Origin: a virus
Lineage: Duplodnaviria; Heunggongvirae; Uroviricota; Caudoviricetes
Virus record (IMG/VR): IMGVR_UViG_3300045007_000064
Span: 124,236-171,128 of that record
Strand: one strand, 5' to 3'
DNA length: 46,893 nt
This document shows, one piece after another, positions 1 to 46,893 of this stretch. The notes below the pieces were generated by a model, which searched no databases, had not been told where the DNA came from, and was given only the letters and a program-made list of their open reading frames with translations. Made by a program: the position numbers and the translations under genes. Within the stretch, counting starts at the first letter, position 1, and every line of letters starts with the position of its first letter.

Positions 1-2
1 GT

Positions 3-31
3 TTGACAACACCGCATCTGGGCACTATGCT
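3..31 (+). promoter_or_regulatory. sigma-A/sigma70-type promoter for primase gene
   Basis: TTGACA (3-8), 17-nt spacer, TATGCT (26-31), upstream of the primase start. Confidence 0.8.
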
Positions 32-81
32 GGTTGAATGCCTCAACTCAGTTGGTTTTTCTACCCGAAGGTTTGGTCATA

Positions 82-2709
82 GTGACAGACACAAACCCCA
101 TTCTCAACGGCGCACTCTGGTACGCTCACTCTCTCCACTGGAAGATTCTTCCCACGCACGGTATCCGTCCTGACGGCTCGTGCACCTGTGGGAAGCGGCA
201 TGACGATCCGAAGGATGTCGGCAAGCACGCTGTGTATAACGGCTGGCAGAATGACGCCACGGACGACCTCGCCACCATTCAGGGCTGGTGGAATGCCGAC
301 CCTGATTACAACATCGCGGTGATGGCCAAGAATTCCGGCTTCTTCGTGCTCGACATCGATCCCCGTAACGGCGGAGACGAGTCGTTCTACAAGCTCGAAG
401 AGCGCCTGGGCGGCGATATCCCTCCGACTATTACGCAGATCACGGGTCAGTACACGATTCGCGGCGTGGTCAAGCGCGGAGAGCACCTGTTCTTCAAGGC
501 ACCCGAGGGCTACACATATCCGAAGGACCTGAAGCCCCTCGGCTTCCCGGGCATTGACATCAAGCACAACGGCTACACGATGCTCGCGCCGTCTCGCCAC
601 CTTTCCGGTGTCAACTATGAATGGCACCCGGAGCGGAACCCGGGCAACTTCGAGATGGCTGAGCCGTCCGAAGCGATGATGGACTACCTCGCGCGCCGAG
701 CGGGTGCGCCTCGCAATTCCATCGGCGGTTTCCGTGGCGCAAAGCGTGACGGCGGCGCTGGGGGTCTGTGGGACTGGGTTGCCGAGCTTGAGAACGCTGA
801 CGGCGAGAAGATGGACCTCGACCGCTTCATGGACGAGGGCGTGTCCGAAGGCTCCCGGGCCGTGGACATCCACCGGATCGCCTGCTCCATGGCGAACAAG
901 TACGGCACCGACCCCATCGGTCGTGAGGGTGTCGTGGCGGCGATGCAGAAGTTCAATGCGGAAAAGGTTAAGCCCCCGCTCCCTATGGACGAACTGATGC
1001 TGCACGTCGAGCGCGCCATCGAATTCGTTGCGGCGAACCCGACGAACGACAAGGCCCGCCTGGCGGCTCTTGGTAAGGAAGCGGGAACATACCTCCGTAA
1101 CACGAGTGCGTTCGTGCAGCCCGAGGAATCTCCGATCAAGATTCACACCATGCGTGCCGCCGAGCACACAGGTACGAATGATCAGGACGACCTCCCTGAG
1201 GCTTCGACCATGCCATCCTCGGTGGCTATGGCACTGGACGTTGACGCCCTCGAAGACGAAGAGGGTGGAATCCCGGGTGAGCGCACCATGACCGATACCG
1301 GTAACGGTCGTCGTCTCGTGGACGCGTTCGGGAACACGATGCGCTACACGCCTGGTCTGGGTTGGTTCCTCTGGAACAATCAGTACTGGAACCCGGATGT
1401 GGAGGAGCTAGGTCTTCGTGAGAATGCTAAGAAGCTGAGCGCTATCGTAGGTGCCGAGGCTGCATCGATGACAGACAAGGACGCGATCAAGGCTGCTACA
1501 AAGTGGGCGATGGATTCCAAGTCGAACGCACGCCAGTCCTCGGCAATCGAGTCGGCAAAGTCTGACCCCCGAATCGCGGTTCCTGTCGAGTTCTGGGACG
1601 CGGACCCGCACCTTCTCGGCGTGAAGAACGGTGTCGTGAACCTGAAGACCGGTGAGCTTATCAGTGGTCGTGCAGACCTCCACATTACTCGCCGTGCTCC
1701 TATCGCGTACCAGCCGGGATTCGGCTCTCTGAAGCGCTTCCAGGACTTCCTGGACTTCGCTACAGGCTACGACAAGGAATACCAGAACTGGCTACAGCGC
1801 GCCGCAGGATACACCCTCACGGGTCTGCACACCTACGACGTGATGTTCCTCGTCTACGGCCCTCCGGGAACCGGTAAGAACGTTCTGGTCGAGGCCATCG
1901 TCAAGGCGCTGGGCACAAAGCAGTACGCCCTCCCGCTTCCGTCTGAAGTCCTCGGTTCCGGTGACGGCAAGTCCAACCAGACCGACCAGTACTACTGGGC
2001 AGAAATGCGCGGTCGTCGTATGATCTGGGTGGACGAGCTGCCTGAGACTGAGCGTATGAAGGAGAACGCGGTCAAGAAGCTGACCGGTTCGAGCGAGATT
2101 CAGGCACGTTCACCGGGTGAGCGTCCTTTCACGTTCGAGTCGCAGTCGAAGCTGTGGATCACCACGAACCACCGCCCGATCATTACGGACGATGCTATGT
2201 GGCGTCGTATCCGCCCGATTCCGTGGGACCGTCAGCCGCAGGTCCCGGACCCCACGCTGAAGGCATTCATGCACGACCCTGACGGTGGACTGCCCGCAGT
2301 CCTCGCCTGGGCTGTCGAGGGCGCGCAGCAGATTCTGAACTCCACCGAGGCTGACGCTCTAGGTTGGTGCCAGAAGGTCTCTGAGGCACACGAAATCTAC
2401 CGCCGCAATGAAGATCGACTGGGTATGTTCCTCGAAGAGGAAATGGACGCTAACCCGACCTCGGAGATTCCGATCAAGTCGATCTATGCCGTTTACCAGA
2501 GCTGGACTGAGGGACGAGGTGAGCGCGCGATGAGTCAGATTGCTCTCACGCGTAAGCTACAGGACCGCGGTATTCAGATCACCGGTACCGGCTCTCGTGC
2601 CATGGTCCTCGGGTACACCACCCGCGGCATTCACGAAAACGGGGGCGGATCGGCTTGGAACACCTCAGCATTCAACCGACCCAACCCCCGCGATGACGGC
2701 TGGGCTTAG
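82..2709 (+). CDS. DNA primase/polymerase-helicase (Prim-Pol + PriCT + D5/P4-type SF3 helicase)
   Basis: N-terminal Prim-Pol motifs (FFVLDIDPRNGG, GEHLFF, GIDIK); Walker A GPPGTGKN, Walker B IWVDE, TNHRP..DDAMWRR. GTG at 82 follows GAAGG RBS; ORF track extends to TTG 34. Confidence 0.9.
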   Translation: MTDTNPILNGALWYAHSLHWKILPTHGIRPDGSCTCGKRHDDPKDVGKHAVYNGWQNDATDDLATIQGWWNADPDYNIAVMAKNSGFFVLDIDPRNGGDESFYKLEERLGGDIPPTITQITGQYTIRGVVKRGEHLFFKAPEGYTYPKDLKPLGFPGIDIKHNGYTMLAPSRHLSGVNYEWHPERNPGNFEMAEPSEAMMDYLARRAGAPRNSIGGFRGAKRDGGAGGLWDWVAELENADGEKMDLDRFMDEGVSEGSRAVDIHRIACSMANKYGTDPIGREGVVAAMQKFNAEKVKPPLPMDELMLHVERAIEFVAANPTNDKARLAALGKEAGTYLRNTSAFVQPEESPIKIHTMRAAEHTGTNDQDDLPEASTMPSSVAMALDVDALEDEEGGIPGERTMTDTGNGRRLVDAFGNTMRYTPGLGWFLWNNQYWNPDVEELGLRENAKKLSAIVGAEAASMTDKDAIKAATKWAMDSKSNARQSSAIESAKSDPRIAVPVEFWDADPHLLGVKNGVVNLKTGELISGRADLHITRRAPIAYQPGFGSLKRFQDFLDFATGYDKEYQNWLQRAAGYTLTGLHTYDVMFLVYGPPGTGKNVLVEAIVKALGTKQYALPLPSEVLGSGDGKSNQTDQYYWAEMRGRRMIWVDELPETERMKENAVKKLTGSSEIQARSPGERPFTFESQSKLWITTNHRPIITDDAMWRRIRPIPWDRQPQVPDPTLKAFMHDPDGGLPAVLAWAVEGAQQILNSTEADALGWCQKVSEAHEIYRRNEDRLGMFLEEEMDANPTSEIPIKSIYAVYQSWTEGRGERAMSQIALTRKLQDRGIQITGTGSRAMVLGYTTRGIHENGGGSAWNTSAFNRPNPRDDGWA

Positions 2710-3182
2710 TCCAACCACTCAAATCGATAAATCATATCGATGTCCGCGTCCTGGGCGGCTGCTTCCTGGAGCAGCCGCTCAGCGACACGGGTAAGGTACC
2801 GAGCACCATTCTGGTCTTCCTTGTAGAGCGCGTCTAGGATCGCCTCAGGCTCCTCGGAAACCAATGTCCAGTATCGGAACAGCTCCGGGTACACTAGCGG
2901 CTCAGACCCGTCAGGCTTGCAGTCGGGGCACGGCACAGCATCCGCCGACAGATGCTCTTCGTCCACCTCGTACAGACCGTATCGATCCACAAGCGGGCAC
3001 ATGATCGAGTGGTAGATGTGCGAGACACCTACGCGACTCAGGACGTAGCTACCAGCCTTGGTCTTGTACAGGTCGAATTCGATCCATCGGGACGCCCCGG
3101 GGCGTCTTGATGAGGAGTTGGCGAGGTGCCGACCATCAAACCGCAGGACGCGATTTCCGTTCTTCACTTCATAGGTGGTCAT
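2706..3182 (-). CDS. hypothetical protein with YH-x3-C...PC-x2-C-xP putative Zn site
   Basis: 158-aa ORF, AAGGA RBS, last gene of the minus-strand region; stop overlaps the primase stop. Confidence 0.7.
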   Translation of the reverse strand: MTTYEVKNGNRVLRFDGRHLANSSSRRPGASRWIEFDLYKTKAGSYVLSRVGVSHIYHSIMCPLVDRYGLYEVDEEHLSADAVPCPDCKPDGSEPLVYPELFRYWTLVSEEPEAILDALYKEDQNGARYLTRVAERLLQEAAAQDADIDMIYRFEWLD

Positions 3183-3194
3183 TTCATTCCTTCT

Positions 3195-3485
3195 TTAGTT
3201 CTTAGGCAGACCGAGGATGGCTCGCGCCGTGGCTTCTGATACCCCGATGGCCTTCAATTCTTCTACCGCTGTAAGCTTCGCCTGCAACACCGAAGGGTCC
3301 TCCTCGGGAATCTCGACAGCAGGCTCCGGAGGAACGATCCACTCACCATCAACTAGCTTCCAGCCAATCGCTACCTCTTCGGTGACAGGCATAACCGTGC
3401 AATGCTCTGCGGGTTCATACTCATCTTCGGAATTCCAGAGAATGAGGTTGACAACTTCGTTGTCTTCCAGAACTGCGTATCTCAT
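3195..3485 (-). CDS. small tail-associated protein (tail fibre assembly-like)
   Basis: MRYAVLEDNEVVNLILW...IGWKLVDGEW pattern typical of genes after Gly-rich tail proteins; ATGA overlap. Confidence 0.6.
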   Translation of the reverse strand: MRYAVLEDNEVVNLILWNSEDEYEPAEHCTVMPVTEEVAIGWKLVDGEWIVPPEPAVEIPEEDPSVLQAKLTAVEELKAIGVSEATARAILGLPKN

Positions 3486-4351
3486 GCAAACACCTCCACC
3501 AAAACCACCCCGGGAGCACCGGCACCGCCTGTGGCAGCAGAAGCGCTGCCGGAGTTGTTGGAGGAGCCTCCACCACCGCCGCCGTAGACTCGCCCGGGGT
3601 TCCCAGCTACCACGGCACTTCCTGCGCCGGTATATGCCGCGGGACCTCCACCGCCCATAGCGGACCCTCCACCGCTTCCACCCTGACCAAGGGTGTTATA
3701 GCCGGTGCCGAGCTGTCCAGTGTCACCGTAGGCTAGAATGTCACCGATAGTTCCGTAGCCTCCGCCACCAGCGACAGCGCCGACCATTAGAGCCGTAGAG
3801 GCAGAAGCTAGCCCTCTACCGCCACCAACTGCTTCAGCAAATGTTCCAAAGCTACTAACTCCGCCAGCAGTCCCCGCGGCACCTACGCCACCAGTACCAC
3901 CAGCACCAACAGTAACAGTAACCGATTCAGGCAGATTGGAAGCTAGAATGAAAGATTCGGCGTAACCACCCCCTCCACCTCCGCCACCGCAGGAGTGCTC
4001 ACCTCCAGCAGCCGCGGGTGATCCACCGCCGCCCCCTCCGCCTCCGATAGCTCGAATACGAACGGCCCGCATATCCGGGTAGTTAGCCTTAGTGAAGGTT
4101 CCGCTGGATGTAAACACTAGTGTCTGTACGTATCGGTACCCGGCAAGAATCTGCGGAGCCGCCTGAGATAGCGTCTCAAGTAGGTAGTTGGCGCTACCCA
4201 TTAGCTCAAGCTGTTCAGCCACTTCTTCGCTAGAGATAGCCTCGGAATCGGTGGTACCTCGTGAGGCTGCCTCCTGTGCATTCAGACGACGATATACGTC
4301 GTTGAGGCGCGTGTTCATGGTGCTATTCGCACGTGATCGGTTACTTGCCAC
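3482..4351 (-). CDS. glycine-rich minor tail protein
   Basis: FTSSGTFT...VRIRAIGGGGGGG...VTVTVGAGG...GAPGVVLVE phage Gly-rich domain; position at end of tail module. Confidence 0.75.
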   Translation of the reverse strand: MASNRSRANSTMNTRLNDVYRRLNAQEAASRGTTDSEAISSEEVAEQLELMGSANYLLETLSQAAPQILAGYRYVQTLVFTSSGTFTKANYPDMRAVRIRAIGGGGGGGGSPAAAGGEHSCGGGGGGGGYAESFILASNLPESVTVTVGAGGTGGVGAAGTAGGVSSFGTFAEAVGGGRGLASASTALMVGAVAGGGGYGTIGDILAYGDTGQLGTGYNTLGQGGSGGGSAMGGGGPAAYTGAGSAVVAGNPGRVYGGGGGGSSNNSGSASAATGGAGAPGVVLVEVFA

Positions 4352-7300
4352 GCTTGTCGACCTCCCATTCGGCTACTAGGTCTAGGTTTACGGTCTCGGG
4401 GAAGGTGACGGCATCGGGCACATTCACCTTGAAGGAATCGATCTTGCGAACGATAACATCGGCACGAGGCTCTAGGGCCGTGCCCAGGCGCATCTTCATG
4501 AACGGGTCATCCAGAATGAGCGCACACCAGTCACCCGGGCGGTAGCTTCCCACGAGGGGCGCGATAGAACCATTCAGGGAGACATTCAGGGTGGTGTACG
4601 GCGGTGCGGCCTCGGAGAGGTATCGCTTGGCGAAAGCATAAAGCTCGTTCTTGTCGTCCACACCGCTGACGTTTTCAGTAGCATCCAGCAGAGGCCACTT
4701 ACGTCCGTTGCGTCCCTTCAGAAGGTCCTCAGCGGAGGCGACTCCGATGTTCGGACCGGCTTCTGGACCAAGGTCAGTCTCACCCGCGGCGAAGAATCGA
4801 GTTGCAGCCTCTTCCGCGGATTCATCGATGGATACCTCCGTGATGTTTCCACCGGGGTACTCGAAGATGAGCTTGTCCGCACCGTAGCGACTGATAGGTG
4901 CGACTTCACCTGGTGCCGGAGGGTTGGGGAAGTTGATCGGAAGGAGAACGAAGGTCTTGACAAACTTGTTCTGCTCGCGATCATACGAGCAGTCGATGCG
5001 GTACTCGAATCCATTGATGTTGTCGGAATACTCGTCCAGAGCTTCACCAACAGTCTTCAGCTCGAAACCTCGATACGCAATCGGTTCGATGTTGATTCCT
5101 GTGTAGTCACGGGATTCAAACTGCACACTGAGATTAGCGTTGCCTGGGTAGGGTCCGAAGCTGCTGATGATCACGACTGGACGTACGGTTGCCGTTCCTC
5201 GATGAAGAACGTTCTCCGAAGAGTACGCCGGAATCGTCTTCGATACGGTGAAGGTGTTCGAGTTGGTGTCCACAGACCAAATGTTGTACGTCCCGTTGTA
5301 GGTGTTCGTGACGCTCGCCAGGGACAGCTTGTCGCCCGTCTGCTCCAATACGCTCGCACTGTATCCGGTGAGGCTGAACGTGAAATGCGTGCTCGTAGGT
5401 ACACCTGTTACCGTACGGGTACCGTTGAAGATAGAAGCGCGCTGAGCGGTGAGAGATGTCGGCTCCGTCACTGCGTATGGGAGCGACTGGGCGATGGTGA
5501 AGCTGTTTGAGGTAACAGCCGTGATCGCCCGCGAACCGCTGTGTAGTGAAGTGTTCGTGACGGTGGCCTGAACATCACCCTCGGCCTTAGCCAGGGGCAC
5601 ATCAGTGGAAGCTATGTTGGCACCAGATCGCGCGTAGCTGATAGTGTTCTGCCCCACGGAAGACACCGTGTAGGTACCATTGAACACAGAGGGTCCCATA
5701 ATCTTGAAGTTCGTACCGCTACCCGAAAGGGAGGGCTGGTCGTTTCCCCCACGGAAGAACTCGACATACTTAGTCCCTACGCCGGTCACGGTGTAGCTGC
5801 CGTTGTAGAAGCTTTCCGGAACGGTGATTGTTCCCGAAGCCTTGGAGAGAGGAACAGTCATCGGTACAGGCGGCTTCTTGCCCTTAGCCGCGGCCTGCTT
5901 GTTGGCTGTGACATGGCGCTCGTCTACCCGATACATGACTCGGGTAGCCGTCACATCCGTGACCGCGGCCTCCGAGCTGTTAAATGGCGTACCGATACCA
6001 GCGATCTTGATCTTCTGCCCGATAAGGATGTTGTGTGGTGCAGAGGTCGTAAGGGTGACAAGACCGTTGACCGCTTCCTTGCTGACGACCGTGTATCGAT
6101 CATCCAGACCGGCAATCGTTACCTGGTCGTTCAGCTTCAGGTTGTGCGCCCCGGGCGTGCTGATCCGAGCGGTACCATTCACAATACGACGGCTCGCAAC
6201 CGGGTAGGAGTCATACAGATCGTTCACGGAGAAAGTCATGCCCGCGGTCAAGTTGTGCGGGTACTGTGTCGTGATCGTGGCTACGCTGGACGTGAGCTGC
6301 TTCTTCACGATCTTGTGTGAGTCGAGGCCCTGGATATCCACCACGTTACCGACGCGGAGGTTGTGCGGACGCGCTGTCGTGAAGCGAGTAGTTGTGGTGG
6401 TCGAGGTCTTGGACGTGATATTGGTGGTGTCCGAGAGACCCGTAATCGAGACGGTATCACCTACGGCCAATCCGTGGGCCTTCTCTGTTCGAATGGTTGC
6501 GCGATTATTCGGAGCGTCCAATGCCTTCTCCGAAATGGAGAGAGTGCGATTGACCTCCGCCACGGTCACCGAATTTCCTACGGTAAAGGGGATCGGTGAA
6601 CCTAGCTCGAATGTCAGATACCCGGGAGTGGTCGGGTCCACTCGAACCACGCTCACAGAGGTCGAGCCTACTGTCGCGCGAGCATTCGGTAGGGTCGTCT
6701 GCGGCACGCTAAGCGTGGAGTAGGTCTGGTAACGGAATGTAGTAGGCGTAGGAACGTCCAGGATGACCCAGGTGCCGCTAAACGCCTCGTAGGCATCCCC
6801 GAGTACCATCGTCACGTGCTGTCCCTTAGAGAGGCCGTGAGCGCTCGTAGACGTAACTGTAGCCAATCCAGAGGACATCTGAACAGCCGTGATTGTGGCT
6901 TCGGTGATTGAGACGTCGCTCAGCGCGAAGCGTCCACCATTGCGGTACACCAAATGAGTTGGGCTAGGGGTGTCGGTGATTTCGAACTCACCGTCAAACT
7001 GCGGGCCAACGTCCCGAACCTGGATAGCCTGCCCCGGGGCGATGTTGTGGGGCTTCGAGGTCTGGAGGATGCTGTACCCGTCCAGAGACTCCTTCTTGAT
7101 GATGTCGAAATCGTAAGAGATTCCAGGCTCGATGTAGACGTTCGGGAAATCCGTACCTACAAAGTCGTTAAAGGTAGAGTCAATGAGCGAGCGAATGTAG
7201 TCGAACGCGTCTAGACGCACCGTAACGGTGACATCGGTGTAGTCACCGCGAGGAAGCGGACGCGAAGCCGTACCCTCCACGATGACCAGGGGATAGGTGA

Positions 7301-8678
7301 GGGTATTTACCGAACGGAACATGTTAGATTCTGGACCGTCTGGTACATCTACCGTAAAAACACCATCGATGGTTGAAGGTGAACCATTGAAAGTCTGAAG
7401 CTTAACGTTGATCCGGTCGCCCGTCTTGTACCCGTGGTTTTCCTTGGTGTACCAGTACGACCACCCTCCGCGCATCTCTACAGACTTCAGGTCTGCCACA
7501 GCGGAGCCGCCGATGATTGAGAACCCATCGGTAGTAGGCTGAGGTGTGTCAGCAACTCGGTAGCTTCCGTTGTACTGGAAGTTACTCGGCTCGTTGAACT
7601 CCAGCTTGACTGTAGACCCCGGCTTAGGGGTGGTGTATGATCCGTTGTCGAGCAGAACACTCCAGTTTGCCGGAATGGTCTTCTTTTCCTGGTAAATGGT
7701 GGTGCTACTGTCTGCGGCGTTCGTCCATAGATACTGCTTGGTAGAGGTGTTGGCGGTCGATCCGTCGAAGTATGTACCAACAGAATCTGACGCCTCCCAC
7801 AGCTCCCCCGTGAGGTCGAGGCGGCTTCCGGTAACGACCGAGCCGAGGACACGAGTCACTACGGTCACCTTTACGGTGGAGGGGAAGAGAGAGGTAGAGA
7901 AGACGACGTTGTTCCAGCCGGACGACAGGGTTATAGCCGCGGACTGAGTGGTACCGATCAACACATCAGAAGAATTGTACTGCTGAACATACACAGCAGC
8001 CGAGGCACCGCTAATAGTGGACGGACGAACCCAGTTGGACATAGAGAAAGAGTCCGAGAACTCAATCTCGTTACCTGAATACGTGGATCGAAGGTCGATA
8101 TAGGTTCCGCTTGAAGTGGACTCGGCACGTACGAAGGTATCGATCCCCAGCCCGCCAACGTTCATGCCCGCAGTCGATGTGACCGATAGAGTAGGAGCAG
8201 GACCCCCACCGACCGTGCCTGTGCGCCCAGCGACCGATGTACCGCGCGGGTTGATAGCGAGGTTGGTACGCATGATCTGCCACTCGCTGCTCTCCGGAAC
8301 GTATGAAACCGACGCACCGTACTGATGATTCCAGGTCTTCCAAATCTTGCGGTGGTATAGGTAGCTAGTGAATTCAGACGCCGAAATCTCCAGGTCGCGA
8401 GACGAGAAGGAGTAGCTGCGAGACCAGATGATGCCACCCCAGACACAGACGCCGTTACGCATGACGTACAGCGCCGTGTTTCCCGGCATGGTGGAGTCAT
8501 AGAGGGACATGCTGTCTGTCTCGGCGGTTACAGGAATCTTGCCCTGGAATCGTCCAGCAGCCTTCAGCGAGCACGCATAGGACACATTGCGGAGGGGAAT
8601 CTCTGTAAGGATTCGGTCCGTCATCAGGTCTACAGTGAAATACCGGTAGACTGGCGCAATGGGAGTCTGCTTAGCCAT
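4341..8678 (-). CDS. large minor tail protein (baseplate hub/Tal-like) with inserted CBM-like and nested beta-repeat domains
   Basis: N-terminal YRYFTVDL...EIPLRNVSY...WGGIIWSRSY and C-terminal GDWCALILDD...VRKIDSFKV resemble actinophage hub proteins; multiple HG/HN-x2-GD...FNG repeats. Confidence 0.8.
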   Translation of the reverse strand: MAKQTPIAPVYRYFTVDLMTDRILTEIPLRNVSYACSLKAAGRFQGKIPVTAETDSMSLYDSTMPGNTALYVMRNGVCVWGGIIWSRSYSFSSRDLEISASEFTSYLYHRKIWKTWNHQYGASVSYVPESSEWQIMRTNLAINPRGTSVAGRTGTVGGGPAPTLSVTSTAGMNVGGLGIDTFVRAESTSSGTYIDLRSTYSGNEIEFSDSFSMSNWVRPSTISGASAAVYVQQYNSSDVLIGTTQSAAITLSSGWNNVVFSTSLFPSTVKVTVVTRVLGSVVTGSRLDLTGELWEASDSVGTYFDGSTANTSTKQYLWTNAADSSTTIYQEKKTIPANWSVLLDNGSYTTPKPGSTVKLEFNEPSNFQYNGSYRVADTPQPTTDGFSIIGGSAVADLKSVEMRGGWSYWYTKENHGYKTGDRINVKLQTFNGSPSTIDGVFTVDVPDGPESNMFRSVNTLTYPLVIVEGTASRPLPRGDYTDVTVTVRLDAFDYIRSLIDSTFNDFVGTDFPNVYIEPGISYDFDIIKKESLDGYSILQTSKPHNIAPGQAIQVRDVGPQFDGEFEITDTPSPTHLVYRNGGRFALSDVSITEATITAVQMSSGLATVTSTSAHGLSKGQHVTMVLGDAYEAFSGTWVILDVPTPTTFRYQTYSTLSVPQTTLPNARATVGSTSVSVVRVDPTTPGYLTFELGSPIPFTVGNSVTVAEVNRTLSISEKALDAPNNRATIRTEKAHGLAVGDTVSITGLSDTTNITSKTSTTTTTRFTTARPHNLRVGNVVDIQGLDSHKIVKKQLTSSVATITTQYPHNLTAGMTFSVNDLYDSYPVASRRIVNGTARISTPGAHNLKLNDQVTIAGLDDRYTVVSKEAVNGLVTLTTSAPHNILIGQKIKIAGIGTPFNSSEAAVTDVTATRVMYRVDERHVTANKQAAAKGKKPPVPMTVPLSKASGTITVPESFYNGSYTVTGVGTKYVEFFRGGNDQPSLSGSGTNFKIMGPSVFNGTYTVSSVGQNTISYARSGANIASTDVPLAKAEGDVQATVTNTSLHSGSRAITAVTSNSFTIAQSLPYAVTEPTSLTAQRASIFNGTRTVTGVPTSTHFTFSLTGYSASVLEQTGDKLSLASVTNTYNGTYNIWSVDTNSNTFTVSKTIPAYSSENVLHRGTATVRPVVIISSFGPYPGNANLSVQFESRDYTGINIEPIAYRGFELKTVGEALDEYSDNINGFEYRIDCSYDREQNKFVKTFVLLPINFPNPPAPGEVAPISRYGADKLIFEYPGGNITEVSIDESAEEAATRFFAAGETDLGPEAGPNIGVASAEDLLKGRNGRKWPLLDATENVSGVDDKNELYAFAKRYLSEAAPPYTTLNVSLNGSIAPLVGSYRPGDWCALILDDPFMKMRLGTALEPRADVIVRKIDSFKVNVPDAVTFPETVNLDLVAEWEVDKRGK

Positions 8679-8717
8679 GAAGGCCCCTAAATGTCAGTGT
8701 AAAATGTCGTTCCCACT

Positions 8718-8726
8718 ATCATACCA
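8718..8726 (-). promoter_or_regulatory. extended -10 promoter (TGGTATGAT)
   Basis: TGn-TATGAT 1 nt after the upstream stop, ahead of the 1445-aa gene. Confidence 0.5.
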
Positions 8727-8727
8727 C

Positions 8728-10977
8728 TTATCCAGACCACCCAGATCGGAATCGGATGTCCACGGTGGACGGAGAAAGGGCACGACTCAGCAGACCATTC
8801 GGAAGACGCCAGGTGCGCTTAGCGATGTTGGCAGCAACCTTGGTGTACTGCACCACGTTATATGCCGGGATGGAGTCAACAGCATACGTGCCGTTGAATA
8901 CATCTCGGTTGGTGGTGTTCGTGACCGTACCCGCTGCATTGTTCTCCGCAACATTGGCGTTGGTCTGGGCATAGGAAATTGTGTAGTCCGTAATAGCCGT
9001 GATGACCTTTCCGACGCCATTGAAGATGGTGTTGGAGAGGTTGGTAACACGGCTGTACTGCCCAGGCGCAGCATTGACCGGGACGGCGCGTGCGGTGACG
9101 GCAGCTCCGGTGTTGTTGTAGCTGATGGTGTTCGCTCCCGAGTTTACCGCGGTGACCACGAACGTACCATTGAACTCCTGATTGGACGTGTTGGTAGCTG
9201 TTCCTCCGGAGGTAGCCAGGGATGCGACATTCGCAGCCGTCTTCGCGTACGTGACCGTTGTCGGTGTTGGCGTGGAGATGGTAAACGTACCATTGAAGAG
9301 CGCGTTGGTGATGTTCTGGATGGACCCTCCGGAGGCCGTCAGTGGCACGTTGGGTCCGACCTTCGCGTAGCGGAGGGTGTTCGCTGTCACCTGAGTGATA
9401 GTGAACGTACCATTGAATAGTGCATTGGTTACGGAGGACACCGAGCTGGTGGTCAACGGCGTCTGCGTGGAGTTCACGGTTGCAGCCGCGGCAACATCTA
9501 CCGAAGGCGGACCACCCCAGTTACCCGGGTATCCGTTGGCCAGAGTGTCCGTGTAGATGGTGCGCGCACGCACATGGAATCGCTGAGTGACACCCGCAGG
9601 CAGGTCATCAATAGCGTATCTAGTATTCGACGCGTTGATCTTCGCAATAAGTACAAAGGGGCCTGTACCGTTTACCTGCTGGAAGATAGAGTAGCCGGAA
9701 AGCGAACCGCTGGGGGCTGTCCAGGAAAGTTCCAGGCGGTTCGAGGCGGTGGGAGAATCGATCACCGTTACACCTGTCGGGGCCGCAGGCTCTCCGATGG
9801 GGGTGATGATGACCTGGTTCGACCACGGACTGAGTGATCCCTCAGCATCAGCCAAGGCGTTGCGTGCGGCGACCTTGAAGGTGTACGCAACACCCGGGGT
9901 CAGTCCAGTTACGGTGTAGGTCGTGCCTGTTCCGGTAGTCGTTGCGATAGGCGTATCATCAGCCAGTCGGATTGTGTATCCGGTAATTCCACCAGCACCA
10001 GCGTTTACGGGTGCGGTCCAGGACAGGTTGACGACACCAGGAGACGAGGTTGAAGACGCTCCGGTGAGGTTCTGGGGCGCGCTAGGCGGTCCGGGCGCTA
10101 CGCCCGAGGCTTCGACACTCTGCGGACCCATTCCGGAGACCGAGTTCGAGTATGCGTTACGAGCAGCGATGGTGAAGGCATATGTCTGGTACGGGACAAG
10201 TCCATCAGCCGTGTAGGTGGTTCCCGTACCGGTAGTCGTGCCCACCTGAACGCCGTCACGGAAGATGTTGTAGCCGACAATTCCACCCGTACCTAGGGTA
10301 GCCGGAGCTGTCCAAGTAAGGGCAACTCGGCCCGAGACGGTCGTGCTCGGGGTCGCTACAGGGGTTCGCGGGGCGGTGGGGTGGCCTAGGGTGGTCGTAG
10401 ACAGCGCAGACGACCACGGACCAGCTCCTACTGCGTTGAAGCCTCGTGCTCGCGCCCAGTACTGCGTGTGGTTCTGGAGGTTAGTGTGAAGAACATTGCC
10501 GTCATTGGGCGCATTGACGCCTGTACGGACTCCGGTCGTAAACGACGAGTTGGTGGCTAGCTGGACTTCCCACTTCGTAATCGCGGAGCCACCGTTCGAG
10601 TTGCCCGAGAAGGTGTACCGGAACGAAGTAGCGGTAAGCTGGTCGATAGAGCGGGATGTAGGTGCTGCGGGTACGGTCGCACGGGAAATACCCACGGAGA
10701 ACGGACCAGCGGGACCACCCAGACCCCAAGTACCGGTATCGTACTGTCCAATGGAGACAGTCTGGGAGTAGGATACCGTCCAAGCCCCGAGAAGCTTAGA
10801 ACCGAATCCCGCGGCAAGGGAAACGGAGCCACCGACACCAACACCGTTGACAGTTCCATACCAGCGGTAGTTTTCACCGCGGGTCGAGGGGTCCGAACAC
10901 AGGACGTAGAAGCGTACAACGGAGCCGTCGTCGGTGATTCGCAGCGTACCGCGATTACCTACTGCCCAATCGGCCAT
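8728..10977 (-). CDS. minor tail protein: N-terminal beta domain, 4 fibronectin type III domains, 5 repeat half-units, Dit-like terminal strand
   Basis: Four PxAP...LxWTAP...YxFxxxARN FN3 units; five FNGT-type half repeats; ends VDIRFRSGWSG; AAGGA RBS. Confidence 0.8.
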   Translation of the reverse strand: MADWAVGNRGTLRITDDGSVVRFYVLCSDPSTRGENYRWYGTVNGVGVGGSVSLAAGFGSKLLGAWTVSYSQTVSIGQYDTGTWGLGGPAGPFSVGISRATVPAAPTSRSIDQLTATSFRYTFSGNSNGGSAITKWEVQLATNSSFTTGVRTGVNAPNDGNVLHTNLQNHTQYWARARGFNAVGAGPWSSALSTTTLGHPTAPRTPVATPSTTVSGRVALTWTAPATLGTGGIVGYNIFRDGVQVGTTTGTGTTYTADGLVPYQTYAFTIAARNAYSNSVSGMGPQSVEASGVAPGPPSAPQNLTGASSTSSPGVVNLSWTAPVNAGAGGITGYTIRLADDTPIATTTGTGTTYTVTGLTPGVAYTFKVAARNALADAEGSLSPWSNQVIITPIGEPAAPTGVTVIDSPTASNRLELSWTAPSGSLSGYSIFQQVNGTGPFVLIAKINASNTRYAIDDLPAGVTQRFHVRARTIYTDTLANGYPGNWGGPPSVDVAAAATVNSTQTPLTTSSVSSVTNALFNGTFTITQVTANTLRYAKVGPNVPLTASGGSIQNITNALFNGTFTISTPTPTTVTYAKTAANVASLATSGGTATNTSNQEFNGTFVVTAVNSGANTISYNNTGAAVTARAVPVNAAPGQYSRVTNLSNTIFNGVGKVITAITDYTISYAQTNANVAENNAAGTVTNTTNRDVFNGTYAVDSIPAYNVVQYTKVAANIAKRTWRLPNGLLSRALSPSTVDIRFRSGWSG

Positions 10978-10997
10978 GTTAGATCAGTCCTTAGTCG

Positions 10998-13900
10998 TTA
11001 GAGGTTGTAAGCGAATGTCGTGCTGGTGACAGAGACAATCGTCTTAGTACCATTATACGATTCATTCGTAGTGTTAGTAATCGTGACCCCCGCGACAGCG
11101 TTCGACTCGTTGGTAGTCAGTGTCCAGTCACAGAACGTAAACGTGGTGCTGCTAGGTGTGCTTTCCACGATCTTGTATCCGTTGAATCCGGCGCGGGTGG
11201 CACCGGCTACCAGGATGCGGTCGCCCACGGCGAATCCGTGCGCAGCCGTAGTCGTCACCGTAACGAGGTTGGTCGTGGCGTTGCCGTCTAGGTTGCCAGA
11301 GAGGGTCGCGGTAGTTGGCAGAGCGATAATAACCTGGTCACCTACAGCGAATCCGTGCGCGGCAGCGGTCGTCATGACAATCTGAGTACCGCTACGAGCC
11401 TTCTTCGTGATAGATGCGTTGGCAGGCATGGCGACCGTGATCTGATCACCCACGGCGAAGGTGTGAGCCGCGGTGGTCGTGAGGATCGCCTGATTGTTGG
11501 TAAGCTGCTTGCTGCTAACCGTGGCGGCTGTAGGCAGTGCGACCACCACCGAGTCCCCCGCGGAGAATCCGTGGGCGTGCTGGAACCCGAGGGTGGCCAC
11601 GTTGCTCGTCAGGGACTTCTGGTTGGGAGTCGCGACCGTGGGCATAGCCACGACCACAGAGTCTCCCGCAGCTACACCGTGTGGAGCCTCGGTGGTCAGC
11701 GTTGCTACGTTCGAGGTGCGAGACTTGGTGACGATCTTAGAGGTTTCCGTGGACTGAACATCAACCACGTCACCAACCGCGTAGCCGTGTGGCGTTGAGG
11801 TGGTGAGAGTGACGACATTGTTCTCCAGCTTCTTCTTGCTTAGCGTAGCCGTCTCAGGCAGCGCTACAGTTAGCTGCTCACCGGGGATGAGGTAGTGAGT
11901 GTCTGCGGTCTCCAGTGTGACCGTGTTGTTCGACAGGGCCTTGCTGACGACCTCGACATTGGTAACGTCATCAAAGTACTCGATGACGTTATCACCGGGA
12001 GCAAACTTGATCCAGTCTGTCAGCGTGGTAAGCATACTGCGGTGGCCCGCGACCTCACCGTTGTAGGTGACAGAACGGTTATAGGTGTCAATAACCAGTA
12101 CATCGTTATTGACGAGCCGAATCTGCCCACTGGTGGACATCGGGTCGATGTCATCTGTAGAGATTTCGAAGCTGAACGAGTACGGGAAGACCTCAGAGAC
12201 AGCCGTGACGATCCGGGTCTGATCACTCTCCGAGAAGGGAATGACCATATTCAGAAGCGAAACCTCGTCACCTACCCGGAGGTGGTTCGGGGCCGTGGTC
12301 TTGATCGTAGCTACACCGCCGAGGGAGGACACCTCGTAGGCGTCCGCAATAAGACCGGCACCACGAAGGGGCTTTGCCAGCTCCATCGTCTCATTAGTTG
12401 TGGCATTGTAGATACGCGTACCCGATCCGGCAGGACCGGTAATCGTGAAGATGCCCGTAACATCCGCCGTTCCGATGTTGGTCAGAACGTCCATGTTGTA
12501 GGCCGTACGAGTGGACGTGGATGCGTTAGGGAGACCCGACCACTTGTAGACTTCGTACGGGGTCGTAGTCGTGTTGCCGCTGAATGCAGGGCCGGTGTAA
12601 ACACCCTCAACAAACGTCAAATCGTCCCACCACACCGGTCCGTCTGTCAGCGTACCTCCGGTGATCATGAATAGGTCAGTAGGGTTTTCAACCGTGAATG
12701 TAATGCGCGGTTCATGGACGCCTGCAACATTCGGAGCCGCTACATCAGCAACGTACGTCCCATTGACTCGATATCTGATCGACCTACGAGGGTAAGATAC
12801 CGCCGCGGTCCCCTGAGGTGCCGTCAGACGCACCTTTCCGACCGCGGTGTAGGTCTTTCCAACGGTCAGTCCTAGGGAGACAGCCGTACGGTAGTAGTAT
12901 GCGGTGTTTGTACTCCGAGGAATGATCTTCATCGAGTAGGAACCCGAGGATGCCCACTGGCTGGAGCGTACAGTCCAGCCAGTGCCGTCGTACGAGCCAA
13001 CCACCATCGCGGGGATAGTCGCAGTAAGAATGGACACGGAGTTGTCAACTCCCGCTGTCCAAGAAGGTGTCAGGTCAGAATCAGGCGTCGTGCTTCCGTC
13101 AAAGTAGTCTCCGACGTAGGCGACCTTCTCCATCAGAACGCGGTCGCTGTTGAGTCGGCGTCCGGTGTTCCCCGGGTTCTCGCGCAGGTAGGGGATGGCT
13201 CGTACGTGTGTGATCGTGCTTCCGAGCGCCTTGGAGGTGACGGAAACGCGAACAGTCTGACCGGGCTGGATGGTGACGTTCGGGCTGTAGACGAACTCAC
13301 TCGTCACTGCGGTGGCTCCGGCGTAGGGAGAAATCGAGTACTGAAGTGTGATGGGCGGCGCGCCAACAGGCACACTGAAGTCACGGCTCACCGTCCACAC
13401 CTCGCCTGGCGCGGCAGTGGCGGCGGTAGACTCATAAGGCAAGAGGGTGCCTGTCGGGGCTGCATCAGCAACAGCCGCCTGCCCATTGCCGACCCACGAA
13501 ACGTTACCTGTGGCGCTCCAGCCTGTGTTGGAGATGAAGCGGGGGTTAGTGCAGAAGTTTCTACGGACTTCGAGAGTGCCGGAAGTGTCTTCGAAAGAGG
13601 GGTTGGTAAAGAGGTTTGTGTGAACGGAATCTGGAACGTTAGAGGAGTTGTAGCTACCGCTCGTGTAGCCGTCAGGGTCTGACGAGTCCCAGTGGTACTT
13701 GATGGGGTCGCCAGCGCGGAGGTTGATCTGGAAGTTCGTGCGTCCGCGGGCGTTGACGGTCTTGACCGAGGGGCGCGAGGAAAGACGTACCCACGCAGCC
13801 TTCGTAGGCCCTTCGTGAGCGAACAACCATCCACCCTTTCGAGTCAGGTTGGTTGCCAGAATAAGGCGGTCGATGGACTTGGTGAGGCTTTCTTCTGCAT

Positions 13901-14690
13901 CCTTTGGTACGAAGAATCCCGTGAGGGTTAGCTGGCGGGCCTTGGTGCGGCCTTCTACGTCGTAGGAGCCGTCCTCGGTGCCTCGACTGATGTCCGGAAT
14001 TTCCGGGTCCGCCTGGCCCCACCAACCTTCGATATCGGTGACAACCCAGAGGGTGTCATCTTCATCGATGGTGTTCATGACAAGACCGTTCAGATTCACG
14101 TCCGCGCCAAGACGCAGACCGTTGACGACCTGCGGAACGGCAGCCATTGCCTTGTTGGCAATGGCGTTCTTCTCAGCCTGGGTGATGTTGTCGAAGTACC
14201 CTCCGATATACGAGGCCTGCTCGATCAGCAGCGCGTCCACCATGAAGTACGCACCTGCCTTACCGGCGAGAGGCTGAATAATGGACACGTCAGCGAAGGT
14301 CGCACCCGCGGGAGCAACCCAAACACCTCCGATACGGAACTCCGTGTCATCCGTGTCCATGCGCAGGGTCGCGGAGGTGACTGTGCTCTGGACAATACCC
14401 AGAGAGTTTAGCCACTCAACCTGCAAGATGATTTCAGCGTGGTCGCTCTCCGGAATGGTGATAGGAAGACGAGTGTACGCGGAGAATGCGTACGACTCGC
14501 CTGCTACAACCGGAATGGGCGCAGCGATAGCGACACCCGTACCGTTTACTGCATCCTTGGTAATCTTCAGAGAGTACTTGCCGTAGAATGCCCACTCATC
14601 TGTGACAGACAGCGTGCTTCCAGTAAGCGGCTGGAATGCAGCCGTGGTACCCGTCCGCAGGGACGGGTCCTTAGCCAGATTGATACGCAT
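10998..14690 (-). CDS. distal tail protein (Dit)-like with CBM-like and beta-repeat insertions
   Basis: Follows tape measure; Dit core motifs WVVTDIEGWW, RQLTLTG, FQINLRAGDPIKY, VIDTYNRSV..WIKFAPGDNVIEY. Confidence 0.8.
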   Translation of the reverse strand: MRINLAKDPSLRTGTTAAFQPLTGSTLSVTDEWAFYGKYSLKITKDAVNGTGVAIAAPIPVVAGESYAFSAYTRLPITIPESDHAEIILQVEWLNSLGIVQSTVTSATLRMDTDDTEFRIGGVWVAPAGATFADVSIIQPLAGKAGAYFMVDALLIEQASYIGGYFDNITQAEKNAIANKAMAAVPQVVNGLRLGADVNLNGLVMNTIDEDDTLWVVTDIEGWWGQADPEIPDISRGTEDGSYDVEGRTKARQLTLTGFFVPKDAEESLTKSIDRLILATNLTRKGGWLFAHEGPTKAAWVRLSSRPSVKTVNARGRTNFQINLRAGDPIKYHWDSSDPDGYTSGSYNSSNVPDSVHTNLFTNPSFEDTSGTLEVRRNFCTNPRFISNTGWSATGNVSWVGNGQAAVADAAPTGTLLPYESTAATAAPGEVWTVSRDFSVPVGAPPITLQYSISPYAGATAVTSEFVYSPNVTIQPGQTVRVSVTSKALGSTITHVRAIPYLRENPGNTGRRLNSDRVLMEKVAYVGDYFDGSTTPDSDLTPSWTAGVDNSVSILTATIPAMVVGSYDGTGWTVRSSQWASSGSYSMKIIPRSTNTAYYYRTAVSLGLTVGKTYTAVGKVRLTAPQGTAAVSYPRRSIRYRVNGTYVADVAAPNVAGVHEPRITFTVENPTDLFMITGGTLTDGPVWWDDLTFVEGVYTGPAFSGNTTTTPYEVYKWSGLPNASTSTRTAYNMDVLTNIGTADVTGIFTITGPAGSGTRIYNATTNETMELAKPLRGAGLIADAYEVSSLGGVATIKTTAPNHLRVGDEVSLLNMVIPFSESDQTRIVTAVSEVFPYSFSFEISTDDIDPMSTSGQIRLVNNDVLVIDTYNRSVTYNGEVAGHRSMLTTLTDWIKFAPGDNVIEYFDDVTNVEVVSKALSNNTVTLETADTHYLIPGEQLTVALPETATLSKKKLENNVVTLTTSTPHGYAVGDVVDVQSTETSKIVTKSRTSNVATLTTEAPHGVAAGDSVVVAMPTVATPNQKSLTSNVATLGFQHAHGFSAGDSVVVALPTAATVSSKQLTNNQAILTTTAAHTFAVGDQITVAMPANASITKKARSGTQIVMTTAAAHGFAVGDQVIIALPTTATLSGNLDGNATTNLVTVTTTAAHGFAVGDRILVAGATRAGFNGYKIVESTPSSTTFTFCDWTLTTNESNAVAGVTITNTTNESYNGTKTIVSVTSTTFAYNL

Positions 14691-17600
14691 TAGTAGGCTG
14701 CTCCTGCTCTCTGACGCTTAGACATCTCGCGGGTAAGGCGCTCAACCAATTCGTCGGTGCTTTCACCCGGAAGCTGATAAACGTTGATAATCGTCGTTCC
14801 ACCGCCACCATTTGTCAGGTAGTCAATGATGGCCTTGTCTCTGTCGGACATTCCGTTGGCGTCCAGAGGCTCGATGCGCTCTGCGCGTCCAGCTTCTGCC
14901 ACCTGTACAATAGTACCACCATTTGACGGATAGACAGTTCCACCCTTGGCCATAGCGGCGTGGACGTGATCCCAGTGAGTAGCACGAACCGCGCCAGTCC
15001 AGTAGTGCGGCTTTCCGTTGAGGAGCTGACGGTTACCGGCAGGCGAGTAGATAAGCTCTCGCGCGTTCGGGAACAGGGCCAGCATGCGGTTGAATGTGTC
15101 CATTGTAGCGGGCACAACGTCGATAGCACGACCGGAACCGTGGTAAGACTTTCCACCGTTGACGGTGATCGATCCTGGACGGTACGCGGACGTAATACGT
15201 GCACCAGGAATGGTGCGCTCAACGATAGCCTGCATGGCTCGCCAGCCCATGGCGTTCGCGGGCTTGTCCGATCCTTCGCTACCGCCGAAGAACTTCTTGA
15301 ACGCGGTTCCGATGTTCTCAGCGATCTTCACCGGCACACCGCCGATGAGGTCGGTGAACACGTTGTCACCGGCACCTGACATGAGCGGCTTGATCATGCC
15401 ATCGATCAGGTGCTTCTTCACCGCGTCAAGCGGGCTGATGAAGAAGTCACCGATAATCGACATGATGTTGCCGAGGGTGTCGAGGAAGTCTCCACCGAAG
15501 TCGGTCGTACCACCCTTAGCGAAGCGCTGCGTACGGGCCTGGTAGACGCCACCCGAGGCGAAGGCCTGACCACGACGTGCCGCGCGGTTCATGCGCTCGA
15601 CAGCAGCCGGTCCACCGACCGCACGAGTCCATTCAGGACGCATGATAGCCTCTCCACCAGACAGGTGCAGCCAGCCACCGGTCGGGGAGTAGAACTTGTG
15701 GATGTCCCTACCCGGGCTGTAGCCAGGCATAACACCACCGGTTGCGAAGGCTACCTTCTTAGCGGGAGGCAGCTTCAGGTTGTCCATGCCGAAGTTACCG
15801 GCGATGTCATTCCAGAAGGAACGCAGACCCTTGTTGTAGACTGTCTCGATAACGAAGTTGACCGGAGCAGCCGCAGCCTTCTTGATACCGTCCCACGCCT
15901 TGGCGATACCGTCAGCAACATTCTCGAACGCCTGCTGGACGAGACCGACAGCCGTCTTGATCGGGTTGAAGATATTCTTGTCGATCCACAGCCAGATTGT
16001 GTTTAGACCGTTCTGGAGGTCCTGCCACGCCTTCTGGATGACTGTACCGGCGTACGCGAACGCAAGCTGGAGGACATTCAGCGCCAGACGAATCGGAGCG
16101 AAAATGTAGCGGTCAATCCACTGCCATACGGTGTTGATCGCGTTCTGGATGTTGACCCAGACCTGCCCGATGAACTTACCGACGTTGTTGAATACCTGAC
16201 CAACAAACTCCATAGCCGCACCGATGGGCTTGAAGATGTAGGTGTCGATCCAGATGAACGCAGCCTCCATCGCATCAGCGATGCCCTGCCATACCGTCGT
16301 GAAGAACGAAGCGATATTGTTCCATACGTCGGAGAAGAAAGTGAAGATACCGTTCCAGAAATTGTCCCAGTTCTCACCGAATCCGGTGATGGCACCGATG
16401 ATCCAGGTGATGACGTTAGTCAGGACCTGGACAACGACCTTCAGGATAGCAGCCAAGACCTGCACGATCACCGTGATAATGGTCGCCAGAATGGGGACGA
16501 TGAATCCGAGGACGTTAGCAAGCAGCTCGAATACCGGCACCAGCGAGGTAACGATCAGAGCAATCAGAGGAGCAATAGCTGAGACGATGGTTGTAAACAC
16601 CGGCACGAGCGACTGGACGATGGTCGTGATGACCGGTACGATGGCTTCGATAATCTGAGTGAAAATCGGGATCAGAGGCTGTAGGGCCTCCATGATCTGC
16701 GCACCCGCGTCCGCGAAAGTCTTGGACAGGTCCGCCCATACGGCGTCCATGTCCTTCTTGAACTGGTCATTCGTGTTGTAGAGCGTGATGAACAGTCCGA
16801 CCAGGGCAGCGATGGCACCGATCACGATACCGACCGGGCCAAGCATGAGCGCGCCTAGGCCGCGCCCGAACGTAGCAAGGCCCGTGCCCGCGGTGGACAT
16901 GGCTGAGCCAATGCCGCCCATGGCAGCCTGAAGCGCACGAGACGGAGCGCCCATGATTTCGAACGCACGACTCATGCCCAGGGTGTTGCCGGTTACAACT
17001 CGGCTGATGGTACCTAGAACGGTGAGCTTTCCGGTAATTCCGTTCACCGTGGTGAGTGTGGCTCCACCGAGGTTATTGAACTTCGTGAATCCAGCGACCA
17101 AGCTGCGGCCTGCGTCAACGGCGATACCCATCGGCTTCAGCAGACCGATGATGCTACCCGCGAATACCTTGATACCGAATGTAGCTGTAGTTGCTACAAG
17201 ACCAATGGCGGACATGAACGCGAAGATGCGTCCGAAGAAGTCCATGATGGCCTTGTTACCGGGGTCAGCAACGAAGTCCAGAACCGCACCGAAGATGGCA
17301 TTCAGCGTGTCGAAGAAGACCCGCATTGCACCCGTGTCGGTCATAGCCGATACAATCTTCGTGACAGTCACGACCAGCTCAGCCAGCGCGGGAGCTGAGT
17401 CTACAGTCTGCTGGAGGATGTTCTCCAGAGCCGGAGCACCCTGTAGAAGAACCTCGAAGGCCTTTCCTAGGTTCTGGTTCTCACCCAGACGTCCCAGGAT
17501 GCCCGCAAGCGATGTGAGAGTGTCCAGGACCTTCGTAGCATTGGTGGCAACGTTCTGGAAGAATACGACCAGTCCGGGGCTGCTGCCCCAATCCGAGGTC

Positions 17601-19303
17601 GCCTTCTCTAGCCAGGTGAGGAGGATATCTCCGCCTGTACCGGGGCCGAGGTTGGCATCGATGATGCCGCCGATTCCGCGGAATACATTGCCGAAGATGT
17701 TGCCGAACTTGACGGCTGTAGCTTCGGCGCGTCCGAAGAAGTCTACAAGAGCATTCTTACCCGTGACCGAGTTGAGGTAGTTCGCAAACGTACCCATCTG
17801 GCCGTTGATGAAATCGAAGAAGCGCTGCGCCATCGGGGCAGTCGCCACGAAGATCGACAGCAGAATGTCGTAGAGGTTTCCAGCTACTCCCGCAAACGTA
17901 CGGAGCAGGTCAGCCGAAGACGAGAAGATCGACGCAAGCTTGTCCAGGTTTGACCCAGTGGTGATGAAGTTCGCGAGGATAATCGCGGCGTCACCCATCG
18001 CGCCAGCAACCTGACCGATACCGGTAGCAACAACCGGGTAGGCCTTCTCCATGAGGATTTCGATACCGCGCTGGAGCTTAGGCAGGAATGCGTTAGCCGC
18101 AATCTCGCTCAGAGCCTCCATCTGCGGACGCAGCGAGTTCAGGAAGAGAACGAACTTGCGCTGGGCGTTGTTCAGTCCGTCGTCCCATGCAGCACCAGCA
18201 GCCGCAGCAGCCGCGGGAGCGCTCGAAGCGGCGTCCTGGCGGTCGTCTACGTTCTGGGCGTCCTTACGGGCCTGCGTAACGTCTCGTAGAGCGTCTTCCT
18301 CGTCCTGAAGGGCAGCCTTGACAGCCTTGGCCTTGTCCTCCTCGGCCTTGGCTACGCGATTGCGTGCGTCGATAACGCTATCGAGTCCGTTGACACCTGT
18401 GCGGGCTAGGCGCTCCTGCTCCGCGGCGAGGTCAGCGTTGGAGTCCTTCGCCTTGCGGTAGTTGAGTTCAGCTTCCTGGTACGCCAGCTCGGCCTCACGG
18501 CGGGCACGGCTGTTCGGCGGAAGGTCCTGAACGCGAGCCAGTGTCTCGCGAGCCTTCTCTAGATTGAGAGCGGCACGCTGCTCGTTGAGAGCCGCGTCCT
18601 CTGCCTCGAAACCGAGCTGCTGAATCTCTTCACGACCGGCACGGATGGCATTGGTCAGATCGATTTGCGCTTCTGCGACTGCTCTGTTAGCATTGATCAA
18701 CCGCTCACGGTTGCCCTCAATGACGCGGGCAAGGGACCGCTCGGCATCTTCAATACGTCGAGCGGCTGCTTCGCGCGCCTGGGAATCACGGACGGCAGAC
18801 AGAGCTGTCTGCGTTCCTGTAGTTGCTGCCTTTGTTGACTGCTTATTGAGCTGCTGTAGTGCCTTACCGACTCCGCCTAGGGCGAGACGGGAGGCAATCA
18901 TACCCGCGCCAAGAGCGGCGTAGGCGTTACCTAGAACCGCGACCGTGCTGGCGGCACCACCCGCCGCTCCGATGAGCGCTCCTAGCGAGGAAATCACCGC
19001 GGAGATGCCACCGACTACGGTGGTGAGGGCGGTACCGAGTGTGTATCCAGAGCGGACGAGGGTGGAGAAGCTACGACGAGCTGCCTCAGCCTCGGGCACC
19101 ATCGAGCGGATACCGTTTGCTACGCGGCGGAATGCGTTTGTATCTACACCGCGGTTGAAGCCATCGGAGAAGGCGCGACCCAGGGTTTCACCGTCACGTC
19201 GGATAGTCCCCTGAGAACCACGAATGGCCTTCGAGATATCACTCTGCACATTCTGGGTTGCTGCCCGGAATGTGATGTAGACGGGAGTCATTAGACTAAC
19301 CAT
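14690..19303 (-). CDS. tape measure protein with C-terminal M15-like Zn peptidase domain
   Basis: 1537 aa, helical and W-periodic repeats, follows chaperones; SYHGSGRAID...HWDHVH motifs. Confidence 0.92.
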   Translation of the reverse strand: MVSLMTPVYITFRAATQNVQSDISKAIRGSQGTIRRDGETLGRAFSDGFNRGVDTNAFRRVANGIRSMVPEAEAARRSFSTLVRSGYTLGTALTTVVGGISAVISSLGALIGAAGGAASTVAVLGNAYAALGAGMIASRLALGGVGKALQQLNKQSTKAATTGTQTALSAVRDSQAREAAARRIEDAERSLARVIEGNRERLINANRAVAEAQIDLTNAIRAGREEIQQLGFEAEDAALNEQRAALNLEKARETLARVQDLPPNSRARREAELAYQEAELNYRKAKDSNADLAAEQERLARTGVNGLDSVIDARNRVAKAEEDKAKAVKAALQDEEDALRDVTQARKDAQNVDDRQDAASSAPAAAAAAGAAWDDGLNNAQRKFVLFLNSLRPQMEALSEIAANAFLPKLQRGIEILMEKAYPVVATGIGQVAGAMGDAAIILANFITTGSNLDKLASIFSSSADLLRTFAGVAGNLYDILLSIFVATAPMAQRFFDFINGQMGTFANYLNSVTGKNALVDFFGRAEATAVKFGNIFGNVFRGIGGIIDANLGPGTGGDILLTWLEKATSDWGSSPGLVVFFQNVATNATKVLDTLTSLAGILGRLGENQNLGKAFEVLLQGAPALENILQQTVDSAPALAELVVTVTKIVSAMTDTGAMRVFFDTLNAIFGAVLDFVADPGNKAIMDFFGRIFAFMSAIGLVATTATFGIKVFAGSIIGLLKPMGIAVDAGRSLVAGFTKFNNLGGATLTTVNGITGKLTVLGTISRVVTGNTLGMSRAFEIMGAPSRALQAAMGGIGSAMSTAGTGLATFGRGLGALMLGPVGIVIGAIAALVGLFITLYNTNDQFKKDMDAVWADLSKTFADAGAQIMEALQPLIPIFTQIIEAIVPVITTIVQSLVPVFTTIVSAIAPLIALIVTSLVPVFELLANVLGFIVPILATIITVIVQVLAAILKVVVQVLTNVITWIIGAITGFGENWDNFWNGIFTFFSDVWNNIASFFTTVWQGIADAMEAAFIWIDTYIFKPIGAAMEFVGQVFNNVGKFIGQVWVNIQNAINTVWQWIDRYIFAPIRLALNVLQLAFAYAGTVIQKAWQDLQNGLNTIWLWIDKNIFNPIKTAVGLVQQAFENVADGIAKAWDGIKKAAAAPVNFVIETVYNKGLRSFWNDIAGNFGMDNLKLPPAKKVAFATGGVMPGYSPGRDIHKFYSPTGGWLHLSGGEAIMRPEWTRAVGGPAAVERMNRAARRGQAFASGGVYQARTQRFAKGGTTDFGGDFLDTLGNIMSIIGDFFISPLDAVKKHLIDGMIKPLMSGAGDNVFTDLIGGVPVKIAENIGTAFKKFFGGSEGSDKPANAMGWRAMQAIVERTIPGARITSAYRPGSITVNGGKSYHGSGRAIDVVPATMDTFNRMLALFPNARELIYSPAGNRQLLNGKPHYWTGAVRATHWDHVHAAMAKGGTVYPSNGGTIVQVAEAGRAERIEPLDANGMSDRDKAIIDYLTNGGGGTTIINVYQLPGESTDELVERLTREMSKRQRAGAAY

Positions 19304-19321
19304 GGGTGCGCGCCTCCTTCC

Positions 19322-19738
19322 TTATCCGAGGGCTTCGTTAGGATTGAAGGTTTGCATCACGGGGACAGAATCGCCATCGACAAACTCGATCTTCTTTCCA
19401 GTTGTAGTGGGCTTCTTCGTGCGAGGTCCGAAGGCATCATCACCCTGTCGGGCGCTGAACGGCTGATCCTTCTCGCTGTCTGCCAGAGCAGCTTCATATT
19501 CGCTGTAGTCGAATTCGGTGCTAGCTGACGCGTTGACAACGCGACCGCGGGCGTCCTTGCGAGGAGGCATCTTGAATGAGTAGCCGACACCGTAGAACTT
19601 GGTGTAGAGGTGGTCTCGGATATCCGAACGGCTGCGGGCGAAGTCTTCACCGAAGTTCGTAAAGTCTTCCTCAAAGAGGAAATGGAGGACATCCATCATG
19701 TCGGATGCCTCCAATTCCATCAGCCTGACCCCACTCAT
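19322..19738 (-). CDS. tail assembly chaperone, post-frameshift (T) segment
   Basis: Between G chaperone and TMP; frame stays open upstream to 19846, in the -1 frame relative to G. Confidence 0.65.
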   Translation of the reverse strand: MSGVRLMELEASDMMDVLHFLFEEDFTNFGEDFARSRSDIRDHLYTKFYGVGYSFKMPPRKDARGRVVNASASTEFDYSEYEAALADSEKDQPFSARQGDDAFGPRTKKPTTTGKKIEFVDGDSVPVMQTFNPNEALG

Positions 19739-19785
19739 TATTGCCTTGCCATTTACGTAGGGCCAAGTTTCCTCAGCCCATGCGA

Positions 19786-20118
19786 TCAGACCTCGCGTGG
19801 CTCTTCCGGGCGTCCGGAGTACTCCTCTACGAGCCAGCCAACAATCTCAGCGAGGGTTTCCACGGGAACGATGTTCTCCTGGCTTTCGAGCAGCGCATTG
19901 AATCGAATGCGGCTCTCGGGCAGGAGCACCGTGTCGTAGAAGTCGAAGATCATCTGAGCGGACTCAGCGGGGTCCTCGATGTTGGAGTTCTTGACCAGGC
20001 CCATCAGGGTCTTACCCTGAATGTTTGCCTGGGCGTGGAAGTCCTGTCCATAGAGACGGAAGGTAAGGGGTTCGGTCTTGTCCGCAGCGGGCGAACCAAA
20101 GTCCTTGAAACGGGCCAT
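19786..20118 (-). CDS. tail assembly chaperone (G)
   Basis: 110-aa acidic ORF two genes before TMP, ends EYSGRPE; GAAAGAAG RBS. Confidence 0.75.
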   Translation of the reverse strand: MARFKDFGSPAADKTEPLTFRLYGQDFHAQANIQGKTLMGLVKNSNIEDPAESAQMIFDFYDTVLLPESRIRFNALLESQENIVPVETLAEIVGWLVEEYSGRPEEPREV

Positions 20119-20167
20119 TGTAGTTCTTCTTTCAGTGTGTGTCTTTGAGGAGGATTCCTCTCACACT

Positions 20168-20173
20168 ATTGTA
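20168..20173 (-). promoter_or_regulatory. -10 element (TACAAT) upstream of chaperone
   Basis: Hexamer abuts the upstream TAG stop; no -35 match. Confidence 0.4.
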
Positions 20174-20581
20174 CTACAGACGAGCGAGGTAGATATTGTC
20201 GGTAAGGAATCGGTTCGCAGGCGTACCCGGGTGCATAACCGTGCGGTCATAAACCATGCGCCCCTTGGCTGAGAACCGAAGGAACGTTCCATTTCTGGCG
20301 CTAATCTCGTGAGGCCGAGTTCCCTCGTGGTGGAGGTACGCAATCTTGTTGTACGTACCGATCCATACCTCGGGAAGGCCCCCGTAACGCTGAAGGTTCC
20401 AGTGAATAGAACGCTCCAGCTCTCGGGTGTCCTTGCCTACCTGACGCTTAGCCGCAGCGGTAACTACTCGTGCAATGCGCTTCATGTGCGGAATGACCGG
20501 TCCTCGGTCATCATTGAATACACGGAAGATATCCGCCTGTGCGGGAGAGTAGTTCTGGAGGGTGACAGTTAGATTGATCAC
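20174..20581 (-). CDS. HK97 gp10-like neck/tail completion protein
   Basis: VGKDTRELERSI...AYLHHEGTRPH...VMHPGTPANRFL pattern. Confidence 0.65.
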   Translation of the reverse strand: MINLTVTLQNYSPAQADIFRVFNDDRGPVIPHMKRIARVVTAAAKRQVGKDTRELERSIHWNLQRYGGLPEVWIGTYNKIAYLHHEGTRPHEISARNGTFLRFSAKGRMVYDRTVMHPGTPANRFLTDNIYLARL

Positions 20582-21096
20582 ATCATCGCCATGCTGAGGT
20601 TGAGAACCGTGGTCTGAACGCCACCGCTGGGCGGGTTCACGTTCACGGTAGCGATCACATTCGGCCCGGGAAGTCCATCGATAGAGGCGATGTCATTGAG
20701 TCCCCAAAGCAGCACGCTGGCGTCCACGGCAGCCCACTTGGAGGCGTCCATGATGGTCTCGGCGGAGTTAGCCTTTCCTGCCTTACCGATGGGGTAGTTC
20801 CGGGTAATGAGGACGTTGAGTACCGCGGTGCGAGGATTGTTGCAGTTCTGCGCCTCGGAGGCCTGGTCACCGGGGAGACCAAGATAGCTCTGGGCGTAGG
20901 TCACTACAACCTGCTCGCAGTCTTCCGGAGCCTCCGGCCCCATCATCCAGAAACGGCGCGGCGGGAGCGGAACCTTGCTAGCTTCGAAAACCGCCACAAC
21001 TCGGTCCAGGACGCGCTCCATGAGATTGACGAGGACGAATGCGTCCGGGTCGATCCCGTAATTCTCGATGGGCTTACGTACTTCTGAAAGTGCCAT
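20578..21096 (-). CDS. probable tail terminator
   Basis: 172-aa ORF in the head-tail joining block; assigned mainly by synteny. Confidence 0.5.
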   Translation of the reverse strand: MALSEVRKPIENYGIDPDAFVLVNLMERVLDRVVAVFEASKVPLPPRRFWMMGPEAPEDCEQVVVTYAQSYLGLPGDQASEAQNCNNPRTAVLNVLITRNYPIGKAGKANSAETIMDASKWAAVDASVLLWGLNDIASIDGLPGPNVIATVNVNPPSGGVQTTVLNLSMAMM

Positions 21097-21116
21097 AGTT
21101 ATGTGTCCTTAGATTG

Positions 21117-21147
21117 AAAGAGGGCGGCACCCAAAGGCACCGCCCTC
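21117..21147 (-). terminator. intrinsic terminator
   Basis: GAGGGCGGTGCC-TTTG-GGTGCCGCCCTC 12-bp stem (two G-U) followed by TTTC. Confidence 0.7.
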
Positions 21148-21158
21148 TTCACGGATGA

Positions 21159-21596
21159 TTAGTCAGTCGGCTTGTCGTCTGACTTGGCTGCCGTCTTCTT
21201 GGCAGCGGTCTTGCGAGCGGCGGGCTTCTTCTCTTCAGCCTTGGCCTCGTCCTCGGACTTGGCCTCCTCGTCAGAGACGCCAGTCGCGGTGGAAGCCAGC
21301 TCGTCCACGGTGGCCTTGGCCTCTTCAGCGGCCTTAGCCTCCTTGCGGACCTCAGTCTGGAACTTCTTCGCGGCATCCGGCTTGACCGAGTTCTCGATTT
21401 CAGCCTGGAGCTTTGCGTTTGCGTCATCTACACGCTCAGCGAAGTCCTTGGCGTACTTGTCGCCCTCGTTCTCGTCACGAACAGCGTGCTCGATTTCCTT
21501 AGCGAGAATCTTGTTGTCCTCGCGAGGCTCGTTGTGCTGCTCGTCTACCTTCTCCCCCTTAGGGAAGTCCTTTTCGGTGAAATTTGTAACAGCCAT
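21159..21596 (-). CDS. charged hypothetical protein with KKPAARKTAAKKTAAK tail
   Basis: 145-aa ORF, strong GAAAGGAG RBS, own -10 and terminator. Confidence 0.75.
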   Translation of the reverse strand: MAVTNFTEKDFPKGEKVDEQHNEPREDNKILAKEIEHAVRDENEGDKYAKDFAERVDDANAKLQAEIENSVKPDAAKKFQTEVRKEAKAAEEAKATVDELASTATGVSDEEAKSEDEAKAEEKKPAARKTAAKKTAAKSDDKPTD

Positions 21597-21624
21597 TAGA
21601 GCTGCTCCTTTCGTGATTACTTCT

Positions 21625-21630
21625 ATTCTA
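21625..21630 (-). promoter_or_regulatory. -10 element (TAGAAT)
   Basis: Hexamer abuts the adaptor TAG stop; no -35 match. Confidence 0.45.
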
Positions 21631-22392
21631 CTAGAGACTACGGCGGCGACCGCGCGGGAGGTCCACGCTAAATACCTTGGCCTTGACGCGCGCCTTGTCG
21701 GGGTTGACCGACCGGAGGAACATGTCTACCATGTAGATTCCGGTCTTCAGTTCATCCAGGAAGTCCTGGTTGTCCAGGAGCACCCAGTTGACACCCTCTC
21801 GCGTCACGCTCATGACACGATCAGGTAGGTCGCACTCACTCTCGCGTCCCGACCACTGAAGGAAGAACTGCGTAGCCATAGCCTTCGCAGCCATACGTCC
21901 GGTGATGGGAGGCGGGGTGCCGTACGTGTACGATACGTCGATTCCGCGAGGAACAAACGATTCGAGCTGGAGGAAGGCCCGATTCACGATTGAGTATTCG
22001 CTCGGGTCTAGGTTCTCACCTGTGGCGAGGTTAGTGACGGAACCAATTGAACGTACCGGGGTTCCGTCAAGCTTGATCTTGCGGTTGTTCCAGTCGTACG
22101 GGTCTACGACGAACACACCCCAGTCACGGTCGTAAGTGGGGATGCCGCGCACGGGAGAGGCCGTGTAGGAGCCGAGCCAGGCCCGGTCTACGATGTAGCG
22201 CTCGGTGATAACCTTGCCGGTGTGGAACTTCCGCCCGGAAAGGGTCCACAACATCTGAGACGCGAACTCACAAGCCTGGAGCGCAGCCTCGTAGTCCTTC
22301 AAGGTGTCCACGTCAGACGGGTCGATGGTTTCCAGATTCAGGGATTCATCAATGTCCGCGGGAGTCACCCAGAGCAGTTCTAGGTCTGTCAT
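21631..22392 (-). CDS. head-to-tail adaptor
   Basis: ASQMLWTLSGRKF...YTYGTPPP..GRMAA...CDLPDRVMSVTREGV pattern of actinophage adaptors; synteny. Confidence 0.75.
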   Translation of the reverse strand: MTDLELLWVTPADIDESLNLETIDPSDVDTLKDYEAALQACEFASQMLWTLSGRKFHTGKVITERYIVDRAWLGSYTASPVRGIPTYDRDWGVFVVDPYDWNNRKIKLDGTPVRSIGSVTNLATGENLDPSEYSIVNRAFLQLESFVPRGIDVSYTYGTPPPITGRMAAKAMATQFFLQWSGRESECDLPDRVMSVTREGVNWVLLDNQDFLDELKTGIYMVDMFLRSVNPDKARVKAKVFSVDLPRGRRRSL

Positions 22393-22407
22393 AGTTGTCC
22401 TTCAACG

Positions 22408-22450
22408 AAAAGGCGGCGGTTACCAGCAATTATACCAGTAACCGCCGCCT
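22408..22450 (-). terminator. intrinsic terminator after major tail gene
   Basis: Perfect 13-bp inverted repeat AGGCGGCGGTTAC/GTAACCGCCGCCT, 14-nt loop, then TTT. Confidence 0.75.
22429..22437 (-). promoter_or_regulatory. extended -10 (TGGTATAAT) inside the terminator loop
   Basis: Perfect TGn-TATAAT in the loop, oriented toward the adaptor gene. Confidence 0.55.
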
Positions 22451-22462
22451 GTATCGGGGTGA

Positions 22463-23503
22463 TTAGACCGTGGGGTCTTCGACCGAGTTGAGGATGTTGT
22501 CCACGTCGCGGTCAGCGTTGTAGTTCACGTTACCCGGGACGTTGTAGTCAACAGCGGTCTCGCCGTCTTCCAGGTCCGTGACTGCACGAGCACCGGCTTC
22601 AACGGTAGCCGTACCCGTAGCGGCTCCCGCTGCTACGTTGGCTGCCGTCTTGGCGTAGGTGAAGGTGGTGTTGGAGGGTGTAGCCAGGATCGTGTACGAA
22701 CCGTCGAACGTTGCATCCACACCGACAACGTTCACGCGGTCACCCGGCTCGAAGCCGTGCGGCGTGGACGTGGTGATGGTAGCCACGTTGGAAGCGAGTT
22801 CCTTGTTGGTGATCGAGGCGGTCAGCGCGCCGTGCCAGGTGTAGAAGCCACGGAGACCCGAGGGTGCCCATGTCGTCTTGGCGAAAGCGTACGGACGGTT
22901 TGTAGCCTCCGGGAACTCCCAGCGACCGTCAGGACCCTCACCGAACAGCGAGTTACCCAGACCGTAACCTTCGAACGTGTTAGCCAGGAGGCCGTTCTCG
23001 ATTACGCGGTCACCGCTCTGGCGGAGCTTGGCGTACGGGAATACCCAGTGGTAGAACGGAGTCGTAGCCGAAGGCTTACCGTCGATGATCGCACGGGTCC
23101 AGCTCTCGATTGCCACACCGTTACCGGAGGGGTCGTCACCTACGGCAGGAGCAGCCCAACCGATGGACTTGTGGTCCGGGCTGGCGAACGTGCCGAGGTT
23201 CTTGCGGAGAAGCAGACCACCAGAGATGAGCGAAGTAAGCTCGGGGTCCGGTTCGCAGATCGCGAACTCCATGGTGATGCGCTTCAGGGTGTCAGGGGAC
23301 TTGAACGAGACGCAGACCGCACCGTTGGCGGACTTCTCTGTAATCTCGTCGCCTTCTTCGTACTCAGGGGTGAAGCTCACGCGCATGAATGCGTGGGTCG
23401 TGTAGCTGTCTCCTGGGCCGTTGAGAAGGTTCCCGTTAGCGTCCAGACGTGTGACACGGACTGCCACACCCTGGATGCTGGAGGTGTTTTCCTGGGTTGC
23501 CAT
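22463..23503 (-). CDS. major tail protein with C-terminal beta-repeat decoration domain
   Basis: SIQGVAVRVTRLDANG...YEEGDEITEKSANG..C tube fold pattern; one complete HGFEPGD...FDGSY unit. Confidence 0.85.
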   Translation of the reverse strand: MATQENTSSIQGVAVRVTRLDANGNLLNGPGDSYTTHAFMRVSFTPEYEEGDEITEKSANGAVCVSFKSPDTLKRITMEFAICEPDPELTSLISGGLLLRKNLGTFASPDHKSIGWAAPAVGDDPSGNGVAIESWTRAIIDGKPSATTPFYHWVFPYAKLRQSGDRVIENGLLANTFEGYGLGNSLFGEGPDGRWEFPEATNRPYAFAKTTWAPSGLRGFYTWHGALTASITNKELASNVATITTSTPHGFEPGDRVNVVGVDATFDGSYTILATPSNTTFTYAKTAANVAAGAATGTATVEAGARAVTDLEDGETAVDYNVPGNVNYNADRDVDNILNSVEDPTV

Positions 23504-23540
23504 TAGTTGGCGCTCCTCTTTGTTGTTCTAACTACCGGGA

Positions 23541-24416
23541 TCAGGGCAGCGTGACCTGAGCGGCGGAGAAGATGGATGGGTCGAAGTGAACAGCGGCGGG
23601 TAGGGAGATGAGCGCCTTGTGGTCGTTCGTAGACGGCACAGAGTACTCCTGGAGGAACGCGCGACCCAGCTCGACCGTGACAGAACCCGTGGCAAAAATC
23701 CACTTGTTCGTGTCAGTAGCCGCAGCACCCGAGGCACCCTCAGGACCGGCTCCGGTGTAACCGGCTCCGATAACCACGAGTGTGCCGATGCGGGTGATCG
23801 CAAAGGTGTTCGCATCGATGTCATTCTTCTCGAAGTAACGCAGACGCGACCCGAGGGCCGAAGCTACGTCCGGAGTCATGTGAATGACACCCGGGCCACC
23901 CGTGGGTGACTCTGCGATAGACTGCTCGATGAGCCAGAGCGCCTTTTCAGGTGAGACTCCAGCCGAAGTTACGACATCAGCGCCACCGTTGTTCGTAGCA
24001 CGGCGCAGGTATGAAGCCTTAGAAGCGGGGGTTGCGTTCTGGGTGGCTACACCCTCCCACAACTCGCGCTCTACAGCCTTCTGCGCAACGGCCTTAGCCT
24101 GCTTCTCCAGGCCCTCCGTGAGACCTCCACGGAGGAAATCTACAGAAGTCTTGCTGGCCTCTAGTTCTACGAAGAACGGGGTGGTCTCGTACGTGCTCGG
24201 CTTGTCGGAGCCATCATAGATGACACCAGCGCCACCGGTAATGACGGCATCCTGCTGAGTGCGGAGCTGTACCGTGGGGTACGCATCCGACTCGACGTTG
24301 GAGCCATCAATCCAGTGCTCGTCTTCCTCGCGGTGATCCACCACCCGAGCCACACTGAACAGACCGCAGGGGCGTACCTCTAGCGGTGCAGCGGGGATAA
24401 TGCCATTGAAGGCCAT
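23541..24416 (-). CDS. second capsid protein (probable major capsid pentamer protein)
   Basis: 291 aa directly after MCP; GLFSVA...ERELWEG...LIEQSIA...GVIHMTP pattern seen in actinophages with separate hexamer and pentamer proteins. Confidence 0.6.
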   Translation of the reverse strand: MAFNGIIPAAPLEVRPCGLFSVARVVDHREEDEHWIDGSNVESDAYPTVQLRTQQDAVITGGAGVIYDGSDKPSTYETTPFFVELEASKTSVDFLRGGLTEGLEKQAKAVAQKAVERELWEGVATQNATPASKASYLRRATNNGGADVVTSAGVSPEKALWLIEQSIAESPTGGPGVIHMTPDVASALGSRLRYFEKNDIDANTFAITRIGTLVVIGAGYTGAGPEGASGAAATDTNKWIFATGSVTVELGRAFLQEYSVPSTNDHKALISLPAAVHFDPSIFSAAQVTLP

Positions 24417-24461
24417 TAGATTTCTCCTAGTTCAGTGTGGCTCGGGTTAGTGGAATAGCGC

Positions 24462-26483
24462 TTAGCTGTTGGTGTTGACCAGGGCAGCAGCGGCACCGGA
24501 GACCTTGAAGGTCTGAGTGATCTTCAGAGACTCGATACCGATCTTGGCGACACCCTCGAAGGTCTCAACGAACATGCGGTAGTCGTTCGTGCTGACCAGA
24601 GTCGAGTCACGGATGATACCGATGTCGAGGCTTCCGCCGTCGAGGAACAGCCAGGTGCCCTCGGAGAACAGGAACCAGTCGAAGGTGACTGCGCCCGTTC
24701 CGTCCGGGTCCCAGGAGTTGAGTGCGCCAGGAGCCTGCACGCCGTACTCGTTCAGGTCGTACGAAGCGGTGAAGCTAACGTTCGAACCGGACAGGTAGCC
24801 GCGGATTTCTCCACCGGTAACACCCAGAGTGTCGTCACCCGGCATCTGGAGCGTCAGGTCAGAGGCGATAGCCTCGAACAGCCAGTTGGGGATGATCGCC
24901 TGAAGCGGCGTCTCCAGCGGCAGACGGTGACGCGAGCGGTACTGCGTAGCAGCCTTGCGAACCGTGACGAGGAAGTCACGAGCGACACCGACCTGGTTGG
25001 AAGCGTTGACGGCAGTGGAGCCTGCACCGATCTTTGCCAGGATGGTCTTCTCTGCGAGACGAGCGTGCTGGATGAGGGCCAGCTCGTTGTGACGCTGAAC
25101 CAGCTCAGGGTATGCGCGGCTCAGAAGGTTACCGATCTGGAGCTGAAGGGTGATAGCGTCAACCTCGGCGTAGCGAGTCTGCGCACCCTGGACAACCAGA
25201 ACGTTCTTCAGGACATCGGCACCGGAGCCGCCGTTGTTGGCAGCAGCCTCGTCCATGTCAGGCGTCCATACGCCGACAGCGCCAGCGTAGTCAGCGAGCT
25301 GGGGCGGCTCGATGTAGTTGATGGCACCACGGTCGGCCTGGAACTTCGGCAGGGAGTCCTTGACGGGACGTGCGTCGGTACCAAAACCGAAGATGTCGTA
25401 GCGCTGAGGAGCGGGGGTACCGAAGCCACCGGAGGCGACAATGGCAGCGTGGTCCTCGATTGCTGCGGCGATCTTCAGGCCGTTGGCCTCTTCAGCACCG
25501 GCGAGGAGCGTACGGTCCTCGGGGTACTCGGTACGGAACGAAGCAACAACGTGCTGCTCGCCGTCTCCACCAGATGCACGCTTCACGGTGCGCAGGCGCT
25601 CCACGAATGCTGCTGCAACGGCAGACTTGTCGGATAGAATGCTGCCTGCCGAGATGTTAGGAATATCAGCACCCGCAACAATGGCCACGGGAGCTTCTGT
25701 AACCTGGAGGTCTACGGCGCGGTCAGCGGGAGCCTGTGCGGTTCCCTCAACTGATGCGGTCACGGTCTGTGCCTCTTCCTGAGCAGCTTCCTGCTCAACT
25801 GGGGTTTCTTCTGCGATTGAAGCTTCTGCTTCGACGGGTGCTTCCTCTTCGGCTGCAATCTCTTCGACTGCGGCCTCTGCCTCGGCGGGGGTGGTAGCCT
25901 CTTCGGCAACTTCCTCAACTGCGGCCTCAGCCTCAACCTCGGTCGTCTCCTCCGCTGCGGGAGCATCCTCTACGGCTGCTTCTGCGGCGGTCTCTTCGAC
26001 TACCTCGGCTTCTTCGACTGCTGCCTCAACCTCGGGGGCTGCTTCAGCGACAGGCTCCTCGACTGCTGCTTCCTCTACGGATGCCTCAGTCTCAGAAATC
26101 TTTTCTGGGGTTTCGCTCACGGCTTCGACCTCCTCGGTTTCAGCAGATGCGGTAACGGCGGGAGCTTCCTCCTCGACCTCCGGTGCGTCCTCGGACTCAG
26201 GAGCCTCAGCGGTCTCCTCTTCGTCCTCAGCCTTACCGTGTACACGGTTTGCAGCCTCAGCCGCGCGTGCCTCAAGCTCTTCAGCCTGGGCCTCACGACG
26301 AACTACCTCGCCACGTACGGAGTCGAGCATGTCAGCCAGCTCGCTCATTGCATCTACTGACTCTGCGGAACGGTCGGCTTCTGCGAACTCATCAAACTGC
26401 GAGACAATGCTGGCTTCGAGAGCAGAAATCTGCTCGTCGTTCAGCTCAGCTAGATTGTCCATCTGCGCCTTGATGTGATCCAC
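24462..26483 (-). CDS. major capsid (hexamer) protein with long acidic N-terminal scaffold region
   Basis: GTG at 26483 with AAGGAGG RBS; E/A-rich N-terminal half, then about 320-aa capsid region after AIVASGG (FLDGGSLDIGIIRDSTL..NDYRMFVETFEG). Confidence 0.88.
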   Translation of the reverse strand: MDHIKAQMDNLAELNDEQISALEASIVSQFDEFAEADRSAESVDAMSELADMLDSVRGEVVRREAQAEELEARAAEAANRVHGKAEDEEETAEAPESEDAPEVEEEAPAVTASAETEEVEAVSETPEKISETEASVEEAAVEEPVAEAAPEVEAAVEEAEVVEETAAEAAVEDAPAAEETTEVEAEAAVEEVAEEATTPAEAEAAVEEIAAEEEAPVEAEASIAEETPVEQEAAQEEAQTVTASVEGTAQAPADRAVDLQVTEAPVAIVAGADIPNISAGSILSDKSAVAAAFVERLRTVKRASGGDGEQHVVASFRTEYPEDRTLLAGAEEANGLKIAAAIEDHAAIVASGGFGTPAPQRYDIFGFGTDARPVKDSLPKFQADRGAINYIEPPQLADYAGAVGVWTPDMDEAAANNGGSGADVLKNVLVVQGAQTRYAEVDAITLQLQIGNLLSRAYPELVQRHNELALIQHARLAEKTILAKIGAGSTAVNASNQVGVARDFLVTVRKAATQYRSRHRLPLETPLQAIIPNWLFEAIASDLTLQMPGDDTLGVTGGEIRGYLSGSNVSFTASYDLNEYGVQAPGALNSWDPDGTGAVTFDWFLFSEGTWLFLDGGSLDIGIIRDSTLVSTNDYRMFVETFEGVAKIGIESLKITQTFKVSGAAAALVNTNS

Positions 26484-26602
26484 GTTAACCTCCTTCAGGC
26501 CAGTTTCTAAATAGCAGAACGGTTCCACTATTTGTCGGTGGATTTCGGGGGGTCCGGGATTCATCCGCGCTCAGAGGCGGATTGGCGCTTGACCTGTGTA
26601 CA

Positions 26603-26621
26603 ATACTAACACAGAATTATA
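26603..26621 (-). promoter_or_regulatory. capsid gene promoter candidates (TATAAT; TGTTAGTAT)
   Basis: Two -10-like elements just downstream of the terminator, about 120 nt before the MCP start. Confidence 0.5.
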
Positions 26622-26640
26622 TAGGTGATTTTTTGACACC

Positions 26641-26668
26641 AAAAAGCCCCCTCCGGAGAGGGGGCTTT
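26641..26668 (-). terminator. intrinsic terminator after protease gene
   Basis: AAAGCCCCCTC-TCCG-GAGGGGGCTTT stem ending in TTTTT on the minus strand. Confidence 0.85.
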
Positions 26669-26678
26669 CATGGTTGAA

Positions 26679-29600
26679 TTAGGTGAGAAGCCGCAGGAAA
26701 CGGCTCATCTCGCGAGAGATTTCAGCCTGAGAGAACATGTCTCCACCGCTCATGAAGGAGCGGAGCTTAGCCGTGGCCTTCTGTCCTTCCGCACTTCCGA
26801 TCTTGTCGTGGACTCGCTTTACGAGGTCGTCCATGAGGTCACGAAGCGTGGGCGGAATGTCCGAGAAACGCATCTTGGCAGCCTGGTTATCGAACGGCAA
26901 GGGCAGGTTGGAAATCGCGCGACCAAGGTCACGAGATGCCTCACGCACATTACCGATCTGGTCGGAATTAAGCGCGCCCTTGTCAAGACGATCCAGGTGG
27001 CTCTTTAGTTCCAGACCCGCGCGTACGGACTCGGCGTAGTCTCCTGCGCCCTTTCCGATAGCTTCAATCGAGTTGGCGATTTCGCTGTTCTGTTCGTCTC
27101 CAAGGTCTTCCTTCAGGCGGGCTAGAACCTGCTTGAACTGACCGTTGTAGTCGCGGGGCTGGTAACCGGGCTTGTACTTTGCGGGCTGGTCCCGAGCGGG
27201 ATCAGCCCCCTCAGCTTTTGGGGCCAGGTCCTCCGGAATCTCCTCGCCCTTAGCTCGAAGACTATTGATGAGACGCTGACGTTCCGCAGGAGAGAGCTTC
27301 TTCAGGTCGTCCTCAACCGAGGCAACCAGCGCGGTCTCGTTGCGAGCAGCCTCCACGCGCTCACGCATAGACATGAGGGACGCGGTGATCGCGGCAGACG
27401 CGGCGTTCTTCCAGTCTTCCGGAATCAGGTCAGCCTTACCGAGAGCACGGGCGCGCTTCATGATGTGCTTACGTACCTTGGCACGCTCGCTCTCCTTGGC
27501 ACGTCCGTACGCCTTGATAGCATTCTTCAGGTCGGATTCGTTACGGATCGGGTAGGAGCCGTCAGGAAGAGCCTCGCCCTTCTCTGCCGCCGCATCACGA
27601 GACTTCTTCGACACGTAGCCGAAGGTCTCCATGCGAGCGGTGATAGCGTCAGCCTTGGCGCTCAGCTCCGCGTCACGGCGAGCCTTGTGGCTTCCCACGC
27701 GCTCCATGAGCGAGGCAACCAGGGCCTCGTCAACCTGAGCTTCCTTGGCGACAGCCGCACCCGCGGCTTCGAGGTCCTGCACACGACGTGCGAGGTCCAG
27801 GATGGGGTCCGGACGCAGGCGAGCCAGCTCAGACGCACCAGCAGCCGTGAGGGCCATGGTGTGACCGGAGGCGACCATTGCGCGAGCGATGGGGAATCCA
27901 GGGACGTTGACCTGGCAGACCGCAATCAGCTCCAGCTTTCCACGGATCGGACGCCAGTCACCTGAGGGGGTGGAGGCGCGGATCGCGCGGACCTGCTGGG
28001 CGGTAACGCCGGGGCGGAGTGCTCCCGCAACCCAGATACCGTGGCGGTCTTCGCCTGCATGAACGTCCGCGAAGGCGGATGCCGTGTCGTCGTAGTGCTT
28101 GACGGCCTCGTTAGCGCTGAAGTGGAGGTCGGCGTGTCCGCCCACAAGTGTGAGCTGTCCGACTGTCACATCTGTACCGTCATCGGTACGGATTACACCC
28201 TTGTTGAAGTAGGCGTATCCCGACGCGGAACGTGGCGGGTTGACCCCACCGAGCGCCGCATTCATGTGAGCGGTACCCCAGGCGGCAACGTGACCGAAGA
28301 CGCGACCGTTGTCATCGACCGTTAGTGGGGTCGGACGGTCGAGCTTGGGGTCGTTGAACCAGTCGCGGGGCGGTACAACCGGGATAGCGTCTGCGATGTA
28401 ACCGGCTGCTACGAGAGCAACCGCCTCCATCGGGTCCGCTTCCTCGGTAATGATGCCGTCTGGTAGCACGTCATCCTCCAGGGTGAGTTCGCGCAGGGGT
28501 GCCATTTCGATTGTGCACTCCTGGAAAGCAGGCTTAGCTACTATTGTAGCACCCATGACTCGCGCCTTCTTGATGGAGAGCTTCTGCTTGGCGATTGCAC
28601 CAGGCTTCTTCTCGGCAGCCTCTTCGGCTTCGGCCTCGAACTTGTCCATGTCAGCGGAAACGTGACGGAGCATTCCGGCACGCACCATGCGCTCAGCCTC
28701 ACGACCGTACGGGCCTACGTCGAAGTAGCCCATAGCCATACCGATACCCTGAGGCGTACGACCCATCGAGTCGATACGTCCCACGACAACCGCGCCATTG
28801 TGACCCTCTCCGGTCTGAATCTGCCACATGAGCGGCAGGGGTAGGTTGCGGGTGTCCAGAGCGTAGCGCTCGACCTCGCGACCGTCACCAGACTCCAGCT
28901 CCTCGGGGATGACGAGCGGGATCAGGAACTTGCCGCCGACCATCGAGATTTCGCCAGCCGCGCCCGCGGTCATCGCAGCGATGTAGCCCTCCTTACCGTC
29001 CGGGTAGACGGTGTAGAGCGGGTTGGACGCAGCGGATGCAGTGATGACGCGCTCACGAAGAACCTCGGCGCGGGCGTTCTGGAACGCAGCAGCGATAATC
29101 GCATCCGTGTCCTTCAGAACATCCGTGGAGGACATTTCGATGGCGGTATTCGAGGAGAACTTCTGGCGGTGCTCCTTGTCTCCGGTGTACATGCCGGTGG
29201 CCTCCTTGTGGCGCAGGGCGCAGTAGCCACGCGCACGCGGGCCTAGATACTTCGACAGGTTGCGGAAGCAACGAGTCCAGTCACCAGGCGTACCCCAGCG
29301 AATCTTCGCAGCACCTTCACCGTGCAGCCAGTAGCGGCGCAGCTTCTCAGCGCCACCGCGGTTACGGTCTGCACCACCGGCAGCGACAAGCGCCTGCTCC
29401 ATGATGTTCTTGTTGGGACCCCACAGGACCATGAGCGCGAACTGCTCATCGGCGCTGGCGGTGACCGACCCGGCATCAGGCTCGGTGGGAACCGCAACCG
29501 GCTCCGCAGCCATCGGGGCCTCTTCCTGGGCACCCTGAGTTCCATCAACCTGAACGAGCACGTCATCCAGAGTGGACTCATCGAGGGCCACAACGGGCGG

Positions 29601-31319
29601 CGGGGTGGCACTCTTCAGGTCACCTAGGGTGGCCTCGTCACGCTTCCACTCGCCCTCTTCGCGGGAGTAAACCATCGGCTGGTTTGACTTCGAGTTCGCC
29701 GGTACCAGGCTGATGAGCTTGAATACGGCGCGGGGGTCGTCCGGGGAGACGATGGCCATGTAGACCGGCTCAACGTCAGAGGTCTCAGGAGAAAGCTCAA
29801 CCGGCTTCTCTACGGCTGCCGCGGTGAGCGGACGGTAGGTGGCCTTGGACGCCTTCTTCTTGAGCCAGTCCGTCAGGAGCGGGTGCGAGTACGCTTCGGT
29901 GTCCACCGAGCGTCCGGTGCTAGCACGGCGAGACGGGCTGGTGCCTTCGCCCTGGACTTCGCCAGAGCTTCCGGTGGGGCGGAAGGAATCGCGCTGCTTC
30001 TTCACCCAAGCGGGGAAGTTGTCGATGATCTGCTTGAGGTCACCTCGCGTCATCTGCGGAAGCGTGCCCGGGAGCTGGGCGACCTTGCGGTCAACCGGCG
30101 TACGAGGCTCAGCGAGGATACCGCTGAAGTCTACGCGGGGCTGCGCGAGCGGATTACCTGGCGCAGGCATACTGCCCTCGGTAACAGCCTCAACCTGGTT
30201 ACCAGGAACGGTAACCTTGTTGCCGTCAGGGAGTGTAACCTCGACGGTGCCGTTCGCGCCATTGACGCGAGAGATAAGACCGGTCTGCTGCGGGTTGCCG
30301 TTGATCATAACGGTCGAACCCATCTTGGCAAACTGTCCGCGACCGTCACGGACCTGCTTCGAGGCGTTGGCGGAGCGCTCTTCCTCGGAGTAGATTCCGT
30401 CTCCATCTGCACCGCCCGGGGTTCCGGCTGCGGTGATGGAGTCGATGAACGCCCAATCCTCTTCCGCCAGGGCGTCGAGGGCGAGAGCCGTTTCCACCGG
30501 AGAAATGTCTTCCACCGTGAAGGTGGTGATGCCCTTCGAGATGAGAGTGGCTGCGTGTAGCGCGCTCTCCGGGTCGATCATGATGTGGGTCTGATCGATA
30601 CGGGGGTGCTTTCCGTCTAGCGCAAAGTCGTAGTCCCAGATGTCCCACTCGGTCTGTCCGAGGTCAGTCCAGGCGCTGGCGTCCCACACATAGGTGCGCT
30701 TGTCCAGGTCGATGCGGTACAGACGGTCCATGATTCCGGTCGTGCTAGAAATACGCACGAGGAATTCGGGACCAGCCTCAGGGTTCTCTTCGAGAATCTG
30801 GGCGAGGTTTTCGGGAGCCTTCGGAGCGGATGCGGTCAGCGCCTCACGCTCGAAGATCGGGGTGACCCACTTCTTCGCGGGTAGGCCTCCGTGGAGACGC
30901 CAGGCGGTGCTGTCTTCTTCCTCGGTGTTCGAGAAATACTCAGCGAGAATGCCTAGCTCGTTGAAGCTGATCTGTCCACCGGCTGCGAGAAGGGTACCGA
31001 TGTAGCGTGCTACCGGTCCCTCGCTGTCGGATGCCGCGGTCAGCGCCTTGCGCGCGTTGAGCTGGACGCCACGGGGCACGGTGTACATGCGTCCCGTAGG
31101 CTCCGGGTCAGGATTCTCCAGGCTCGCAAGTACCGTGGAAGCAATTTCCTGATCGGTGGCAGAGAACTCCCCATCGCCCCAGGCCTCGGCACTTTCCAGA
31201 GTGGAAAAGTCGCCAGAGGTAACTACGAGCGATACTCGGGAGTCAACAATGACACCATGCGTCTTCTCTGCGTCCGAGAAGAGGAGATGGTTGTCGGATC
31301 GACCAATGAACTCTGTCAT
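26679..31319 (-). CDS. capsid maturation protease multidomain polyprotein
   Basis: Between portal and MCP; PEELESGDGR...LPLPLMWQ...GHNGAVVVGRID protease-like domain; second PPRDWF..SGDWR..VNVPGF domain; ALPDGSYPI DUF6582-like domain. Confidence 0.75.
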   Translation of the reverse strand: MTEFIGRSDNHLLFSDAEKTHGVIVDSRVSLVVTSGDFSTLESAEAWGDGEFSATDQEIASTVLASLENPDPEPTGRMYTVPRGVQLNARKALTAASDSEGPVARYIGTLLAAGGQISFNELGILAEYFSNTEEEDSTAWRLHGGLPAKKWVTPIFEREALTASAPKAPENLAQILEENPEAGPEFLVRISSTTGIMDRLYRIDLDKRTYVWDASAWTDLGQTEWDIWDYDFALDGKHPRIDQTHIMIDPESALHAATLISKGITTFTVEDISPVETALALDALAEEDWAFIDSITAAGTPGGADGDGIYSEEERSANASKQVRDGRGQFAKMGSTVMINGNPQQTGLISRVNGANGTVEVTLPDGNKVTVPGNQVEAVTEGSMPAPGNPLAQPRVDFSGILAEPRTPVDRKVAQLPGTLPQMTRGDLKQIIDNFPAWVKKQRDSFRPTGSSGEVQGEGTSPSRRASTGRSVDTEAYSHPLLTDWLKKKASKATYRPLTAAAVEKPVELSPETSDVEPVYMAIVSPDDPRAVFKLISLVPANSKSNQPMVYSREEGEWKRDEATLGDLKSATPPPVVALDESTLDDVLVQVDGTQGAQEEAPMAAEPVAVPTEPDAGSVTASADEQFALMVLWGPNKNIMEQALVAAGGADRNRGGAEKLRRYWLHGEGAAKIRWGTPGDWTRCFRNLSKYLGPRARGYCALRHKEATGMYTGDKEHRQKFSSNTAIEMSSTDVLKDTDAIIAAAFQNARAEVLRERVITASAASNPLYTVYPDGKEGYIAAMTAGAAGEISMVGGKFLIPLVIPEELESGDGREVERYALDTRNLPLPLMWQIQTGEGHNGAVVVGRIDSMGRTPQGIGMAMGYFDVGPYGREAERMVRAGMLRHVSADMDKFEAEAEEAAEKKPGAIAKQKLSIKKARVMGATIVAKPAFQECTIEMAPLRELTLEDDVLPDGIITEEADPMEAVALVAAGYIADAIPVVPPRDWFNDPKLDRPTPLTVDDNGRVFGHVAAWGTAHMNAALGGVNPPRSASGYAYFNKGVIRTDDGTDVTVGQLTLVGGHADLHFSANEAVKHYDDTASAFADVHAGEDRHGIWVAGALRPGVTAQQVRAIRASTPSGDWRPIRGKLELIAVCQVNVPGFPIARAMVASGHTMALTAAGASELARLRPDPILDLARRVQDLEAAGAAVAKEAQVDEALVASLMERVGSHKARRDAELSAKADAITARMETFGYVSKKSRDAAAEKGEALPDGSYPIRNESDLKNAIKAYGRAKESERAKVRKHIMKRARALGKADLIPEDWKNAASAAITASLMSMRERVEAARNETALVASVEDDLKKLSPAERQRLINSLRAKGEEIPEDLAPKAEGADPARDQPAKYKPGYQPRDYNGQFKQVLARLKEDLGDEQNSEIANSIEAIGKGAGDYAESVRAGLELKSHLDRLDKGALNSDQIGNVREASRDLGRAISNLPLPFDNQAAKMRFSDIPPTLRDLMDDLVKRVHDKIGSAEGQKATAKLRSFMSGGDMFSQAEISREMSRFLRLLT

Positions 31320-31331
31320 GAAACTCTCTTT

Positions 31332-31895
31332 TTACTCGCCTAGGGCTTCATAGCCCGCGGCGTCTGATACCGTTACGTAATTTCGGTCATAGAGGTCAAG
31401 GAATTCCTTGGCCTTGGACGGCTCGATTTCGATGCGGTCCATGTCTGCGTAGGTGGTGTCATCTCCGGCGATAGGCAGGAACTGCCCGCCCTGGCGAACC
31501 CAGGACCCGTCTGCCGTCTCGTACGTCACACCGAGCACGTAGGGAGAATCCCCCGAGCTGAATGCGCTGAGCACTTCTGTAGCCACTGTTTCTCCTGTTG
31601 CGATGCTGGGAAGGGCGTCCACGGGTAGCGGAACCTTCAATGCTGAAAGCCAGATTCCGTCTGCTTCACGAAGCGGACGCCAATTGTACTTAGACTTCTT
31701 AGTTGACAGTACAATTCTAGCAGAGTTGTCAGTCTGCTCAATTCGGGCCACCTTTAGGACCTCTACACCGGCAGGTCCGACAATACGAACCTCAGATTCG
31801 GAGTCGTCTACGAGAAGAGCGGCGGCGAACTTCGGCTCATCGCCGGGGGCCGTGATGACCCCCGGCTCAGAGCGAAGCGGCGTGAAGTTTGACAT
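31332..31895 (-). CDS. hypothetical head-module protein
   Basis: 187-aa ORF with AAGGA RBS, tightly packed between the two giant head genes. Confidence 0.7.
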   Translation of the reverse strand: MSNFTPLRSEPGVITAPGDEPKFAAALLVDDSESEVRIVGPAGVEVLKVARIEQTDNSARIVLSTKKSKYNWRPLREADGIWLSALKVPLPVDALPSIATGETVATEVLSAFSSGDSPYVLGVTYETADGSWVRQGGQFLPIAGDDTTYADMDRIEIEPSKAKEFLDLYDRNYVTVSDAAGYEALGE

Positions 31896-31906
31896 GGGTG
31901 TTTTCC

Positions 31907-34900
31907 TTACGGGGTGTCGAGGTAGTCTCGAACGTCAGCTCGATCCTGGTCACTAGCGCCCATCATATCAAGAAGTGCGTCCAGTTCGGTAATCGTCGGA
32001 CCCTTTGGACCAAAACTTCCCAGGGTTTCCAGAATCTGCTCGTAACGCAGACGGCTGAGACCAGGATCAAGGATACCACGCATAATCAGGTTACGAATTA
32101 GCTGCGGCATGTCCGTGTTGTCTAGGGACTCTAGAACATCCGTGCGCTCCTCGCGGGTGATGTCCTGGTAGGAGGCGGGGCGGATGTTGGACTCCAGGAT
32201 ATCGATGGTCTCGTTACCCGGGGTCACGACCGTCAGGTTTCCGTTGTCATCATCGAAGGCCACGACACCGTTCTCCACGACACCGTTACGGTCGAACTCA
32301 ACCAGATCACCACGGCGGGTGTTCTTCGGCTCCGGGGTCTCCGGACCGCGGATTGCCGGAGCGTTCCATAGCGCGATGTCTGCATCACCCGGAACCACGA
32401 AGCTGTCCACGTCCGCGTAGCCGCGTCCGTCCGGACGTGCTGCGTGAATACGGTAGCCACCGTCACCCATGTTCTCCACACGGATAATCGAGTCTACGTG
32501 CTGGTTTCCGTCATCGTCCATACGAACGATCATCATGCCCGGGCGAGCTTCGGATGCACGACCAATACGCGGCGTGATTTCACCGCTCTGAATCATACCG
32601 GCAATCGTCGGCTGGTCCTTGGGCACCGGAACATTCGAGTAGCCGGAAAGCGATCCACGAGGCGTGAAGCGAAGGCGGCGGCTCTGTGGTAGGTCACGGC
32701 GCGGGCGTTCCTTGGTGACAACCGGCTCGTCTGCTGCTGCGTTCGGAACGCGGAAGCGGCGAGCAAGCGCCTCTGGGCTGGTGCGCCACTCTTCACGCTT
32801 GGAGAAGAACGGCAGGCCCAGAGCCGAACCCGGCTCAGCACGGCGTAGCGTCTGCGCAGAACGCTTGACCCAGTTGCTCCAGGTTCCGTCCGAGTTCTGA
32901 AGCTGGACCCATACGTGGTCACCGTAGGTGTGGCCCTTACCGTCCGTGTTCTCCTTGACGTAACCGACAACACGACCGCGCTGCACCTGACCGTAGCTCG
33001 GGTTGGCGCGGCGCTTCGGGTTGAGCTGTCCGTTCGGAAGCCACCAGTCGAGTTCCTGGTGCCAGTCAGTCCAGTCAAACTCCATGCCGATTTCAGCGGT
33101 CTCACCGTCGTACATCTGCCACGGGTTCGTGCCGTTCGGACGGTAGGTGTCCTGCGCACGACCGATGACAGCCTGCATGATGGTGTCAATGGCCTTGGCA
33201 CCCGGGTCAATCTGACGGAGGTGGTCTTCGATTCCGGCGAGGTCTGCGTCCCCATTGCGGATGTGCGTAGCCACCGCGCTCAGAAGTACGTCGAACTTCT
33301 CGTCACCTGTCTCCGGAAGCGGTGCGTCCGGGTTGCCGATGTCACCGAGGAAGTCGTCAGCCGGGAAGCCCTGGGTCCCCAGGTTCTCCGTGGGCTGGTC
33401 CTTGCGGCGCGTGATCGATCCCGCGGGGCTGGAGCCGTTGATCAGCTTGCGAGCCGTGGTGATACGGTTCTCTAGCGCCTCGTACGAGTGCCATTCGCTG
33501 TTGCTGATTCGCTTGGCGCGGCGGTTACCTACCTCGTCCGTCTCCATGACGTAGGCCATGAAGCGATTCTTCTGGGTACGACGAACAATGGCATCATAGC
33601 GCTTACCCTTATTGGTCACGCTATCCACAACCAGGTCACCGTTCTCCAGGAGACGAGCCTCGGGGTGATCCTCGTTCAGGTACTCTTCCTGGACACGACG
33701 CCAGGTCAGGTCCTCATCGAAGACGAAATCGGGGTCATCGCGCTCGGCGTTGACAACTTCAACGTCTGCGGTGTTCAGGTACTCAGGCTGGTCCGTCTCC
33801 GGGCGTGCAACCGTGGTGGTGTTTGCGCGGTTGGGCTTGCCGTCTAGCGCGTTGTCCAGAGCGGAAAGCTGGTTGTCGGAAAGCATGCCAGAGTTCAGCG
33901 CCTCGGTGATGACGCGCTGCTCGTCAGGGGTCAGCTCCTTACCCTGCATCTTGGCCTTCAGCGCTTCGATGCGGTTCTCGTGTCCGCTGGAGACGTTGCG
34001 CGGGTCGTCCTTCTGGTCGAAGACACCTCCGGTACCCTCACGCGGATCAATGTCGCTGAGGGTTTCGTCAACGCGAGCCGCGTCCACCAGAACGCGCTGC
34101 GCGGTCTCCTCGAAGGTCTCCGGCTCCGGGGCAGCCTCGACATCGCTCTGCGCCTCTAGCGCAGCCATCTCGGCTTCTGCCTCAGACTGGCGCTCCAGCG
34201 TACGAAGCTCGTCCTCCAGCGCGTCACGGCGAGCCTCCAGCTCGTCGTACTCCTCCGAGTCCCAGTCGTCGGACTCGATGAGCATCTGACGGCGCTCAGC
34301 CTCGGTCTGCTCCAGGCGCATACGGGCCTGAGCAATCTGTGCGTCAAGCGAGTCGTCCAGAATAGCAGGCGTATCGGCCTCAGGCGCGTCCTGTACGGCC
34401 TCGGGAGCCTCGGGAGCGGTCTCGGGTGCCTCAACCGGTTCTGGAGCCTCAGGGAGGCTTCCACGGTTCTCTCGGTCACGCATGTTCCAGCCGAGGTCGC
34501 CGTTGAAGTCCATCGGCTCGTTACCCAGGGCGCGGTTCAGGGCATTCTCCTGAATCTTACGCTGACGCTCCAGCGTGCGGACGCGGGACAGGTGCTCGGC
34601 CTCGACCTGCGGGTCAGTAGCCAGCTCGGCAGCAGAAATCTGGTTCTCGATTTCCGCGTCGATTGCCTCAAGCTCTGCACGGGCTGTAGCTGCGGCGTCT
34701 GTGTTACCTGGCTCCTGGTACTCCGGGCGCTCGGGAGCGGGGGCCGCCGCAGGCTCCTCCTTCCGGCGCTCGGCTTCTACGATAGCGGTGCTGGCGGCAC
34801 GACGACCTTCTTCCGAGGAGTCGTATACGCGCACCGGAACCTCAGTAAGCCCTGCGCGCTTAGCGGCCTCGGCGCGGTGGTTACCGTCCGTAATCATCTC

Positions 34901-37306
34901 GCTACCATCCGGGTACTGCTCGACCTGAATGGGTTCGCCCTCGTATCCGTTCTGACGGAATCGCTCAGTAAGCTCGTCTACAAACTCCTCGTTGATTCCC
35001 GAAACCATACGGATGTTGTCCAGGTCAGCCACCGGACGAGTCTCGTCTGTGATCGGACCCTGGATGCGGTCTAGCTGCTCTTCGCGACGGCGTGCAACTT
35101 CCGGGGCCTCCGGACGGGTGCCAGCCTCGTCGGTCGCGTAGTGCGAGCGAGAACCCTGGGTGTCGAAGTGGTCACCGCGGGTGACGTAGCCGGTCGGTTC
35201 ACCAGAGCCGTCACGCTTTAGCTGCTCCCACTTTCCGGCTTCGTTCTTGCGGTAGATACGCTTATCACCGCTCTCGTCATGCTCCTCAGCGATGAGGGAG
35301 CCTGCCGGAGCGTTCTTGACTTCTTCCTTGGTCGGAGCCAGCTTGTTCGCGGCCCACGCCGAAGGATCAACCTCCGGCTCCGCGTCTGCCTCCGCCTCCG
35401 GGGCGTCAGCCTGTGGGGCAGCGTCGGACTCGTTGCGTTCCTTCTGACGGGCTTCAAGCTCCTGGAACTGCTCCTCCAGGTCGGCAACCTCGTCAAAGAG
35501 TCGGTCGATGTCCTCCTGAGCCTTCTGGTCCTCTTCCTCGGAGGTCGAGGCGTTCAGACGGCCCAGTGCGTCCGACTCGCGCTTCTGCGCATCACGAAGA
35601 CGCTCCGCGACCTCATTGATACGAGCGTCCAGGTCCTCGTTGTCTGGAGCAGAATCCGGCGTCTCCTCAGGAGCGGTGCCGCGCTCACGAGCGAGACGAG
35701 CGTCTAGTGCATCCGCCTGCTCATTGAGCGCGATGATGTCCTTGGGGTCCCCGGCTACGTCCATAGCCGCCTGCACCTTGGCGCGGCGGTCCTTCAGGTC
35801 CTCTACTGAGCCTGGGGCTGCTGCGGGTTCGCTGGGGCGCTCGTCTGCGGCGCGGGGGCTGTCTCCGGCGTTGTCGGCTGGGGCGTCTCCTGCGGGGCGG
35901 GCTGGCTCGGGGTCGGGGGTGTCTGAGACGGCTGCTGGCCCCCCATCTTCGCTACGAGGCTCTGGGCGAGCTGCGTCATCTGCTCCGGGGTTAGCTGGCT
36001 GAGATTCGACGGCATCGGGATTACGGTCTTCGGCATTGGGGGCCTCCGCGGAAGTGTCACCTTCCAGGTTGGGGTTTACGTCGGGGGAATTGGGGTCCAC
36101 GGCCTTGTCAGACACCGATACCTCGGAGCCATTCTGGAGGTCGAGAACCGTGCTCTGACCCAGGCCACCAGCCTGCGCCTTCGCGTTGTCTAGAGTGTCA
36201 GCAGAGTTGTAGATTTCTGCCGTGTTGTTGTCGGTGTCCACAACCAGGCGTGCGCCGCCCTTACCGAGCTGTTCCTTCTCGGCGGTCATGAAGTTCGCCA
36301 GGCCCTCGGGGGTAATGTCGTTGGTGCGCTTACCGGTGGGTACGAGGAATCCCTCAGGAGAAACCTCAAACGTGCTGGTGTCGATGGCACCCGTGGAGGC
36401 CTGCGGAGCCTGGGCGGTCTCAGCAGCAGGCGCAGCCTTGCGCGCAGCCAGAGCCTCGTCCGAGTCGTTGCCTTCGGGGTCGTACGGCTGGCCCTCGGCT
36501 TCGAGTTCCTTCTTCAAGGTCTCGTTCGCCGTCATGGCGGTCTGCTTGGCTCCCAGCGGGGCCTTCTCGTTCAGGAGGGTACGCTCGTTCGCCTTGATCT
36601 GCTCGATCTTGGAATCACGGTCACGATTTGCCAGAACCTCATCGTTGTTCTGCGCCAGACCGGTGTAAGCGGAGTCCCCAGACTCCTCGCGCTGGAGGTC
36701 AACGTCGGAGACCTTCTTGAACGCCTCAGCCATCGAACGCTGCGGCTCAGCCTGACCGGGGTTGGCGCGGTGGTCCTCTAGGAGAACGTTCTCGTCGTTT
36801 CCACCGAAGTGAACACGGAAGTCACCGTCGTCGGTCTGGATGACCTTCTTGCCGCCGTAGGTTCCCGGCTGAGCAACCCAGCCCTCGGGAGCCGGGTGAA
36901 CCTGAAGCTCATTGATGTTAGGGATGTCCTCGTCCGCACGCTCGCCTACGGCCTGACCGTCAGCGTTACGTCCGAGCTGAATGCCGCGCTCAGCGAGCTG
37001 GGCCTCAGAGAGGTTGGCTACGAACTCCTGCGCGTTGGCGGAGGTGACATCATAGAAGCCGTCAGGCAGGCCGTTCGGGTCCTTGGCTACGAATACCTGT
37101 CCGGTGTTTGCGTCCTTGGCACCGACGAACGAGCCGATTACCGAACGTGCCGCGCCGTCAGCACCGCGCACCTTGAACTTGACGCCGCGACCCATCTCGA
37201 TCCAGCGACCGAAGCGGTCACGCCACTGGAGTCGGGCGCGAGCGGATCGGGCAGCGCGGCTGTTGCCTCCTGCGGCAACGAGTGCGGAAAGAGAAGTGTC
37301 GAACAC
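31907..37306 (-). CDS. giant acidic head-associated protein with ParB/Srx-like domain
   Basis: 1799-aa ORF directly after portal; GAGGA RBS with GTG start; coiled coils and a DGNHR motif. Confidence 0.8.
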   Translation of the reverse strand: MFDTSLSALVAAGGNSRAARSARARLQWRDRFGRWIEMGRGVKFKVRGADGAARSVIGSFVGAKDANTGQVFVAKDPNGLPDGFYDVTSANAQEFVANLSEAQLAERGIQLGRNADGQAVGERADEDIPNINELQVHPAPEGWVAQPGTYGGKKVIQTDDGDFRVHFGGNDENVLLEDHRANPGQAEPQRSMAEAFKKVSDVDLQREESGDSAYTGLAQNNDEVLANRDRDSKIEQIKANERTLLNEKAPLGAKQTAMTANETLKKELEAEGQPYDPEGNDSDEALAARKAAPAAETAQAPQASTGAIDTSTFEVSPEGFLVPTGKRTNDITPEGLANFMTAEKEQLGKGGARLVVDTDNNTAEIYNSADTLDNAKAQAGGLGQSTVLDLQNGSEVSVSDKAVDPNSPDVNPNLEGDTSAEAPNAEDRNPDAVESQPANPGADDAARPEPRSEDGGPAAVSDTPDPEPARPAGDAPADNAGDSPRAADERPSEPAAAPGSVEDLKDRRAKVQAAMDVAGDPKDIIALNEQADALDARLARERGTAPEETPDSAPDNEDLDARINEVAERLRDAQKRESDALGRLNASTSEEEDQKAQEDIDRLFDEVADLEEQFQELEARQKERNESDAAPQADAPEAEADAEPEVDPSAWAANKLAPTKEEVKNAPAGSLIAEEHDESGDKRIYRKNEAGKWEQLKRDGSGEPTGYVTRGDHFDTQGSRSHYATDEAGTRPEAPEVARRREEQLDRIQGPITDETRPVADLDNIRMVSGINEEFVDELTERFRQNGYEGEPIQVEQYPDGSEMITDGNHRAEAAKRAGLTEVPVRVYDSSEEGRRAASTAIVEAERRKEEPAAAPAPERPEYQEPGNTDAAATARAELEAIDAEIENQISAAELATDPQVEAEHLSRVRTLERQRKIQENALNRALGNEPMDFNGDLGWNMRDRENRGSLPEAPEPVEAPETAPEAPEAVQDAPEADTPAILDDSLDAQIAQARMRLEQTEAERRQMLIESDDWDSEEYDELEARRDALEDELRTLERQSEAEAEMAALEAQSDVEAAPEPETFEETAQRVLVDAARVDETLSDIDPREGTGGVFDQKDDPRNVSSGHENRIEALKAKMQGKELTPDEQRVITEALNSGMLSDNQLSALDNALDGKPNRANTTTVARPETDQPEYLNTADVEVVNAERDDPDFVFDEDLTWRRVQEEYLNEDHPEARLLENGDLVVDSVTNKGKRYDAIVRRTQKNRFMAYVMETDEVGNRRAKRISNSEWHSYEALENRITTARKLINGSSPAGSITRRKDQPTENLGTQGFPADDFLGDIGNPDAPLPETGDEKFDVLLSAVATHIRNGDADLAGIEDHLRQIDPGAKAIDTIMQAVIGRAQDTYRPNGTNPWQMYDGETAEIGMEFDWTDWHQELDWWLPNGQLNPKRRANPSYGQVQRGRVVGYVKENTDGKGHTYGDHVWVQLQNSDGTWSNWVKRSAQTLRRAEPGSALGLPFFSKREEWRTSPEALARRFRVPNAAADEPVVTKERPRRDLPQSRRLRFTPRGSLSGYSNVPVPKDQPTIAGMIQSGEITPRIGRASEARPGMMIVRMDDDGNQHVDSIIRVENMGDGGYRIHAARPDGRGYADVDSFVVPGDADIALWNAPAIRGPETPEPKNTRRGDLVEFDRNGVVENGVVAFDDDNGNLTVVTPGNETIDILESNIRPASYQDITREERTDVLESLDNTDMPQLIRNLIMRGILDPGLSRLRYEQILETLGSFGPKGPTITELDALLDMMGASDQDRADVRDYLDTP
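34820..35032 (-). other. ParB/sulfiredoxin-like domain within the 1799-aa protein
   Basis: VDELTERFRQNGYEGEPIQV...ITDGNHRAEAAKRAGLTEVPVRV. Confidence 0.75.
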
Positions 37307-37337
37307 TATGCGTCCTCAATTTTGGGGCGTGGAATAG

Positions 37338-37370
37338 ACTCCCCCTATCGTACCAGACGACAGGGGGAGT
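37338..37370 (-). promoter_or_regulatory. hairpin with embedded extended -10 (TGGTACGAT, 37347-37355)
   Basis: 14-bp stem (one G-U), 5-nt loop after the portal stop; weak U tract. Confidence 0.5.
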
Positions 37371-37377
37371 GATGGAC

Positions 37378-39117
37378 TTACTGTCCGGGTTCTGCGAGCG
37401 GGAATGGCGGGGCGTCATCCCCAGGAGCAACCGGCTGCTCCGGTTCAGGCATGATGTCGCCCACTGTGGGCTGCATCGGGTCCTGCGGCGGTGCGTCTGA
37501 AGGCTGTGACGTGTCCAGCGGGGCGTTGGGGTCAGCAGGTACCGCACCCGTTCCTCCGTTGAGAATGTCGTTGACCTGTCCCGGAACCGGGGCAACCGAG
37601 GTAGCCTGTCCTGCACCGCGAGCGGCGTCGATGACATCGGGGGCCAGAACACGAAGCAGGGCCTCGGTGAGCTGCGGGTCCAGTCCACCCTTCTCCAGCA
37701 GCATGCGGAGCACAAGCTCCTTGCCGGTGGGAGCATCCTGATCTGCGAAGCCGTGGGCACGACGCCAGGTGTCACCCGAGATTGCCATCTTCTCATATCC
37801 GGAGTCGGCGTCAGCCGCGCGGTCATTGCGGGTCGCAACAGCGCTGGCGTCATACCAGACAGCGATACGGGATACGTCAGCCTGGCTCCATCCGTCGTTG
37901 ATGAGGGTGGGGCGCAGGTACATCGTGGTGAAGGCGTCAGCCAGCAGGAGCAGCATCGGCTCAATGTGGGCCTTGTACAGCGACTCGTCAATCTGGACGG
38001 CGTTGTTGTACTTCACATTTGCCAGACCGGTAACGGTGTCCTTGGGAACATCGAGACCCTGGAGGATACGCTCTAGAACGCGGTCAGCACGCGCAACCAT
38101 GGCGTCATCAAACGGACGGTCGAACGAGATGTGCTTCAGGTCCTTACCCAGCTCGGCAGGGCCGCGGATCAGAAGAGGCACAACGCTGGCGGCGCTGGAC
38201 TCATCCTCGATGGGCGTGGACATCGCCAGGAGAAGTTCTTCCTGGAACTGGTCGGCTACGTCCTCCGGCGTGGGGGCGTCCTCGTCCTGCTCTTCGAATA
38301 GACCGGAATCCGCCTCGGCGGAAGTAGACAAGCCGTCCGGAACGTACAGGATACCGGCATTCAGACGCGAACGGTGCGACCCGCGGAAGGTGCGGTCCAG
38401 AAGCAGAAGCTCCTCGCACAGCGCCAGCAGACCGATCATGTTCGTGTCCGGGTCCTCGCTGAAGCGGGGGTGCGGACGCCAAATGCGTCCCATGAACGCA
38501 TCGGACGGCAGCGGGATCGCACCCTTGGGCAGTGCACCGCCGCCGTTGCCAGGCTTGATCGCGCGGCGCGGGTAGATAGCGTAGTTGCCCTTGGCGTCAA
38601 CCTTCAGCTCGTCTACCGAGCGAATGTCCCAGCTCTCCGGCAGGCCCTGACCGATGCGCTCGGGCACCTGGACCAGGTAGCACTCACCGGCAACGGCGAG
38701 GTTCAGCGCGGCGTCACGGAGAAGTCCTGCCTGTCCGCCGAAGGCGGAGTCCAGACGCTCTAGTGCACGGCGAGCGGCGTCTGCAAGTTCTGCGTCAACC
38801 TTCTCAGACAGCGCCAAAGGTACGGGAGACTCAGCCGGGTCTTCCACGACCGCCACATATAGGCGAATTCGTGAAACAACGCTTGCCACGAGCTGGAAGG
38901 CGTACTTGACCTCGGAAATGGCGTCGTAGTACTCCCACGCCGCCTGCTGGACAGCAACGATCTGCCCGCCCTGCGCCTGACGGAACAGCTCCGCCTCGGT
39001 CTTGTCCTTGAGACTCACGCGCGCAGCAGCAGCGGTCATGCCTCGTACGGAGTTATACGGTACGGGCGCAACCGGCTGCGTGCTCGCTGTCTCGCGGCGG
39101 AAGATGTTGCCTGCCAT
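37378..39117 (-). CDS. portal protein
   Basis: 579 aa from ATG 39117 (TAATG overlap); AWEYYDAISEVKYA, GECYLV, WRPHPRF, ILQGLDVPK patterns of actinophage portals. Confidence 0.88.
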   Translation of the reverse strand: MAGNIFRRETASTQPVAPVPYNSVRGMTAAAARVSLKDKTEAELFRQAQGGQIVAVQQAAWEYYDAISEVKYAFQLVASVVSRIRLYVAVVEDPAESPVPLALSEKVDAELADAARRALERLDSAFGGQAGLLRDAALNLAVAGECYLVQVPERIGQGLPESWDIRSVDELKVDAKGNYAIYPRRAIKPGNGGGALPKGAIPLPSDAFMGRIWRPHPRFSEDPDTNMIGLLALCEELLLLDRTFRGSHRSRLNAGILYVPDGLSTSAEADSGLFEEQDEDAPTPEDVADQFQEELLLAMSTPIEDESSAASVVPLLIRGPAELGKDLKHISFDRPFDDAMVARADRVLERILQGLDVPKDTVTGLANVKYNNAVQIDESLYKAHIEPMLLLLADAFTTMYLRPTLINDGWSQADVSRIAVWYDASAVATRNDRAADADSGYEKMAISGDTWRRAHGFADQDAPTGKELVLRMLLEKGGLDPQLTEALLRVLAPDVIDAARGAGQATSVAPVPGQVNDILNGGTGAVPADPNAPLDTSQPSDAPPQDPMQPTVGDIMPEPEQPVAPGDDAPPFPLAEPGQ

Positions 39118-39392
39118 TATCCTACCTTCTGGTAAATGAGGCCTGTTACAGCCGATCCCGCTAGGGGAAGTCCAGCTACCATCATACCAGTAGGTGAAAC
39201 TACGTACAGAATAGCGAGAGGAATCGCTACCCAGAATGACATACACCACGGGCAGCCGAGTAGATATGCGAGCTTTCCACCAGGCTTGACCTTGGAGTAC
39301 GCCCAGTCACGCGGCCCATCCAGGATTTCGTCCTCGATGATGAGCCGCGTGGCTCGATAAACGGCGAGCAGAAATACGATGAAGCGGATCAT
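39117..39392 (-). CDS. membrane protein (DUF1360-like)
   Basis: LAVYRATRLI.ED.I...CPWCMSFWVA with hydrophobic helices. Confidence 0.7.
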   Translation of the reverse strand: MIRFIVFLLAVYRATRLIIEDEILDGPRDWAYSKVKPGGKLAYLLGCPWCMSFWVAIPLAILYVVSPTGMMVAGLPLAGSAVTGLIYQKVG

Positions 39393-40168
39393 AGCTTCCA
39401 GGGCCAGTTTCCGTGAATCTCGGTCTTCTCCAGGCCCGAGTCGTAGTAGTGATCTAGAAGCGCTCGGACGTAGTTGTCGTGGAGGTTCATCCGGTTCAAA
39501 ACCATGCTCGCCTCGCGGAGCCGGTACTGTAGCGGGTGGCGCTTCAGCGCACGATGCAGCTTCTTCAGCATCTTGGTCTTGCGCGGGGTGGTCGTCACGA
39601 TGACGCGAGGTCGATCACCAGTTCGGACCGCGGTGAGGAGGTTATCCCAGGCGTCGTTTACATCCTTTGACTTTGCACGACGCCACGAAGCAACCTCATC
39701 TGCCCACGCGAAATCAGCACCGACTCCCCGAATAGCGTCCGGTTCCTCCGAGGAAACGCAGAAAGCAACGGAACCGTTAGGCCACTCCAGGAGGCGCAGA
39801 CTGGGCTTGTATGTTGGGGCATCAGGGTTATGCAGTCCGTAGACGCCGAAGATTCCAGATTCTCCCTCCACCAGAACCTCGCGCACATCCGCTGCGGTAC
39901 GCGCAACCAGAAGAAGCCGGGACCCGGGGTTCTCTTCCGCGAACTTGATCGCCTCCTCGGCTCCGGTACGGGTCTTACCCGAACCGCGGCCTGCCGCGTA
40001 AATCCACACACGCCAGAGAGAATCCTGGGGCGGAATCTGGTCAGGGCGGCGCTCGGCCTCCCACTTCTCCCGGCCCTTCAGGCTCTCGATCTGGAGAAGC
40101 TGCTGGTCGCGGTCCTCTCCGGGCGGCATGCTCTTGACGGTTTCTTTCAGTGATCCTTTGTAGAACAT
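39389..40168 (-). CDS. terminase large-subunit ATPase-only paralog A
   Basis: 259 aa from ATG 40168 (GGAAGGA RBS, TGATG overlap); GRGSGKT, FAWADE, TTTP; aligns to TerL N-domain; no nuclease domain. Confidence 0.8.
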   Translation of the reverse strand: MFYKGSLKETVKSMPPGEDRDQQLLQIESLKGREKWEAERRPDQIPPQDSLWRVWIYAAGRGSGKTRTGAEEAIKFAEENPGSRLLLVARTAADVREVLVEGESGIFGVYGLHNPDAPTYKPSLRLLEWPNGSVAFCVSSEEPDAIRGVGADFAWADEVASWRRAKSKDVNDAWDNLLTAVRTGDRPRVIVTTTPRKTKMLKKLHRALKRHPLQYRLREASMVLNRMNLHDNYVRALLDHYYDSGLEKTEIHGNWPWKL

Positions 40169-40758
40169 CAGAACGTCCTTCCGTCTCCTGCTCGGGAGAC
40201 GATTGTGTCGGGGTGTAGCTTTGTTGGCTGCGTAAACAGGTACTTCTCCGCCATGGGGTATTCCTTGGCGATTTCGGCGGCATCGAAAACTTCGTCTGCC
40301 CATACATAGTCGAACATCATTCCACGGGCGGCTCCCCGAAGGAAGGCGTCCTCGGACATGCCCCGCAACGAGCGCTTGCTGCTGCGGTCGCGAATCGATA
40401 CAGCCCGCTCTACTCCATCGATTCTGTCGTAGTCAAAATGTCCAGACCACAACTCCGCGGTGTTCATGAAACGCTTGAAGGACAGGTCCATCTCGTACCC
40501 GCCTCCGCTGAAGATGCACAAAACGTTGGCTAGGTTGAAGAACTTGTTCCACGCCCAATACTCGCCCGCATAGCTCTTACCGCTATTAGGCGGAGCGACA
40601 ATCGTCCAGTACTTCCAATCGGAAGATGCAGGTTCGATCTGGAATGGGTAGGCGTTCAGTTCCCAGCTATAGTTCCACTCGTCATCATCGTAGAAGGCGC
40701 GGCGAGCTGAGCGTTCCGGCTCGGGGAGCGCTTCAATCTGCTGACGGAGAGTCTTCAT
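40168..40758 (-). CDS. divergent terminase ATPase-like paralog B
   Basis: 196 aa; YPFQ, APPNSGKS (Walker A), FDYVWADE (Walker B); N-terminus LRQQIEALPEPE...WNYSW resembles TerL QISLLPPDE...WDWSLW. Confidence 0.65.
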   Translation of the reverse strand: MKTLRQQIEALPEPERSARRAFYDDDEWNYSWELNAYPFQIEPASSDWKYWTIVAPPNSGKSYAGEYWAWNKFFNLANVLCIFSGGGYEMDLSFKRFMNTAELWSGHFDYDRIDGVERAVSIRDRSSKRSLRGMSEDAFLRGAARGMMFDYVWADEVFDAAEIAKEYPMAEKYLFTQPTKLHPDTIVSRAGDGRTF

Positions 40759-40954
40759 TCTCGTCTTCCCGTAGTCGCTTCAACTGATCCAGACTGGACT
40801 GGGGGTTCCGAGGCTTTTCAGCTAGCTTCTTTGTCCAGTACTCGATTTCCTCTCGGAGGAGCGTTCCTGTCAGGGGAATAACCCGCTCACCAGCCTCCAG
40901 AGTGACCTCGAAGGGCGGCCCAATATGCAGCCCTCCCTCTTCTACACTAGGCAT
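40733..40954 (-). CDS. 73-aa hypothetical protein
   Basis: ATG 40954 overlaps the upstream stop; fills the gap in a coupled gene series. Confidence 0.5.
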   Translation of the reverse strand: MPSVEEGGLHIGPPFEVTLEAGERVIPLTGTLLREEIEYWTKKLAEKPRNPQSSLDQLKRLREDENEDSPSAD

Positions 40955-41168
40955 GATCCGTGTCATCTCCTGGGCAGTAGCAAATCCGCGGCATCGGCAG
41001 AGGGTTGTCCTCATCGGTAATAGGGGTAGACATGGCAAGCAGGAGCTGATCCTGAAACTCTTCCTCTGTCGAGACAGGCTCATCCGGATTCTCACGGGCG
41101 CTCTTCGGGATGTGGAGCACACCCGCGTCTGCGATCTGTTGCTCGGTGAACTTGTAGATTCTAAGCAT
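40947..41168 (-). CDS. 73-aa portal-fragment protein (clip-like segment)
   Basis: AGVLHIP...FQDQLLLAMSTPITDE matches portal AGILYVP...FQEELLLAMSTPIEDE; ATG overlaps the upstream stop. Confidence 0.7.
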   Translation of the reverse strand: MLRIYKFTEQQIADAGVLHIPKSARENPDEPVSTEEEFQDQLLLAMSTPITDEDNPLPMPRICYCPGDDTDHA

Positions 41169-41538
41169 CTTCGGGTCCCGGGTCCTTGCTCGATCCCATG
41201 ATCTTGAATGGACGCCAGCTCCGCAGCCGCGATCCGCAGCCACAGGAGGCGTCCTTACGCCAGGCGAGCTTCTTGCCCGAGACGGTTGTCACGTACGAAT
41301 CGATGTGTACGCTGCCCTTGTAGTGCGTGGTGGGGTCAATCTCCTCGGAGAATACGACCTGTGGCCCCGCTACATCGTCCACCGCAACGGTCACTCGGTT
41401 TCCGGATACAACAACCCGGGTGATCGCCAGGTGCGCGGCATCCGGCGTCGGCGGACGGCTCTTCAGCTCTTCCACCGCCACAGGGAAGTCGGCAGCCGTA
41501 ATCACCAGCGTAGCTGGGAATGTGTCTTCGCGAATCAA
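41161..41538 (-). CDS. hypothetical protein with CGCG motif
   Basis: TTG start with AAGGAGAG RBS, 4-nt overlap with the HTH gene. Confidence 0.7.
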   Translation of the reverse strand: MIREDTFPATLVITAADFPVAVEELKSRPPTPDAAHLAITRVVVSGNRVTVAVDDVAGPQVVFSEEIDPTTHYKGSVHIDSYVTTVSGKKLAWRKDASCGCGSRLRSWRPFKIMGSSKDPGPEDA

Positions 41539-42032
41539 CTTACTCTCCTTGCCATTGCGCGGTAGCTGACGTTCGCGGCGTCCGCGAGGTCAGCGATGGT
41601 TACGCGCTCGTCATGGTGCAGTCTAACACAAAGCTCGGTCAATTCCCTATTCGACTTTGCCGAGGCGTGTCCCGGCTTCATCGTGGCGCGGTACTTGCGG
41701 GCGCTGGGAGCCAGCTCCTTGATCCGTGTAGCCTCGGCTGTCGTGAGCGGGCGTCGGGGCTTCTTCGGAGTGCTGGCGGGGGTCTGGAGCGTTGGGATAG
41801 GTGTAGTTGGCAGATCAGTATACGCGGACGCAATGGGAATCGGTGAATTGATCCAGTAACGAATCGTGGATCGTGCCCGAGGCGGGTCAAACGACTCCCC
41901 GATACTCCGGAGTGTCCACCCCGCCTGGTACAGCATCTTCGCTCGCGCGAATAGCTCGTACCCGGTAAGGTTCTGTAGCAGTTCTGCTTCGTAGGAGGGC
42001 AACGACTGCCCTCGCGCGGATCGGCGTGTCAT
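41535..42032 (-). CDS. helix-turn-helix DNA-binding protein (two HTH-like units; small terminase not excluded)
   Basis: GWTLRSIGESF..PRARSTIRYW and VTIADLADAANVSYRAMARR. Confidence 0.65.
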   Translation of the reverse strand: MTRRSARGQSLPSYEAELLQNLTGYELFARAKMLYQAGWTLRSIGESFDPPRARSTIRYWINSPIPIASAYTDLPTTPIPTLQTPASTPKKPRRPLTTAEATRIKELAPSARKYRATMKPGHASAKSNRELTELCVRLHHDERVTIADLADAANVSYRAMARRVS

Positions 42033-44359
42033 CGCTTCTTCATTCCTCCAATACGGAATCCTCCGAATCCCGTGGCACGGGGTCCGGTTCGCTGGGTGCG
42101 CTGGCGGAGGGCATTGTTGTTGCCAAGGTTGATGGTTCGGTTAGCCATGCCCTTCGCACGAATGGGGCCGCTCCAGAATCCCTTAGGCGGGGCAATCAGG
42201 AGGGCGGTGAGTGCGTGAACGAGCGCGTCCACGCGGTCAGGGGACTTGCGAGTGACCTCAGGCTCCCAGGTCACCATCTGCTCCTCCAGGTCAACGTGCC
42301 GTCCAACGTGGACAACACGACCCTGCTGATACGCGAGCACGACCGGCTCGGCGCGGAGCTTCTTTCCGACCTTCGAGTGGACCTCGTAGACCGGAATGTT
42401 CGGGTCGATCTGGTGGATGGCGTTCTTCACCATCGCTCCACCCTGGTTTGTCTCCGCTACAATCGGGGCACCCCACTTGTAGTGCATGTCCACAACCTTC
42501 TGCGTCCACACCTGGGGCGAACCCTGCACCGATGCGTCTTCCAGAACCCACGCTCGGCGCTTGTAGAGGTCGGAATCGGCGGTGGCGGAGACCACAACGA
42601 TTCCACACTCGTCACCAGGCTCGTCCGCGACCGTGGGGTCCACACCGATGACGCGCAGAGGCGTGTAAGGCGGCAGCTCCAAGTTGTGCGGGATCATATT
42701 GTCGTCCCACAGCGCGCCCTCGACCGCCTCCAGCATCTCACCGTTCAGCTCCTGCATAGCCAGACGGGTACCGCCGTACACTCCGGTGATCGCGTCCAGG
42801 TACGCGCCCGCCAGGTTACCGGCATTGTCGTACGTAGAACCGCGAGTGACCCAGATTCGACCGGCACCTTCGACATCCTTGCGCCGATCCGGGTTCTTCT
42901 TGTGCTCCGCGATCAGGTCGAACAACACCTTGACGCGCTTAGGGGTGGTGGTGGCGAGAATCTGGGGGTTGTTTCCCAGACGAGTCGCGATACGGAGGTT
43001 CTCCCACGCAGAAAGCTCGCCTTCCTTGGTCGGCTGACGCCACGCGGCTACCTCGTCGCCCCAGGCGTAGTGCGCCTGCACACCACGAAGCGAGTCAGGC
43101 TCGTCTGCGGAGGTGCAGAAGGCCCAGGAGCCATTGGGCCAGATCAGACGACGGATGGACGGGCGGTATTCGGGGCGCTCCGAGGGTGGGGAGACGTTGA
43201 TGATACCGGAATTGTGGGTCTTGACGTACGTATTGTGGATCAAGAACGTGTTATCGGGCGAATCAACCGCGATGCAGCGTACGGGGACACTCTCAACCGG
43301 TGTAATCGACTGAATCGCGCGCAGAGCGCCCTTCTTGGAGTAGTGCGTGACTGTCCAGGAGTCGATTCGGCCCTCACGCTCGACAACTCGGGTCCATTCT
43401 CCGGTAGTGTACCCAAGTGAGGACGCTAGACGGCGGATATTCGCCCGAATCTGGGTCGTATTGGTGCCAGGAATCTCCGATTCCTCCCCATACGCCTGTC
43501 GAGCGTCAACGAGGCCCTTCAACACGGCCTCGCGGACCTTCGTGGGTGCCCAGAAGTAGTCCTCGGGGATTCGGCGGGTCTCCGCGTTGTGCTCCGAGAA
43601 TTCAGAGCGCAGCGGGCGCTTCCCGAGGAGGTATCCGACGTTGTAGGGGGTGTATCGGAGCTGGATATCCTCTTCACCCTGGAGTTCGATAGGCTCGATG
43701 TAGTATCGGCGGTCCAAATCCTTCATGATTTCTTCTGTCGTCATCACGAAGGTCTTCTTGGACAGGCGACCCGTCCCCCAGTGCCCGTCACGGCGGCGAA
43801 CCGCCCACTTGTGGTTCGCGTCTGCGATGATCGGGGTATCTTCACCCGCGACCTTGACAGCGTAGCAGGGGCGGTTGTAGAGTACAGGGAAAGCTTCGGT
43901 GACCTTAGCGGGCTTGCCGTCTCCGCCGACAACGAGGTCACCCTTCTTCAGCTTGCCGATGGGGGTGAATCCTGTAGGACTAATAGGGCTGGCTACGGGG
44001 GTGTCGAGCGCCAGGGCCTCACCTTCAACGATAACCTCTCGCACGTCAGCCGCGGTACGGGCAACGAGGAGGAATCGCAAGGGTCCCTGGCTAGTCTCTC
44101 GCGCCTTCTCGCGAATCCACTCAGCCGCCATGCGTGTCTTACCGAAACCACGACCGGCGAGTGCGAGGCCTACGTCCCAGGAGTCGTCTCGGGGCGGTAC
44201 CTGCGCAGGGCGGCTCCAAAGAGACCAGTCCCAACGGAGCTGTTCTGGGTCGAACCCCGCGAGTGCTTCTTCCGCCTCGTCGGGCGGGAGCAAGGAGATT
44301 TGCTCCATGATCGACATCGACGCGGGGTCGAGGAGGGAAGTGTTCGGAAACTCAGACAT
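42029..44359 (-). CDS. terL: terminase large subunit with intein (507 aa after splicing)
   Basis: GRGFGKT, YAWGDE, TTTP; nuclease domain VIGVDPT, DECGIVV, AETNQGG, PDRVDAL. Confidence 0.95.
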   Translation of the reverse strand: MSEFPNTSLLDPASMSIMEQISLLPPDEAEEALAGFDPEQLRWDWSLWSRPAQVPPRDDSWDVGLALAGRGFGKTRMAAEWIREKARETSQGPLRFLLVARTAADVREVIVEGEALALDTPVASPISPTGFTPIGKLKKGDLVVGGDGKPAKVTEAFPVLYNRPCYAVKVAGEDTPIIADANHKWAVRRRDGHWGTGRLSKKTFVMTTEEIMKDLDRRYYIEPIELQGEEDIQLRYTPYNVGYLLGKRPLRSEFSEHNAETRRIPEDYFWAPTKVREAVLKGLVDARQAYGEESEIPGTNTTQIRANIRRLASSLGYTTGEWTRVVEREGRIDSWTVTHYSKKGALRAIQSITPVESVPVRCIAVDSPDNTFLIHNTYVKTHNSGIINVSPPSERPEYRPSIRRLIWPNGSWAFCTSADEPDSLRGVQAHYAWGDEVAAWRQPTKEGELSAWENLRIATRLGNNPQILATTTPKRVKVLFDLIAEHKKNPDRRKDVEGAGRIWVTRGSTYDNAGNLAGAYLDAITGVYGGTRLAMQELNGEMLEAVEGALWDDNMIPHNLELPPYTPLRVIGVDPTVADEPGDECGIVVVSATADSDLYKRRAWVLEDASVQGSPQVWTQKVVDMHYKWGAPIVAETNQGGAMVKNAIHQIDPNIPVYEVHSKVGKKLRAEPVVLAYQQGRVVHVGRHVDLEEQMVTWEPEVTRKSPDRVDALVHALTALLIAPPKGFWSGPIRAKGMANRTINLGNNNALRQRTQRTGPRATGFGGFRIGGMKKR
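43211..44017 (-). mobile_element. class 3 intein (269 aa) with degenerate LAGLIDADG endonuclease
   Basis: Starts Ala (ALALDTP), ends THN before Ser; W (NHKW), C (VRCIAV), T (KTHN) triplet; joined exteins IVEGE-SGII match paralog VLVEGESGIF. Confidence 0.9.
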
Positions 44360-44368
44360 GATGCTTCC

Positions 44369-44377
44369 ATTGTATCA
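44369..44377 (-). promoter_or_regulatory. extended -10 promoter for terminase (TGATACAAT)
   Basis: TGn-TACAAT 9 nt upstream of the terL ATG. Confidence 0.55.
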
Positions 44378-44389
44378 GTCTTGTACTAA

Positions 44390-44418
44390 GTGACTTTTTG
44401 GAACTTTGCTGGTACCCT
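44390..44418 (+). promoter_or_regulatory. rightward promoter, likely leaderless
   Basis: GTGACT-N17-TACCCT with TG extension; ATG 44425 begins 7 nt after the -10. Confidence 0.55.
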
Positions 44419-44424
44419 GAGGGC

Positions 44425-44676
44425 ATGAGCTATCTAGACGAGAAGTATGACGAGTGGTACAACGTCATCGGCGGACCCGCCGTGTACAAGGTCGTCCAGA
44501 CGTGGCAGGGCTACAACCCTGGATGGGATCACACGTACTACGCAACCGAGTACGAGGACGGCTGGTTCTCGGTGGACGGAGAAGAGTGGTTCGGGGAGTT
44601 CCAGAGCCGCCAGGACGCCGAAACGTACCTCGGGCTTGTGTTCTCCAAGACGGACGTGTATGGTGGGGAATCATGA
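44425..44676 (+). CDS. hypothetical acidic aromatic-rich protein
   Basis: 83 aa from ATG 44425; first gene of the divergent plus-strand series. Confidence 0.7.
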   Translation: MSYLDEKYDEWYNVIGGPAVYKVVQTWQGYNPGWDHTYYATEYEDGWFSVDGEEWFGEFQSRQDAETYLGLVFSKTDVYGGES

Positions 44677-44885
44677 GCACACAACCGACACTGGCTGACG
44701 CCGCGGACGCTATCGAAGAGGTCGCGTATCGCTTTGACTTGCTCACGCAGCCGAACTCCGACCTGGTGAACCGAGCGCATCACCTGATGAAGCTCGCGGA
44801 CGCTATCGGTGACCTGAAGAGCTGGCACCCGGAGTACGACAGCAATAAGGGCACCCTGCCCTACGAACGGGAGGATGCCGAGTAA
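44673..44885 (+). CDS. hypothetical protein
   Basis: 70 aa; ATGA and TAATG overlaps on both sides. Confidence 0.65.
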   Translation: MSTQPTLADAADAIEEVAYRFDLLTQPNSDLVNRAHHLMKLADAIGDLKSWHPEYDSNKGTLPYEREDAE

Positions 44886-45226
44886 TGCCTATTGGACCGA
44901 GCTACCCTACGCCGTACGTCGGAGACTTCCCGCCTTTCGTCCCCGCCCCAACCCAGACCCCTTCCCCAACGTTCTTCCCGTCAATGAGAGAAAGAGACGT
45001 ACGCACATTGGACGTATACATGATCTGGGCTATCGTGCCCGACCAGCCGGAAGCGCCGTGGCTCATCACCGCGTGGGACAGCGAGTCCATTGCGGGCAAC
45101 GAGGACGGCTGGCTGGAGGAGCTTGCCAAGGCGGAAGAGGAGTACGGCGGTCGTTACGTACGCGTCACCAAGACCGCCGTCAACTACGATGCTGTCGTGG
45201 AGTCATTCCAGCCTGTAGAGGTCTAA
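44885..45226 (+). CDS. hypothetical protein
   Basis: 113 aa; GGAGG RBS; TAATG coupling. Confidence 0.7.
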   Translation: MPIGPSYPTPYVGDFPPFVPAPTQTPSPTFFPSMRERDVRTLDVYMIWAIVPDQPEAPWLITAWDSESIAGNEDGWLEELAKAEEEYGGRYVRVTKTAVNYDAVVESFQPVEV

Positions 45227-45227
45227 C

Positions 45228-45497
45228 ATGCCTGGGATGGCGATAGGTGACGAGTACGTCACGAACGGCATTTACTACGGCAAAGTGCCGTACATTCTCA
45301 CGTTTTGGGAGGCGCGCCCTGAGGCGAGCCGCGGGTATGCGGCGGGGTTCTCCCTACACTGCCCGGACTGCGGGCGATTCGCCCGGATCACTAAGGTAGC
45401 CTCGCGGATTCCCGCGCCTGCCACAGACTCGTGGCGCGGGCGATGCATGTTCAAGGTGACGTGCCGCAGACATGGGGTTTCGAGATGGTTGAGCTGA
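45228..45497 (+). CDS. Zn-ribbon protein 1
   Basis: CPDCGRFA...VTCRRHG; GAGG RBS. Confidence 0.65.
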   Translation: MPGMAIGDEYVTNGIYYGKVPYILTFWEARPEASRGYAAGFSLHCPDCGRFARITKVASRIPAPATDSWRGRCMFKVTCRRHGVSRWLS

Positions 45498-45742
45498 ATC
45501 AGGCCTTTGAAGCGCTTCTCGTGCAGATGGCTGCCTTCGAGGAGGCTTACTTCCCCGACCCGGAAGATCGCACGCCCGGGTGGTACTCAAATTTCCAGGT
45601 GCGGTGCTCCGACTGCGGGCGGTTTGCTGTCTACCTAAACGGCGGTGACGGGTACAATCCGATGACCGGCGACTACGATCCGTGGTCCGAGGTCCGTTGC
45701 AAGAAGCATGGGGTGACGAGCGGTGTCTACCCTGAGACTTAA
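45485..45742 (+). CDS. Zn-ribbon protein 2
   Basis: CSDCGRFA...VRCKKHG; ATG 45485 overlaps the upstream ORF. Confidence 0.65.
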   Translation: MVELNQAFEALLVQMAAFEEAYFPDPEDRTPGWYSNFQVRCSDCGRFAVYLNGGDGYNPMTGDYDPWSEVRCKKHGVTSGVYPET

Positions 45743-45992
45743 CATCACCACTACCACCACAACGACTACGAACTTTCAGCCGAACACGGTGTACTACATC
45801 CCCTCGACGGGGAACGTCATTTCCTGGTCAAGTACGTCCGTACAGACCTGGCGGACGAAGAATACCCGAGGCTGGAACGGCAGGCTCGCTCCCCGATGCT
45901 CGGGCTGCGGACGCTACGCAAAGCTGAACCCGAAGTCTCAGGGGATGCTCGTCACATGCAACCGATGCAAGGGAGATATGAAAAGATGGTAG
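45723..45992 (+). CDS. Zn-ribbon protein 3
   Basis: CSGCGRYA...VTCNRCKG; GTG start. Confidence 0.55.
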   Translation: MSTLRLNITTTTTTTTNFQPNTVYYIPSTGNVISWSSTSVQTWRTKNTRGWNGRLAPRCSGCGRYAKLNPKSQGMLVTCNRCKGDMKRW

Positions 45993-46255
45993 ACAACAAG
46001 ATACCTGCGGACTACTGGGTGACCCTTACGGTCGGACCGGCTGATACCGAAGACGCCGCTGATCATACCTGGATGACGGGTCTGAGAGTGTCCTTCCGCG
46101 AGTACGGCACTTGGATGGATGATAAGCAGATCGACCAGTTCTGCGCGCGCCAGGCGGAGAGACTGGCGAAGAGGATGAAGGAAGCACGGGATGCGGAGAT
46201 GGCTCGCGCTCGTCAGGCGGCGGAACCGTTTTGGAAGCGGTGGCTGGGGGCCTGA
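45986..46255 (+). CDS. hypothetical protein
   Basis: 89 aa from ATG 45986 with GGGAG RBS; C-terminal coiled coil. Confidence 0.6.
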   Translation: MVDNKIPADYWVTLTVGPADTEDAADHTWMTGLRVSFREYGTWMDDKQIDQFCARQAERLAKRMKEARDAEMARARQAAEPFWKRWLGA

Positions 46256-46422
46256 TGGATTCCTACATGTACATGGAAATCGGCTCGGAGTATGACAACT
46301 ACGTGGAGTTCGTCGTCTGGTCGGGCAACTATTCGGTGAGTCAGGTCGTCCGCGTAGCTAGGTGGGAGTGGGAGGCGTGGGGGAATCCGCGCCGGGTTCG
46401 CGTTTCTGTCTCACCCGCTTGA
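46255..46422 (+). CDS. hypothetical protein
   Basis: 55 aa; TGATG coupling. Confidence 0.5.
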   Translation: MDSYMYMEIGSEYDNYVEFVVWSGNYSVSQVVRVARWEWEAWGNPRRVRVSVSPA

Positions 46423-46447
46423 CAGGTCTGTACTGAGCTGTTAGTGT
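46419..46447 (+). promoter_or_regulatory. strong sigma-A-type leaderless promoter
   Basis: TTGACA-N17-TAGTGT with TG extension; ATG 46454 begins 7 nt after the -10 with no RBS. Confidence 0.75.
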
Positions 46448-46453
46448 GTACAT

Positions 46454-46747
46454 ATGGATGTATCCGAGATTCCCGCGCTGATCGCTGAGATGCGCAAAGA
46501 GACCGAGTGTCACTGCTTCGACGGTGGCGTGGTGAACCCGCTGCCGTGCCGTACGCACGGTGATGAGTCTTCCTGGCAGATCGGGCGCTTGACAGATGCG
46601 CTGGCGGAAGTGTATGCTCGCAACGAGCTGTTGGAGAGCCGCTTCGAGAACGCGATCTTCCAGCTCGACCAGGTTCGACCCTGGCAAATCTCGCAGGCAC
46701 AAATCGTGAACCTGTACAACCTACTGACCCCGGAGACGGTGCTATGA
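46454..46747 (+). CDS. hypothetical protein (CxC...CxxH, coiled coil)
   Basis: 97-aa ORF at the predicted transcription start. Confidence 0.7.
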   Translation: MDVSEIPALIAEMRKETECHCFDGGVVNPLPCRTHGDESSWQIGRLTDALAEVYARNELLESRFENAIFQLDQVRPWQISQAQIVNLYNLLTPETVL

Positions 46748-46893
46748 CCTATGAGATGGACGAGGATGACCTCTGGGAAGAGGACCGATACGAATCGGAG
46801 CCGTGGGTCTGTGACGAGTGCGGCTACATCGATTACTACTGTGAGCTGTGCGGATACCATGGCCACTCCTGCCCCGCGGACGGAGAGGGTGAG
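46744..46893 (+). CDS. Cys-rich hypothetical protein, truncated by window end
   Basis: ATGA overlap; MTYEMDEDD...CDECG...CELCGYHGHSC; open to the end of the window. Confidence 0.6.
   Translation, partial: MTYEMDEDDLWEEDRYESEPWVCDECGYIDYYCELCGYHGHSCPADGEGE

Follow-up and report, generated by a model that had tools for sequence, protein, structure and literature searches.

The 46,893-nt stretch of DNA analysed here (the window), which comes from a large Microbacterium phage, carries a gene for a 1230-aa distal tail protein (Dit; 10998–14690, − strand), recognized by its phrog_5577 and PF22768 matches and adjoining the tape measure gene (14690–19303; phrog_4197, E 1e-101) immediately upstream, whose stop overlaps the Dit start. 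The N-terminal Dit ring domain is present (phrog_5577, minor tail protein; residues 200–334, E 7e-13), and in the relatives P0285 and P0288 the PF05709 Sipho_tail profile scored below threshold (13.9 and 20.4 bits, respectively, vs a cutoff of 24.2). The PF22768 SPP1_Dit C-domain matched residues 859–912 above the Pfam cutoff (30.6 vs 25 bits) and over profile positions 38–89 of 97, within a galectin-like C-terminal domain (residues ~731–915; 11946–12500, −) that lacks its last strand, as delimited with PF22768, HMM, AlphaFold2 and alignment. One FCCH-like domain (~786–845) is inserted within this C-domain; its first half was placed by the HMM at a start of residue 791 (18 bits), its second half being visible by eye only.

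The complete FCCH-like unit is found in the major tail protein, where a contiguous copy (residues 238–287, with first half 238–262 and second half 258–287; 22643–22792, −) contains both strings by which the initial annotation had defined it. The PF16190 E1_FCCH sequence score stayed below its gathering cutoff (17.5 vs 29.5 bits). Foldseek matched the complete domains of the Dit model to the FCCH regions of UBA1 and UBA6 with probability 1.0 (2v31, TMt 0.54), and the whole Dit-alone model gave zero PDB matches at E ≤ 0.001 and local FCCH matches only.

Repeat counts obtained with regular expressions agreed with those of profile HMMs trained on the repeats (24–40 bits per repeat). Dit contains seven first halves, starting at residues 921, 957, 993, 1029, 1065, 1101 and 1140, followed by two second halves starting at 1165 and 1205. 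The first five of the seven (HYLIPGE, HGYAVGD, HGVAAGD, HGFSAGD and HTFAVGD; residues 921–1090; 11421–11930, −; HMM 30–40 bits) are orphans, their second halves being absent in cis. First halves 6 and 7 combine with FNGYKIV and YNGTKTIV into two complete tip domains to which only Dit contributes (11001–11390, −; HMM, AlphaFold2 and Foldseek), and it is with the second half of these tip domains that the Dit chain ends. The next gene (8728–10977, −) encodes a 749-aa protein, hereafter the partner, consisting of an N-terminal domain, four FN3 domains, five second halves and a final strand. Its second halves (FNGTFTI, FNGTFTI, FNGTFVV, FNGVGKVI and FNGTYAV; residues 514–716; 8830–9438, −; HMM 26–36 bits) start at 514, 555, 595, 645 and 686. 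The seven first halves are thus balanced by two second halves in Dit and five in the partner, with every string located where the initial annotation had reported it.

The N-terminal domain (residues 1–~100) and the four FN3 domains (~101–480) occupy 9538–10977 (−); PF00041 matched four stretches at 129.9 bits, above cutoff, bearing out the earlier assignment of four FN3 domains to this protein. The same module of N-terminal domain and FN3 repeats is also found in minor tail proteins of many Microbacterium phages. The two genes are separated by a 20-nt gap (10978–10997, −), and gaps of 2–24 nt were found in 8 other loci. As had been claimed, they are out of frame and the second has its own ribosome-binding site: AAGGA (10988–10992) stands 10 nt before the partner ATG, the downstream frames contain stop codons, and a TGA lies 9 nt upstream in the partner's own frame.

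The galectin-like domain of the window Dit is incomplete on its own chain, the match stopping at PF22768 position 89 of 97 and the last ~8 profile positions being absent. When aligned to unsplit Dits, the window protein stopped at ..NVIEYFDDVTNVE, followed by a short strand of its own (VEVVSKAL after ..IEYFDD), which could in principle partly fill the last-strand position. In the unsplit relatives the C-terminus reads ..IEFED..(K/C)(I/V)FYRSGWLS and, with its ..FYRSGWL(S/G) strand, reaches the end of PF22768; three of them (P0289, P0290 and P0294) end in ..NIIEFEDTGNPESQATCKIFYRSGWLS and matched PF22768 to position 97 of 97. The partner C-terminus, VDIRFRSGWSG (..SPSTVDIRFRSGWSG; residues 735–749; 8731–8775, −), aligned with the unsplit Dit C-terminal ..SQATCKIFYRSGWLS, in agreement with the earlier claim that a Dit-type final strand missing from the 1230-aa protein is carried by the 749-aa protein. 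This argument is drawn from the alignment to unsplit Dits, since Pfam, run on just the 60 C-terminal residues of the partner, a stretch too short for the purpose, returned nothing useful. In the one unsplit Dit locus with context, a Tal-like gene directly follows Dit, with no FN3 gene between. Some partners (L008, L012, P0188 and P0191) end in ..GLYTIG(S/F/T), not in RSGW.

The split is kept in six named phages, five metagenomic contigs and a family of more than 100 Dits; clustering at 90% identity gives 201 Dit clusters, and clustering at 50% identity gives 61 partner representatives. In all 11 loci inspected directly, namely the six phages and five contigs, the FN3 partner comes next after Dit, across a gap of 2–24 nt. 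The HMM counted a first-half excess of exactly five in 88 of the 100 family Dits with a usable anchor, and the other 12 differed by one; P0111, the sole one of these 12 checked by eye, has a weak repeat that the HMM missed, which probably holds for the remaining deviants as well. The in-cis tip varies among family Dits (7 + 2, 8 + 3, 9 + 4 and 11 + 6), and five second halves were counted in 68 of the partner proteins scanned, the others being mostly fragments or cases of one weak repeat. The two genes showed no co-variation in repeat number, a test made uninformative by the constant excess of five. Partner relatives, annotated as minor tail proteins, carry a variable number of FN3 domains together with CBM-like, glycine-rich and extra FCCH modules.

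The initial annotation had envisaged relatives in which both proteins are encoded by one fused gene of about 2000 aa, and such a fusion was met neither among the 120 Dit relatives listed nor among the partner-tail matches. The Dit search spanned 676–2153 aa, so that a ~2000-aa fusion could have appeared, and all 120 listed Dits ended in a second half and none in RSGW. P0010 (2021 aa) was rejected as a fused form, its extra length being N-terminal and its end a second half. A search with the partner tail, exhaustive over the representatives and applied with no length filter, yielded no Dit fusion and matched only proteins starting with the N-terminal domain and FN3 repeats, or fragments.

Prediction of the Dit–partner complex gave an ipSAE of 0.76 (range 0.75–0.78) compared to 0.01 for the best control; in the calibration set, 58 of the 80 solved complexes scored at least this high, as did 2 of the 110 mismatched pairs, and these counts hold only roughly here because our own alignments were used for the complex prediction. 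The runs shared ≥94% of contacts, with partner pLDDT ≥82 and >1000 contacts. The partner's five second halves lay within the interface, and the lowest-error pairs of Dit first half and partner second half were 5↔1, 4↔2, 3↔3, 2↔4 and 1↔5, which is the nested, antiparallel register. The confident interface also comprised partner residues 693–748 and Dit C-domain residues 736–783 and 856–907, with no residue pairs listed between them. Structure predictors tend to join complementary halves of folds they know, and the prediction therefore speaks for compatibility and register rather than for a complex in the virion.

We weighed against this pairing the possibility that the two proteins are structurally independent, with the orphan first halves forming a self-sufficient hairpin rod, or pairing between neighbouring Dit ring subunits, and the partner halves building a structure of their own or binding elsewhere. 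The AlphaFold2 model of Dit alone lends this reading some support, with pLDDT 78–88 over the orphan repeats; however, each orphan repeat in that model is only a two-strand hairpin with ~21 non-regular residues, at an overall pTM of 0.53. The tip domains in it are fully stranded at pLDDT 91–97. The partner tail fell to pLDDT 39 when Dit was replaced, compared to 83–86 with Dit, and in these models neither protein folded completely alone. The five-and-five match conserved in the family while the in-cis tip varies, the location of the final Dit strand on the partner, and the in-register predicted interface also argue against independence, which we regard as improbable, as we do a pairing of first halves with each other, the second result that the initial annotation would have taken as a refutation.

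A nested stalk completed in cis is available for comparison in the same window. The 1445-aa hub/Tal-like protein contains one at residues 675–1165 (5184–6656, −; HMM and AlphaFold2), with ~6 first halves followed by ~6 second halves as counted by eye and an HMM pattern over the whole protein of FFFsFFFFFssss. AlphaFold2 folded this stalk as one chain with pLDDT 89.7 and pTM 0.72. Its best PDB match was the Si3 domain of a cyanobacterial RNA polymerase (8emb; E 4.8e-6, TM-score 0.12).

On the computational evidence of the repeat counts, the conservation of the split, the missing strand and the in-register complex model, we consider it likely that Dit and the protein after it are built into a single composite stalk, the partner complementing the half-folds of Dit one after another in trans, in line with the earlier proposal of two chains zipping into a single stalk that bears four FN3 domains. 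The Dit chain would exit the peripheral galectin-like domain just before the last strand of that domain, continue outward through the seven first halves, each belonging to a small FCCH-like beta-barrel, and then turn, finishing by itself only the two outermost barrels. The partner would return along the rod with its C-terminal ~230 residues: the five second halves would complete barrels 5, 4, 3, 2 and 1 successively, and the terminal ..VDIRFRSGWSG would insert where the Dit domain lacks its final strand. If the partner completes barrels 5 to 1, its N-terminal domain and four FN3 domains would branch off at the barrel 5/6 junction as a side arm, which probably serves cell-surface adhesion. In the virion, the two chains would co-fold, presumably with one partner per Dit subunit.

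The partner might instead bind as predicted but transiently, helping to assemble or scaffold the Dit stalk and then being absent from the mature virion or exchanged later, as phage tails do use chaperones encoded beside fibre genes. We find this very improbable, considering that an interface of >1000 contacts, by which five hydrophobic cores are completed and a domain receives its last strand, would not easily come apart, that FN3 repeats and, in the relatives, CBM-like and glycine-rich modules are typical of exposed virion fibres, and that the relatives are annotated as minor tail proteins. Another reading takes the split for an artefact or a recent lesion, caused by a frameshift error in sequencing, by pseudogene formation, or by programmed frameshifting into one fused chain. 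The mere 20 nt between the adjacent genes might point to it, but it is effectively refuted: the split is conserved across 6 phage genomes and 5 contigs as well as >100 family members, where the gap measures 2–24 nt and the frames differ; the partner has its own ATG and ribosome-binding site, and the gap contains stops; and the same N-domain and FN3 start is N-terminal in proteins of other phages.

Accessory fibres are usually thought to dock on Dit via folded adaptor domains or a single strand. Within the composite-stalk reading, it is possible, although we hold this with less than even confidence, that the five half-barrels and the RSGW strand act as a conserved plug and socket that fold only together. 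The partner tail would remain unfolded until templated by the orphan hairpins of Dit, making attachment near-irreversible; completion of the Dit domain would be tied to fibre arrival as an assembly checkpoint; and the plug, being constant while the distal part varies, could serve as a universal adaptor for swapping host-binding arms. Such a system would amount to a naturally occurring split-fold zipper spanning several domains, of which we found no description.

In chaperone-usher pili, donor-strand complementation likewise completes an incomplete beta fold with the strand or strands of another chain, giving a very stable, non-covalent assembly. There, one strand completes one Ig-like fold per subunit, whereas here one partner would supply five successive half-domains and an extra strand as an antiparallel zipper. 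Evolved siphophage Dits resemble the window protein in the position of the gene after the tape measure, in the Dit N-domain and SPP1_Dit-type C-domain, and in the extra CBM-like or FCCH-like modules at the periphery of the galectin-like domain; the unsplit relatives P0289–P0294 carry seven tandem FCCH-like domains. In contrast to these, the array in the window is nested rather than tandem, is unfinished in cis, and has its last strand on a second polypeptide. The small six-stranded barrel also occurs in the FCCH-like domains that decorate siphophage tail tube proteins (PMC13576161) and in the FCCH domain of E1 (PF16190; PDB 2v31), but there as contiguous single domains in one chain, unlike the halves split between Dit and partner. 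The Si3 domain of the cyanobacterial RNA polymerase beta-prime subunit (PDB 8emb; PMC10895346) is an elongated small-barrel array in which SBHM-2 to SBHM-5 are assembled from distant parts of an out-and-back chain. Si3 thus resembles the proposed stalk in its out-and-back chain building several domains, as well as being the best PDB match of the in-cis hub stalk, but it is a single chain with SBHM-type domains and an unrelated function, and at such a low TM-score (0.12) we take the match as an architectural analogy only.

We found no description in the literature searched of attachment via two genes encoding the halves of five consecutive domains and the last strand of a sixth. If correct, the composite stalk would be of interest to protein engineering and co-folding studies as a natural case of multi-domain fold complementation, and would account for two "minor tail protein" genes always travelling together. 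It would also supply an annotation rule, by which a Dit whose chain closes with a second half, when followed by an FN3 protein ending in RSGW, forms one structural unit with it. The isolated phages Zooman, Pumpernickel, A3Wally, Big4 and Cece are suited to a direct test.

That the split goes back to a minor-tail gene having inserted into a nested Dit, as suggested in the initial annotation, is unproven, and our searches found no unsplit nested Dit ancestor. P0289–P0294 were rejected as direct ancestors, their arrays being tandem rather than nested and lying upstream of profile position 41. The arrangement in the small Microbacterium phages Gina and Lonelysoil, where a protein with the N-terminal domain and FN3 repeats but no FCCH halves comes after the gene following the tape measure, speaks neither for nor against the insertion scenario. 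In small Microbacterium phages, proteins with the same N-terminal domain and FN3 repeats follow the minor tail gene located after the tape measure gene.

The window covers a minus-strand block of tail and head genes of a large Microbacterium siphophage, whose nearest named relatives (Zooman, Big4, Pumpernickel, A3Wally and Cece, all of ~190 kb) share 72–77% nucleotide identity with it, counted over the aligning parts only. In this block, the tape measure gene (14690–19303, 1537 aa) is followed on the minus strand by the genes for the distal tail protein Dit (10998–14690, 1230 aa), an FN3 protein referred to here as the partner (8728–10977, 749 aa), a hub or Tal-like protein (4341–8678, 1445 aa) and a separate glycine-rich protein (3482–4351, 289 aa). 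As the initial annotation had stated, the Dit and partner genes lie 20 nt apart in different frames, and the partner has its own ribosome-binding site (AAGGA, 10 nt before the ATG); a TGA is also present upstream of this ATG in the frame of the partner. The public-collection record of the partner from this genome (P0122, 467 aa) begins at the internal Met283. This recorded start looks miscalled, since the open reading frame and all relatives extend to ~745–750 aa with a conserved N-terminal domain.

Dit and partner were initially described as carrying complementary halves of a beta unit. Every repeat string quoted in that description was present in the two translations, and HMMs built from the repeats, scoring 24–40 bits per repeat and far above chance, reproduced the proposed balance of 7 = 2 + 5, the Dit stalk having seven first and two second halves and the partner five second and no first halves. 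The complete unit, which had been defined from the major tail protein, occurs there as one contiguous copy. The Pfam match to E1_FCCH was weak, and the complete domains of the Dit model matched solved FCCH domains with probability 1.0 in Foldseek; siphophage tail tubes are already known to bear FCCH domains as decorations (PMC13576161). An extra FCCH-like domain lies inside the Dit C-domain (12155–12334, minus strand; Dit residues ~786–845; ..VATIKTTAPNHLRVGDEVSL..TRIVTAVSEVFPYSFSF..), where the HMM detected the first half only (18 bits) and the second half was recognized by eye. The insert is a conserved feature of the family and reads HGLRVGD in Cece.

Dit was also said to lack its own final strand, the strand being carried by the partner, and profile matching and alignment bore this out. 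The match of the window Dit to the SPP1_Dit C-domain profile PF22768 ends at position 89 of 97, whereas the single-chain Dits P0289, P0290 and P0294 match the profile to position 97 of 97. These unsplit proteins have the sequence ..ILEIDTQNREVAFNGE..LAPGNNIIEFEDTGNPESQATCKIFYRSGWLS; alignment of the window Dit with them extends to ..APGDNVIEYFDDVTNVE, after which its stalk begins, and the C-terminal end of the partner reads ..SPSTVDIRFRSGWSG. On L013, the one unsplit-Dit contig with gene context, a Tal-like gene directly follows Dit with no FN3 gene between them. The unsplit metagenomic Dits P0289, P0290 and P0292–P0294 (L013, 669–3266) carry ~7 tandem complete FCCH-like domains in the pattern FsFsFs.... 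These domains precede the final portion of the C-domain, and each protein terminates in a ..YRSGWLG of its own.

Judging from the sequences of relatives, the split is old and conserved across the family. An FN3 protein gene follows Dit after 2–24 nt in all 6 named relatives and 5 metagenomic contigs, among which Dit identity goes as low as 32%. The search for fused-gene relatives suggested in the initial annotation returned none: the 120 listed Dit relatives all terminate in a second half and 0 of 120 in the RSGW strand found at the partner C-terminus, and no fusion to Dit was among the 61 representatives recovered when the partner tail was searched exhaustively. The numbers of first and second halves on the Dit chain itself vary by HMM counting (7+2, 8+3, 9+4 and 11+6), and the excess of first halves is five in 88 of 100 Dits, the others being off by one; in P0111, the only off-by-one Dit checked by eye, a weak repeat had been missed by the HMM. 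Wherever the partner is full length and well scored, it has five second halves. A nested out-and-back topology predicts that domains are added only at the Dit tip or, as complete units, to the partner, and added complete domains were found only at these places (the latter in L006 and L011).

The complex was modeled from self-built alignments of 80 rows for Dit residues 725–1230 and 40 rows for partner residues 480–749, which gave an ipSAE of 0.76, compared with 0.01 for the best control. Among solved complexes, 58 of 80 reached this mark, as did 2 of 110 mismatched pairs; these counts hold only roughly because the alignments were self-supplied. The runs agreed in at least 94% of contacts, with partner pLDDT of at least 82 and more than 1000 contacts. 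The lowest-error residue pairs, converted to protein numbering, gave a nested in-register predicted interface in which Dit first halves 5 (HTFAVGD) and 4 contact the first and second FNGTFTI of the partner, respectively, and first halves 3, 2 and 1 contact FNGTFVV, FNGVGKVI and FNGTYAV. The confident interface also takes in partner residues 693–748 and Dit C-domain residues 736–783 and 856–907; none of the listed residue pairs falls between these two regions. The comparison of the complex with each chain alone, as initially proposed, favored the complex: the partner tail had a pLDDT of 39 when an unrelated protein replaced Dit, and the Dit segment alone had a pTM of 0.53 in AlphaFold2. In the latter model, each of the orphan repeats (Dit first halves 1–5, residues 921–1090) forms only a two-strand hairpin followed by ~21 non-regular residues that include the HGFxxGDxVxV segment. 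Both complete tip domains are fully stranded. We know of no similar complex, which makes recall of a solved complex by the predictor unlikely. The prediction speaks for compatibility and register rather than for binding, because the predictor knows the FCCH fold.

Taken together, the repeat counts, the missing strand, the conserved split and the in-register predicted interface support the initial proposal that two chains form one stalk by domain complementation, and we consider it highly probable that the predicted two-chain stalk of Dit and partner is real. The Dit chain would run outward as first halves 1–7 and itself close barrels 7 and 6; the partner would close barrels 5 to 1 on the return run, and the Dit C-domain would receive its last strand from the end of the partner. 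The partner N-terminal domain and four FN3 domains would leave the stalk between barrels 5 and 6 as an arm with a putative role in adhesion, presumably at one partner per Dit subunit. Such a stalk would be a variation on the evolved-Dit theme with a mode of attachment not previously described; no publication on such a split turned up in our literature search.

In the same phage, the hub protein (1445 aa) carries an equivalent stalk on a single chain, its first halves preceding its second halves (5184–6656, minus strand; hub residues 675–1165; ~6 FCCH-like domains), and the AlphaFold2 model has a pLDDT of 89.7 and a pTM of 0.72. The turn of this stalk was modeled as a lower-confidence helix and loop (~residues 920–945); among hub relatives the stalk depth varies, and extra complete domains are sometimes present. 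The best PDB match of the hub stalk was the Si3 domain of cyanobacterial RNA polymerase (8emb, E 4.8e-6, with a low TM), and in the solved Si3 structure segments far apart in the chain come together to build SBHM-2 to -5 (PMC10895346). The Si3 structure and the in-cis hub stalk therefore indicate that nested barrel rods exist in nature; compared with both, the Dit–partner stalk is unusual in being split between two genes.

Partners of relatives differ in what accompanies the second halves. In proteins P0174, P0183 and P0185, CBM-like modules separate the RSGW strand from the fifth second half. Giant partners of ~1900–2100 aa (L008, 13063–19371; L012, 10079–15997; P0188; P0191) carry five second halves and then many CBM-like repeats, and end in ..GLYTIG(S/F/T) without the RSGW strand. 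The L006 partner (9983–13492) has a glycine-rich domain (PF21722) among its FN3 repeats and, between its fourth and fifth second halves, a single complete FCCH-like domain; in the window, the glycine-rich domain is encoded apart from the partner, as the 289-aa protein. In the L011 partner (7450–10296), two complete FCCH-like domains lie after second half 5 and before the final strand. The split might hypothetically have originated by insertion of a minor-tail gene; an unsplit nested Dit was not found in our searches. In the small Microbacterium phages Gina (L009, genes 38–39) and Lonelysoil (L010, genes 36–37), the gene two positions downstream of the tape measure opens with a partner-type N-terminal domain and FN3 repeats. 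These FN3 proteins follow the post-tape-measure minor tail gene and contain no FCCH halves, and their C-terminal part (..RIRWYxNPD..) resembles a structural tail domain.

Follow-up and report, generated by a model that had tools for sequence, protein, structure and literature searches.

A degenerate alanine motif marks predicted processing sites of a head-maturation protease in a tailed phage

Architecture of the head polyprotein

The window, a 46,893-nucleotide stretch of the Caudoviricetes record IMGVR_UViG_3300045007_000064 from a large Microbacterium phage, encodes four head proteins that share a short motif, [LIVM][TV]A[AS]; all features described below lie on the minus strand and are given in window coordinates. 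Most copies fall in a 1546-aa head polyprotein (P0001; open reading frame at 26679..31319), which matches PHROG families 859, 18402 and 6439, has 857 homologues of the full-length type and has orthologues in the Microbacterium phages Zooman, Big4, A3Wally, Cece and Pumpernickel. It begins with cargo modules at the N terminus; next come a small Cys/His domain and an S78/assemblin-like protease domain, then a second conserved domain (domain 2), and the C-terminal region is helical. All 13 copies that a sequence-only reading had listed in this protein are present within a few bases of where it placed them, and their conservation was followed in an alignment of 120 full-length relatives that are 38-86% identical.

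Towards the N terminus, LTAA at residue 93 (site 1, 31032..31043) is clade-specific, occurring in 11/120 homologues, and LTAS at residue 161 (site 2, 30828..30839) is strict in 39/120, with D or G at position 4 in many others. ITAA at residue 295 (site 3, 30426..30437), LTAA at residue 498 (site 4, 29817..29828) and VTAS at residue 619 (site 5, 29454..29465) are kept in 90, 86 and 82 of the 120 homologues, respectively. An insertion hotspot lies 3 residues from site 4, where the homologue P0302 has a 2H phosphoesterase-like domain inserted, and the largest hotspot among relatives lies at LVAA-GG at residue 644 (site 6, 29379..29390; kept in 82/118). Between sites 6 and 7 lies the small conserved Cys/His-containing domain (residues 648-758, 29046..29378; phrog_6439), which also forms the C terminus of gp77 in Gordonia phage Sixama and of gp74 in Arthrobacter phage Atuin. 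ITAS at residue 759 (site 7, 29034..29045; strict in 63/113, others having G at position 4) is followed by a low-pLDDT linker and stands directly upstream of the protease domain, here called domain 1 (residues 787-942, 28494..28961).

LVAA-G at residue 969 (site 8, 28404..28415; strict in 70/115, with LVAC in 30 more) falls, in the AlphaFold2 model, within the connector joining domain 1 to domain 2 (residues 972-1147, 27879..28406). Low-pLDDT linker also holds MVAS-G at residue 1148 (site 9, 27867..27878) and LTAA-GA at residue 1157 (site 10, 27840..27851), the best conserved site, present in 109/113 homologues. Downstream, the C-terminal region (residues 1161-1546, 26682..27839), modelled as long helices from residue 1157 and matching only coiled-coil and apolipoprotein-type profiles, contains the clade-specific LVAS at residue 1200 (site 11, 27711..27722), ITAS at residue 1311 (site 12, 27378..27389; 46 of the 78 homologues having that stretch) and LVAS at residue 1331 (site 13, 27318..27329; 30/71). 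Possible roles for this helical region are scaffolding or binding to the inside of the capsid.

Motif copies in the capsid, portal and 1799-aa proteins

The major capsid protein (MCP; 24462..26483; phrog_777, E = 2e-70; 1918 homologues) probably starts at a GTG at 26483, preceded by an AAGGAGG ribosome-binding site, and consists of an acidic, scaffold-like N-terminal (delta) domain of about 350 aa followed by a capsid-fold region of about 322 aa. The boundary carries A-IVAS-GG (ORF residues 375-378, 25431..25442), strict in 121/139 homologues; position 3 is Ala in 139 members of an alignment of 140 diverse sequences, and a conserved G-G-x-C-A-P comes next. The same boundary site is found in Mycobacterium phages Qyrzula and PDRPxv, Arthrobacter phage Atuin, Gordonia phage Sixama and cyanophage Pam4. 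Within the delta domain, the motif scan returned VTAS at ORF residue 268 (25752..25763) and A-VTAS-A at ORF residue 137 (26145..26156), both of which had been noted from the letters alone, as had the boundary site, together with an overlooked VVAS at ORF residue 339 (25539..25550; 57/140 homologues). A relaxed form, IVAG, occurs at ORF residue 295. Across the MCP family, the delta part has 5.9 matches per 1000 aa and the mature part 1.1.

For the portal gene (37378-39117) the likely start is the ATG at 39117, also chosen in the earlier reading, and its motif, G-MTAA-A (39028..39039), therefore comprises residues 27-30; in Cece, Qyrzula and Pam4 the equivalent site lies at residues 25, 24 and 14, respectively. 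A second portal match, LVAS at ORF residue 120, lacks the residues that normally flank the motif; the stretch around it is conserved, and this copy may be a non-site. The gene after the portal gene encodes the 1799-aa protein, with A-LVAA-GG at residues 9-12 (37271..37282). In Zooman, A3Wally and Cece the leader diverges but the motif persists, reading LVAA or LTAA; Pumpernickel has LVAV, and A-LTAA-F stands at residue 18 of Sixama gp73. In both the portal and the 1799-aa protein the motif, correctly spotted near the N terminus by the earlier reading, sits behind a short leader, and the leaders diverge while the motif stays. The two giant proteins also have a second module in common, Q-x-R-D-x-x-G-x-[FW].

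Enrichment and conservation of the motif

The 13 copies in the 1546-aa protein compare with 1.0 expected from composition (Poisson p = 6.4e-11), matching the rough estimate of about 1 made in the sequence-only reading, and none of 5000 shuffles attained 13, the maximum being 6. A scan of 240 heuristically called ORFs in the 171-kb genome gave 38 matches against 24 expected. The four head proteins account for 20/38, a density of 4.3 per 1000 aa; elsewhere in the proteome the density is 0.41 (Fisher p = 3e-11), which equals expectation, and tail proteins of 1445, 1230 and 1537 aa returned zero matches. The same reading had proposed this comparison, and the excess lies on the head side. Matches outside the head proteins decay in orthologues. 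Although the motif-bearing proteins have an Ala content of 13-17%, the 1799-aa protein is equally Ala-rich yet has a single, N-terminal match. Because codons vary from copy to copy within the 1546-aa gene, and a search of its protein for internal repeats found none, the motif is a protein-level signal. Its fuller consensus is A-[LIVM]-[TV]-A-[AS]-[GA].

Over the 120 full-length homologues, 1053 matches were counted against 108.7 expected, and a further 120 shorter protease homologues gave 314 against 47.5. Seven columns are deeply conserved (residues 295, 498, 619, 644, 759, 969 and 1157). Orthologous sites keep their position while their residues vary within the degenerate motif; residue 488 of A3Wally, corresponding to residue 498 in the window, is one site shifted inside its linker. 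Insertion hotspots lie on average 16 aa from a site, versus 56 aa after randomisation (p = 0.006), and the ferritin-like, DUF5824 and 2H phosphoesterase-like domains inserted in relatives are mostly flanked by the motif on both sides. Ala at position 3 is nearly invariant at all sites, and position 4 accepts A, S, G, C and D. Some homologous positions have Pro or Val at position 4, and these variants may be left uncut. The code occurs in Microbacterium, Arthrobacter, Gordonia and Mycobacterium cluster B phages and in a cyanophage, while Mycobacterium phage Omega (cluster J) is without it; judged from these comparisons, the code tracks the phage module rather than the host.

Two candidate domains for the enzyme

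Domain 1, modelled by AlphaFold2 with pLDDT above 90, has a fold like those of T4 gp21, herpesvirus assemblin and HK97-type S78 proteases. It matches T4 gp21 with Z 10.4 (127 residues, rmsd 3.7), the varicella-zoster virus (VZV) protease with Z 9.2 and that of human cytomegalovirus (HCMV) with Z about 7-8, and an ESM Atlas cluster with 100% Peptidase_S78 membership at TM 0.78. His840 and Ser888, 48 residues apart, are invariant in the alignment. The Pfam S78 profile scores 15.3 bits on domain 1, below the 21-bit cut-off, and 25.8 bits on the homologue P0382, which thereby passes PF04586. The sequence-only reading had called the 1546-aa gene a self-processing protease gene; a protease-like domain is indeed there, but had been placed only loosely. 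The fold match spans residues 787-942, outside the part labelled 'head maturation protease' by PHROGs (977-1207).

Domain 2 is the most conserved part of the 1546-aa protein, contains many invariant His, Ser, Asp and Cys residues and is the sole piece common to all motif-bearing phages examined, and fold and profile searches returned no recognised fold or family match for it. Profile comparison of domains 1 and 2 gave a probability of 0.2%. Domain 1 accompanies domain 2 in 4/5 other lineages. In the Gordonia phage Sixama record, which has motif sites and domain 2, no S78-like domain was detected in a search throughout.

Discussion

We consider it probable that the phage's own head-maturation protease recognises A-[LIVM]-[TV]-A-[AS]-[GA] as its target site. 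The enrichment, conservation, placement and protease-fold analyses all agreed with the cleavage-site interpretation already offered by the sequence-only reading. The protease would be made inside the 1546-aa polyprotein, which would be built into the procapsid; once activated, it would separate itself and its neighbouring modules at 7 deeply conserved and about 6 lineage-specific sites. The earlier figure of about 9 products is a fair one, as 7 sites would give 8 pieces and 13 sites 14. The same enzyme would chop the ~350-aa scaffold-like N-terminal domain of the MCP to leave a mature capsid protein of ~322 aa, trim about 29 residues off the portal N terminus and strip a leader of 11-12 residues from the 1799-aa protein. 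A literature search found no N-terminal or semi-tryptic data for phages with the module.

The cut most likely falls after the near-invariant Ala, as A-Phi-[TV]-A↓[AS]-[GA] (the arrow marks the predicted bond), because the code resembles the assemblin consensus, reportedly given by Welch et al. in 1991 as (V/L/I)-X-A↓S. A near-invariant position 3 followed by a tolerant position 4 is also the pattern expected of P1 and P1'. The bond after position 4 could equally be the one cut. The motif fits a small residue at -3 and -1 as well, and V-A-A↓G resembles LexA-type self-cleavage. At the MCP boundary, conservation could be partly structural, as G-G-x-C-A-P adjoins the motif.

The most likely enzyme is the S78/assemblin-like domain at residues 787-942, with His840 and Ser888. 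Given Sixama, however, this domain may not be the one that reads the code, and the sites might instead be cleaved by domain 2 as an unrecognised type of capsid protease, acting alone or with the S78-like domain. We regard this as unlikely. In its favour, domain 2 is the only part that every motif-bearing phage examined shares, is rich in invariant His, Ser, Asp and Cys, persists with the motif in Sixama-type Gordonia phages that have no detectable S78 domain, and is bracketed by self-sites 969 and 1157, termed the two best conserved. Proteins with domain 2 only are labelled 'head maturation protease' by PHROGs and GenBank annotators, although this may be annotation transfer. Neither fold nor family matches support protease activity in domain 2, and its profile shows next to no relationship to that of domain 1, which has a clear protease fold and a conserved His-Ser pair and travels with domain 2 in most other lineages; the Sixama protease could be too divergent for detection.

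Readings in which the phage protease does not cut the motif fit the data less well. The motif could be an uncut docking or assembly signal in procapsid-incorporated proteins, such as a short strand with affinity for the capsid interior, scaffold or portal, as its confinement to head-incorporated proteins and its position beside a highly conserved structural segment of the MCP would allow; Q-x-R-D-x-x-G-x-[FW], shared by the two giant proteins, likewise makes targeting signals plausible. We nevertheless find docking improbable, as it hardly accounts for 13 signals in one protein at domain junctions and beside cargo insertions, or for extra copies across the disposable delta domain rather than the mature fold, whereas placement behind short N-terminal leaders fits known propeptide removal and the motif resembles the rule of a known protease of the same fold family. 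Cleavage by a host protease has a precedent in host Prp acting on head proteins of Staphylococcus phage 80alpha, and the generic small-residue rules at -3 and -1 suit it; it is nonetheless very improbable, because the code is shared by phages of hosts from four actinobacterial genera and by one of a cyanobacterium, always with the phage gene module, is missing from a Mycobacterium smegmatis phage that has a different protease and a cut measured elsewhere, and is not enriched in non-head phage proteins of the same cytoplasm. The Ala-richness of these proteins might suggest a mere composition effect, to which we give practically no weight: that reading is refuted by the composition-matched expectation and shuffles of the 1546-aa protein, by the contrast within the proteome, including the single N-terminal match of the equally Ala-rich 1799-aa protein, and by site positions conserved over hundreds of homologues.

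As in the predicted scheme of cleavage by the phage's own protease, herpesvirus assemblin (UL26/UL80a) is synthesised within an extended precursor whose C-terminal portion is helical, and frees itself by cutting at sites on either side (PMC4498786). Both belong to the same protease fold family, and both codes have a hydrophobic P3, Ala at P1 and a small Ser/Ala at P1'. By contrast, P2 here accepts only Thr, Val or Ile, Ala predominates at P4, the sites number 13 rather than 2-4, the protease is preceded by large N-terminal cargo modules, the capsid protein has its own scaffold-like domain, and sequence identity is just 10-14%. T4 gp21, the best structural match to domain 1, as well as phiKZ gp175 and SPN3US gp245, likewise use one short motif across many head proteins (for gp21, the capsid-targeting leaders of IPI-III and Alt), with copies in the capsid propeptide, in short leaders of injected or internal proteins and in the protease itself. 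These enzymes cut after Glu, at [LI]-x-E and [SAG]-x-E, whereas the invariant residue here is Ala, and their protease is a separate small protein rather than one embedded in a 1546-aa multi-module chain. HK97 offers an S78-type protease (gp4, Peptidase S78), an N-terminal scaffold-like domain on gp5, whose counterpart here is predicted to be lost after cleavage at multiple points, and the same lack of a separate scaffold gene between the protease and capsid genes. The delta domain here is about 350 aa versus about 100, the protease is fused to cargo and a second conserved domain, and the sites follow another, far more regular code.

Among actinophages, genes for a 'capsid maturation protease and MuF-like fusion protein' and polyvalent head proteins represent comparable head-module protease fusions. 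Homologues of residues 658-1164 in Arthrobacter phage SilentRX are so annotated, and ESM Atlas neighbours have Phage_Mu_F or 2_5_RNA_ligase2 domains, but domain searches of the 1546-aa protein detected no MuF domain. In a literature search we found no cleavage code described for MuF-fusion or polyvalent head proteins. The measured N terminus of the mature capsid protein of Mycobacterium phage Omega (PMC3706429) maps after ...EEYR, and a 2022 preprint called the cleavage site of the actinophage capsid delta domain unpredictable. The related phage groups with the same code at matching places together comprise hundreds of sequenced members, and the shared code would make their mature capsid proteins predictable from sequence through these putative sites.

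A short motif concentrated in the head proteins

Thirteen copies of the motif [LIVM][TV]A[AS] lie in the 1546-aa protein encoded at 26679-31319 on the minus strand, at the places listed in the sequence-only reading. That reading had taken these copies, together with others in the portal, a 1799-aa protein and the major capsid protein (MCP), for probable protease cleavage sites, and the 1546-aa protein for a self-processing polyprotein. Composition predicts 1.0 copies in this protein (Poisson p = 6e-11), and none of 5000 shuffles reached 13. Every available computational test, on sequences and on models, supports the reading of these copies as putative cleavage sites.

The window comes from a Microbacterium siphophage with a genome record of 171 kb and forms its structural arm. 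The closest relatives are the phages Zooman, Big4, A3Wally, Cece and Pumpernickel; relatives' genomes measure 186-195 kb. On the minus strand, the large terminase (42029-44359) is followed by the portal (37378-39117), the 1799-aa protein (31907-37306), a 187-aa protein (31332-31895), the putative polyprotein, the MCP (24462-26483) and then the tail genes. The portal probably starts at the ATG at 39117 and the MCP probably at the GTG at 26483, with an upstream AAGGAGG ribosome-binding site. The longest open reading frames (37378-39249 and 24462-26564) overrun these probable true starts, and residue numbers counted along them are too high by 44 and 27, respectively.

The frequency comparison between head proteins and the rest, proposed with the original claim, separates the two clearly. 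The 240 heuristically called open reading frames of the genome hold 38 matches against 24 expected. The four head proteins account for 20 of these (4.3 per 1000 aa), and the other 18 are spread over 43.5 thousand residues, a density of 0.41 per 1000 aa that equals expectation (Fisher p = 3e-11). The tail proteins of 1445, 1230 and 1537 aa have none. When a preceding [ASPG] is required, 16 of the 23 genome-wide matches lie in the four head proteins, and the fuller consensus reads A-[LIVM]-[TV]-A-[AS]-[GA]. The copies in the polyprotein use different codons and BLAST found no internal repeats in it, so the signal resides in a short protein motif rather than in repeated DNA or a domain duplication. 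In this respect the motif resembles codes of the T4/phiKZ type: several head proteins share it, and it also marks the presumed propeptide boundary of the capsid protein.

A second module, Q-x-R-D-x-x-G-x-[FW], has only three copies genome-wide, at residues 322 (30329-30355) and 1387 (27134-27160) of the 1546-aa protein and at residue 27 (37202-37228) of the 1799-aa protein. Every copy follows a motif site at a distance of 15-55 residues, and a similar R-G-A-D-G-R-F directly follows the N-terminal site of gp73 in Gordonia phage Sixama. This module may be a capsid-targeting or DNA-binding signal that remains on mature N-termini.

Conserved sites between the modules of the putative polyprotein

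In five orthologues and in phage DSL-LC01 the sites occupy the same alignment columns, with letters that vary as the motif allows (LTAS/VVAS/IVAS and ITAA/VVAA/MVAA are examples); one A3Wally site is shifted by a few residues within its linker. A set of 120 full-length homologues, 38-86% identical and drawn from phages and metagenomes, yields 1053 matches where 108.7 are expected. Conservation is deep in seven columns (window residues 295, 498, 619, 644, 759, 969 and 1157; 55-96% strict matches), and sequences lacking a strict match there often carry close variants. Position 3 is almost always Ala at every site, and position 4 tolerates A, S, G, C or D. None of three non-head motif matches in the window is kept in orthologues.

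An AlphaFold2 model of residues 763-1220 contains two folded domains, with site 969 in the connector between them and with the linker after site 759 and sites 1148 and 1157 in low-confidence segments. In relatives, the mean distance between extra sequence and a motif site is 16 residues, compared with 56 in randomisations (p = 0.006), and most Pfam-recognisable inserted domains have a motif copy on both sides. Among the homologues, P0302 carries a 2H phosphoesterase-like domain (2_5_RNA_ligase2; residues 530-647) between sites at 506 and 670, and ferritin-like domains (ferritin-like/Dps, PF00210) lie between sites 1449 and 1651 in P0320 (residues 1479-1614) and between sites 1721 and 1964 in P0349 (residues 1796-1921). 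DUF5824 domains in relatives are enclosed in a similar manner; for the P0327 ferritin-like domain a site stands on the upstream side only. Speculatively, a ferritin-like cargo in an HK97-fold shell recalls the encapsulins, and a 2H phosphoesterase that is packaged might be injected and act in counter-defence.

Residues 648-758 (29046-29378; phrog_6439) form a small domain of wide conservation, which starts with G-G-A-D-R-N-R-G, has conserved Cys, His and Trp residues and is joined to neighbours that differ in the Gordonia and Arthrobacter phages. An ESM Atlas feature search with residues 164-621 found nothing. The annotation of the Actinomycetia phage DSL-LC01 (locus L002, 9001-13920) divides the polyprotein into three 'capsid maturation protease' open reading frames. 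We considered this split as a set of natural module boundaries and rejected it, as the breaks are not at motif sites; the first, inside a conserved block, looks like a frameshift, whether programmed or due to an error in sequencing.

A putative capsid protein propeptide and putative N-terminal leaders

The MCP carries an acidic N-terminal part of approximately 350 aa before its conserved region. As in HK97-type delta domains, this is a long N-terminal extension with several putative protease sites within it and no separate scaffold gene. At its end stands the boundary site A-IVAS-GG, where similarity to the capsid proteins of Mycobacterium cluster B phages begins and downstream of which approximately 322 residues remain, the size of an HK97-type mature capsid protein. 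Among 140 MCP homologues (one per 50%-identity cluster) the boundary column reads A (120), I/L, V/T, A (139/140), A/S (136), G, G, x, C, A, P. The MCP family holds 398 motif matches against 83 expected and, leaving the boundary site aside, 5.9 per 1000 aa in the scaffold-like N-terminal part versus 1.1 in the mature part, a distribution that would be expected of a delta domain that is chopped up and a shell protein that is spared. We infer an HK97 fold for the C-terminal part from a phrog_777 match and the Rosebush capsid paper; a sequence search of solved structures with the MCP gave no match.

In the window, as in Cece and Mycobacterium phage Qyrzula, the portal motif lies approximately 25 residues from the N-terminus; cyanophage Pam4 has it at residue 14. 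The 1799-aa protein has an 8-residue leader followed by A-LVAA-GG; in its Cece counterpart the leader has diverged and the motif is retained as LTAA, the Pumpernickel counterpart has LVAV, and the Sixama equivalent has A-LTAA-F at residue 18. By analogy with the leaders of T4 internal proteins, the N-terminal segments of the portal and of the 1799-aa protein look like removable leaders.

Near-motifs with Pro at position 4 are also present. Residues 13-18 of the 187-aa protein read V-I-T-A-P-G, with V-L-T-A-P-G in Zooman and Cece. Between the genes of the portal and the giant protein, Zooman (gp69; locus L005, 1230-3065) and A3Wally (gp84; locus L006, 783-2618) carry an additional gene of 611 aa, which the window and Cece lack. 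Where A3Wally gp84 reads L-T-A-A-G, at residue 24, Zooman gp69 reads L-T-A-P-G. The Pro variants in the 187-aa protein and in Zooman gp69 may be uncuttable or may act as pseudo-substrates.

A predicted S78/assemblin-like protease within the polyprotein

In gene order the polyprotein comes after the portal and before the MCP, the position expected of S78/assemblin-like prohead proteases. The first of its two modelled domains (residues 787-942; model residues 25-180, pLDDT > 90) matches T4 gp21 with Z 10.4 over 127 residues (rmsd 3.7) and the herpesvirus proteases with Z 9.2 (VZV) and approximately 7-8 (HCMV), compared with Z <= 5.6 for unrelated entries, so that the model has the assemblin/gp21-type beta-barrel fold. 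It is also matched by many prohead proteases in BFVD and, with TM 0.78 over 142 aa, by an ESM Atlas cluster that is 100% Peptidase_S78 (PF04586). His840 and Ser888 do not vary among 41 sequences; they stand 48 residues apart, in the His-then-Ser order with the spacing of about 50 residues seen in this family; order, spacing and invariance make them the candidate catalytic pair.

Pfam S78 (PF04586) scores 15.3 bits for the window protein, below the 21-bit cut-off, 18.9 bits for Arthrobacter phage Atuin and 25.8 bits, above threshold, for homologue P0382 over aligned window residues 835-939. Pfam and NCBIfam searches with six polyprotein segments returned a weak S78 match only, and a search of solved-structure sequences with the protease region returned no match. 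Fold and gene position place the predicted protease, which would act on head proteins, in the S78/assemblin clan. Cuts at sites 759 and 969 would release a protease of 210 residues, a size usual for this family. The C-terminal 385 residues of the polyprotein look scaffold-like, because they begin with long predicted helices and have only coiled-coil/apolipoprotein-type profile matches; helical proteins were the only matches in a profile search.

Which protease may read the motif and where it would cut

The same motif is found in the same places in Atuin, in Mycobacterium phages Qyrzula (B2) and PDRPxv (B1), in the Pseudanabaena cyanophage Pam4 and, with Ile at position 2, in Sixama. In Qyrzula, gp12-14 hold 9 matches against 1.8 expected and the 47 other proteins 11 against 10.0. 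In these genomes the code follows the phage module and not the host. A host protease cutting at the motif is disfavoured, because Mycobacterium phage Omega (cluster J), which has the same host as the cluster B phages and an unrelated protease and capsid, lacks the motif and is cut elsewhere, its measured capsid N-terminus following ...EEYR (PMC3706429). That N-terminus was rejected as a measured case for this module, since the protease and capsid are unrelated and the site is different. Within the module, the most conserved part of the polyprotein is its second domain (residues 972-1147), whose fold was not recognised by modelling, fold or profile searches: folded alone it gives a poor model (pLDDT 51.5), a fold search with which was uninformative (best Z 3.7; T4 gp21 Z 3.0), and hhalign found no relation between the two domains. 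The head module of Sixama (NC_070762.1, 30011-43428; L007/L018) retains this domain (gp79) and the motif sites, and no S78-like domain was detectable anywhere in its genome record; a small Cys/His domain forms the C-terminus of its gp77. In Sixama-type phages either the protease is too divergent to detect or the second domain is itself the enzyme, and our confidence as to which domain cuts is lower for this reason; the prediction that the sites are cut sites is undiminished. It is accordingly conceivable, if improbable, that the second domain and not the S78-like one reads the code, as an unrecognised family of capsid maturation proteases, and that the polyprotein is a general platform loading cut-out cargo into capsids. 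This domain is the only component common to every motif-bearing phage examined, including Gordonia phages with no detectable S78 domain, and the ferritin-like and 2H phosphoesterase-like domains of relatives would be examples of such cargo. GenBank lists 'capsid maturation proteases' of 330-370 aa, the size of the second domain, in Gordonia phages GodonK and Clown.

As for the scissile bond, the near-invariant Ala followed by a tolerant small residue has the usual look of P1 and P1', and we therefore favour, with some reserve, a cut at A|[AS], after position 3. A cut one residue later is a weaker candidate; it would suit a rule of small residues at -3 and -1, or the pattern V-A-A|G. The herpesvirus assemblin site rule is (V/L/I)-X-A|S, reportedly described by Welch et al. 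1991 and DiIanni et al. 1993, and positions 1, 3 and 4 of the motif ([LIVM], A and [AS]) fit it if the inferred cut follows position 3. The predicted release of the protease from a longer chain also resembles the architecture of the herpesvirus UL26 precursor (PMC4498786). With T4 gp21 and phiKZ gp175 the likeness lies in one motif common to many head proteins and in leaders on internal proteins. Their sites, however, have Glu at P1 (hydrophobic-x-E or [SAG]-x-E), whereas here Ala is invariant and the motif has no Glu; the system would thus work like those of T4 and phiKZ but outside their specificity class.

Implications for head maturation

The processing of head proteins by prohead proteases is textbook knowledge, and to our knowledge usable cleavage rules exist for few phages only, such as T4, phiKZ and SPN3US. 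A literature search for descriptions of the present motif found none. No measured N-termini or cleavages for this module were found in the actinophage capsid dendrogram preprint or the Nat Commun 2025, cluster O and Pam1-5 papers, and the Rosebush capsid paper with its supplement (PMC7150772) gives percent coverage only, with no N-termini. A 2022 preprint on actinophage capsid structures states that the delta-domain cleavage site cannot be predicted.

If the code holds, it predicts the mature N-termini of the capsid protein, the portal and internal proteins for this module, and the sequence would indicate which domains enter the capsid as separate pieces. The module is present in approximately 800-1000 sequenced phage records, from Mycobacterium (shown for cluster B members), Gordonia, Microbacterium, Arthrobacter and Streptomyces phages and at least one cyanophage, and in thousands of metagenomic relatives. 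The code would be general, and M. smegmatis and M. foliorum are easy hosts in which to test it directly. It would also link a clade of HK97-type phage proteases to the Ala|Ser rule of herpesvirus assemblin, and so bear on the age of this specificity.

Follow-up and report, generated by a model that had tools for sequence, protein, structure and literature searches.

Introduction

Several phages are known to encode copies of the large terminase (TerL) ATPase domain as separate genes. In coliphage 186, gene W (AAC34147) lies between the terminase gene (Orf12) and the portal gene, in the same operon as terL, and encodes a 248-aa stand-alone, nuclease-less Terminase_6N domain (69.8 bits) that is 37% identical to the ATPase part of the phage's own TerL. 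[quoted passage not shown] Stand-alone copies recur in unrelated phages, these two and several jumbo phages, and their role is a question raised explicitly in a recent Avs2 paper. In E. coli assays, the TerL ATPase domain on its own is a strong activator of EcAvs2 and Upx; vs.8 is toxic in combination with EcAvs2, and triggers both EcAvs2 and Upx (PMC13601566). The known anti-Avs proteins given in the available part of the EVADES preprint are a ligase and an Smf-like protein rather than TerL or portal mimics, and that part of the text includes no mimic-type anti-Avs protein (bioRxiv 10.1101/2025.06.06.658234).

The locus described here comes from a large, lake-water phage with a 171-kb genome. 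We analysed a 46,893-nt stretch of this genome, referred to below as the window, and found no publications on this group of phages or on their terminase genes. Four small genes, pf73, x73, T196 and T259, lie between terL and the portal gene (Table 1). Like 186 W, T259 and T196 are separate ATPase-only genes located beside a complete terL, before the portal gene and on the same strand. However, BLASTP gives no significant alignment between T259 and 186 W, and orthology was rejected. The lack of pairwise similarity points to independent invention, making the genes analogous. Moreover, 186 has the single gene W: it lacks a second paralog and a portal-derived gene, and its TerL carries no intein. 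T4 vs.8 resembles the window genes by its published description. Hence, ATPase-only terminase paralogs are already known (186 W, T4 vs.8), and the sequence-only reading, that no described cassette combines mimics of TerL and portal, has to be narrowed: ATPase-only paralogs between terL and portal have a precedent in 186 W, whereas we found no description of a portal-clip mini-gene, and this gene appears to be new. Its presence is a hint that the part being copied is the interface at which terminase docks with portal.

Gene layout of the terminase-portal operon

The operon runs along the minus strand in the order TerL, HTH165, h125, pf73, x73, T196, T259, DUF1360, portal, with successive start/stop overlaps of 4, 4, 8, 8, 26, 1, 4 and 1 nt. 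The initial observation of four small overlapping genes inside a terminase-portal operon was therefore accurate, with overlaps of 1–26 nt. No promoter or terminator signal within the operon exceeded shuffled expectation, and NCBIfam has no family for any cassette gene. HTH165 is probably a DNA-binding, small terminase-like protein. The structural model of the portal resembles the solved GTA and HK97 portals (Z 15-17); sequence searches against solved structures, with the single sequence or a profile, gave no match.

Table 1. Features of the terminase-portal operon, in window coordinates
Feature	Coordinates	Strand	Description
TerL (large terminase)	42029-44359	-	complete, 776 aa; Pfam Terminase_6N and Terminase_6C
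TerL intein	43211-44017		269 aa; TerL residues 115-383
HTH165	41535-42032	-	weak HTH_38 match
h125	41161-41538	-	upstream edge of insertion slot
pf73	40947-41168	-	73-aa mini-protein derived from portal clip segment
x73	40733-40954	-	73-aa ORF, alternative start 40966; coupled to pf73 and T196
T196 (family B)	40168-40758	-	196 aa, minimal TerL-type ATPase core
T259 (family A)	39389-40168	-	259 aa, stand-alone TerL ATPase domain, nuclease-less
DUF1360 membrane protein	39117-39392	-	Pfam DUF1360; downstream edge of insertion slot
Portal	37378-39117	-	579 aa; phrog_776 portal, E 1e-94

Stand-alone terminase-type ATPase genes

T259 matches Pfam Terminase_6N (PF03237) at 55.7 bits (E 7e-15; gathering cut-off 22), and also matches phrog_2. 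It aligns with the phage's own TerL in two blocks (41% identity over 121 aa, E 1e-18; 38% over 156 aa, E 2e-30) that flank the TerL intein and end at the hinge between ATPase and nuclease. The N-terminal helices, Q motif, Walker A motif (GRGSGKT), VEGESG segment, Walker B motif with catalytic glutamate (WADE), TTTP coupling motif and lid are all present, and the protein stops at the hinge, where it has a conserved G-x-WPWK tail, and has no nuclease domain. The RNase H-like nuclease (Terminase_6C, PF17289) is matched by the 776-aa TerL alone. Thus, T259 is a nuclease-less copy of the TerL ATPase domain, as first proposed. All ATPase motifs are invariant across the nine members of family A, which share 39-62% identity and have a constant length of 253-278 aa. 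Since every catalytic residue is invariant, T259 probably hydrolyses ATP. The ATG at 40168 was taken as the start because it has a ribosome-binding site (GGAAGGA) and agrees with the annotation of relatives; a 304-aa ORF from 40303 was rejected as the gene. The predicted complex of T259 and pf73 scored 0.15, under the mark.

The second nuclease-less ATPase copy proposed, T196, is borne out by fold, but is weak by sequence: it scores 18.8 bits against Terminase_6N, below the gathering cut-off, and is 26% identical to the TerL N-terminus over 70 aa (E 5e-5). Its kinship with TerL rests on the predicted fold. The AlphaFold (AF2) model has a pLDDT of 88.6, and its top Foldseek matches are the TerL ATPase domains of P74-26 (E 4e-6), Sf6, D6E and T4 gp17. 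T196 retains the conserved N-terminal segment, Q motif, P-loop (APPNSGKS), Walker B motif (WADE) and a conserved C-terminal motif, KLHPDT-x-x-SR; the centre, at about residues 85-150, is hypervariable, and the protein ends before the lid, with no nuclease domain. The 17 members of family B (181-206 aa) share an invariant Q motif, P-loop glycine and Walker B aspartate, but some lack the Walker A lysine or the catalytic glutamate. The best structural matches in BFVD include proteins of a size like that of T196 with only 10-13% sequence identity: Erwinia Ea35-70 (179 aa), Yersinia fHe-Yen9-04 (185 aa), Agrobacterium Atu_ph07 (244 aa, “terminase large subunit”) and Rhodococcus Whack (206 aa, “AAA-ATPase”).

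The ASCE fold and motifs of the cassette ATPases are common to the solved TerL ATPase domains (P74-26, 4ZNK/4ZNL; Sf6, 4IDH; D6E, 5OE8; T4 gp17, 2O0H). In contrast to real TerL enzymes, neither has the RNase H-like nuclease, and T196 also lacks the lid and the VEGESG-bearing segment.

A portal-clip mini-gene and a fourth small gene

The suggestion that one gene copies an internal portal segment is supported for pf73, whose sole significant match within the window is the phage's own portal (BLASTP, 34% over 67 aa, E 6e-8). Its counterpart in the portal spans roughly residues 243-320, starting where stem helix alpha-3 ends and taking in the strand-helix-strand clip; the portal topology was assigned from an AF2 model and its match to solved portals. 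In the clip domains of HK97 (8CEZ) and GTA (6TOA), the segment that aligns with pf73 is the strand-helix-strand between two stem helices. In an alignment of five portals and five family members, the residues invariant in the portal clip are retained by pf73, and 34 columns are invariant among four members of its family. Unlike canonical portals, pf73 has a shortened acidic loop and a new, conserved Cys/His tail (C-Y-C-P-G-D-D-x-D-H). With only 73 aa it lacks wing, stem and crown, and so cannot build the 12-mer channel that requires the complete wing-stem-clip-crown fold.

The remaining gene, x73, had been linked to a tape-measure motif, but we found no tape-measure similarity. It has no relative in the window, the 171-kb genome or Pfam, and its best match among all window ORFs is to an unrelated short frame (E 0.07). 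It corresponds in part to A3Wally gp77, to Zooman gp63 and to an 83-aa ORF in a further relative (L008). The dN/dS of x73 is 0.43-0.64.

Selection on the cassette genes

T259, T196 and pf73 are real genes under purifying selection, not decaying duplicates. Their dN/dS values range from 0.025 to 0.25: 0.025 for the T259 family (Zooman vs Big4), the same as for TerL in that pair, about 0.2 for the T196 family, and about 0.125 for pf73 (vs A3Wally gp76). Across about 15 related genomes the orthologues have retained their length, and none is frameshifted. A decaying duplication, according to the sequence-only reading, would have dN/dS near 1, or frameshifted orthologues; dN/dS is far below 1 and the frames are intact in all relatives, indicating that the genes are functional.

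In GenBank, the orthologues of the ATPase genes are already labelled as terminase pieces (Zooman gp64/65, Big4 gp68/69, Cece gp63/64, A3Wally gp78-80, Pumpernickel gp78). The labels “nuclease domain” and “helicase domain” given to T196 orthologues are contradicted by their motifs and fold. These annotations propose no function for the terminase pieces, and pf73 orthologues are labelled “hypothetical”.

The cassette is optional and turns over rapidly

The four genes are an optional, horizontally shuffled cassette inserted at the junction of h125 and DUF1360 in one subclade, that of 170-195-kb Microbacterium-type phages. HTH165 and h125 are core genes of the wider portal clade, being present in 81 related loci. 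In 73 of these 81 loci, h125 abuts DUF1360 with no paralog (median gap -27 nt). Among relatives, the slot holds 0-3 terminase paralogs. Nearly all subclade genomes have at least one, but the idea that one is indispensable was dropped, given intein-less relatives and a close relative (L026) that has the same intein-bearing TerL and no cassette. In some relatives the slot has a HIT-family gene beside the paralogs; in others, it has BubE-like or small ORFs and no paralogs.

Cassette content and alleles change far faster than the surrounding packaging genes. Between the window and Zooman, TerL is 86% identical, portal 87% and DUF1360 89%, whereas T196 is 55% and T259 46% identical. When Zooman is compared with Big4, seven genes show 98-100% identity, but the T196 orthologue shows 78%. 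The difference is an imported patch of about 300 bp; its dS is 0.93, whereas the flanking parts of that gene have 0.3-0.4, the elevated dS values coming from saturated pairwise estimates. In a phylogenetic analysis, family A formed a single clade (95/91) whose branches exceed those of the resident TerL clade several-fold in length. The paralog of one relative (L013) nests among foreign full-length TerLs (99/99), and the types found in L012 and as A3Wally gp78 form a third group. Judged from this tree, the terminase paralogs have at least two independent origins. Comparison of the terL-portal interval in related phages, which had been suggested as a check, thus yielded optional insertion, 0 to 3 copies, independent captures and swapped patches.

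The TerL intein

The TerL intein interrupts the ATPase domain between VEGE and SG. Its bounds and its Ala1, H-K-W, R-C-I and T-H-N|S motifs are conserved in nine relatives, and by these sequence features (Ala1, block B Trp, block F Cys, block G Thr, and a terminal His-Asn followed by Ser) it is a class 3 intein. TerL and T259 share 62% DNA identity in the region of the intein site, and we rejected both recent gene conversion between them and a preserved intein homing site.

Discussion

What is the function of stand-alone copies of packaging-motor parts encoded beside the motor itself? The evolutionary pattern of the cassette fits a conflict or accessory role. We favour a role as mimics in conflict with a host sensor or rival element over tuning of the phage's own motor, and give it a probability of roughly 0.4. 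The cassette proteins would be produced late in infection, at the same time as the genuine TerL and portal, and would act as stand-ins that bind nucleotide and the partners of TerL and portal but neither cut DNA nor form a channel. Members of the T196 family, some of which lack the Walker lysine or catalytic glutamate, would work by binding alone. Because the surfaces of the cassette proteins turn over fast, while TerL and portal are nearly constant, the partner would most likely be a variable, non-self factor. Candidates are a host sensor recognising the TerL ATPase fold or the portal, and the packaging proteins encoded by a rival phage or satellite in the same cell.

We tentatively extend the mimic role to a dedicated conflict module, which we regard as possible rather than probable. 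Copies of the TerL ATPase core and the portal clip, the two halves of the docking interface, would sequester host receptors or poison rival motors, and allele swapping would keep them diverse. If so, they would be the first protein-mimic counter-measure against sensors or users of the packaging motor, and a new class of counter-defence. The specific proposal that the paralogs soak up Avs sensors without triggering them seems doubtful, given that Avs2 and Upx are activated both by TerL ATPase domains on their own and by vs.8; by the same token, the paralogs may be liabilities, not shields. The strict catalytic conservation of T259 suggests a working ATPase over a passive mimic.

The next most likely explanation, which we likewise regard as possible rather than probable, is that the cassette proteins are accessory subunits of the phage's own motor. 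The nuclease-less ATPases would join or regulate the TerL ring, for example by diluting nuclease domains over the long course of headful packaging that a genome of about 190 kb requires, or compete for small terminase, and the mini-clip would influence how TerL docks on the portal. Consistent with this, the genes are translationally coupled inside the terL-portal operon; T259 has every catalytic motif and the N-terminal segment common to TerL; dN/dS in the close pair is as low as that of TerL; at least one paralog is found in nearly all subclade genomes; and coliphage 186 has analogous genes at the same place. However, the paralogs diverge far more than the TerL and portal that they would have to fit, one of them comes from a foreign TerL lineage, and catalytic residues have been lost in some T196-family members. 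Furthermore, the slot is empty in most of the wider clade and in L026, indicating that the motor works without paralogs. Rapid divergence could nonetheless be explained in part by relaxed constraint, if the proteins are dispensable helpers of the phage's own motor. If the proteins are motor subunits, tailed phages would have hetero-oligomeric packaging motors.

It is quite improbable that the paralogs are instead connected to the intein, as intein-free ATPase copies that compensate for or regulate unspliced TerL precursor. In every paralog-bearing genome with terL in the locus, TerL carries the intein, and none of the 48 loci with an intein-less TerL has a paralog. Nevertheless, this association is confined to a single clade and hence amounts to one event; L026 carries the intein without any paralog; and 186 W and T4 vs.8 exist without TerL inteins. 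Moreover, the paralogs have no nuclease and so cannot replace TerL, and around the intein site TerL and T259 are conserved at the amino-acid level only, with nearly every third codon position differing.

That the cassette is a set of functionless, decaying remnants of tandem terL and portal duplications is very improbable and, for T259, T196 and pf73, already contradicted: although the genes are truncated copies of their neighbours and x73 is weakly constrained, the other three have low dN/dS, catalytic motifs are invariant, frames and lengths are intact across genomes saturated at synonymous sites, and the resident TerL did not give rise to the paralogs recently.

The clade offers unusually good material for work on mimics and motor subunits alike, with relatives that can be cultured on non-pathogenic Microbacterium hosts, namely Zooman, Big4, A3Wally, Cece and Pumpernickel, and natural variants with 0, 1, 2 or 3 paralogs. 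Zooman and Big4 are near-isogenic, their proteins differing mainly in one paralog within the region compared. As for the phage of the window itself, four further lake-water metagenomes contain only short, identical, low-depth contig pieces matching the stretch, indicating that the same genotype occurs elsewhere.

The cassette within the packaging operon

The cassette of four small genes (pf73, x73, T196 and T259) between the genes for h125 and a DUF1360 membrane protein includes selected, optional and rapidly exchanged copies of two mutually docking motor proteins. The window makes up the right-hand 46.9 kb of a lake-water viral contig that is 171 kb long and 89% complete. The nearest sequenced relatives are Microbacterium phages of 186–195 kb (Zooman, Big4, A3Wally, Cece and Pumpernickel), and Zooman and Big4 share 81% nucleotide identity with the contig. 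From terL to portal, the genes form a tightly coupled minus-strand operon in which adjacent genes overlap by 1–26 nt, as the sequence-only reading had stated for the small genes. Within the operon, the frequency of promoter-like and terminator-like sites does not exceed that in shuffled sequence. We predict that the cassette genes are expressed as part of the packaging operon. Assemblies of four other lake metagenomes contain pieces of the cassette with zero differences, and its sequence is therefore not an assembly artefact. These four lake-water metagenomes, which come from separate studies, yield short contigs identical to the wider terL-to-portal region, and the same phage genotype is therefore widespread at low abundance.

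The resident TerL is complete, with both Terminase_6N and Terminase_6C. Its intein has the Ala1/Trp/Cys/Thr signature of class 3 inteins (Ala1, H-K-W, R-C-I, and T-H-N followed by S), and a class 3-type intein occupies the same site in all nine related TerLs examined. No further terminase-like genes were found elsewhere in the genome. HTH165 is a core gene beside h125 clade-wide (window and loci L028–L101). In many intein-less relatives, a weakly similar second protein of ~190 aa is encoded directly upstream of terL; in the one relative checked (L018), it has a faint HTH_23 match. These two proteins are alternative small-terminase candidates. The DUF1360 membrane protein is an odd but constant companion: throughout the wider clade, its gene directly precedes portal.

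Features of the packaging operon and of related loci (window positions unless a locus is named)
Feature	Position	Strand	Length or remark
TerL	44359-42029	-	776 aa
TerL intein	43211-44017	-	269 aa; TerL residues 115-383, inserted between VEGE and SG
HTH165	42032-41535	-	165 aa
h125	41538-41161	-	125 aa
pf73	41168-40947	-	73 aa
pf73 C-terminal tail	40947-40990		
x73	40954-40733	-	73 aa
T196	40758-40168	-	196 aa
T259	40168-39389	-	259 aa
DUF1360 membrane protein	39392-39117	-	91 aa
Portal	39117-37378	-	579 aa
Region with identical metagenome contigs	37300-44400		
Allele patch	L001 (Zooman) vs L011 (Big4), ~4400-4700		middle of T196 orthologue
Mislabelled T196 orthologue, Zooman gp64	L001:4297-4881		
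Mislabelled T196 orthologue, Cece gp63	L003:4119-4697		
Mislabelled T196 orthologue, A3Wally gp79	L002:4179-4811		
HIT-family hydrolase gene	L013:523-867		
BubE-like (E2-like) gene	L017:4142-4408		

Copies of the TerL ATPase domain and of a portal segment

From sequence alone, T259 and T196 had been described as nuclease-less copies of the TerL ATPase domain, pf73 as a copy of an internal portal segment, and x73 as a weak echo of a tape-measure motif. The first three identities are borne out; the fourth is not, since x73 has no detectable relative.

Paralogs were sorted into families by alignment with spliced TerL. T259 clearly matches Terminase_6N (55.7 bits); it can be aligned to its own TerL on either side of the intein and ends at the hinge between the ATPase and nuclease domains. 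Its true start is the ATG at 40168, which has one base in common with the T196 stop codon; a 304-aa open reading frame was rejected as the gene. The entire ATPase domain is present in family A, made up of T259, Zooman gp65, Cece gp64 and metagenomic proteins of 253–278 aa. Identity within the family is 39–62%, and the Q motif, GRGxGKT, the Arg of DVRE, EGxSG, WPNG, LRG, the Walker B Asp-Glu and the Pro of the TTTP motif are invariant, as is a new C-terminal tail centred on WPW.

T196 scores 18.8 bits against Terminase_6N, under the Pfam cut-off. Its N-terminal segment is common to TerL (E 5e-5), and its confident AlphaFold model (pLDDT 88.6) best matches the TerL ATPase domains of P74-26, Sf6, D6E and T4. 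In family B, consisting of T196 and 16 others of 181–206 aa, the N-terminal segment is strongly conserved, and the Q motif, P-loop and Walker B are retained. A hypervariable stretch replaces the middle of the domain, the lid is absent, and the C-terminal end is a conserved KLHPDT-x-x-SR motif. The Walker lysine or the catalytic glutamate has been lost in a few members.

The mini-gene pf73 matches portal and nothing else (E 6e-8). It corresponds to portal residues of about 243–320. This stretch begins where the first stem helix ends, comprises a strand, an acidic loop, a helix and another strand, and stops just before the second stem helix. We take this segment to be the clip of the canonical portal fold, given established portal architecture; the assignment is based on the order of secondary structure in the AlphaFold model of portal and on matches to the GTA and HK97 portals (Z 15–17). 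pf73 retains the invariant clip residues, has a shortened acidic loop and gains a conserved Cys-x-Cys...His tail. This tail, P-R-I-C-Y-C-P-G-D-D-x-D-H, is absent from portal and may be a small motif for metal binding or redox chemistry. Besides the window, A3Wally with its twin record, L008 and a further two short contigs carry genes of the pf73 type; the Cece version is shortened.

Selection, exchange and multiple origins

The cassette genes are functional and under selection. dN/dS is 0.025 for family A (Zooman versus Big4), equal to TerL (0.029) and portal (0.032), about 0.2 for family B, and 0.125 for pf73 compared with A3Wally gp76. All cassette orthologues are intact. Non-functional decay, with dN/dS near 1 and frameshifts, is thus ruled out for three of the four genes; x73 is less constrained (0.43–0.64).

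Flanking genes of the window are 78–93% identical to those of its closer relatives (Zooman, Big4, L009 and L010), whereas T196 and T259 are only 55–59% and 45–61% identical to their orthologues there. At the protein level, Zooman and Big4 have seven genes that are 98–100% identical and a family B gene that is 78% identical, the difference being a ~300-bp patch in the variable middle with 70–77% nucleotide identity. In the patch, dS is raised (0.93, versus 0.3–0.4 in the flanks) and dN/dS is 0.25; this is an imported segment and not a product of local positive selection. The patch resembles a natural exchange of alleles and could be put to experimental use.

Both families are present at the h125–DUF1360 junction (the "slot") in the window, Zooman, Big4, Cece, L006, L009, L010, L024 and L025. 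A3Wally has three paralogs, Pumpernickel and L023 have family B only, L015 has family A only, L012 has one paralog of a third type, and L013 has a HIT-family gene with a paralog of another type. A maximum-likelihood tree groups the resident TerLs tightly and places family A in a clade of its own (support 95/91), with several-fold longer branches than the resident TerLs. The L013 paralog is nested among foreign full-length TerLs (99/99), and a third group unites the L012 and A3Wally gp78 types. Nuclease-less terminase domains have therefore entered the slot at least twice.

The slot is optional

We surveyed 80 loci of the wider portal clade together with loci found earlier, annotated with our own profiles; 81 loci have both h125 and DUF1360. 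Paralogs are absent from 73 (48 with an intein-less TerL and 25 with TerL not in the locus), and in these h125 generally adjoins DUF1360 (median gap -27 nt). One intein-bearing locus, L026, is also paralog-free. Six intein-bearing loci carry one or two paralogs, and L025, where TerL is not in the locus, carries two. Hence, the cassette is an accessory insertion in one subclade rather than a core part of the motor. Among 50,697 GenBank phage records, family B and pf73 are restricted to these Microbacterium phages. The junction holds other small genes in L017 and L019, one of them BubE-like; this gene and the HIT-family gene of L013 suggest a general hotspot for accessory genes.

Possible functions of the cassette

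What is the function of these copies? We favour, with a probability of roughly 40%, a role as mimics acting against a variable non-self partner, because their surfaces turn over fast beside a near-constant TerL and portal, because copy number varies and some copies are foreign in origin, and because the slot holds typical accessory genes elsewhere. The main rival, a subunit that regulates or assists the motor of the phage itself, is somewhat less likely: the location in the operon and the fully conserved T259 active site speak for it, whereas the dispensability and divergence of the cassette speak against it. A role linked to the intein is a long shot: all 48 loci with an intein-less TerL lack the cassette and only L026 breaks the association, being intein-bearing with no paralog, but the association represents one clade and may be a single historical event, and 186 and T4 carry paralogs without inteins.

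One version of the mimic idea is the silent decoy for Avs defence systems proposed in the sequence-only reading. SeAvs3, unlike EcAvs2 and Upx, grips the nuclease domain of TerL too, and a nuclease-less copy might therefore bind SeAvs3 without activating it. The genes are functional and accessory, but the silent decoy itself is doubtful, since a TerL ATPase domain on its own is a strong activator of EcAvs2 and Upx, and T4 vs.8, a TerL-ATPase-like paralog, is toxic with EcAvs2 (PMC13601566). The available part of the EVADES preprint names a DNA ligase and an Smf-like protein as anti-Avs proteins, neither of which is a mimic (bioRxiv 10.1101/2025.06.06.658234).

Comparison with known paralogs

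The cassette belongs to a known but unexplained kind, the ATPase-only terminase paralogs. W of coliphage 186 (248 aa, Terminase_6N only, 37% identical to 186's own TerL) is likewise located between terL and portal and already annotated. It has no sequence similarity to T259, and the two are therefore convergent. Other stand-alone examples are T4 vs.8 and several short TerL-like proteins from other phages, jumbo phages among them. New here are the juxtaposition of two or three paralog families, the documentation of allele swapping and of multiple paralog origins, and the portal-clip mini-gene, for which we found no prior description. The relatives' GenBank records already call the cassette's terminase-like genes terminase pieces. 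T196 orthologues are labelled "terminase large subunit, nuclease domain" or "helicase domain"; judged by their motifs and predicted fold, which point to an ATPase core with no nuclease, these labels are wrong.

Follow-up and report, generated by a model that had tools for sequence, protein, structure and literature searches.

A stand-alone paralog of the terminase ATPase domain, with conserved catalytic residues, encoded alongside a full-length large terminase in a tailed-phage genome

Background

To our knowledge, all characterised viral DNA-packaging motors have been treated as rings of one species of large terminase subunit (TerL). Half-terminases like the one described here, which we call paralog A, are already known in other phages, and its relatives have already been annotated. 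In other TerLs, the nuclease domain and the C-terminal arm restrain the ATPase, and the arm is thought to dock on the portal; for the D6E TerL, kcat rises from 7.8 to 458 per min once the nuclease domain is removed, and hydrolysis by the oligomer needs arginine fingers that act in trans (PMC5727402). Engineered ATPase-domain constructs bind ATP, oligomerise, and hydrolyse it faster once the nuclease domain has been removed (PMC5727402). The constructs D6E 1-234, P74-26 1-256 and T4 gp17 N360 have the domain boundaries that paralog A has by nature, but they are laboratory truncations and share 12-18% identity with it.

Among natural proteins, T4 vs.8 resembles paralog A in being a stand-alone TerL-ATPase-like protein (~220 aa, with Walker A and Walker B) that exists alongside a full TerL, whereas its gene is not near the terminase or portal genes and the protein is a reported activator of EcAvs2 (PMC13601566). 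A comparison with hhalign gave a homology probability of 10.7% for the two proteins, over 49 columns around the P-loop only, and because this is negligible, vs.8 is on sequence grounds an analogue of paralog A and not a relative. The 222-aa gp097c of Caulobacter phage RW, annotated as 'large terminase subunit', is also ATPase-only, with 42% identity to the N-domain of its own TerL. It is cut at nearly the same position in the linker and adjoins the terminase genes; its P-loop and the arginine of the R-G pair are retained. Unlike paralog A, it stems from a separate duplication in another phage group, has Glu in place of the Walker B Asp, and lies between TerS and TerL. Matching hit patterns point to the same gene in GB2A, RLK and KcrB. 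A literature search on truncated or second terminases found nothing relevant.

Gene structure and relation to TerL

The window is a stretch of 46,893 nucleotides from a virus of the class Caudoviricetes (IMG/VR record IMGVR_UViG_3300045007_000064, positions 124,236 to 171,128). Its source is a large Microbacterium-type phage, in which paralog A lies near the portal gene. The product of paralog A has 259 aa, and its start codon (ATG, 40168-40166) has one base in common with the stop codon of the upstream gene, paralog B (TGA, 40170-40168; TGATG), an overlap also present in the annotations of Big4 and Zooman. The gene on the 3' side codes for a DUF1360 membrane protein (Pfam, 2.3e-10), whose stop codon shares one base with the portal start at 39117, and Big4 is annotated with the identical one-base overlap. 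Paralog B, paralog A, the DUF1360 gene and the portal gene form a run of overlapping genes (Table 1).

Table 1. Features of paralog A and neighbouring genes, in positions of the window
Feature	Position	Strand	Basis
Paralog A, TerL ATPase domain (core and lid subdomain) without nuclease domain	39389..40168	-	Translation, Pfam, BLASTP, AF2, Foldseek
Shine-Dalgarno-like AAGGA, 7 nt 5' of the paralog A ATG	40176..40180	-	Read from sequence
ATGA overlap of the paralog A stop (39391-39389) and the DUF1360 start (39392-39390)	39389..39392	-	Sequence, ORF list
Portal gene	37378..39117	-	ORF list, Big4 annotation, weak Pfam Phage_portal match
Q44, glutamine of the Q (adenine-binding) motif	40037..40039	-	Invariant in 13 A-family members and 75 TerLs
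Walker A (P-loop), residues 60-67, G-R-G-S-G-K-T-R, including the P-loop arginine R61	39968..39991	-	
E-G-E-S-G-I, residues 101-106, uninterrupted counterpart of the class 3 intein site of TerL	39851..39868	-	TerL/paralog alignment; invariant in the A family
R147-G148, candidate trans-acting arginine finger, 11 residues N-terminal of the catalytic Glu	39725..39730	-	T4 alignment, spacing
Walker B strand, with D157 and the catalytic carboxylate E158	39695..39712	-	Aligned to T4 gp17 I-D-E
R182, second candidate trans-arginine, between the post-Walker B helix and the C-motif strand	39623..39625	-	Secondary structure of the model; invariant
C (coupling) motif T192-T193-T194-P195	39584..39595	-	Aligned to T4 gp17 T-T-T-P
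C-terminal tail W255-P256-W257, with the conserved TerL linker Trp kept; protein ends two residues on	39398..39406	-	
Paralog B, 196 aa, TerL ATPase core fold without lid, acidic, degenerate active site	40168..40758	-	
True TerL, 776 aa, Terminase_6N + class 3 intein + Terminase_6C; parent lineage of paralog A	42029..44359	-	Pfam, alignment, tree

A preliminary description, made from the sequence alone, had called paralog A an ATPase-only TerL paralog with intact catalytic motifs that is collinear with the spliced TerL N-domain and stops where the nuclease domain would begin, and had named a sequencing error hiding a nuclease domain as what would overturn this. Our analysis bears the description out on each of these points. 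In BLASTP, paralog A matches the TerL of the same genome in two collinear blocks, residues 6-104 against TerL 16-115 (45% identity, E 1e-18) and residues 108-253 against TerL 385-540 (38% identity, E 4e-31), which correspond to the two exteins flanking the TerL intein; identity to the spliced N-domain is ~43%. All of the motifs listed earlier are found in paralog A, including a 13-aa stretch that is identical in TerL. Terminase_6N (PF03237) matches residues 57-202 with 56.1 bits (cut-off 22; E 5.3e-15), PHROG 2 'terminase large subunit' matches with 3e-17, and the fold and the invariant catalytic residues described below agree with this assignment. The match to TerL ends before the Terminase_6C domain (TerL 571-718), paralog A itself has no Terminase_6C match in Pfam, and the protein ends in the linker. 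With the RNase H-like nuclease domain missing from its sequence, paralog A falls outside TerL proper.

The truncation is genuine because three lines of evidence agree. The C-terminal end (G-x-W-P-W plus two residues) is identical in position in 13 orthologs, drawn from isolates as well as metagenomes, the stop codon overlaps with the gene that follows, and positions 39372-40170 are tiled with 0 differences and 0 indels by contigs of three further lake-metagenome runs, which may share one sampling campaign. Together with a Terminase_6C search of the genome record, in which the single match lay within TerL and none elsewhere, these observations exclude a nuclease domain hidden by a sequencing error. 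Two short homologs from the protein search do not qualify as additional stand-alone forms, since P0087 is truncated by the end of its contig and P0078 represents half of a TerL that is split or frameshifted.

The AF2 model of paralog A has a pLDDT of 95.7 and a pTM of 0.91, with a pLDDT of ~95 maintained up to the C-terminus. Its best Foldseek matches are the TerL ATPase domains of T4 gp17, P74-26, D6E and Sf6 (E 4e-9 to 3e-7; query-normalised TM 0.58-0.63), and the protein is accordingly modelled as a complete terminase ATPase fold with a RecA-like core and a lid subdomain. A PDB sequence search with the A-family profile gave nothing at E 0.01, and a wider profile gave weak matches to T4 gp17 only. 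Paralog A had no match in PADLOC or NCBIfam, and the domain and family searches (Pfam, PHROG, PADLOC, NCBIfam) gave no signal beyond the terminase ATPase. An N-terminal helical element is common to TerL, paralog A and paralog B. All TerLs of the lineage carry an intein within the ATPase domain, at a site that is uninterrupted in paralog A; the spliced TerL itself contains the whole set of ATPase motifs.

Conservation of catalytic and trans-acting residues

To describe conservation, 13 A-family members were compared with 75 TerLs. Paralog A has the full ASCE ATPase motif set, comprising the Q-motif, Walker A (GxxxxGK[ST]), Walker B with the catalytic Glu, and the C-motif. The residues G60, R61, G62, G64, K65, T66 and R67 of the P-loop, W155, D157 and E158 of Walker B, and T192, T193 and P195 of the C-motif are invariant in both the A family and the TerLs. 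Overall, 39 positions are conserved at >=90% in both groups, R96 and E-G-E-S-G 101-105 among them, while only 6 of the positions conserved in TerLs are relaxed in the A family. In the C-terminal tail, all A-family members share G253, W255, P256 and W257, and W255 and P256 occur in at least 90% of the TerLs as aligned.

The two candidate trans-acting arginines, R147 and R182, are likewise invariant in the 13 A-family members and in the TerLs. R147-G148 matches the 'V-R-G' of T4 gp17 in a HMMER alignment, and its spacing agrees with that of R139 in P74-26 (chain 4zni); P74-26 R139 and a T4 arginine have been placed at the trans-arginine position (PMC5727402). The assignment of R182 follows the rule given for D6E R158 and phi29 R146 (PMC5727402), to which R182 appears equivalent by its secondary-structure position in the model. 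With its catalytic motifs intact, paralog A is probably an active or ring-competent ATPase.

Paralog A thus has the ATPase fold, the family and the TerL-wide conserved ATPase residues in common with its own TerL and with other Terminase_6N/6C TerLs, such as that of Actinomycetia phage DSL-LC01. It differs from TerLs of its own type in having no RNase H-like nuclease domain, C-terminal arm or intein, in being basic instead of acidic, and in its diverged lid surface. The pI is ~9-9.8 in 11 of the 13 main-family A members compared to 4.7-5.0 for TerL N-domains, and conservation of the lid region (221-240) is 0.47 in the A family compared to 0.94 in TerL. Because the net charge is reversed, the surfaces that would form a TerL-like ring may have changed in paralog A.

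Orthologs, paralog B and origin of the A family

The gene order TerL, HTH protein, small genes, B, A, DUF1360, portal was constant in all cases examined, which were the isolates Big4, Cece, A3Wally and Zooman, one further relative, and the metagenomic P0008 and P0012. The 13 A-family sequences share 45-66% identity with the query. Cece gp64, Zooman gp65 and Big4 gp69 (45-52% identity) occupy the same slot as paralog A, with a B-like gene on one side and the DUF1360 and portal genes on the other, and have the identical C-terminal end. A3Wally gp80 is found in this slot as well but is degenerate, with R147 and R182 lost, the C-motif altered and the C-terminal tail diverged; some catalytic residues are lost from both gp78 and gp80 of this phage. 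All four proteins carry the GenBank label 'terminase large subunit (ATPase domain)', in which the domain name is an annotation label only. Pumpernickel has an intein-bearing TerL and a B-like gene and no paralog A. Since paralog A is absent from Pumpernickel and degenerate in A3Wally, it is accessory and dispensable for the lineage. Relatives carry between 1 and 3 TerL-N-like genes.

Paralog B gives a Terminase_6N match of 18.8 bits, below the cut-off, but its AF2 model (pLDDT 88.5) matches the ATPase domains of P74-26, D6E and Sf6 in Foldseek. In the alignment of family B, some members have lost some of the catalytic residues. In GenBank relatives, B-type genes wrongly carry the label 'nuclease domain' or 'helicase domain', and the labelling of B and A as halves of a split terminase is contradicted by the data, because B has the fold of an ATPase core and not that of a nuclease. 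A complex prediction for paralogs A and B lent no support to a complex, with a score of 0.02 (mark, 0.32), a value that under the rule of the tool counts neither for nor against one.

The preliminary description had left a choice between in-genome duplication and horizontal capture. In a careful tree, the A family is monophyletic (100/100), with the TerLs of its own lineage as its sister group (97/95), and the DSL-LC01 TerL and P0055 fall outside; a quick tree gave the same placement with weaker support. The phylogeny thus favours duplication within the lineage over capture from a distant phage, and on this tree position the A family is the product of an old terL duplication. The stem branch of the family is ~5 times longer, and its non-synonymous evolution is 4-5 times that of TerL. 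Values of dN/dS for Big4 versus Zooman are 0.025 for A and 0.028 for TerL, rising to 0.2-0.45 in deeper main-family A pairs and reaching at most 0.65 in comparisons with A3Wally gp80, the degenerate copy; these ratios indicate that paralog A is under purifying selection. Recent gene conversion from terL was ruled out as the source of the identical 13-aa stretch by a third-codon-position identity of ~0.3-0.4, and the stretch is therefore kept at the protein level. Allele exchange was considered as a reading of the higher dS of A and rejected: dS is saturated, and there is no significant conflict between the A tree and the TerL tree, which is poorly resolved.

Possible functions of paralog A

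Our preferred reading, to which we assign a probability of roughly 0.5, is that paralog A is a catalytically competent stand-alone TerL ATPase domain that serves as an oligomerisation-dependent accessory packaging ATPase. The data establish what the protein is, that its fold is complete, where it came from, and that selection and residue conservation maintain it; that it hydrolyses ATP, oligomerises and takes part in packaging we infer. According to this reading, terL would have been duplicated inside the phage lineage before its known members diverged, and the duplicate would have lost everything past the ATPase-nuclease linker. Paralog A and the portal are most likely co-expressed from a single late operon whose genes overlap tightly. 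Most likely, paralog A would bind and hydrolyse ATP in an oligomer, either with itself or with TerL, because the arginines that fire the site of a neighbouring subunit are kept. Lacking the nuclease domain and its C-terminal arm, it would be unable to cut DNA, and as an accessory packaging ATPase it might, for example, grip or move DNA or dilute the nuclease copies in the motor. The preliminary description had put forward three roles, a heteromeric motor subunit, a dominant-negative and an immune decoy. A more specific form of our reading that takes up the first of these, in which basic nuclease-free A and acidic TerL subunits exchange arginine fingers in a heteromeric packaging ring, seems unlikely to us. 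If true, it would mean fewer nuclease domains at the portal, with the ~190-kb genome shielded from premature headful cutting, and the A/TerL ring would be the first natural heteromeric terminase motor.

The conserved active-site residues would be equally expected if paralog A merely binds ATP or mimics TerL to a partner. A modulator that acts by binding and has no need for catalysis, either titrating or capping a partner of TerL or serving as a decoy for a host TerL sensor (Avs1-3, Upx), is possible, if rather improbable; its partner could be a small-terminase-like protein, the portal clip, DNA ends, or the terminase of a competitor phage, on which it would be dominant negative. Such a protein would be at home in a variable cassette that also carries B, a degenerate copy of the TerL ATPase, and whose content of TerL-N-like genes differs among relatives. 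The fast evolution and reversed surface charge of A fit as well, as does the N-terminal helical element kept in TerL, A and B, and host sensors that read the TerL ATPase domain do exist (PMC13601566). However, a poison or cap has no use for the catalytic Glu, the C-motif and the two trans-arginine positions, and their invariance in 13 sequences as diverged as these argues against a dominant-negative poison. The sensors EcAvs2 and Upx have been shown to be activated, not blocked, by TerL ATPase domains on their own and by T4 vs.8 (PMC13601566), and therefore an extra ATPase domain would more likely be a liability than a decoy; the lack of a PADLOC match also counts against the modulator reading.

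Recruitment of a TerL-derived ATPase outside capsid packaging, for example as a translocase or remodeller on replication or recombination intermediates, in concatemer processing, or in membrane work with the DUF1360 protein, is in our judgement unlikely. The basic charge and the missing portal-docking half would suit DNA binding away from the portal, the stop codon of A overlaps the start of a conserved membrane-protein gene, and T4 vs.8 is a terminase-like ATPase encoded far from the packaging genes. But the slot inside the TerL-to-portal operon is constant in all relatives that carry A, and the domain and family searches gave no further signal in the protein. We consider it very improbable that paralog A is the trans-complementing half of a split terminase, whose ATPase would serve a separate nuclease or the unspliced TerL precursor. 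GenBank annotators have read B and A in this way, as 'nuclease domain' and 'ATPase domain', and the intein interrupts the ATPase domain of every TerL of the lineage at a site that A has intact. Against it stand the ATPase-core fold of B, the lone Terminase_6C of the genome inside TerL, the complete ATPase motifs of the spliced TerL, and Pumpernickel, which has the intein and no A. Finally, decay of a duplicate without function would fit the faster evolution of A relative to TerL, its loss from one relative and its degeneration in another; this explanation is hardly credible and is already effectively refuted by selection and conservation, given an intact frame with the same end in 13 lineages, the low dN/dS of the closest pair, the 39 functional residues retained, and a confidently predicted fold.

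Implications

Genes for the ATPase half of a terminase, maintained by selection beside terL, recur in unrelated phages. Paralog A has merits as a test case for them, since it is catalytically intact, including the inter-subunit residues, and has a clear origin from the resident terL. Natural controls are at hand in Pumpernickel, which has no A, and in A3Wally with its degenerate copy, and the relatives Big4, Zooman and Cece have been cultured on Microbacterium strains. The finding is also relevant to annotation, as A-type genes and their B-type neighbours are being named as the halves of split terminases. An action of paralog A within or upon the motor would reveal how phages tune the nuclease/ATPase stoichiometry, and an action elsewhere would reveal how a packaging ATPase is re-used.

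Structure and boundaries of paralog A

The 259-aa product of paralog A matches Pfam Terminase_6N far over the cut-off (E 5e-15). Against the 776-aa TerL it gives two collinear alignment blocks, one for each extein (45% identity at E 1e-18 and 38% at E 4e-31). All the motifs quoted in the preliminary description are found in it, and its reading there as an ATPase-only protein that ends ahead of the nuclease domain is borne out: the alignment stops at TerL residue 540, and Terminase_6C covers TerL residues 571-718. The AlphaFold2 model (pLDDT 95.7, pTM 0.91; input alignment of 88 sequences) has as its closest PDB structures the ATPase domains of the T4 gp17, P74-26, D6E, Sf6 and HK97 large terminases. 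The lid subdomain and linker are retained up to a tryptophan conserved in TerLs, and the protein ends two residues later, its stop codon overlapping the start of the DUF1360 gene. Thirteen orthologs (232-267 aa), some from isolates and others from metagenomes, have a common C-terminal tail, G-x-W-P-W plus two residues. Contigs of three other runs, perhaps of the same sampling campaign as the window, tile all of paralog A without a difference or indel. The overlapping next gene, the same-ending orthologs and the identical contigs rule out truncation by sequencing error or artefact. Nor does such an error hide a nuclease domain, as had been considered: in the genome record Terminase_6C occurs once, within TerL, and Terminase_6N three times, in TerL, in paralog A and weakly in paralog B, the adjoining 196-aa TerL-ATPase-like protein.

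Gene order at the packaging locus

A lake-water metagenome yielded the 171-kb viral contig whose right-hand 47 kb form the window. By megablast, the ~190-kb Microbacterium phages Big4 and Zooman are ~80% identical to it over conserved parts, and Cece, A3Wally and Pumpernickel are more distant relatives. Stop/start overlaps of 1 or 4 nt join paralog B, paralog A, the DUF1360 gene and the portal gene into a chain, and AAGGA lies 7 nt 5' of the paralog A ATG.

Features of the packaging locus, in minus-strand gene order, and TerL-ATPase-like genes of other phages
Feature	Position	Strand	Remarks
TerL with intein	42029-44359	-	first in order
165-aa HTH protein	41535-42032	-	directly after TerL; weak C-terminal HTH_38 match
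125-aa protein, then small ORF		-	between HTH protein and paralog B
Paralog B	40168-40758	-	after small ORF
Paralog A	39389-40168	-	between paralog B and DUF1360 gene
DUF1360 membrane protein (PHROG 781)	39117-39392	-	between paralog A and portal
Portal	37378-39117	-	followed by gene for 1799-aa protein
Paralog B, Big4	L001:4193-4777
B-type gene, Zooman	L006:9409-9993
B-type gene, A3Wally	L003:10253-10885
B-type genes, further relatives	L002:4234-4812; L007:10253-10885
A3Wally gp78	L003:9652-10275		also L007:9652-10275
Caulobacter phage RW gp097c	L017:2445-3113

The longest portal ORF (37378-39249) opens with a GTG at 39249; synteny, together with the single base shared with the DUF1360 stop codon, places the true start at the ATG at 39117 (M-A-G-N-I-F...), as in the Big4 annotation. 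The DUF1360 gene separates paralog A and portal in all relatives examined, with the start/stop overlaps present, and Pumpernickel too has one in its packaging operon; the constant presence of a membrane protein in such an operon is odd. The HTH gene is 498 nt long in the window and in all relatives but Pumpernickel (504 nt). Annotations of this phage lineage name no small terminase, and the HTH protein is therefore a candidate for that role. TerL of the window alone carries a 10-aa insertion in the lid region (residues ~486-495, D-R-R-K-D-V-E-G-A-G), absent from all seven aligned relatives.

Origin and distribution

The phylogeny (IQ-TREE, LG+C20 PMSF) combined 13 A sequences with the intein-free N-domains of 7 lineage TerLs, the DSL-LC01 TerL, its relative P0055 and 23 other TerLs; A3Wally gp80 and gp78 were excluded as long branches. 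The A family is monophyletic (100/100), its sister group is the lineage's own TerLs (97/95), and DSL-LC01 plus P0055 form the next outgroup (100/100). With the root set among other TerLs, this sister relationship means that terL was duplicated inside the lineage at a time preceding the split of its known members; of the two origins previously raised, in-genome duplication is thus favoured over horizontal capture. The stem branch is 0.88 substitutions per site for A vs 0.16 for TerL. A 13-aa stretch is identical in A and TerL; its near-random third codon positions rule out recent gene conversion and point to protein-level selection.

In the protein search, the A family is limited to this phage lineage: 13 short members match at E below 1e-62, and the next matches are full-length TerLs at ~1e-46. 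Two further short matches were rejected as stand-alone forms, one being a contig-end fragment and the other half of a frameshifted TerL. Paralog A fills an identical slot in every relative examined, namely five isolate genomes and the contigs of two metagenomic members. The cassette holding A and B is plastic: the window, Big4, Zooman and Cece have both genes, A3Wally and one further relative have three TerL-N-like genes, and Pumpernickel has a single B-type gene without A. This last case is a loss, since the Pumpernickel TerL is nested within the TerL clade.

Big4 and Zooman are just 78% identical in paralog B (dS 0.59) vs 98-99% in TerL, paralog A and portal (dS 0.24-0.43), which suggests either a swap confined to B or very rapid divergence of this gene. 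The B family has a hypervariable middle, with the first ~55 residues and an S-R-A-G-D tail conserved. The third TerL-N-like gene of the A3Wally group, gp78, is 44-47% identical to TerL across the aligned part, but its Walker A reads G-K-R instead of G-K-T, its Walker B D-E is lost and it contains a ~45-aa insert; it looks like a separate, inactive partial TerL copy.

Selection and conserved residues

For Big4 vs Zooman, the closest pair, A has a dN/dS of 0.025 and TerL one of 0.028. In deeper main-family pairs, dN of A is 4-5 times that of TerL (dN/dS 0.2-0.45), and pairs with the degenerate A3Wally gp80 reach 0.65. A orthologs are 45-66% identical in amino acids vs 72-88% for the TerL N-domains. 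Nevertheless, A and TerLs have in common 39 positions at which each group is at least 90% conserved, and just six TerL-conserved positions are relaxed in A. The common set includes Q44 (Q-motif), the P-loop (60-67, with its arginine), R96, the E-G-E-S-G at which the TerL intein sits, R147-G148, Walker B D157, catalytic E158, R182 and the C-motif (192-195). Profile alignment with T4 gp17 places R147-G148 at V-R-G, D157-E158 at I-D-E and the C-motif at T-T-T-P. P74-26, a weak match, has the same 11-residue spacing (R139-E150) from arginine to catalytic glutamate as A; biochemistry has confirmed R139 of P74-26 as a finger acting in trans, with a T4 arginine at the same place (PMC5727402). Two further confirmed fingers, D6E R158 and phi29 R146, lie in the loop that joins helix 3 to strand 4 (PMC5727402). 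R182 sits in that loop position of the paralog A model and, judged by secondary-structure position, would be their equivalent. Paralog A thus keeps both candidate positions relevant only between oligomer subunits, R147 and R182. The A3Wally ortholog has lost both, and its C-motif is altered.

Other features have changed. Conservation of the lid region (221-240) is 0.47 in A vs 0.94 in TerL. Net charge is reversed: 11 of the 13 main-family A members have a pI of 9.0-9.8 (net +3 to +13), compared with 4.7-5.0 (net -10 to -15) for the lineage TerL N-domains and about 5-7 for B-type proteins. The nuclease domain and C-terminal arm are absent. In D6E TerL, kcat rises about 60-fold once the nuclease domain is removed, and the arm locks the monomer and is also proposed as the portal dock (PMC5727402). 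The analogy predicts that A is an unrestrained ATPase unable to cut DNA and probably unable to dock as TerL does.

Other stand-alone TerL-ATPase-like proteins

Stand-alone TerL-ATPase-like genes recur among phages, and A is a further case. T4 vs.8 is an uncharacterised terminase-ATPase-like protein (PMC13601566); we could detect no family relationship between it and A, and its gene lies far from T4 genes 16 and 17, unlike A in its TerL-portal stretch. RW gp097c is a 222-aa ATPase-only paralog that shares 42% identity with the N-domain of the phage's own TerL and breaks off at almost the linker position where A ends, but its Walker B Asp is replaced by Glu and it lies between TerS and a methyltransferase plus TerL. 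It is clearly a separate duplication; the related Caulobacter phages GB2A, RLK and KcrB show the same match pattern. What makes A stand out is its full catalytic and trans-finger set, charge reversal, clear in-lineage origin and location in a variable cassette made up of packaging-protein fragments.

Possible role of paralog A

The gene is real, under selection and already annotated in relatives, as 'terminase large subunit (ATPase domain)'. GenBank names the B-type genes of Zooman, A3Wally and two further relatives 'nuclease domain' or 'helicase domain', implying that A and B are halves of a split terminase. Since fold prediction and motifs give B an ATPase core, these labels are mistaken, and the split is contradicted further by the single Terminase_6C and the complete motif set of spliced TerL. 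A decaying duplicate is contradicted by the selection data. A dominant-negative poison, one of the roles suggested in the preliminary description, would not require A's invariant catalytic set, which argues against it. A simple immune decoy, also suggested there, is disfavoured: in co-expression assays EcAvs2 and Upx are activated by isolated TerL ATPase domains and by T4 vs.8 (PMC13601566).

The best fit to the data is that A would be an active, oligomerisation-dependent packaging ATPase, accessory to the terminase, given its intact catalysis and trans-acting residues, its probable sharing of a transcript with portal, to which it is likely also coupled in translation, and its descent from terL. 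The earlier suggestion of an active or ring-competent ATPase is therefore favoured, as the catalytic and trans-finger residues are kept; the heteromeric form of it, in which A joins TerL rings, seems unlikely. A might alternatively form its own oligomer on DNA. The Pumpernickel loss and the degenerate A3Wally ortholog argue against an essential function. If this role is true, paralog A may be a natural nuclease-less subunit acting in or on a viral packaging motor.

Follow-up and report, generated by a model that had tools for sequence, protein, structure and literature searches.

A free-standing portal clip domain encoded in the packaging operon of a Microbacterium phage, and its proposed role as a clip mimic

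The portal protein of tailed phages carries a clip, which lies exposed on the outer side of the capsid and serves as the docking site of the large terminase and then of the neck (10.1101/2023.02.24.529869; PMC4493910). In published structures, the clip consists of strands and one helix that join two stem helices and are followed by the tunnel loop and a long wing helix (PMC4493910 for T4; PMC12847820 for SPbeta YonE), and in the ring it forms an inter-subunit, three-stranded sheet (PMC4493910). Two lines of work have shown what can bind to it. A free 24-residue peptide from the T4 clip (gp20 288-311) binds gp17 and inhibits packaging (PMC4493910). On the side of the host, the N-domain of SpbK binds the SPbeta portal at its clip helix, with activation needing clustering on the dodecamer and an escape mutation mapping to the helix, and EcAvs4 contacts the stem, clip, and wing of a monomeric portal (PMC12847820). 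The clip is thus a meeting point on the portal for the packaging motor, for the neck proteins, and for bacterial immune sensors of at least two kinds. In the literature that we searched, no description of a natural, selected, and free-standing clip domain was found.

Here, we describe a small phage gene that very probably encodes such a domain on its own. The window (the whole stretch of DNA that was analyzed, 46,893 nucleotides) is the terminal part of its source, a viral metagenome record of 171 kb, and the carrier of the gene is a soil Microbacterium phage, akin to the ~190-kb Microbacterium phages A3Wally, Zooman, Big4, Cece, and Pumpernickel. The packaging genes, all on the minus strand, follow one another in the order TerL, HTH, 125-aa gene, the ORF under study (hereafter the mini-protein), a second 73-aa ORF, the terminase paralogs B and A, DUF1360, and portal (Table 1). 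No promoter-like or terminator-like signal above chance was seen in this packaging operon.

Table 1. Positions in the window of the packaging genes, the mini-protein with its parts, and the portal clip region.
Feature	Position	Strand	Remarks
Large terminase TerL, 776 aa, with intein-like insert	42029..44359	(-)	Pfam Terminase_6N and Terminase_6C
HTH protein	41535-42032	(-)	
125-aa gene, directly upstream of the mini-protein ORF	41161..41538	(-)	Marks the 5' edge of the variable slot
Stand-alone clip-domain gene ('mini-portal'), 73 aa	40947..41168	(-)	Portal homology; orthologs under purifying selection
Mini-protein predicted strand 1, AGVLHIP, residues 15-21	41106..41126	(-)	Aligns to portal AGILYVP (model strand 253-260)
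Mini-protein clip helix motif FQDQLLLAMSTPITDE, residues 38-53	41010..41057	(-)	13/16 identical to portal; helix predicted in both models
Mini-protein predicted strand 2, RICYCPG, residues 61-67, then acidic tail with His	40968..40988	(-)	Aligns to portal VVPLLIRG, 312-319
Second 73-aa ORF, directly downstream of the mini-protein ORF	40733..40954	(-)	Mosaic
TerL ATPase-like paralog B, 196 aa	40168..40758	(-)	Weak Pfam Terminase_6N; Walker A/B-like motifs; 3' edge of the slot
TerL ATPase-only paralog A, 259 aa from ATG at 40168	39389..40168	(-)	Pfam Terminase_6N 7e-15; PHROG_2 3e-17
DUF1360 membrane protein	39117-39392	(-)	
Portal gene, 579 aa from the likely ATG	37378..39117	(-)	Weak Pfam Phage_portal; AlphaFold2 model
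Portal clip region, residues 244-320	38158..38388	(-)	hhalign range and model topology; motif at 38200-38247

The ATG at 41168 is the likely start codon, giving 73 aa, because the orthologs are called from the same Met and because it overlaps the stop codon of the upstream gene by 8 nt; the alternative GTG at 41243 (98 aa) would extend the overlap with the upstream gene to 83 nt. At the other end, the stop codon overlaps the ATG of the next gene, again by 8 nt, and the same arrangement is found in A3Wally. A search for stand-alone orthologs returned intact ones, 62-73% identical, in A3Wally (gp76), in a second cultured phage, and on the metagenome contigs L003, L004, L005, L092, and L097, all of them occupying the same place after the 125-aa gene. 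The preliminary description of this DNA considered the ORF easy to miss in annotation, which is not borne out: A3Wally gp76 (QWY83926.1, 67 aa) has been annotated, albeit as a 'hypothetical protein', and metagenome gene callers call the orthologs as well.

Pairwise comparison of five orthologs gave dN/dS values of 0.08-0.5 at a near-saturated dS of ~1-2.4, similar to those of the 125-aa core gene (0.06-0.24), which occurs in both the close and the distant clade of relatives. The sequence of the mini-protein is thus kept while its DNA diverges, and the gene is therefore under selection, which had been proposed, with capture from a divergent relative as the alternative, from the codons of a single motif. 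Functional annotation by database was of little help. No family in Pfam, PHROGs, or PADLOC matched the mini-protein (PADLOC is not expected to detect such a protein), the ESM Atlas held no usable look-alikes, and a profile of the mini-protein family run against the whole library, a search in which portals miss E<=0.001 at that database size, returned its own cluster and four multi-stretch, probably spurious matches.

What the mini-protein resembles is the portal of its own genome. The counts that had been given for the 16-residue helix motif are exact: 13 of 16 residues are identical between the copies in the mini-protein and the portal at the positions in Table 1, 9 of the 12 identical residues other than Met are encoded by different synonymous codons, and the preceding AGVLHIP also aligns with AGILYVP of the portal. 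At the nucleotide level, the two motifs share 33 of 48 positions. Recent gene conversion with the portal was considered as the source of the 13/16 match and is ruled out by the synonymous-site differences.

The likeness extends well beyond the motif. Pairwise BLASTP of the mini-protein with the window portal gave E=6e-8, and the Smith-Waterman score of 88 lies far above that of 2000 shuffled sequences (32.7 +/- 5.0, maximum 61; z ~11). By tblastn, residues 3-72 align to the portal genes of Zooman, Big4, Pumpernickel, Cece, and DSL-LC01, and profile-profile comparison with hhalign (a mini-family profile vs a profile of 63 portals) aligns residues 5-66 with portal residues 244-320 at 96% probability (E=4e-9). 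Homology to a bona fide portal clip is therefore detectable by BLASTP, hhalign, tblastn, and the shuffle control alike, and the portal is the sole other site in the genome that matches the mini-protein. The segment copy noted in the preliminary description is a real clip match, but its extent had been drawn too narrowly, since nearly the whole ORF corresponds to the whole clip domain. We hold it very likely, on this and the selection data, that the 73-aa ORF is a real, clip-derived gene.

The portal itself deserves some attention from the annotator. Its start is ambiguous (37378-39249 (-)), with possible lengths of 623, 579, or 553 aa; the proteins of cultured relatives are annotated at 569-578 aa. 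It scores 18.4 bits against Pfam Phage_portal, under the gathering threshold of 39.1, despite the clear portal fold of its model. In the protein collection, 1893 homologues were found, mostly without a Pfam label, and these ~1900 proteins therefore make up a large portal lineage that Pfam covers poorly. A portal-family profile found no match among PDB sequences, and the fold was identified instead by structure search: the AlphaFold2 model (63-sequence alignment, mean pLDDT 68, with 50-70 in the clip region) resembles solved portal structures, the HK97 portal being the best match (E=1.5e-8).

In this model, a helix (226-249) leads into a strand (253-260, AGILYVP), an acidic loop, a helix (284-300) that holds the shared motif, and a second strand (312-319), after which come a helix (336-354), a disordered loop (364-373), and a 30-residue helix (378-407). 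Residues 244-320 are thereby placed, at a pLDDT of 50-70, between two stem helices, in agreement with the published layout of the clip, and the assignment of the segment to the clip, previously made by analogy, is upheld. Because the two layouts agree, the mini-protein can be equated with the complete clip domain, preceded by the final turn of the first stem helix. Modest model confidence is usual for a part of the portal that forms an inter-subunit sheet in the ring. The clip helix is nearly invariant across portals of 57-87% identity. As a side observation, the portal loop between the first clip strand and the helix (38248-38330, residues ~263-290) is long, strongly acidic, and variable among portals; in the mini-protein, ~15 residues of it are left.

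The genes around the mini-protein fall into a conserved frame and a variable slot. In distant relatives (portals 57-64% identical), the module consists of TerL without an intein, HTH, the 125-aa gene, DUF1360, and portal; neither terminase paralogs nor a second clip motif were found in that clade. In the close clade, this ancestral module has gained extra genes, the terminase-like paralogs, which have been inserted after the 125-aa gene and ahead of DUF1360. Distant-clade TerL is ~470 aa long, insert-free, and aligns across the gap. The insert in the window TerL comprises ~270 residues within the ATPase domain, has Ala at its start and His-Asn at its end before a Ser, and is intein-like. The 125-aa protein, for which no Pfam or PHROG family was matched, is a core gene product of the packaging module in both clades (41-86% identical), with an invariant C-terminal C-G-C-G-S-R-L-R motif and a K-D-P-G-P tail.

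Paralog A is 40-47% identical to the ATPase domain of TerL. Paralog B is present in all close-clade loci and in none of the distant clade, and strict co-occurrence of the mini-protein with paralog B was rejected as a rule, paralog B also being found at loci that lack the mini-protein. Between the 125-aa gene and DUF1360, the terminase ATPase-like paralogs vary in number, with one in Pumpernickel, L008, and L092 and as many as three in A3Wally and L097. Among phages with TerL proteins that are 78-85% identical, paralog B shows an identity of only 30-56% and is therefore fast-evolving. Its homologues A3Wally gp79, Zooman gp64, and Cece gp63 carry the GenBank label 'terminase large subunit, nuclease domain' (at L001 3552-4184, L002 4130-4714, and L006 3237-3815). 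The window copy instead matches the ATPase family Terminase_6N weakly and has Walker A/B-like motifs; these look like ATPase-domain paralogs rather than nuclease domains or halves of a split gene.

Directly after the mini-protein lies the second ORF of 73 aa. Its N-terminus is like A3Wally gp77 and the neighbors in L003, L005, and L097, and its C-terminal half is like the middle of Zooman gp63, the later part of which bears the clip-helix motif; this mosaic make-up points to recombination within the slot. The ORF was also considered as a second clip copy and is ruled out as such (hhalign vs the portal, 0.2%).

Between the 125-aa gene and paralog B, 15 of 18 close-clade loci have a clip-like ORF, which takes at least five different architectures, and three loci have none. 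Type A (strand, helix, strand with Cys-x-Cys, and acidic His tail) includes the window, A3Wally, the second cultured phage, L003, L004, L005, L092, and L097. Type B (L095/L096, Cece gp62, and L008) has an N-terminal extension, a GGVLW[IV]P strand, a longer loop, and the helix, followed by a CC-containing strand in L095/L096 but by none in Cece gp62 and L008. L009 is a short A/B intermediate. The motif alone links three further designs to the family, namely Zooman gp63 (105 aa, with the helix motif near its C-terminus), L010 (helix first, strand-like segment last), and L098 (a degenerate helix only), while Pumpernickel, L090/91, and L093/94 have no ORF in the slot. A profile of type B plus L009 matches the portal clip at 93% (E=3e-7) and type A at 94% (E=2e-7).

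Most variants share the helix pattern F-x-x-x-L-[LIM]-x-x-M-[ST]-x-P-I, and most also share the first strand; the exceptions to the helix pattern are L008, with L for F, and the degenerate form of L098. In the portal tree, the window groups with Zooman, which has a different design in its slot, and with L092, which has type A (support 95/99). Slot content is thus at odds with the portal tree and is exchanged or remodelled among near kin. The mini-protein is, then, a member of a fast-turning-over, clip-derived family that resides in one fixed slot.

Such a distribution, accessory and with rapid turnover among close relatives, is what one would look for in a counter-defense decoy, and both traits are present here. 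A free clip could occupy a host sensor that recognizes the portal clip and leave it unclustered and inactive, since the free clip would not form a 12-fold ring; the ATPase-only terminase paralogs could act likewise on terminase sensors. The patchy presence, the at least five architectures, and a slot that does not follow the portal tree are all like counter-defense loci, the helix is the most portal-like element to be kept, and copies of both packaging proteins known to be sensed, terminase and portal, adjoin one another. The clip helix is moreover a documented sensor target (SpbK, EcAvs4; PMC12847820). We nevertheless judge an immune decoy to be unlikely. No published decoy of this kind was found in our literature search and no defense-related family was matched in PADLOC, the gene belongs to the late packaging operon and gives no hint of being expressed early or strongly, and with Avs-type sensors binding alone may be enough to activate. 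To our knowledge, no portal-clip sensor has been described in Microbacterium. A broader form of the same idea, in which the entire slot would be a 'decoy island' of soluble, non-assembling baits that copy the terminase ATPase domain and the portal clip helix and soak up immune sensors, is doubtful also; such baits would be exchanged and remodelled among related phages as hosts change.

The individual parts of the mini-protein bear on a further possibility, that of an assembly accessory. Both strand segments of the clip are retained in type A, the G-x-L-[HWY]-[IV]-P pattern of strand 1 also in type B, and the one element common to most variants is the clip helix. The low-confidence AlphaFold2 model of the mini-protein alone (7 family sequences, mean pLDDT 59) has predicted strands at 19-20 and 62-63 and a predicted helix at 35-47, collinear with the clip. 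C63, C65, and H72 are invariant among type A proteins, and the Cys pair recurs in L009 and L095/L096 and is absent from portals. From the sequences, this family-specific Cys pair and His suggest metal-mediated or redox-mediated pairing. One may imagine a protein that pairs its strands with portal subunits or with itself, much as the clip strands of adjacent subunits pair in the ring, and so assists portal folding or ring assembly, caps the clip before packaging, or becomes a minor virion component. The retained strands, the low confidence of the solo model (as expected of a piece that needs a partner), and the Cys pair and His, which could mediate a metal-linked pairing, fit such a role. Against such a role, strand 2 is missing in Cece gp62 and L008, L098 retains nothing but the helix, and three relatives with near-identical portals do without the mini-protein altogether. 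The clip is also a small share of the subunit interface, so that a free clip should compete poorly for it, and we consider an assembly accessory distinctly improbable.

The gene may have arisen in more than one way. The mini-protein is about equally distant (30-38%) from the portal clips of the close and the distant clade, and it may stem from an old duplication within the lineage or, just as well, from capture. The order 125-aa gene, clip piece, terminase pieces, DUF1360, and portal would be the outcome expected if the TerL...portal block had been duplicated in tandem and parts of it had then been deleted. The same gene order raises the question of whether the ORF is simply a decaying relic, that is, a functionless but transcribed remnant of a duplicated or captured TerL-portal module, the more so as the gene has been lost in some lineages. 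A relic would not be expected to keep an intact frame and dN/dS values of 0.08-0.5 over five orthologs at saturated dS, to gain new family-specific invariant residues (CxC and His), to retain the helix in independent architectures, or to conserve its start/stop coupling. Because of the selection data, we place a relic last, behind the terminase, decoy, and assembly readings, and regard it as very unlikely.

The reading that we prefer, at a rough probability of 0.65, is that the mini-protein is some kind of clip mimic or competitor. A free and selected clip domain in which the helix is the best-kept part is most simply understood as a soluble mimic that competes for a clip-binding factor, and the helix is indeed 13/16 identical despite saturated synonymous sites and is what variants of other architecture mainly keep. 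As proposed, the mini-protein would present the clip helix as a soluble version of the portal docking surface and would compete with the portal ring for the factor that binds this helix. The residues common to all variants are mostly hydrophobic (F, L, M, P, and I) and could belong to the fold core rather than to an interface.

As to the partner, a terminase-family ATPase, either TerL itself or the adjacent ATPase-only paralogs, is our tentative first choice, although we would put it at somewhat less than even odds. It is ranked first because the gene lies in the packaging operon, is directly coupled to terminase paralogs, and has the T4 precedent. By holding or titrating such ATPases, the mini-protein may tune or block motor docking, be it in infections by its own phage or at the expense of a co-infecting relative. 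Competing with the motor of its own phage would be costly. Prediction of a complex between the mini-protein and paralog B reached a best score of 0.15 (mark, 0.32), which speaks neither for nor against binding. A fixed cofactor of packaging is harder to reconcile with the locus: TerL is 78-85% and the portal 74-87% identical among these phages, yet the mini-protein is dispensable, swapped, and very variable outside the helix. This would be odd for a fixed packaging cofactor, and a gene engaged in an arms race fits better.

In either case, the mini-protein is a known domain in a new and natural form that stands alone, for which mimicry is the mechanism that we propose. Should it bind terminase, it would be a built-in regulator of, or weapon on, the packaging motor and a ready probe of the poorly resolved portal-terminase interface. 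Should it bind a host sensor, it would represent a new class of counter-defense protein, a decoy made from a fragment of a conserved viral pattern. The hypothesis can be tested directly, since the cultured phage A3Wally, which is grown on Microbacterium foliorum, has an ortholog, and relatives without the gene offer natural controls.

It remains to compare the mini-protein with the systems to which it is closest. A3Wally gp76 and the metagenomic P0006-P0008 are true orthologs, which are identically placed, overlap their neighbors in the same way, carry no functional annotation, and do not differ from it in kind. Portal clip domains (T4 gp20 279-358; SPbeta YonE ~270-325; those of the HK97-type, PF04860) have, over a similar ~70-80 residues, the strand-helix-strand order that is tentatively predicted for the mini-protein; unlike these, the mini-protein has a shortened loop, a strand 2 that has been rewritten with a Cys pair, and an acidic, His-containing tail. 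Whole portal proteins possess wing, stem, clip, and crown in ~350-600 residues and assemble into a dodecameric channel. The mini-protein lacks wing, stem, and crown, so that no portal channel is possible, and it is not a portal protein, because it has 73 aa, aligns only to portal 244-320, and has no Pfam match. The T4 peptide gp20 288-311 is likewise a free piece of clip off the portal ring and sets the precedent for terminase binding and competition with the portal; it is, however, a laboratory peptide of an unrelated portal, whereas the mini-protein is a natural gene under selection with putative terminase binding. Finally, SpbK on SPbeta YonE and EcAvs4 on PhiV-1 gp8 recognize the same clip helix (PMC12847820), which provides the rationale for a decoy, but both of these are host sensors, whereas the mini-protein is a putative mimic encoded by the phage.
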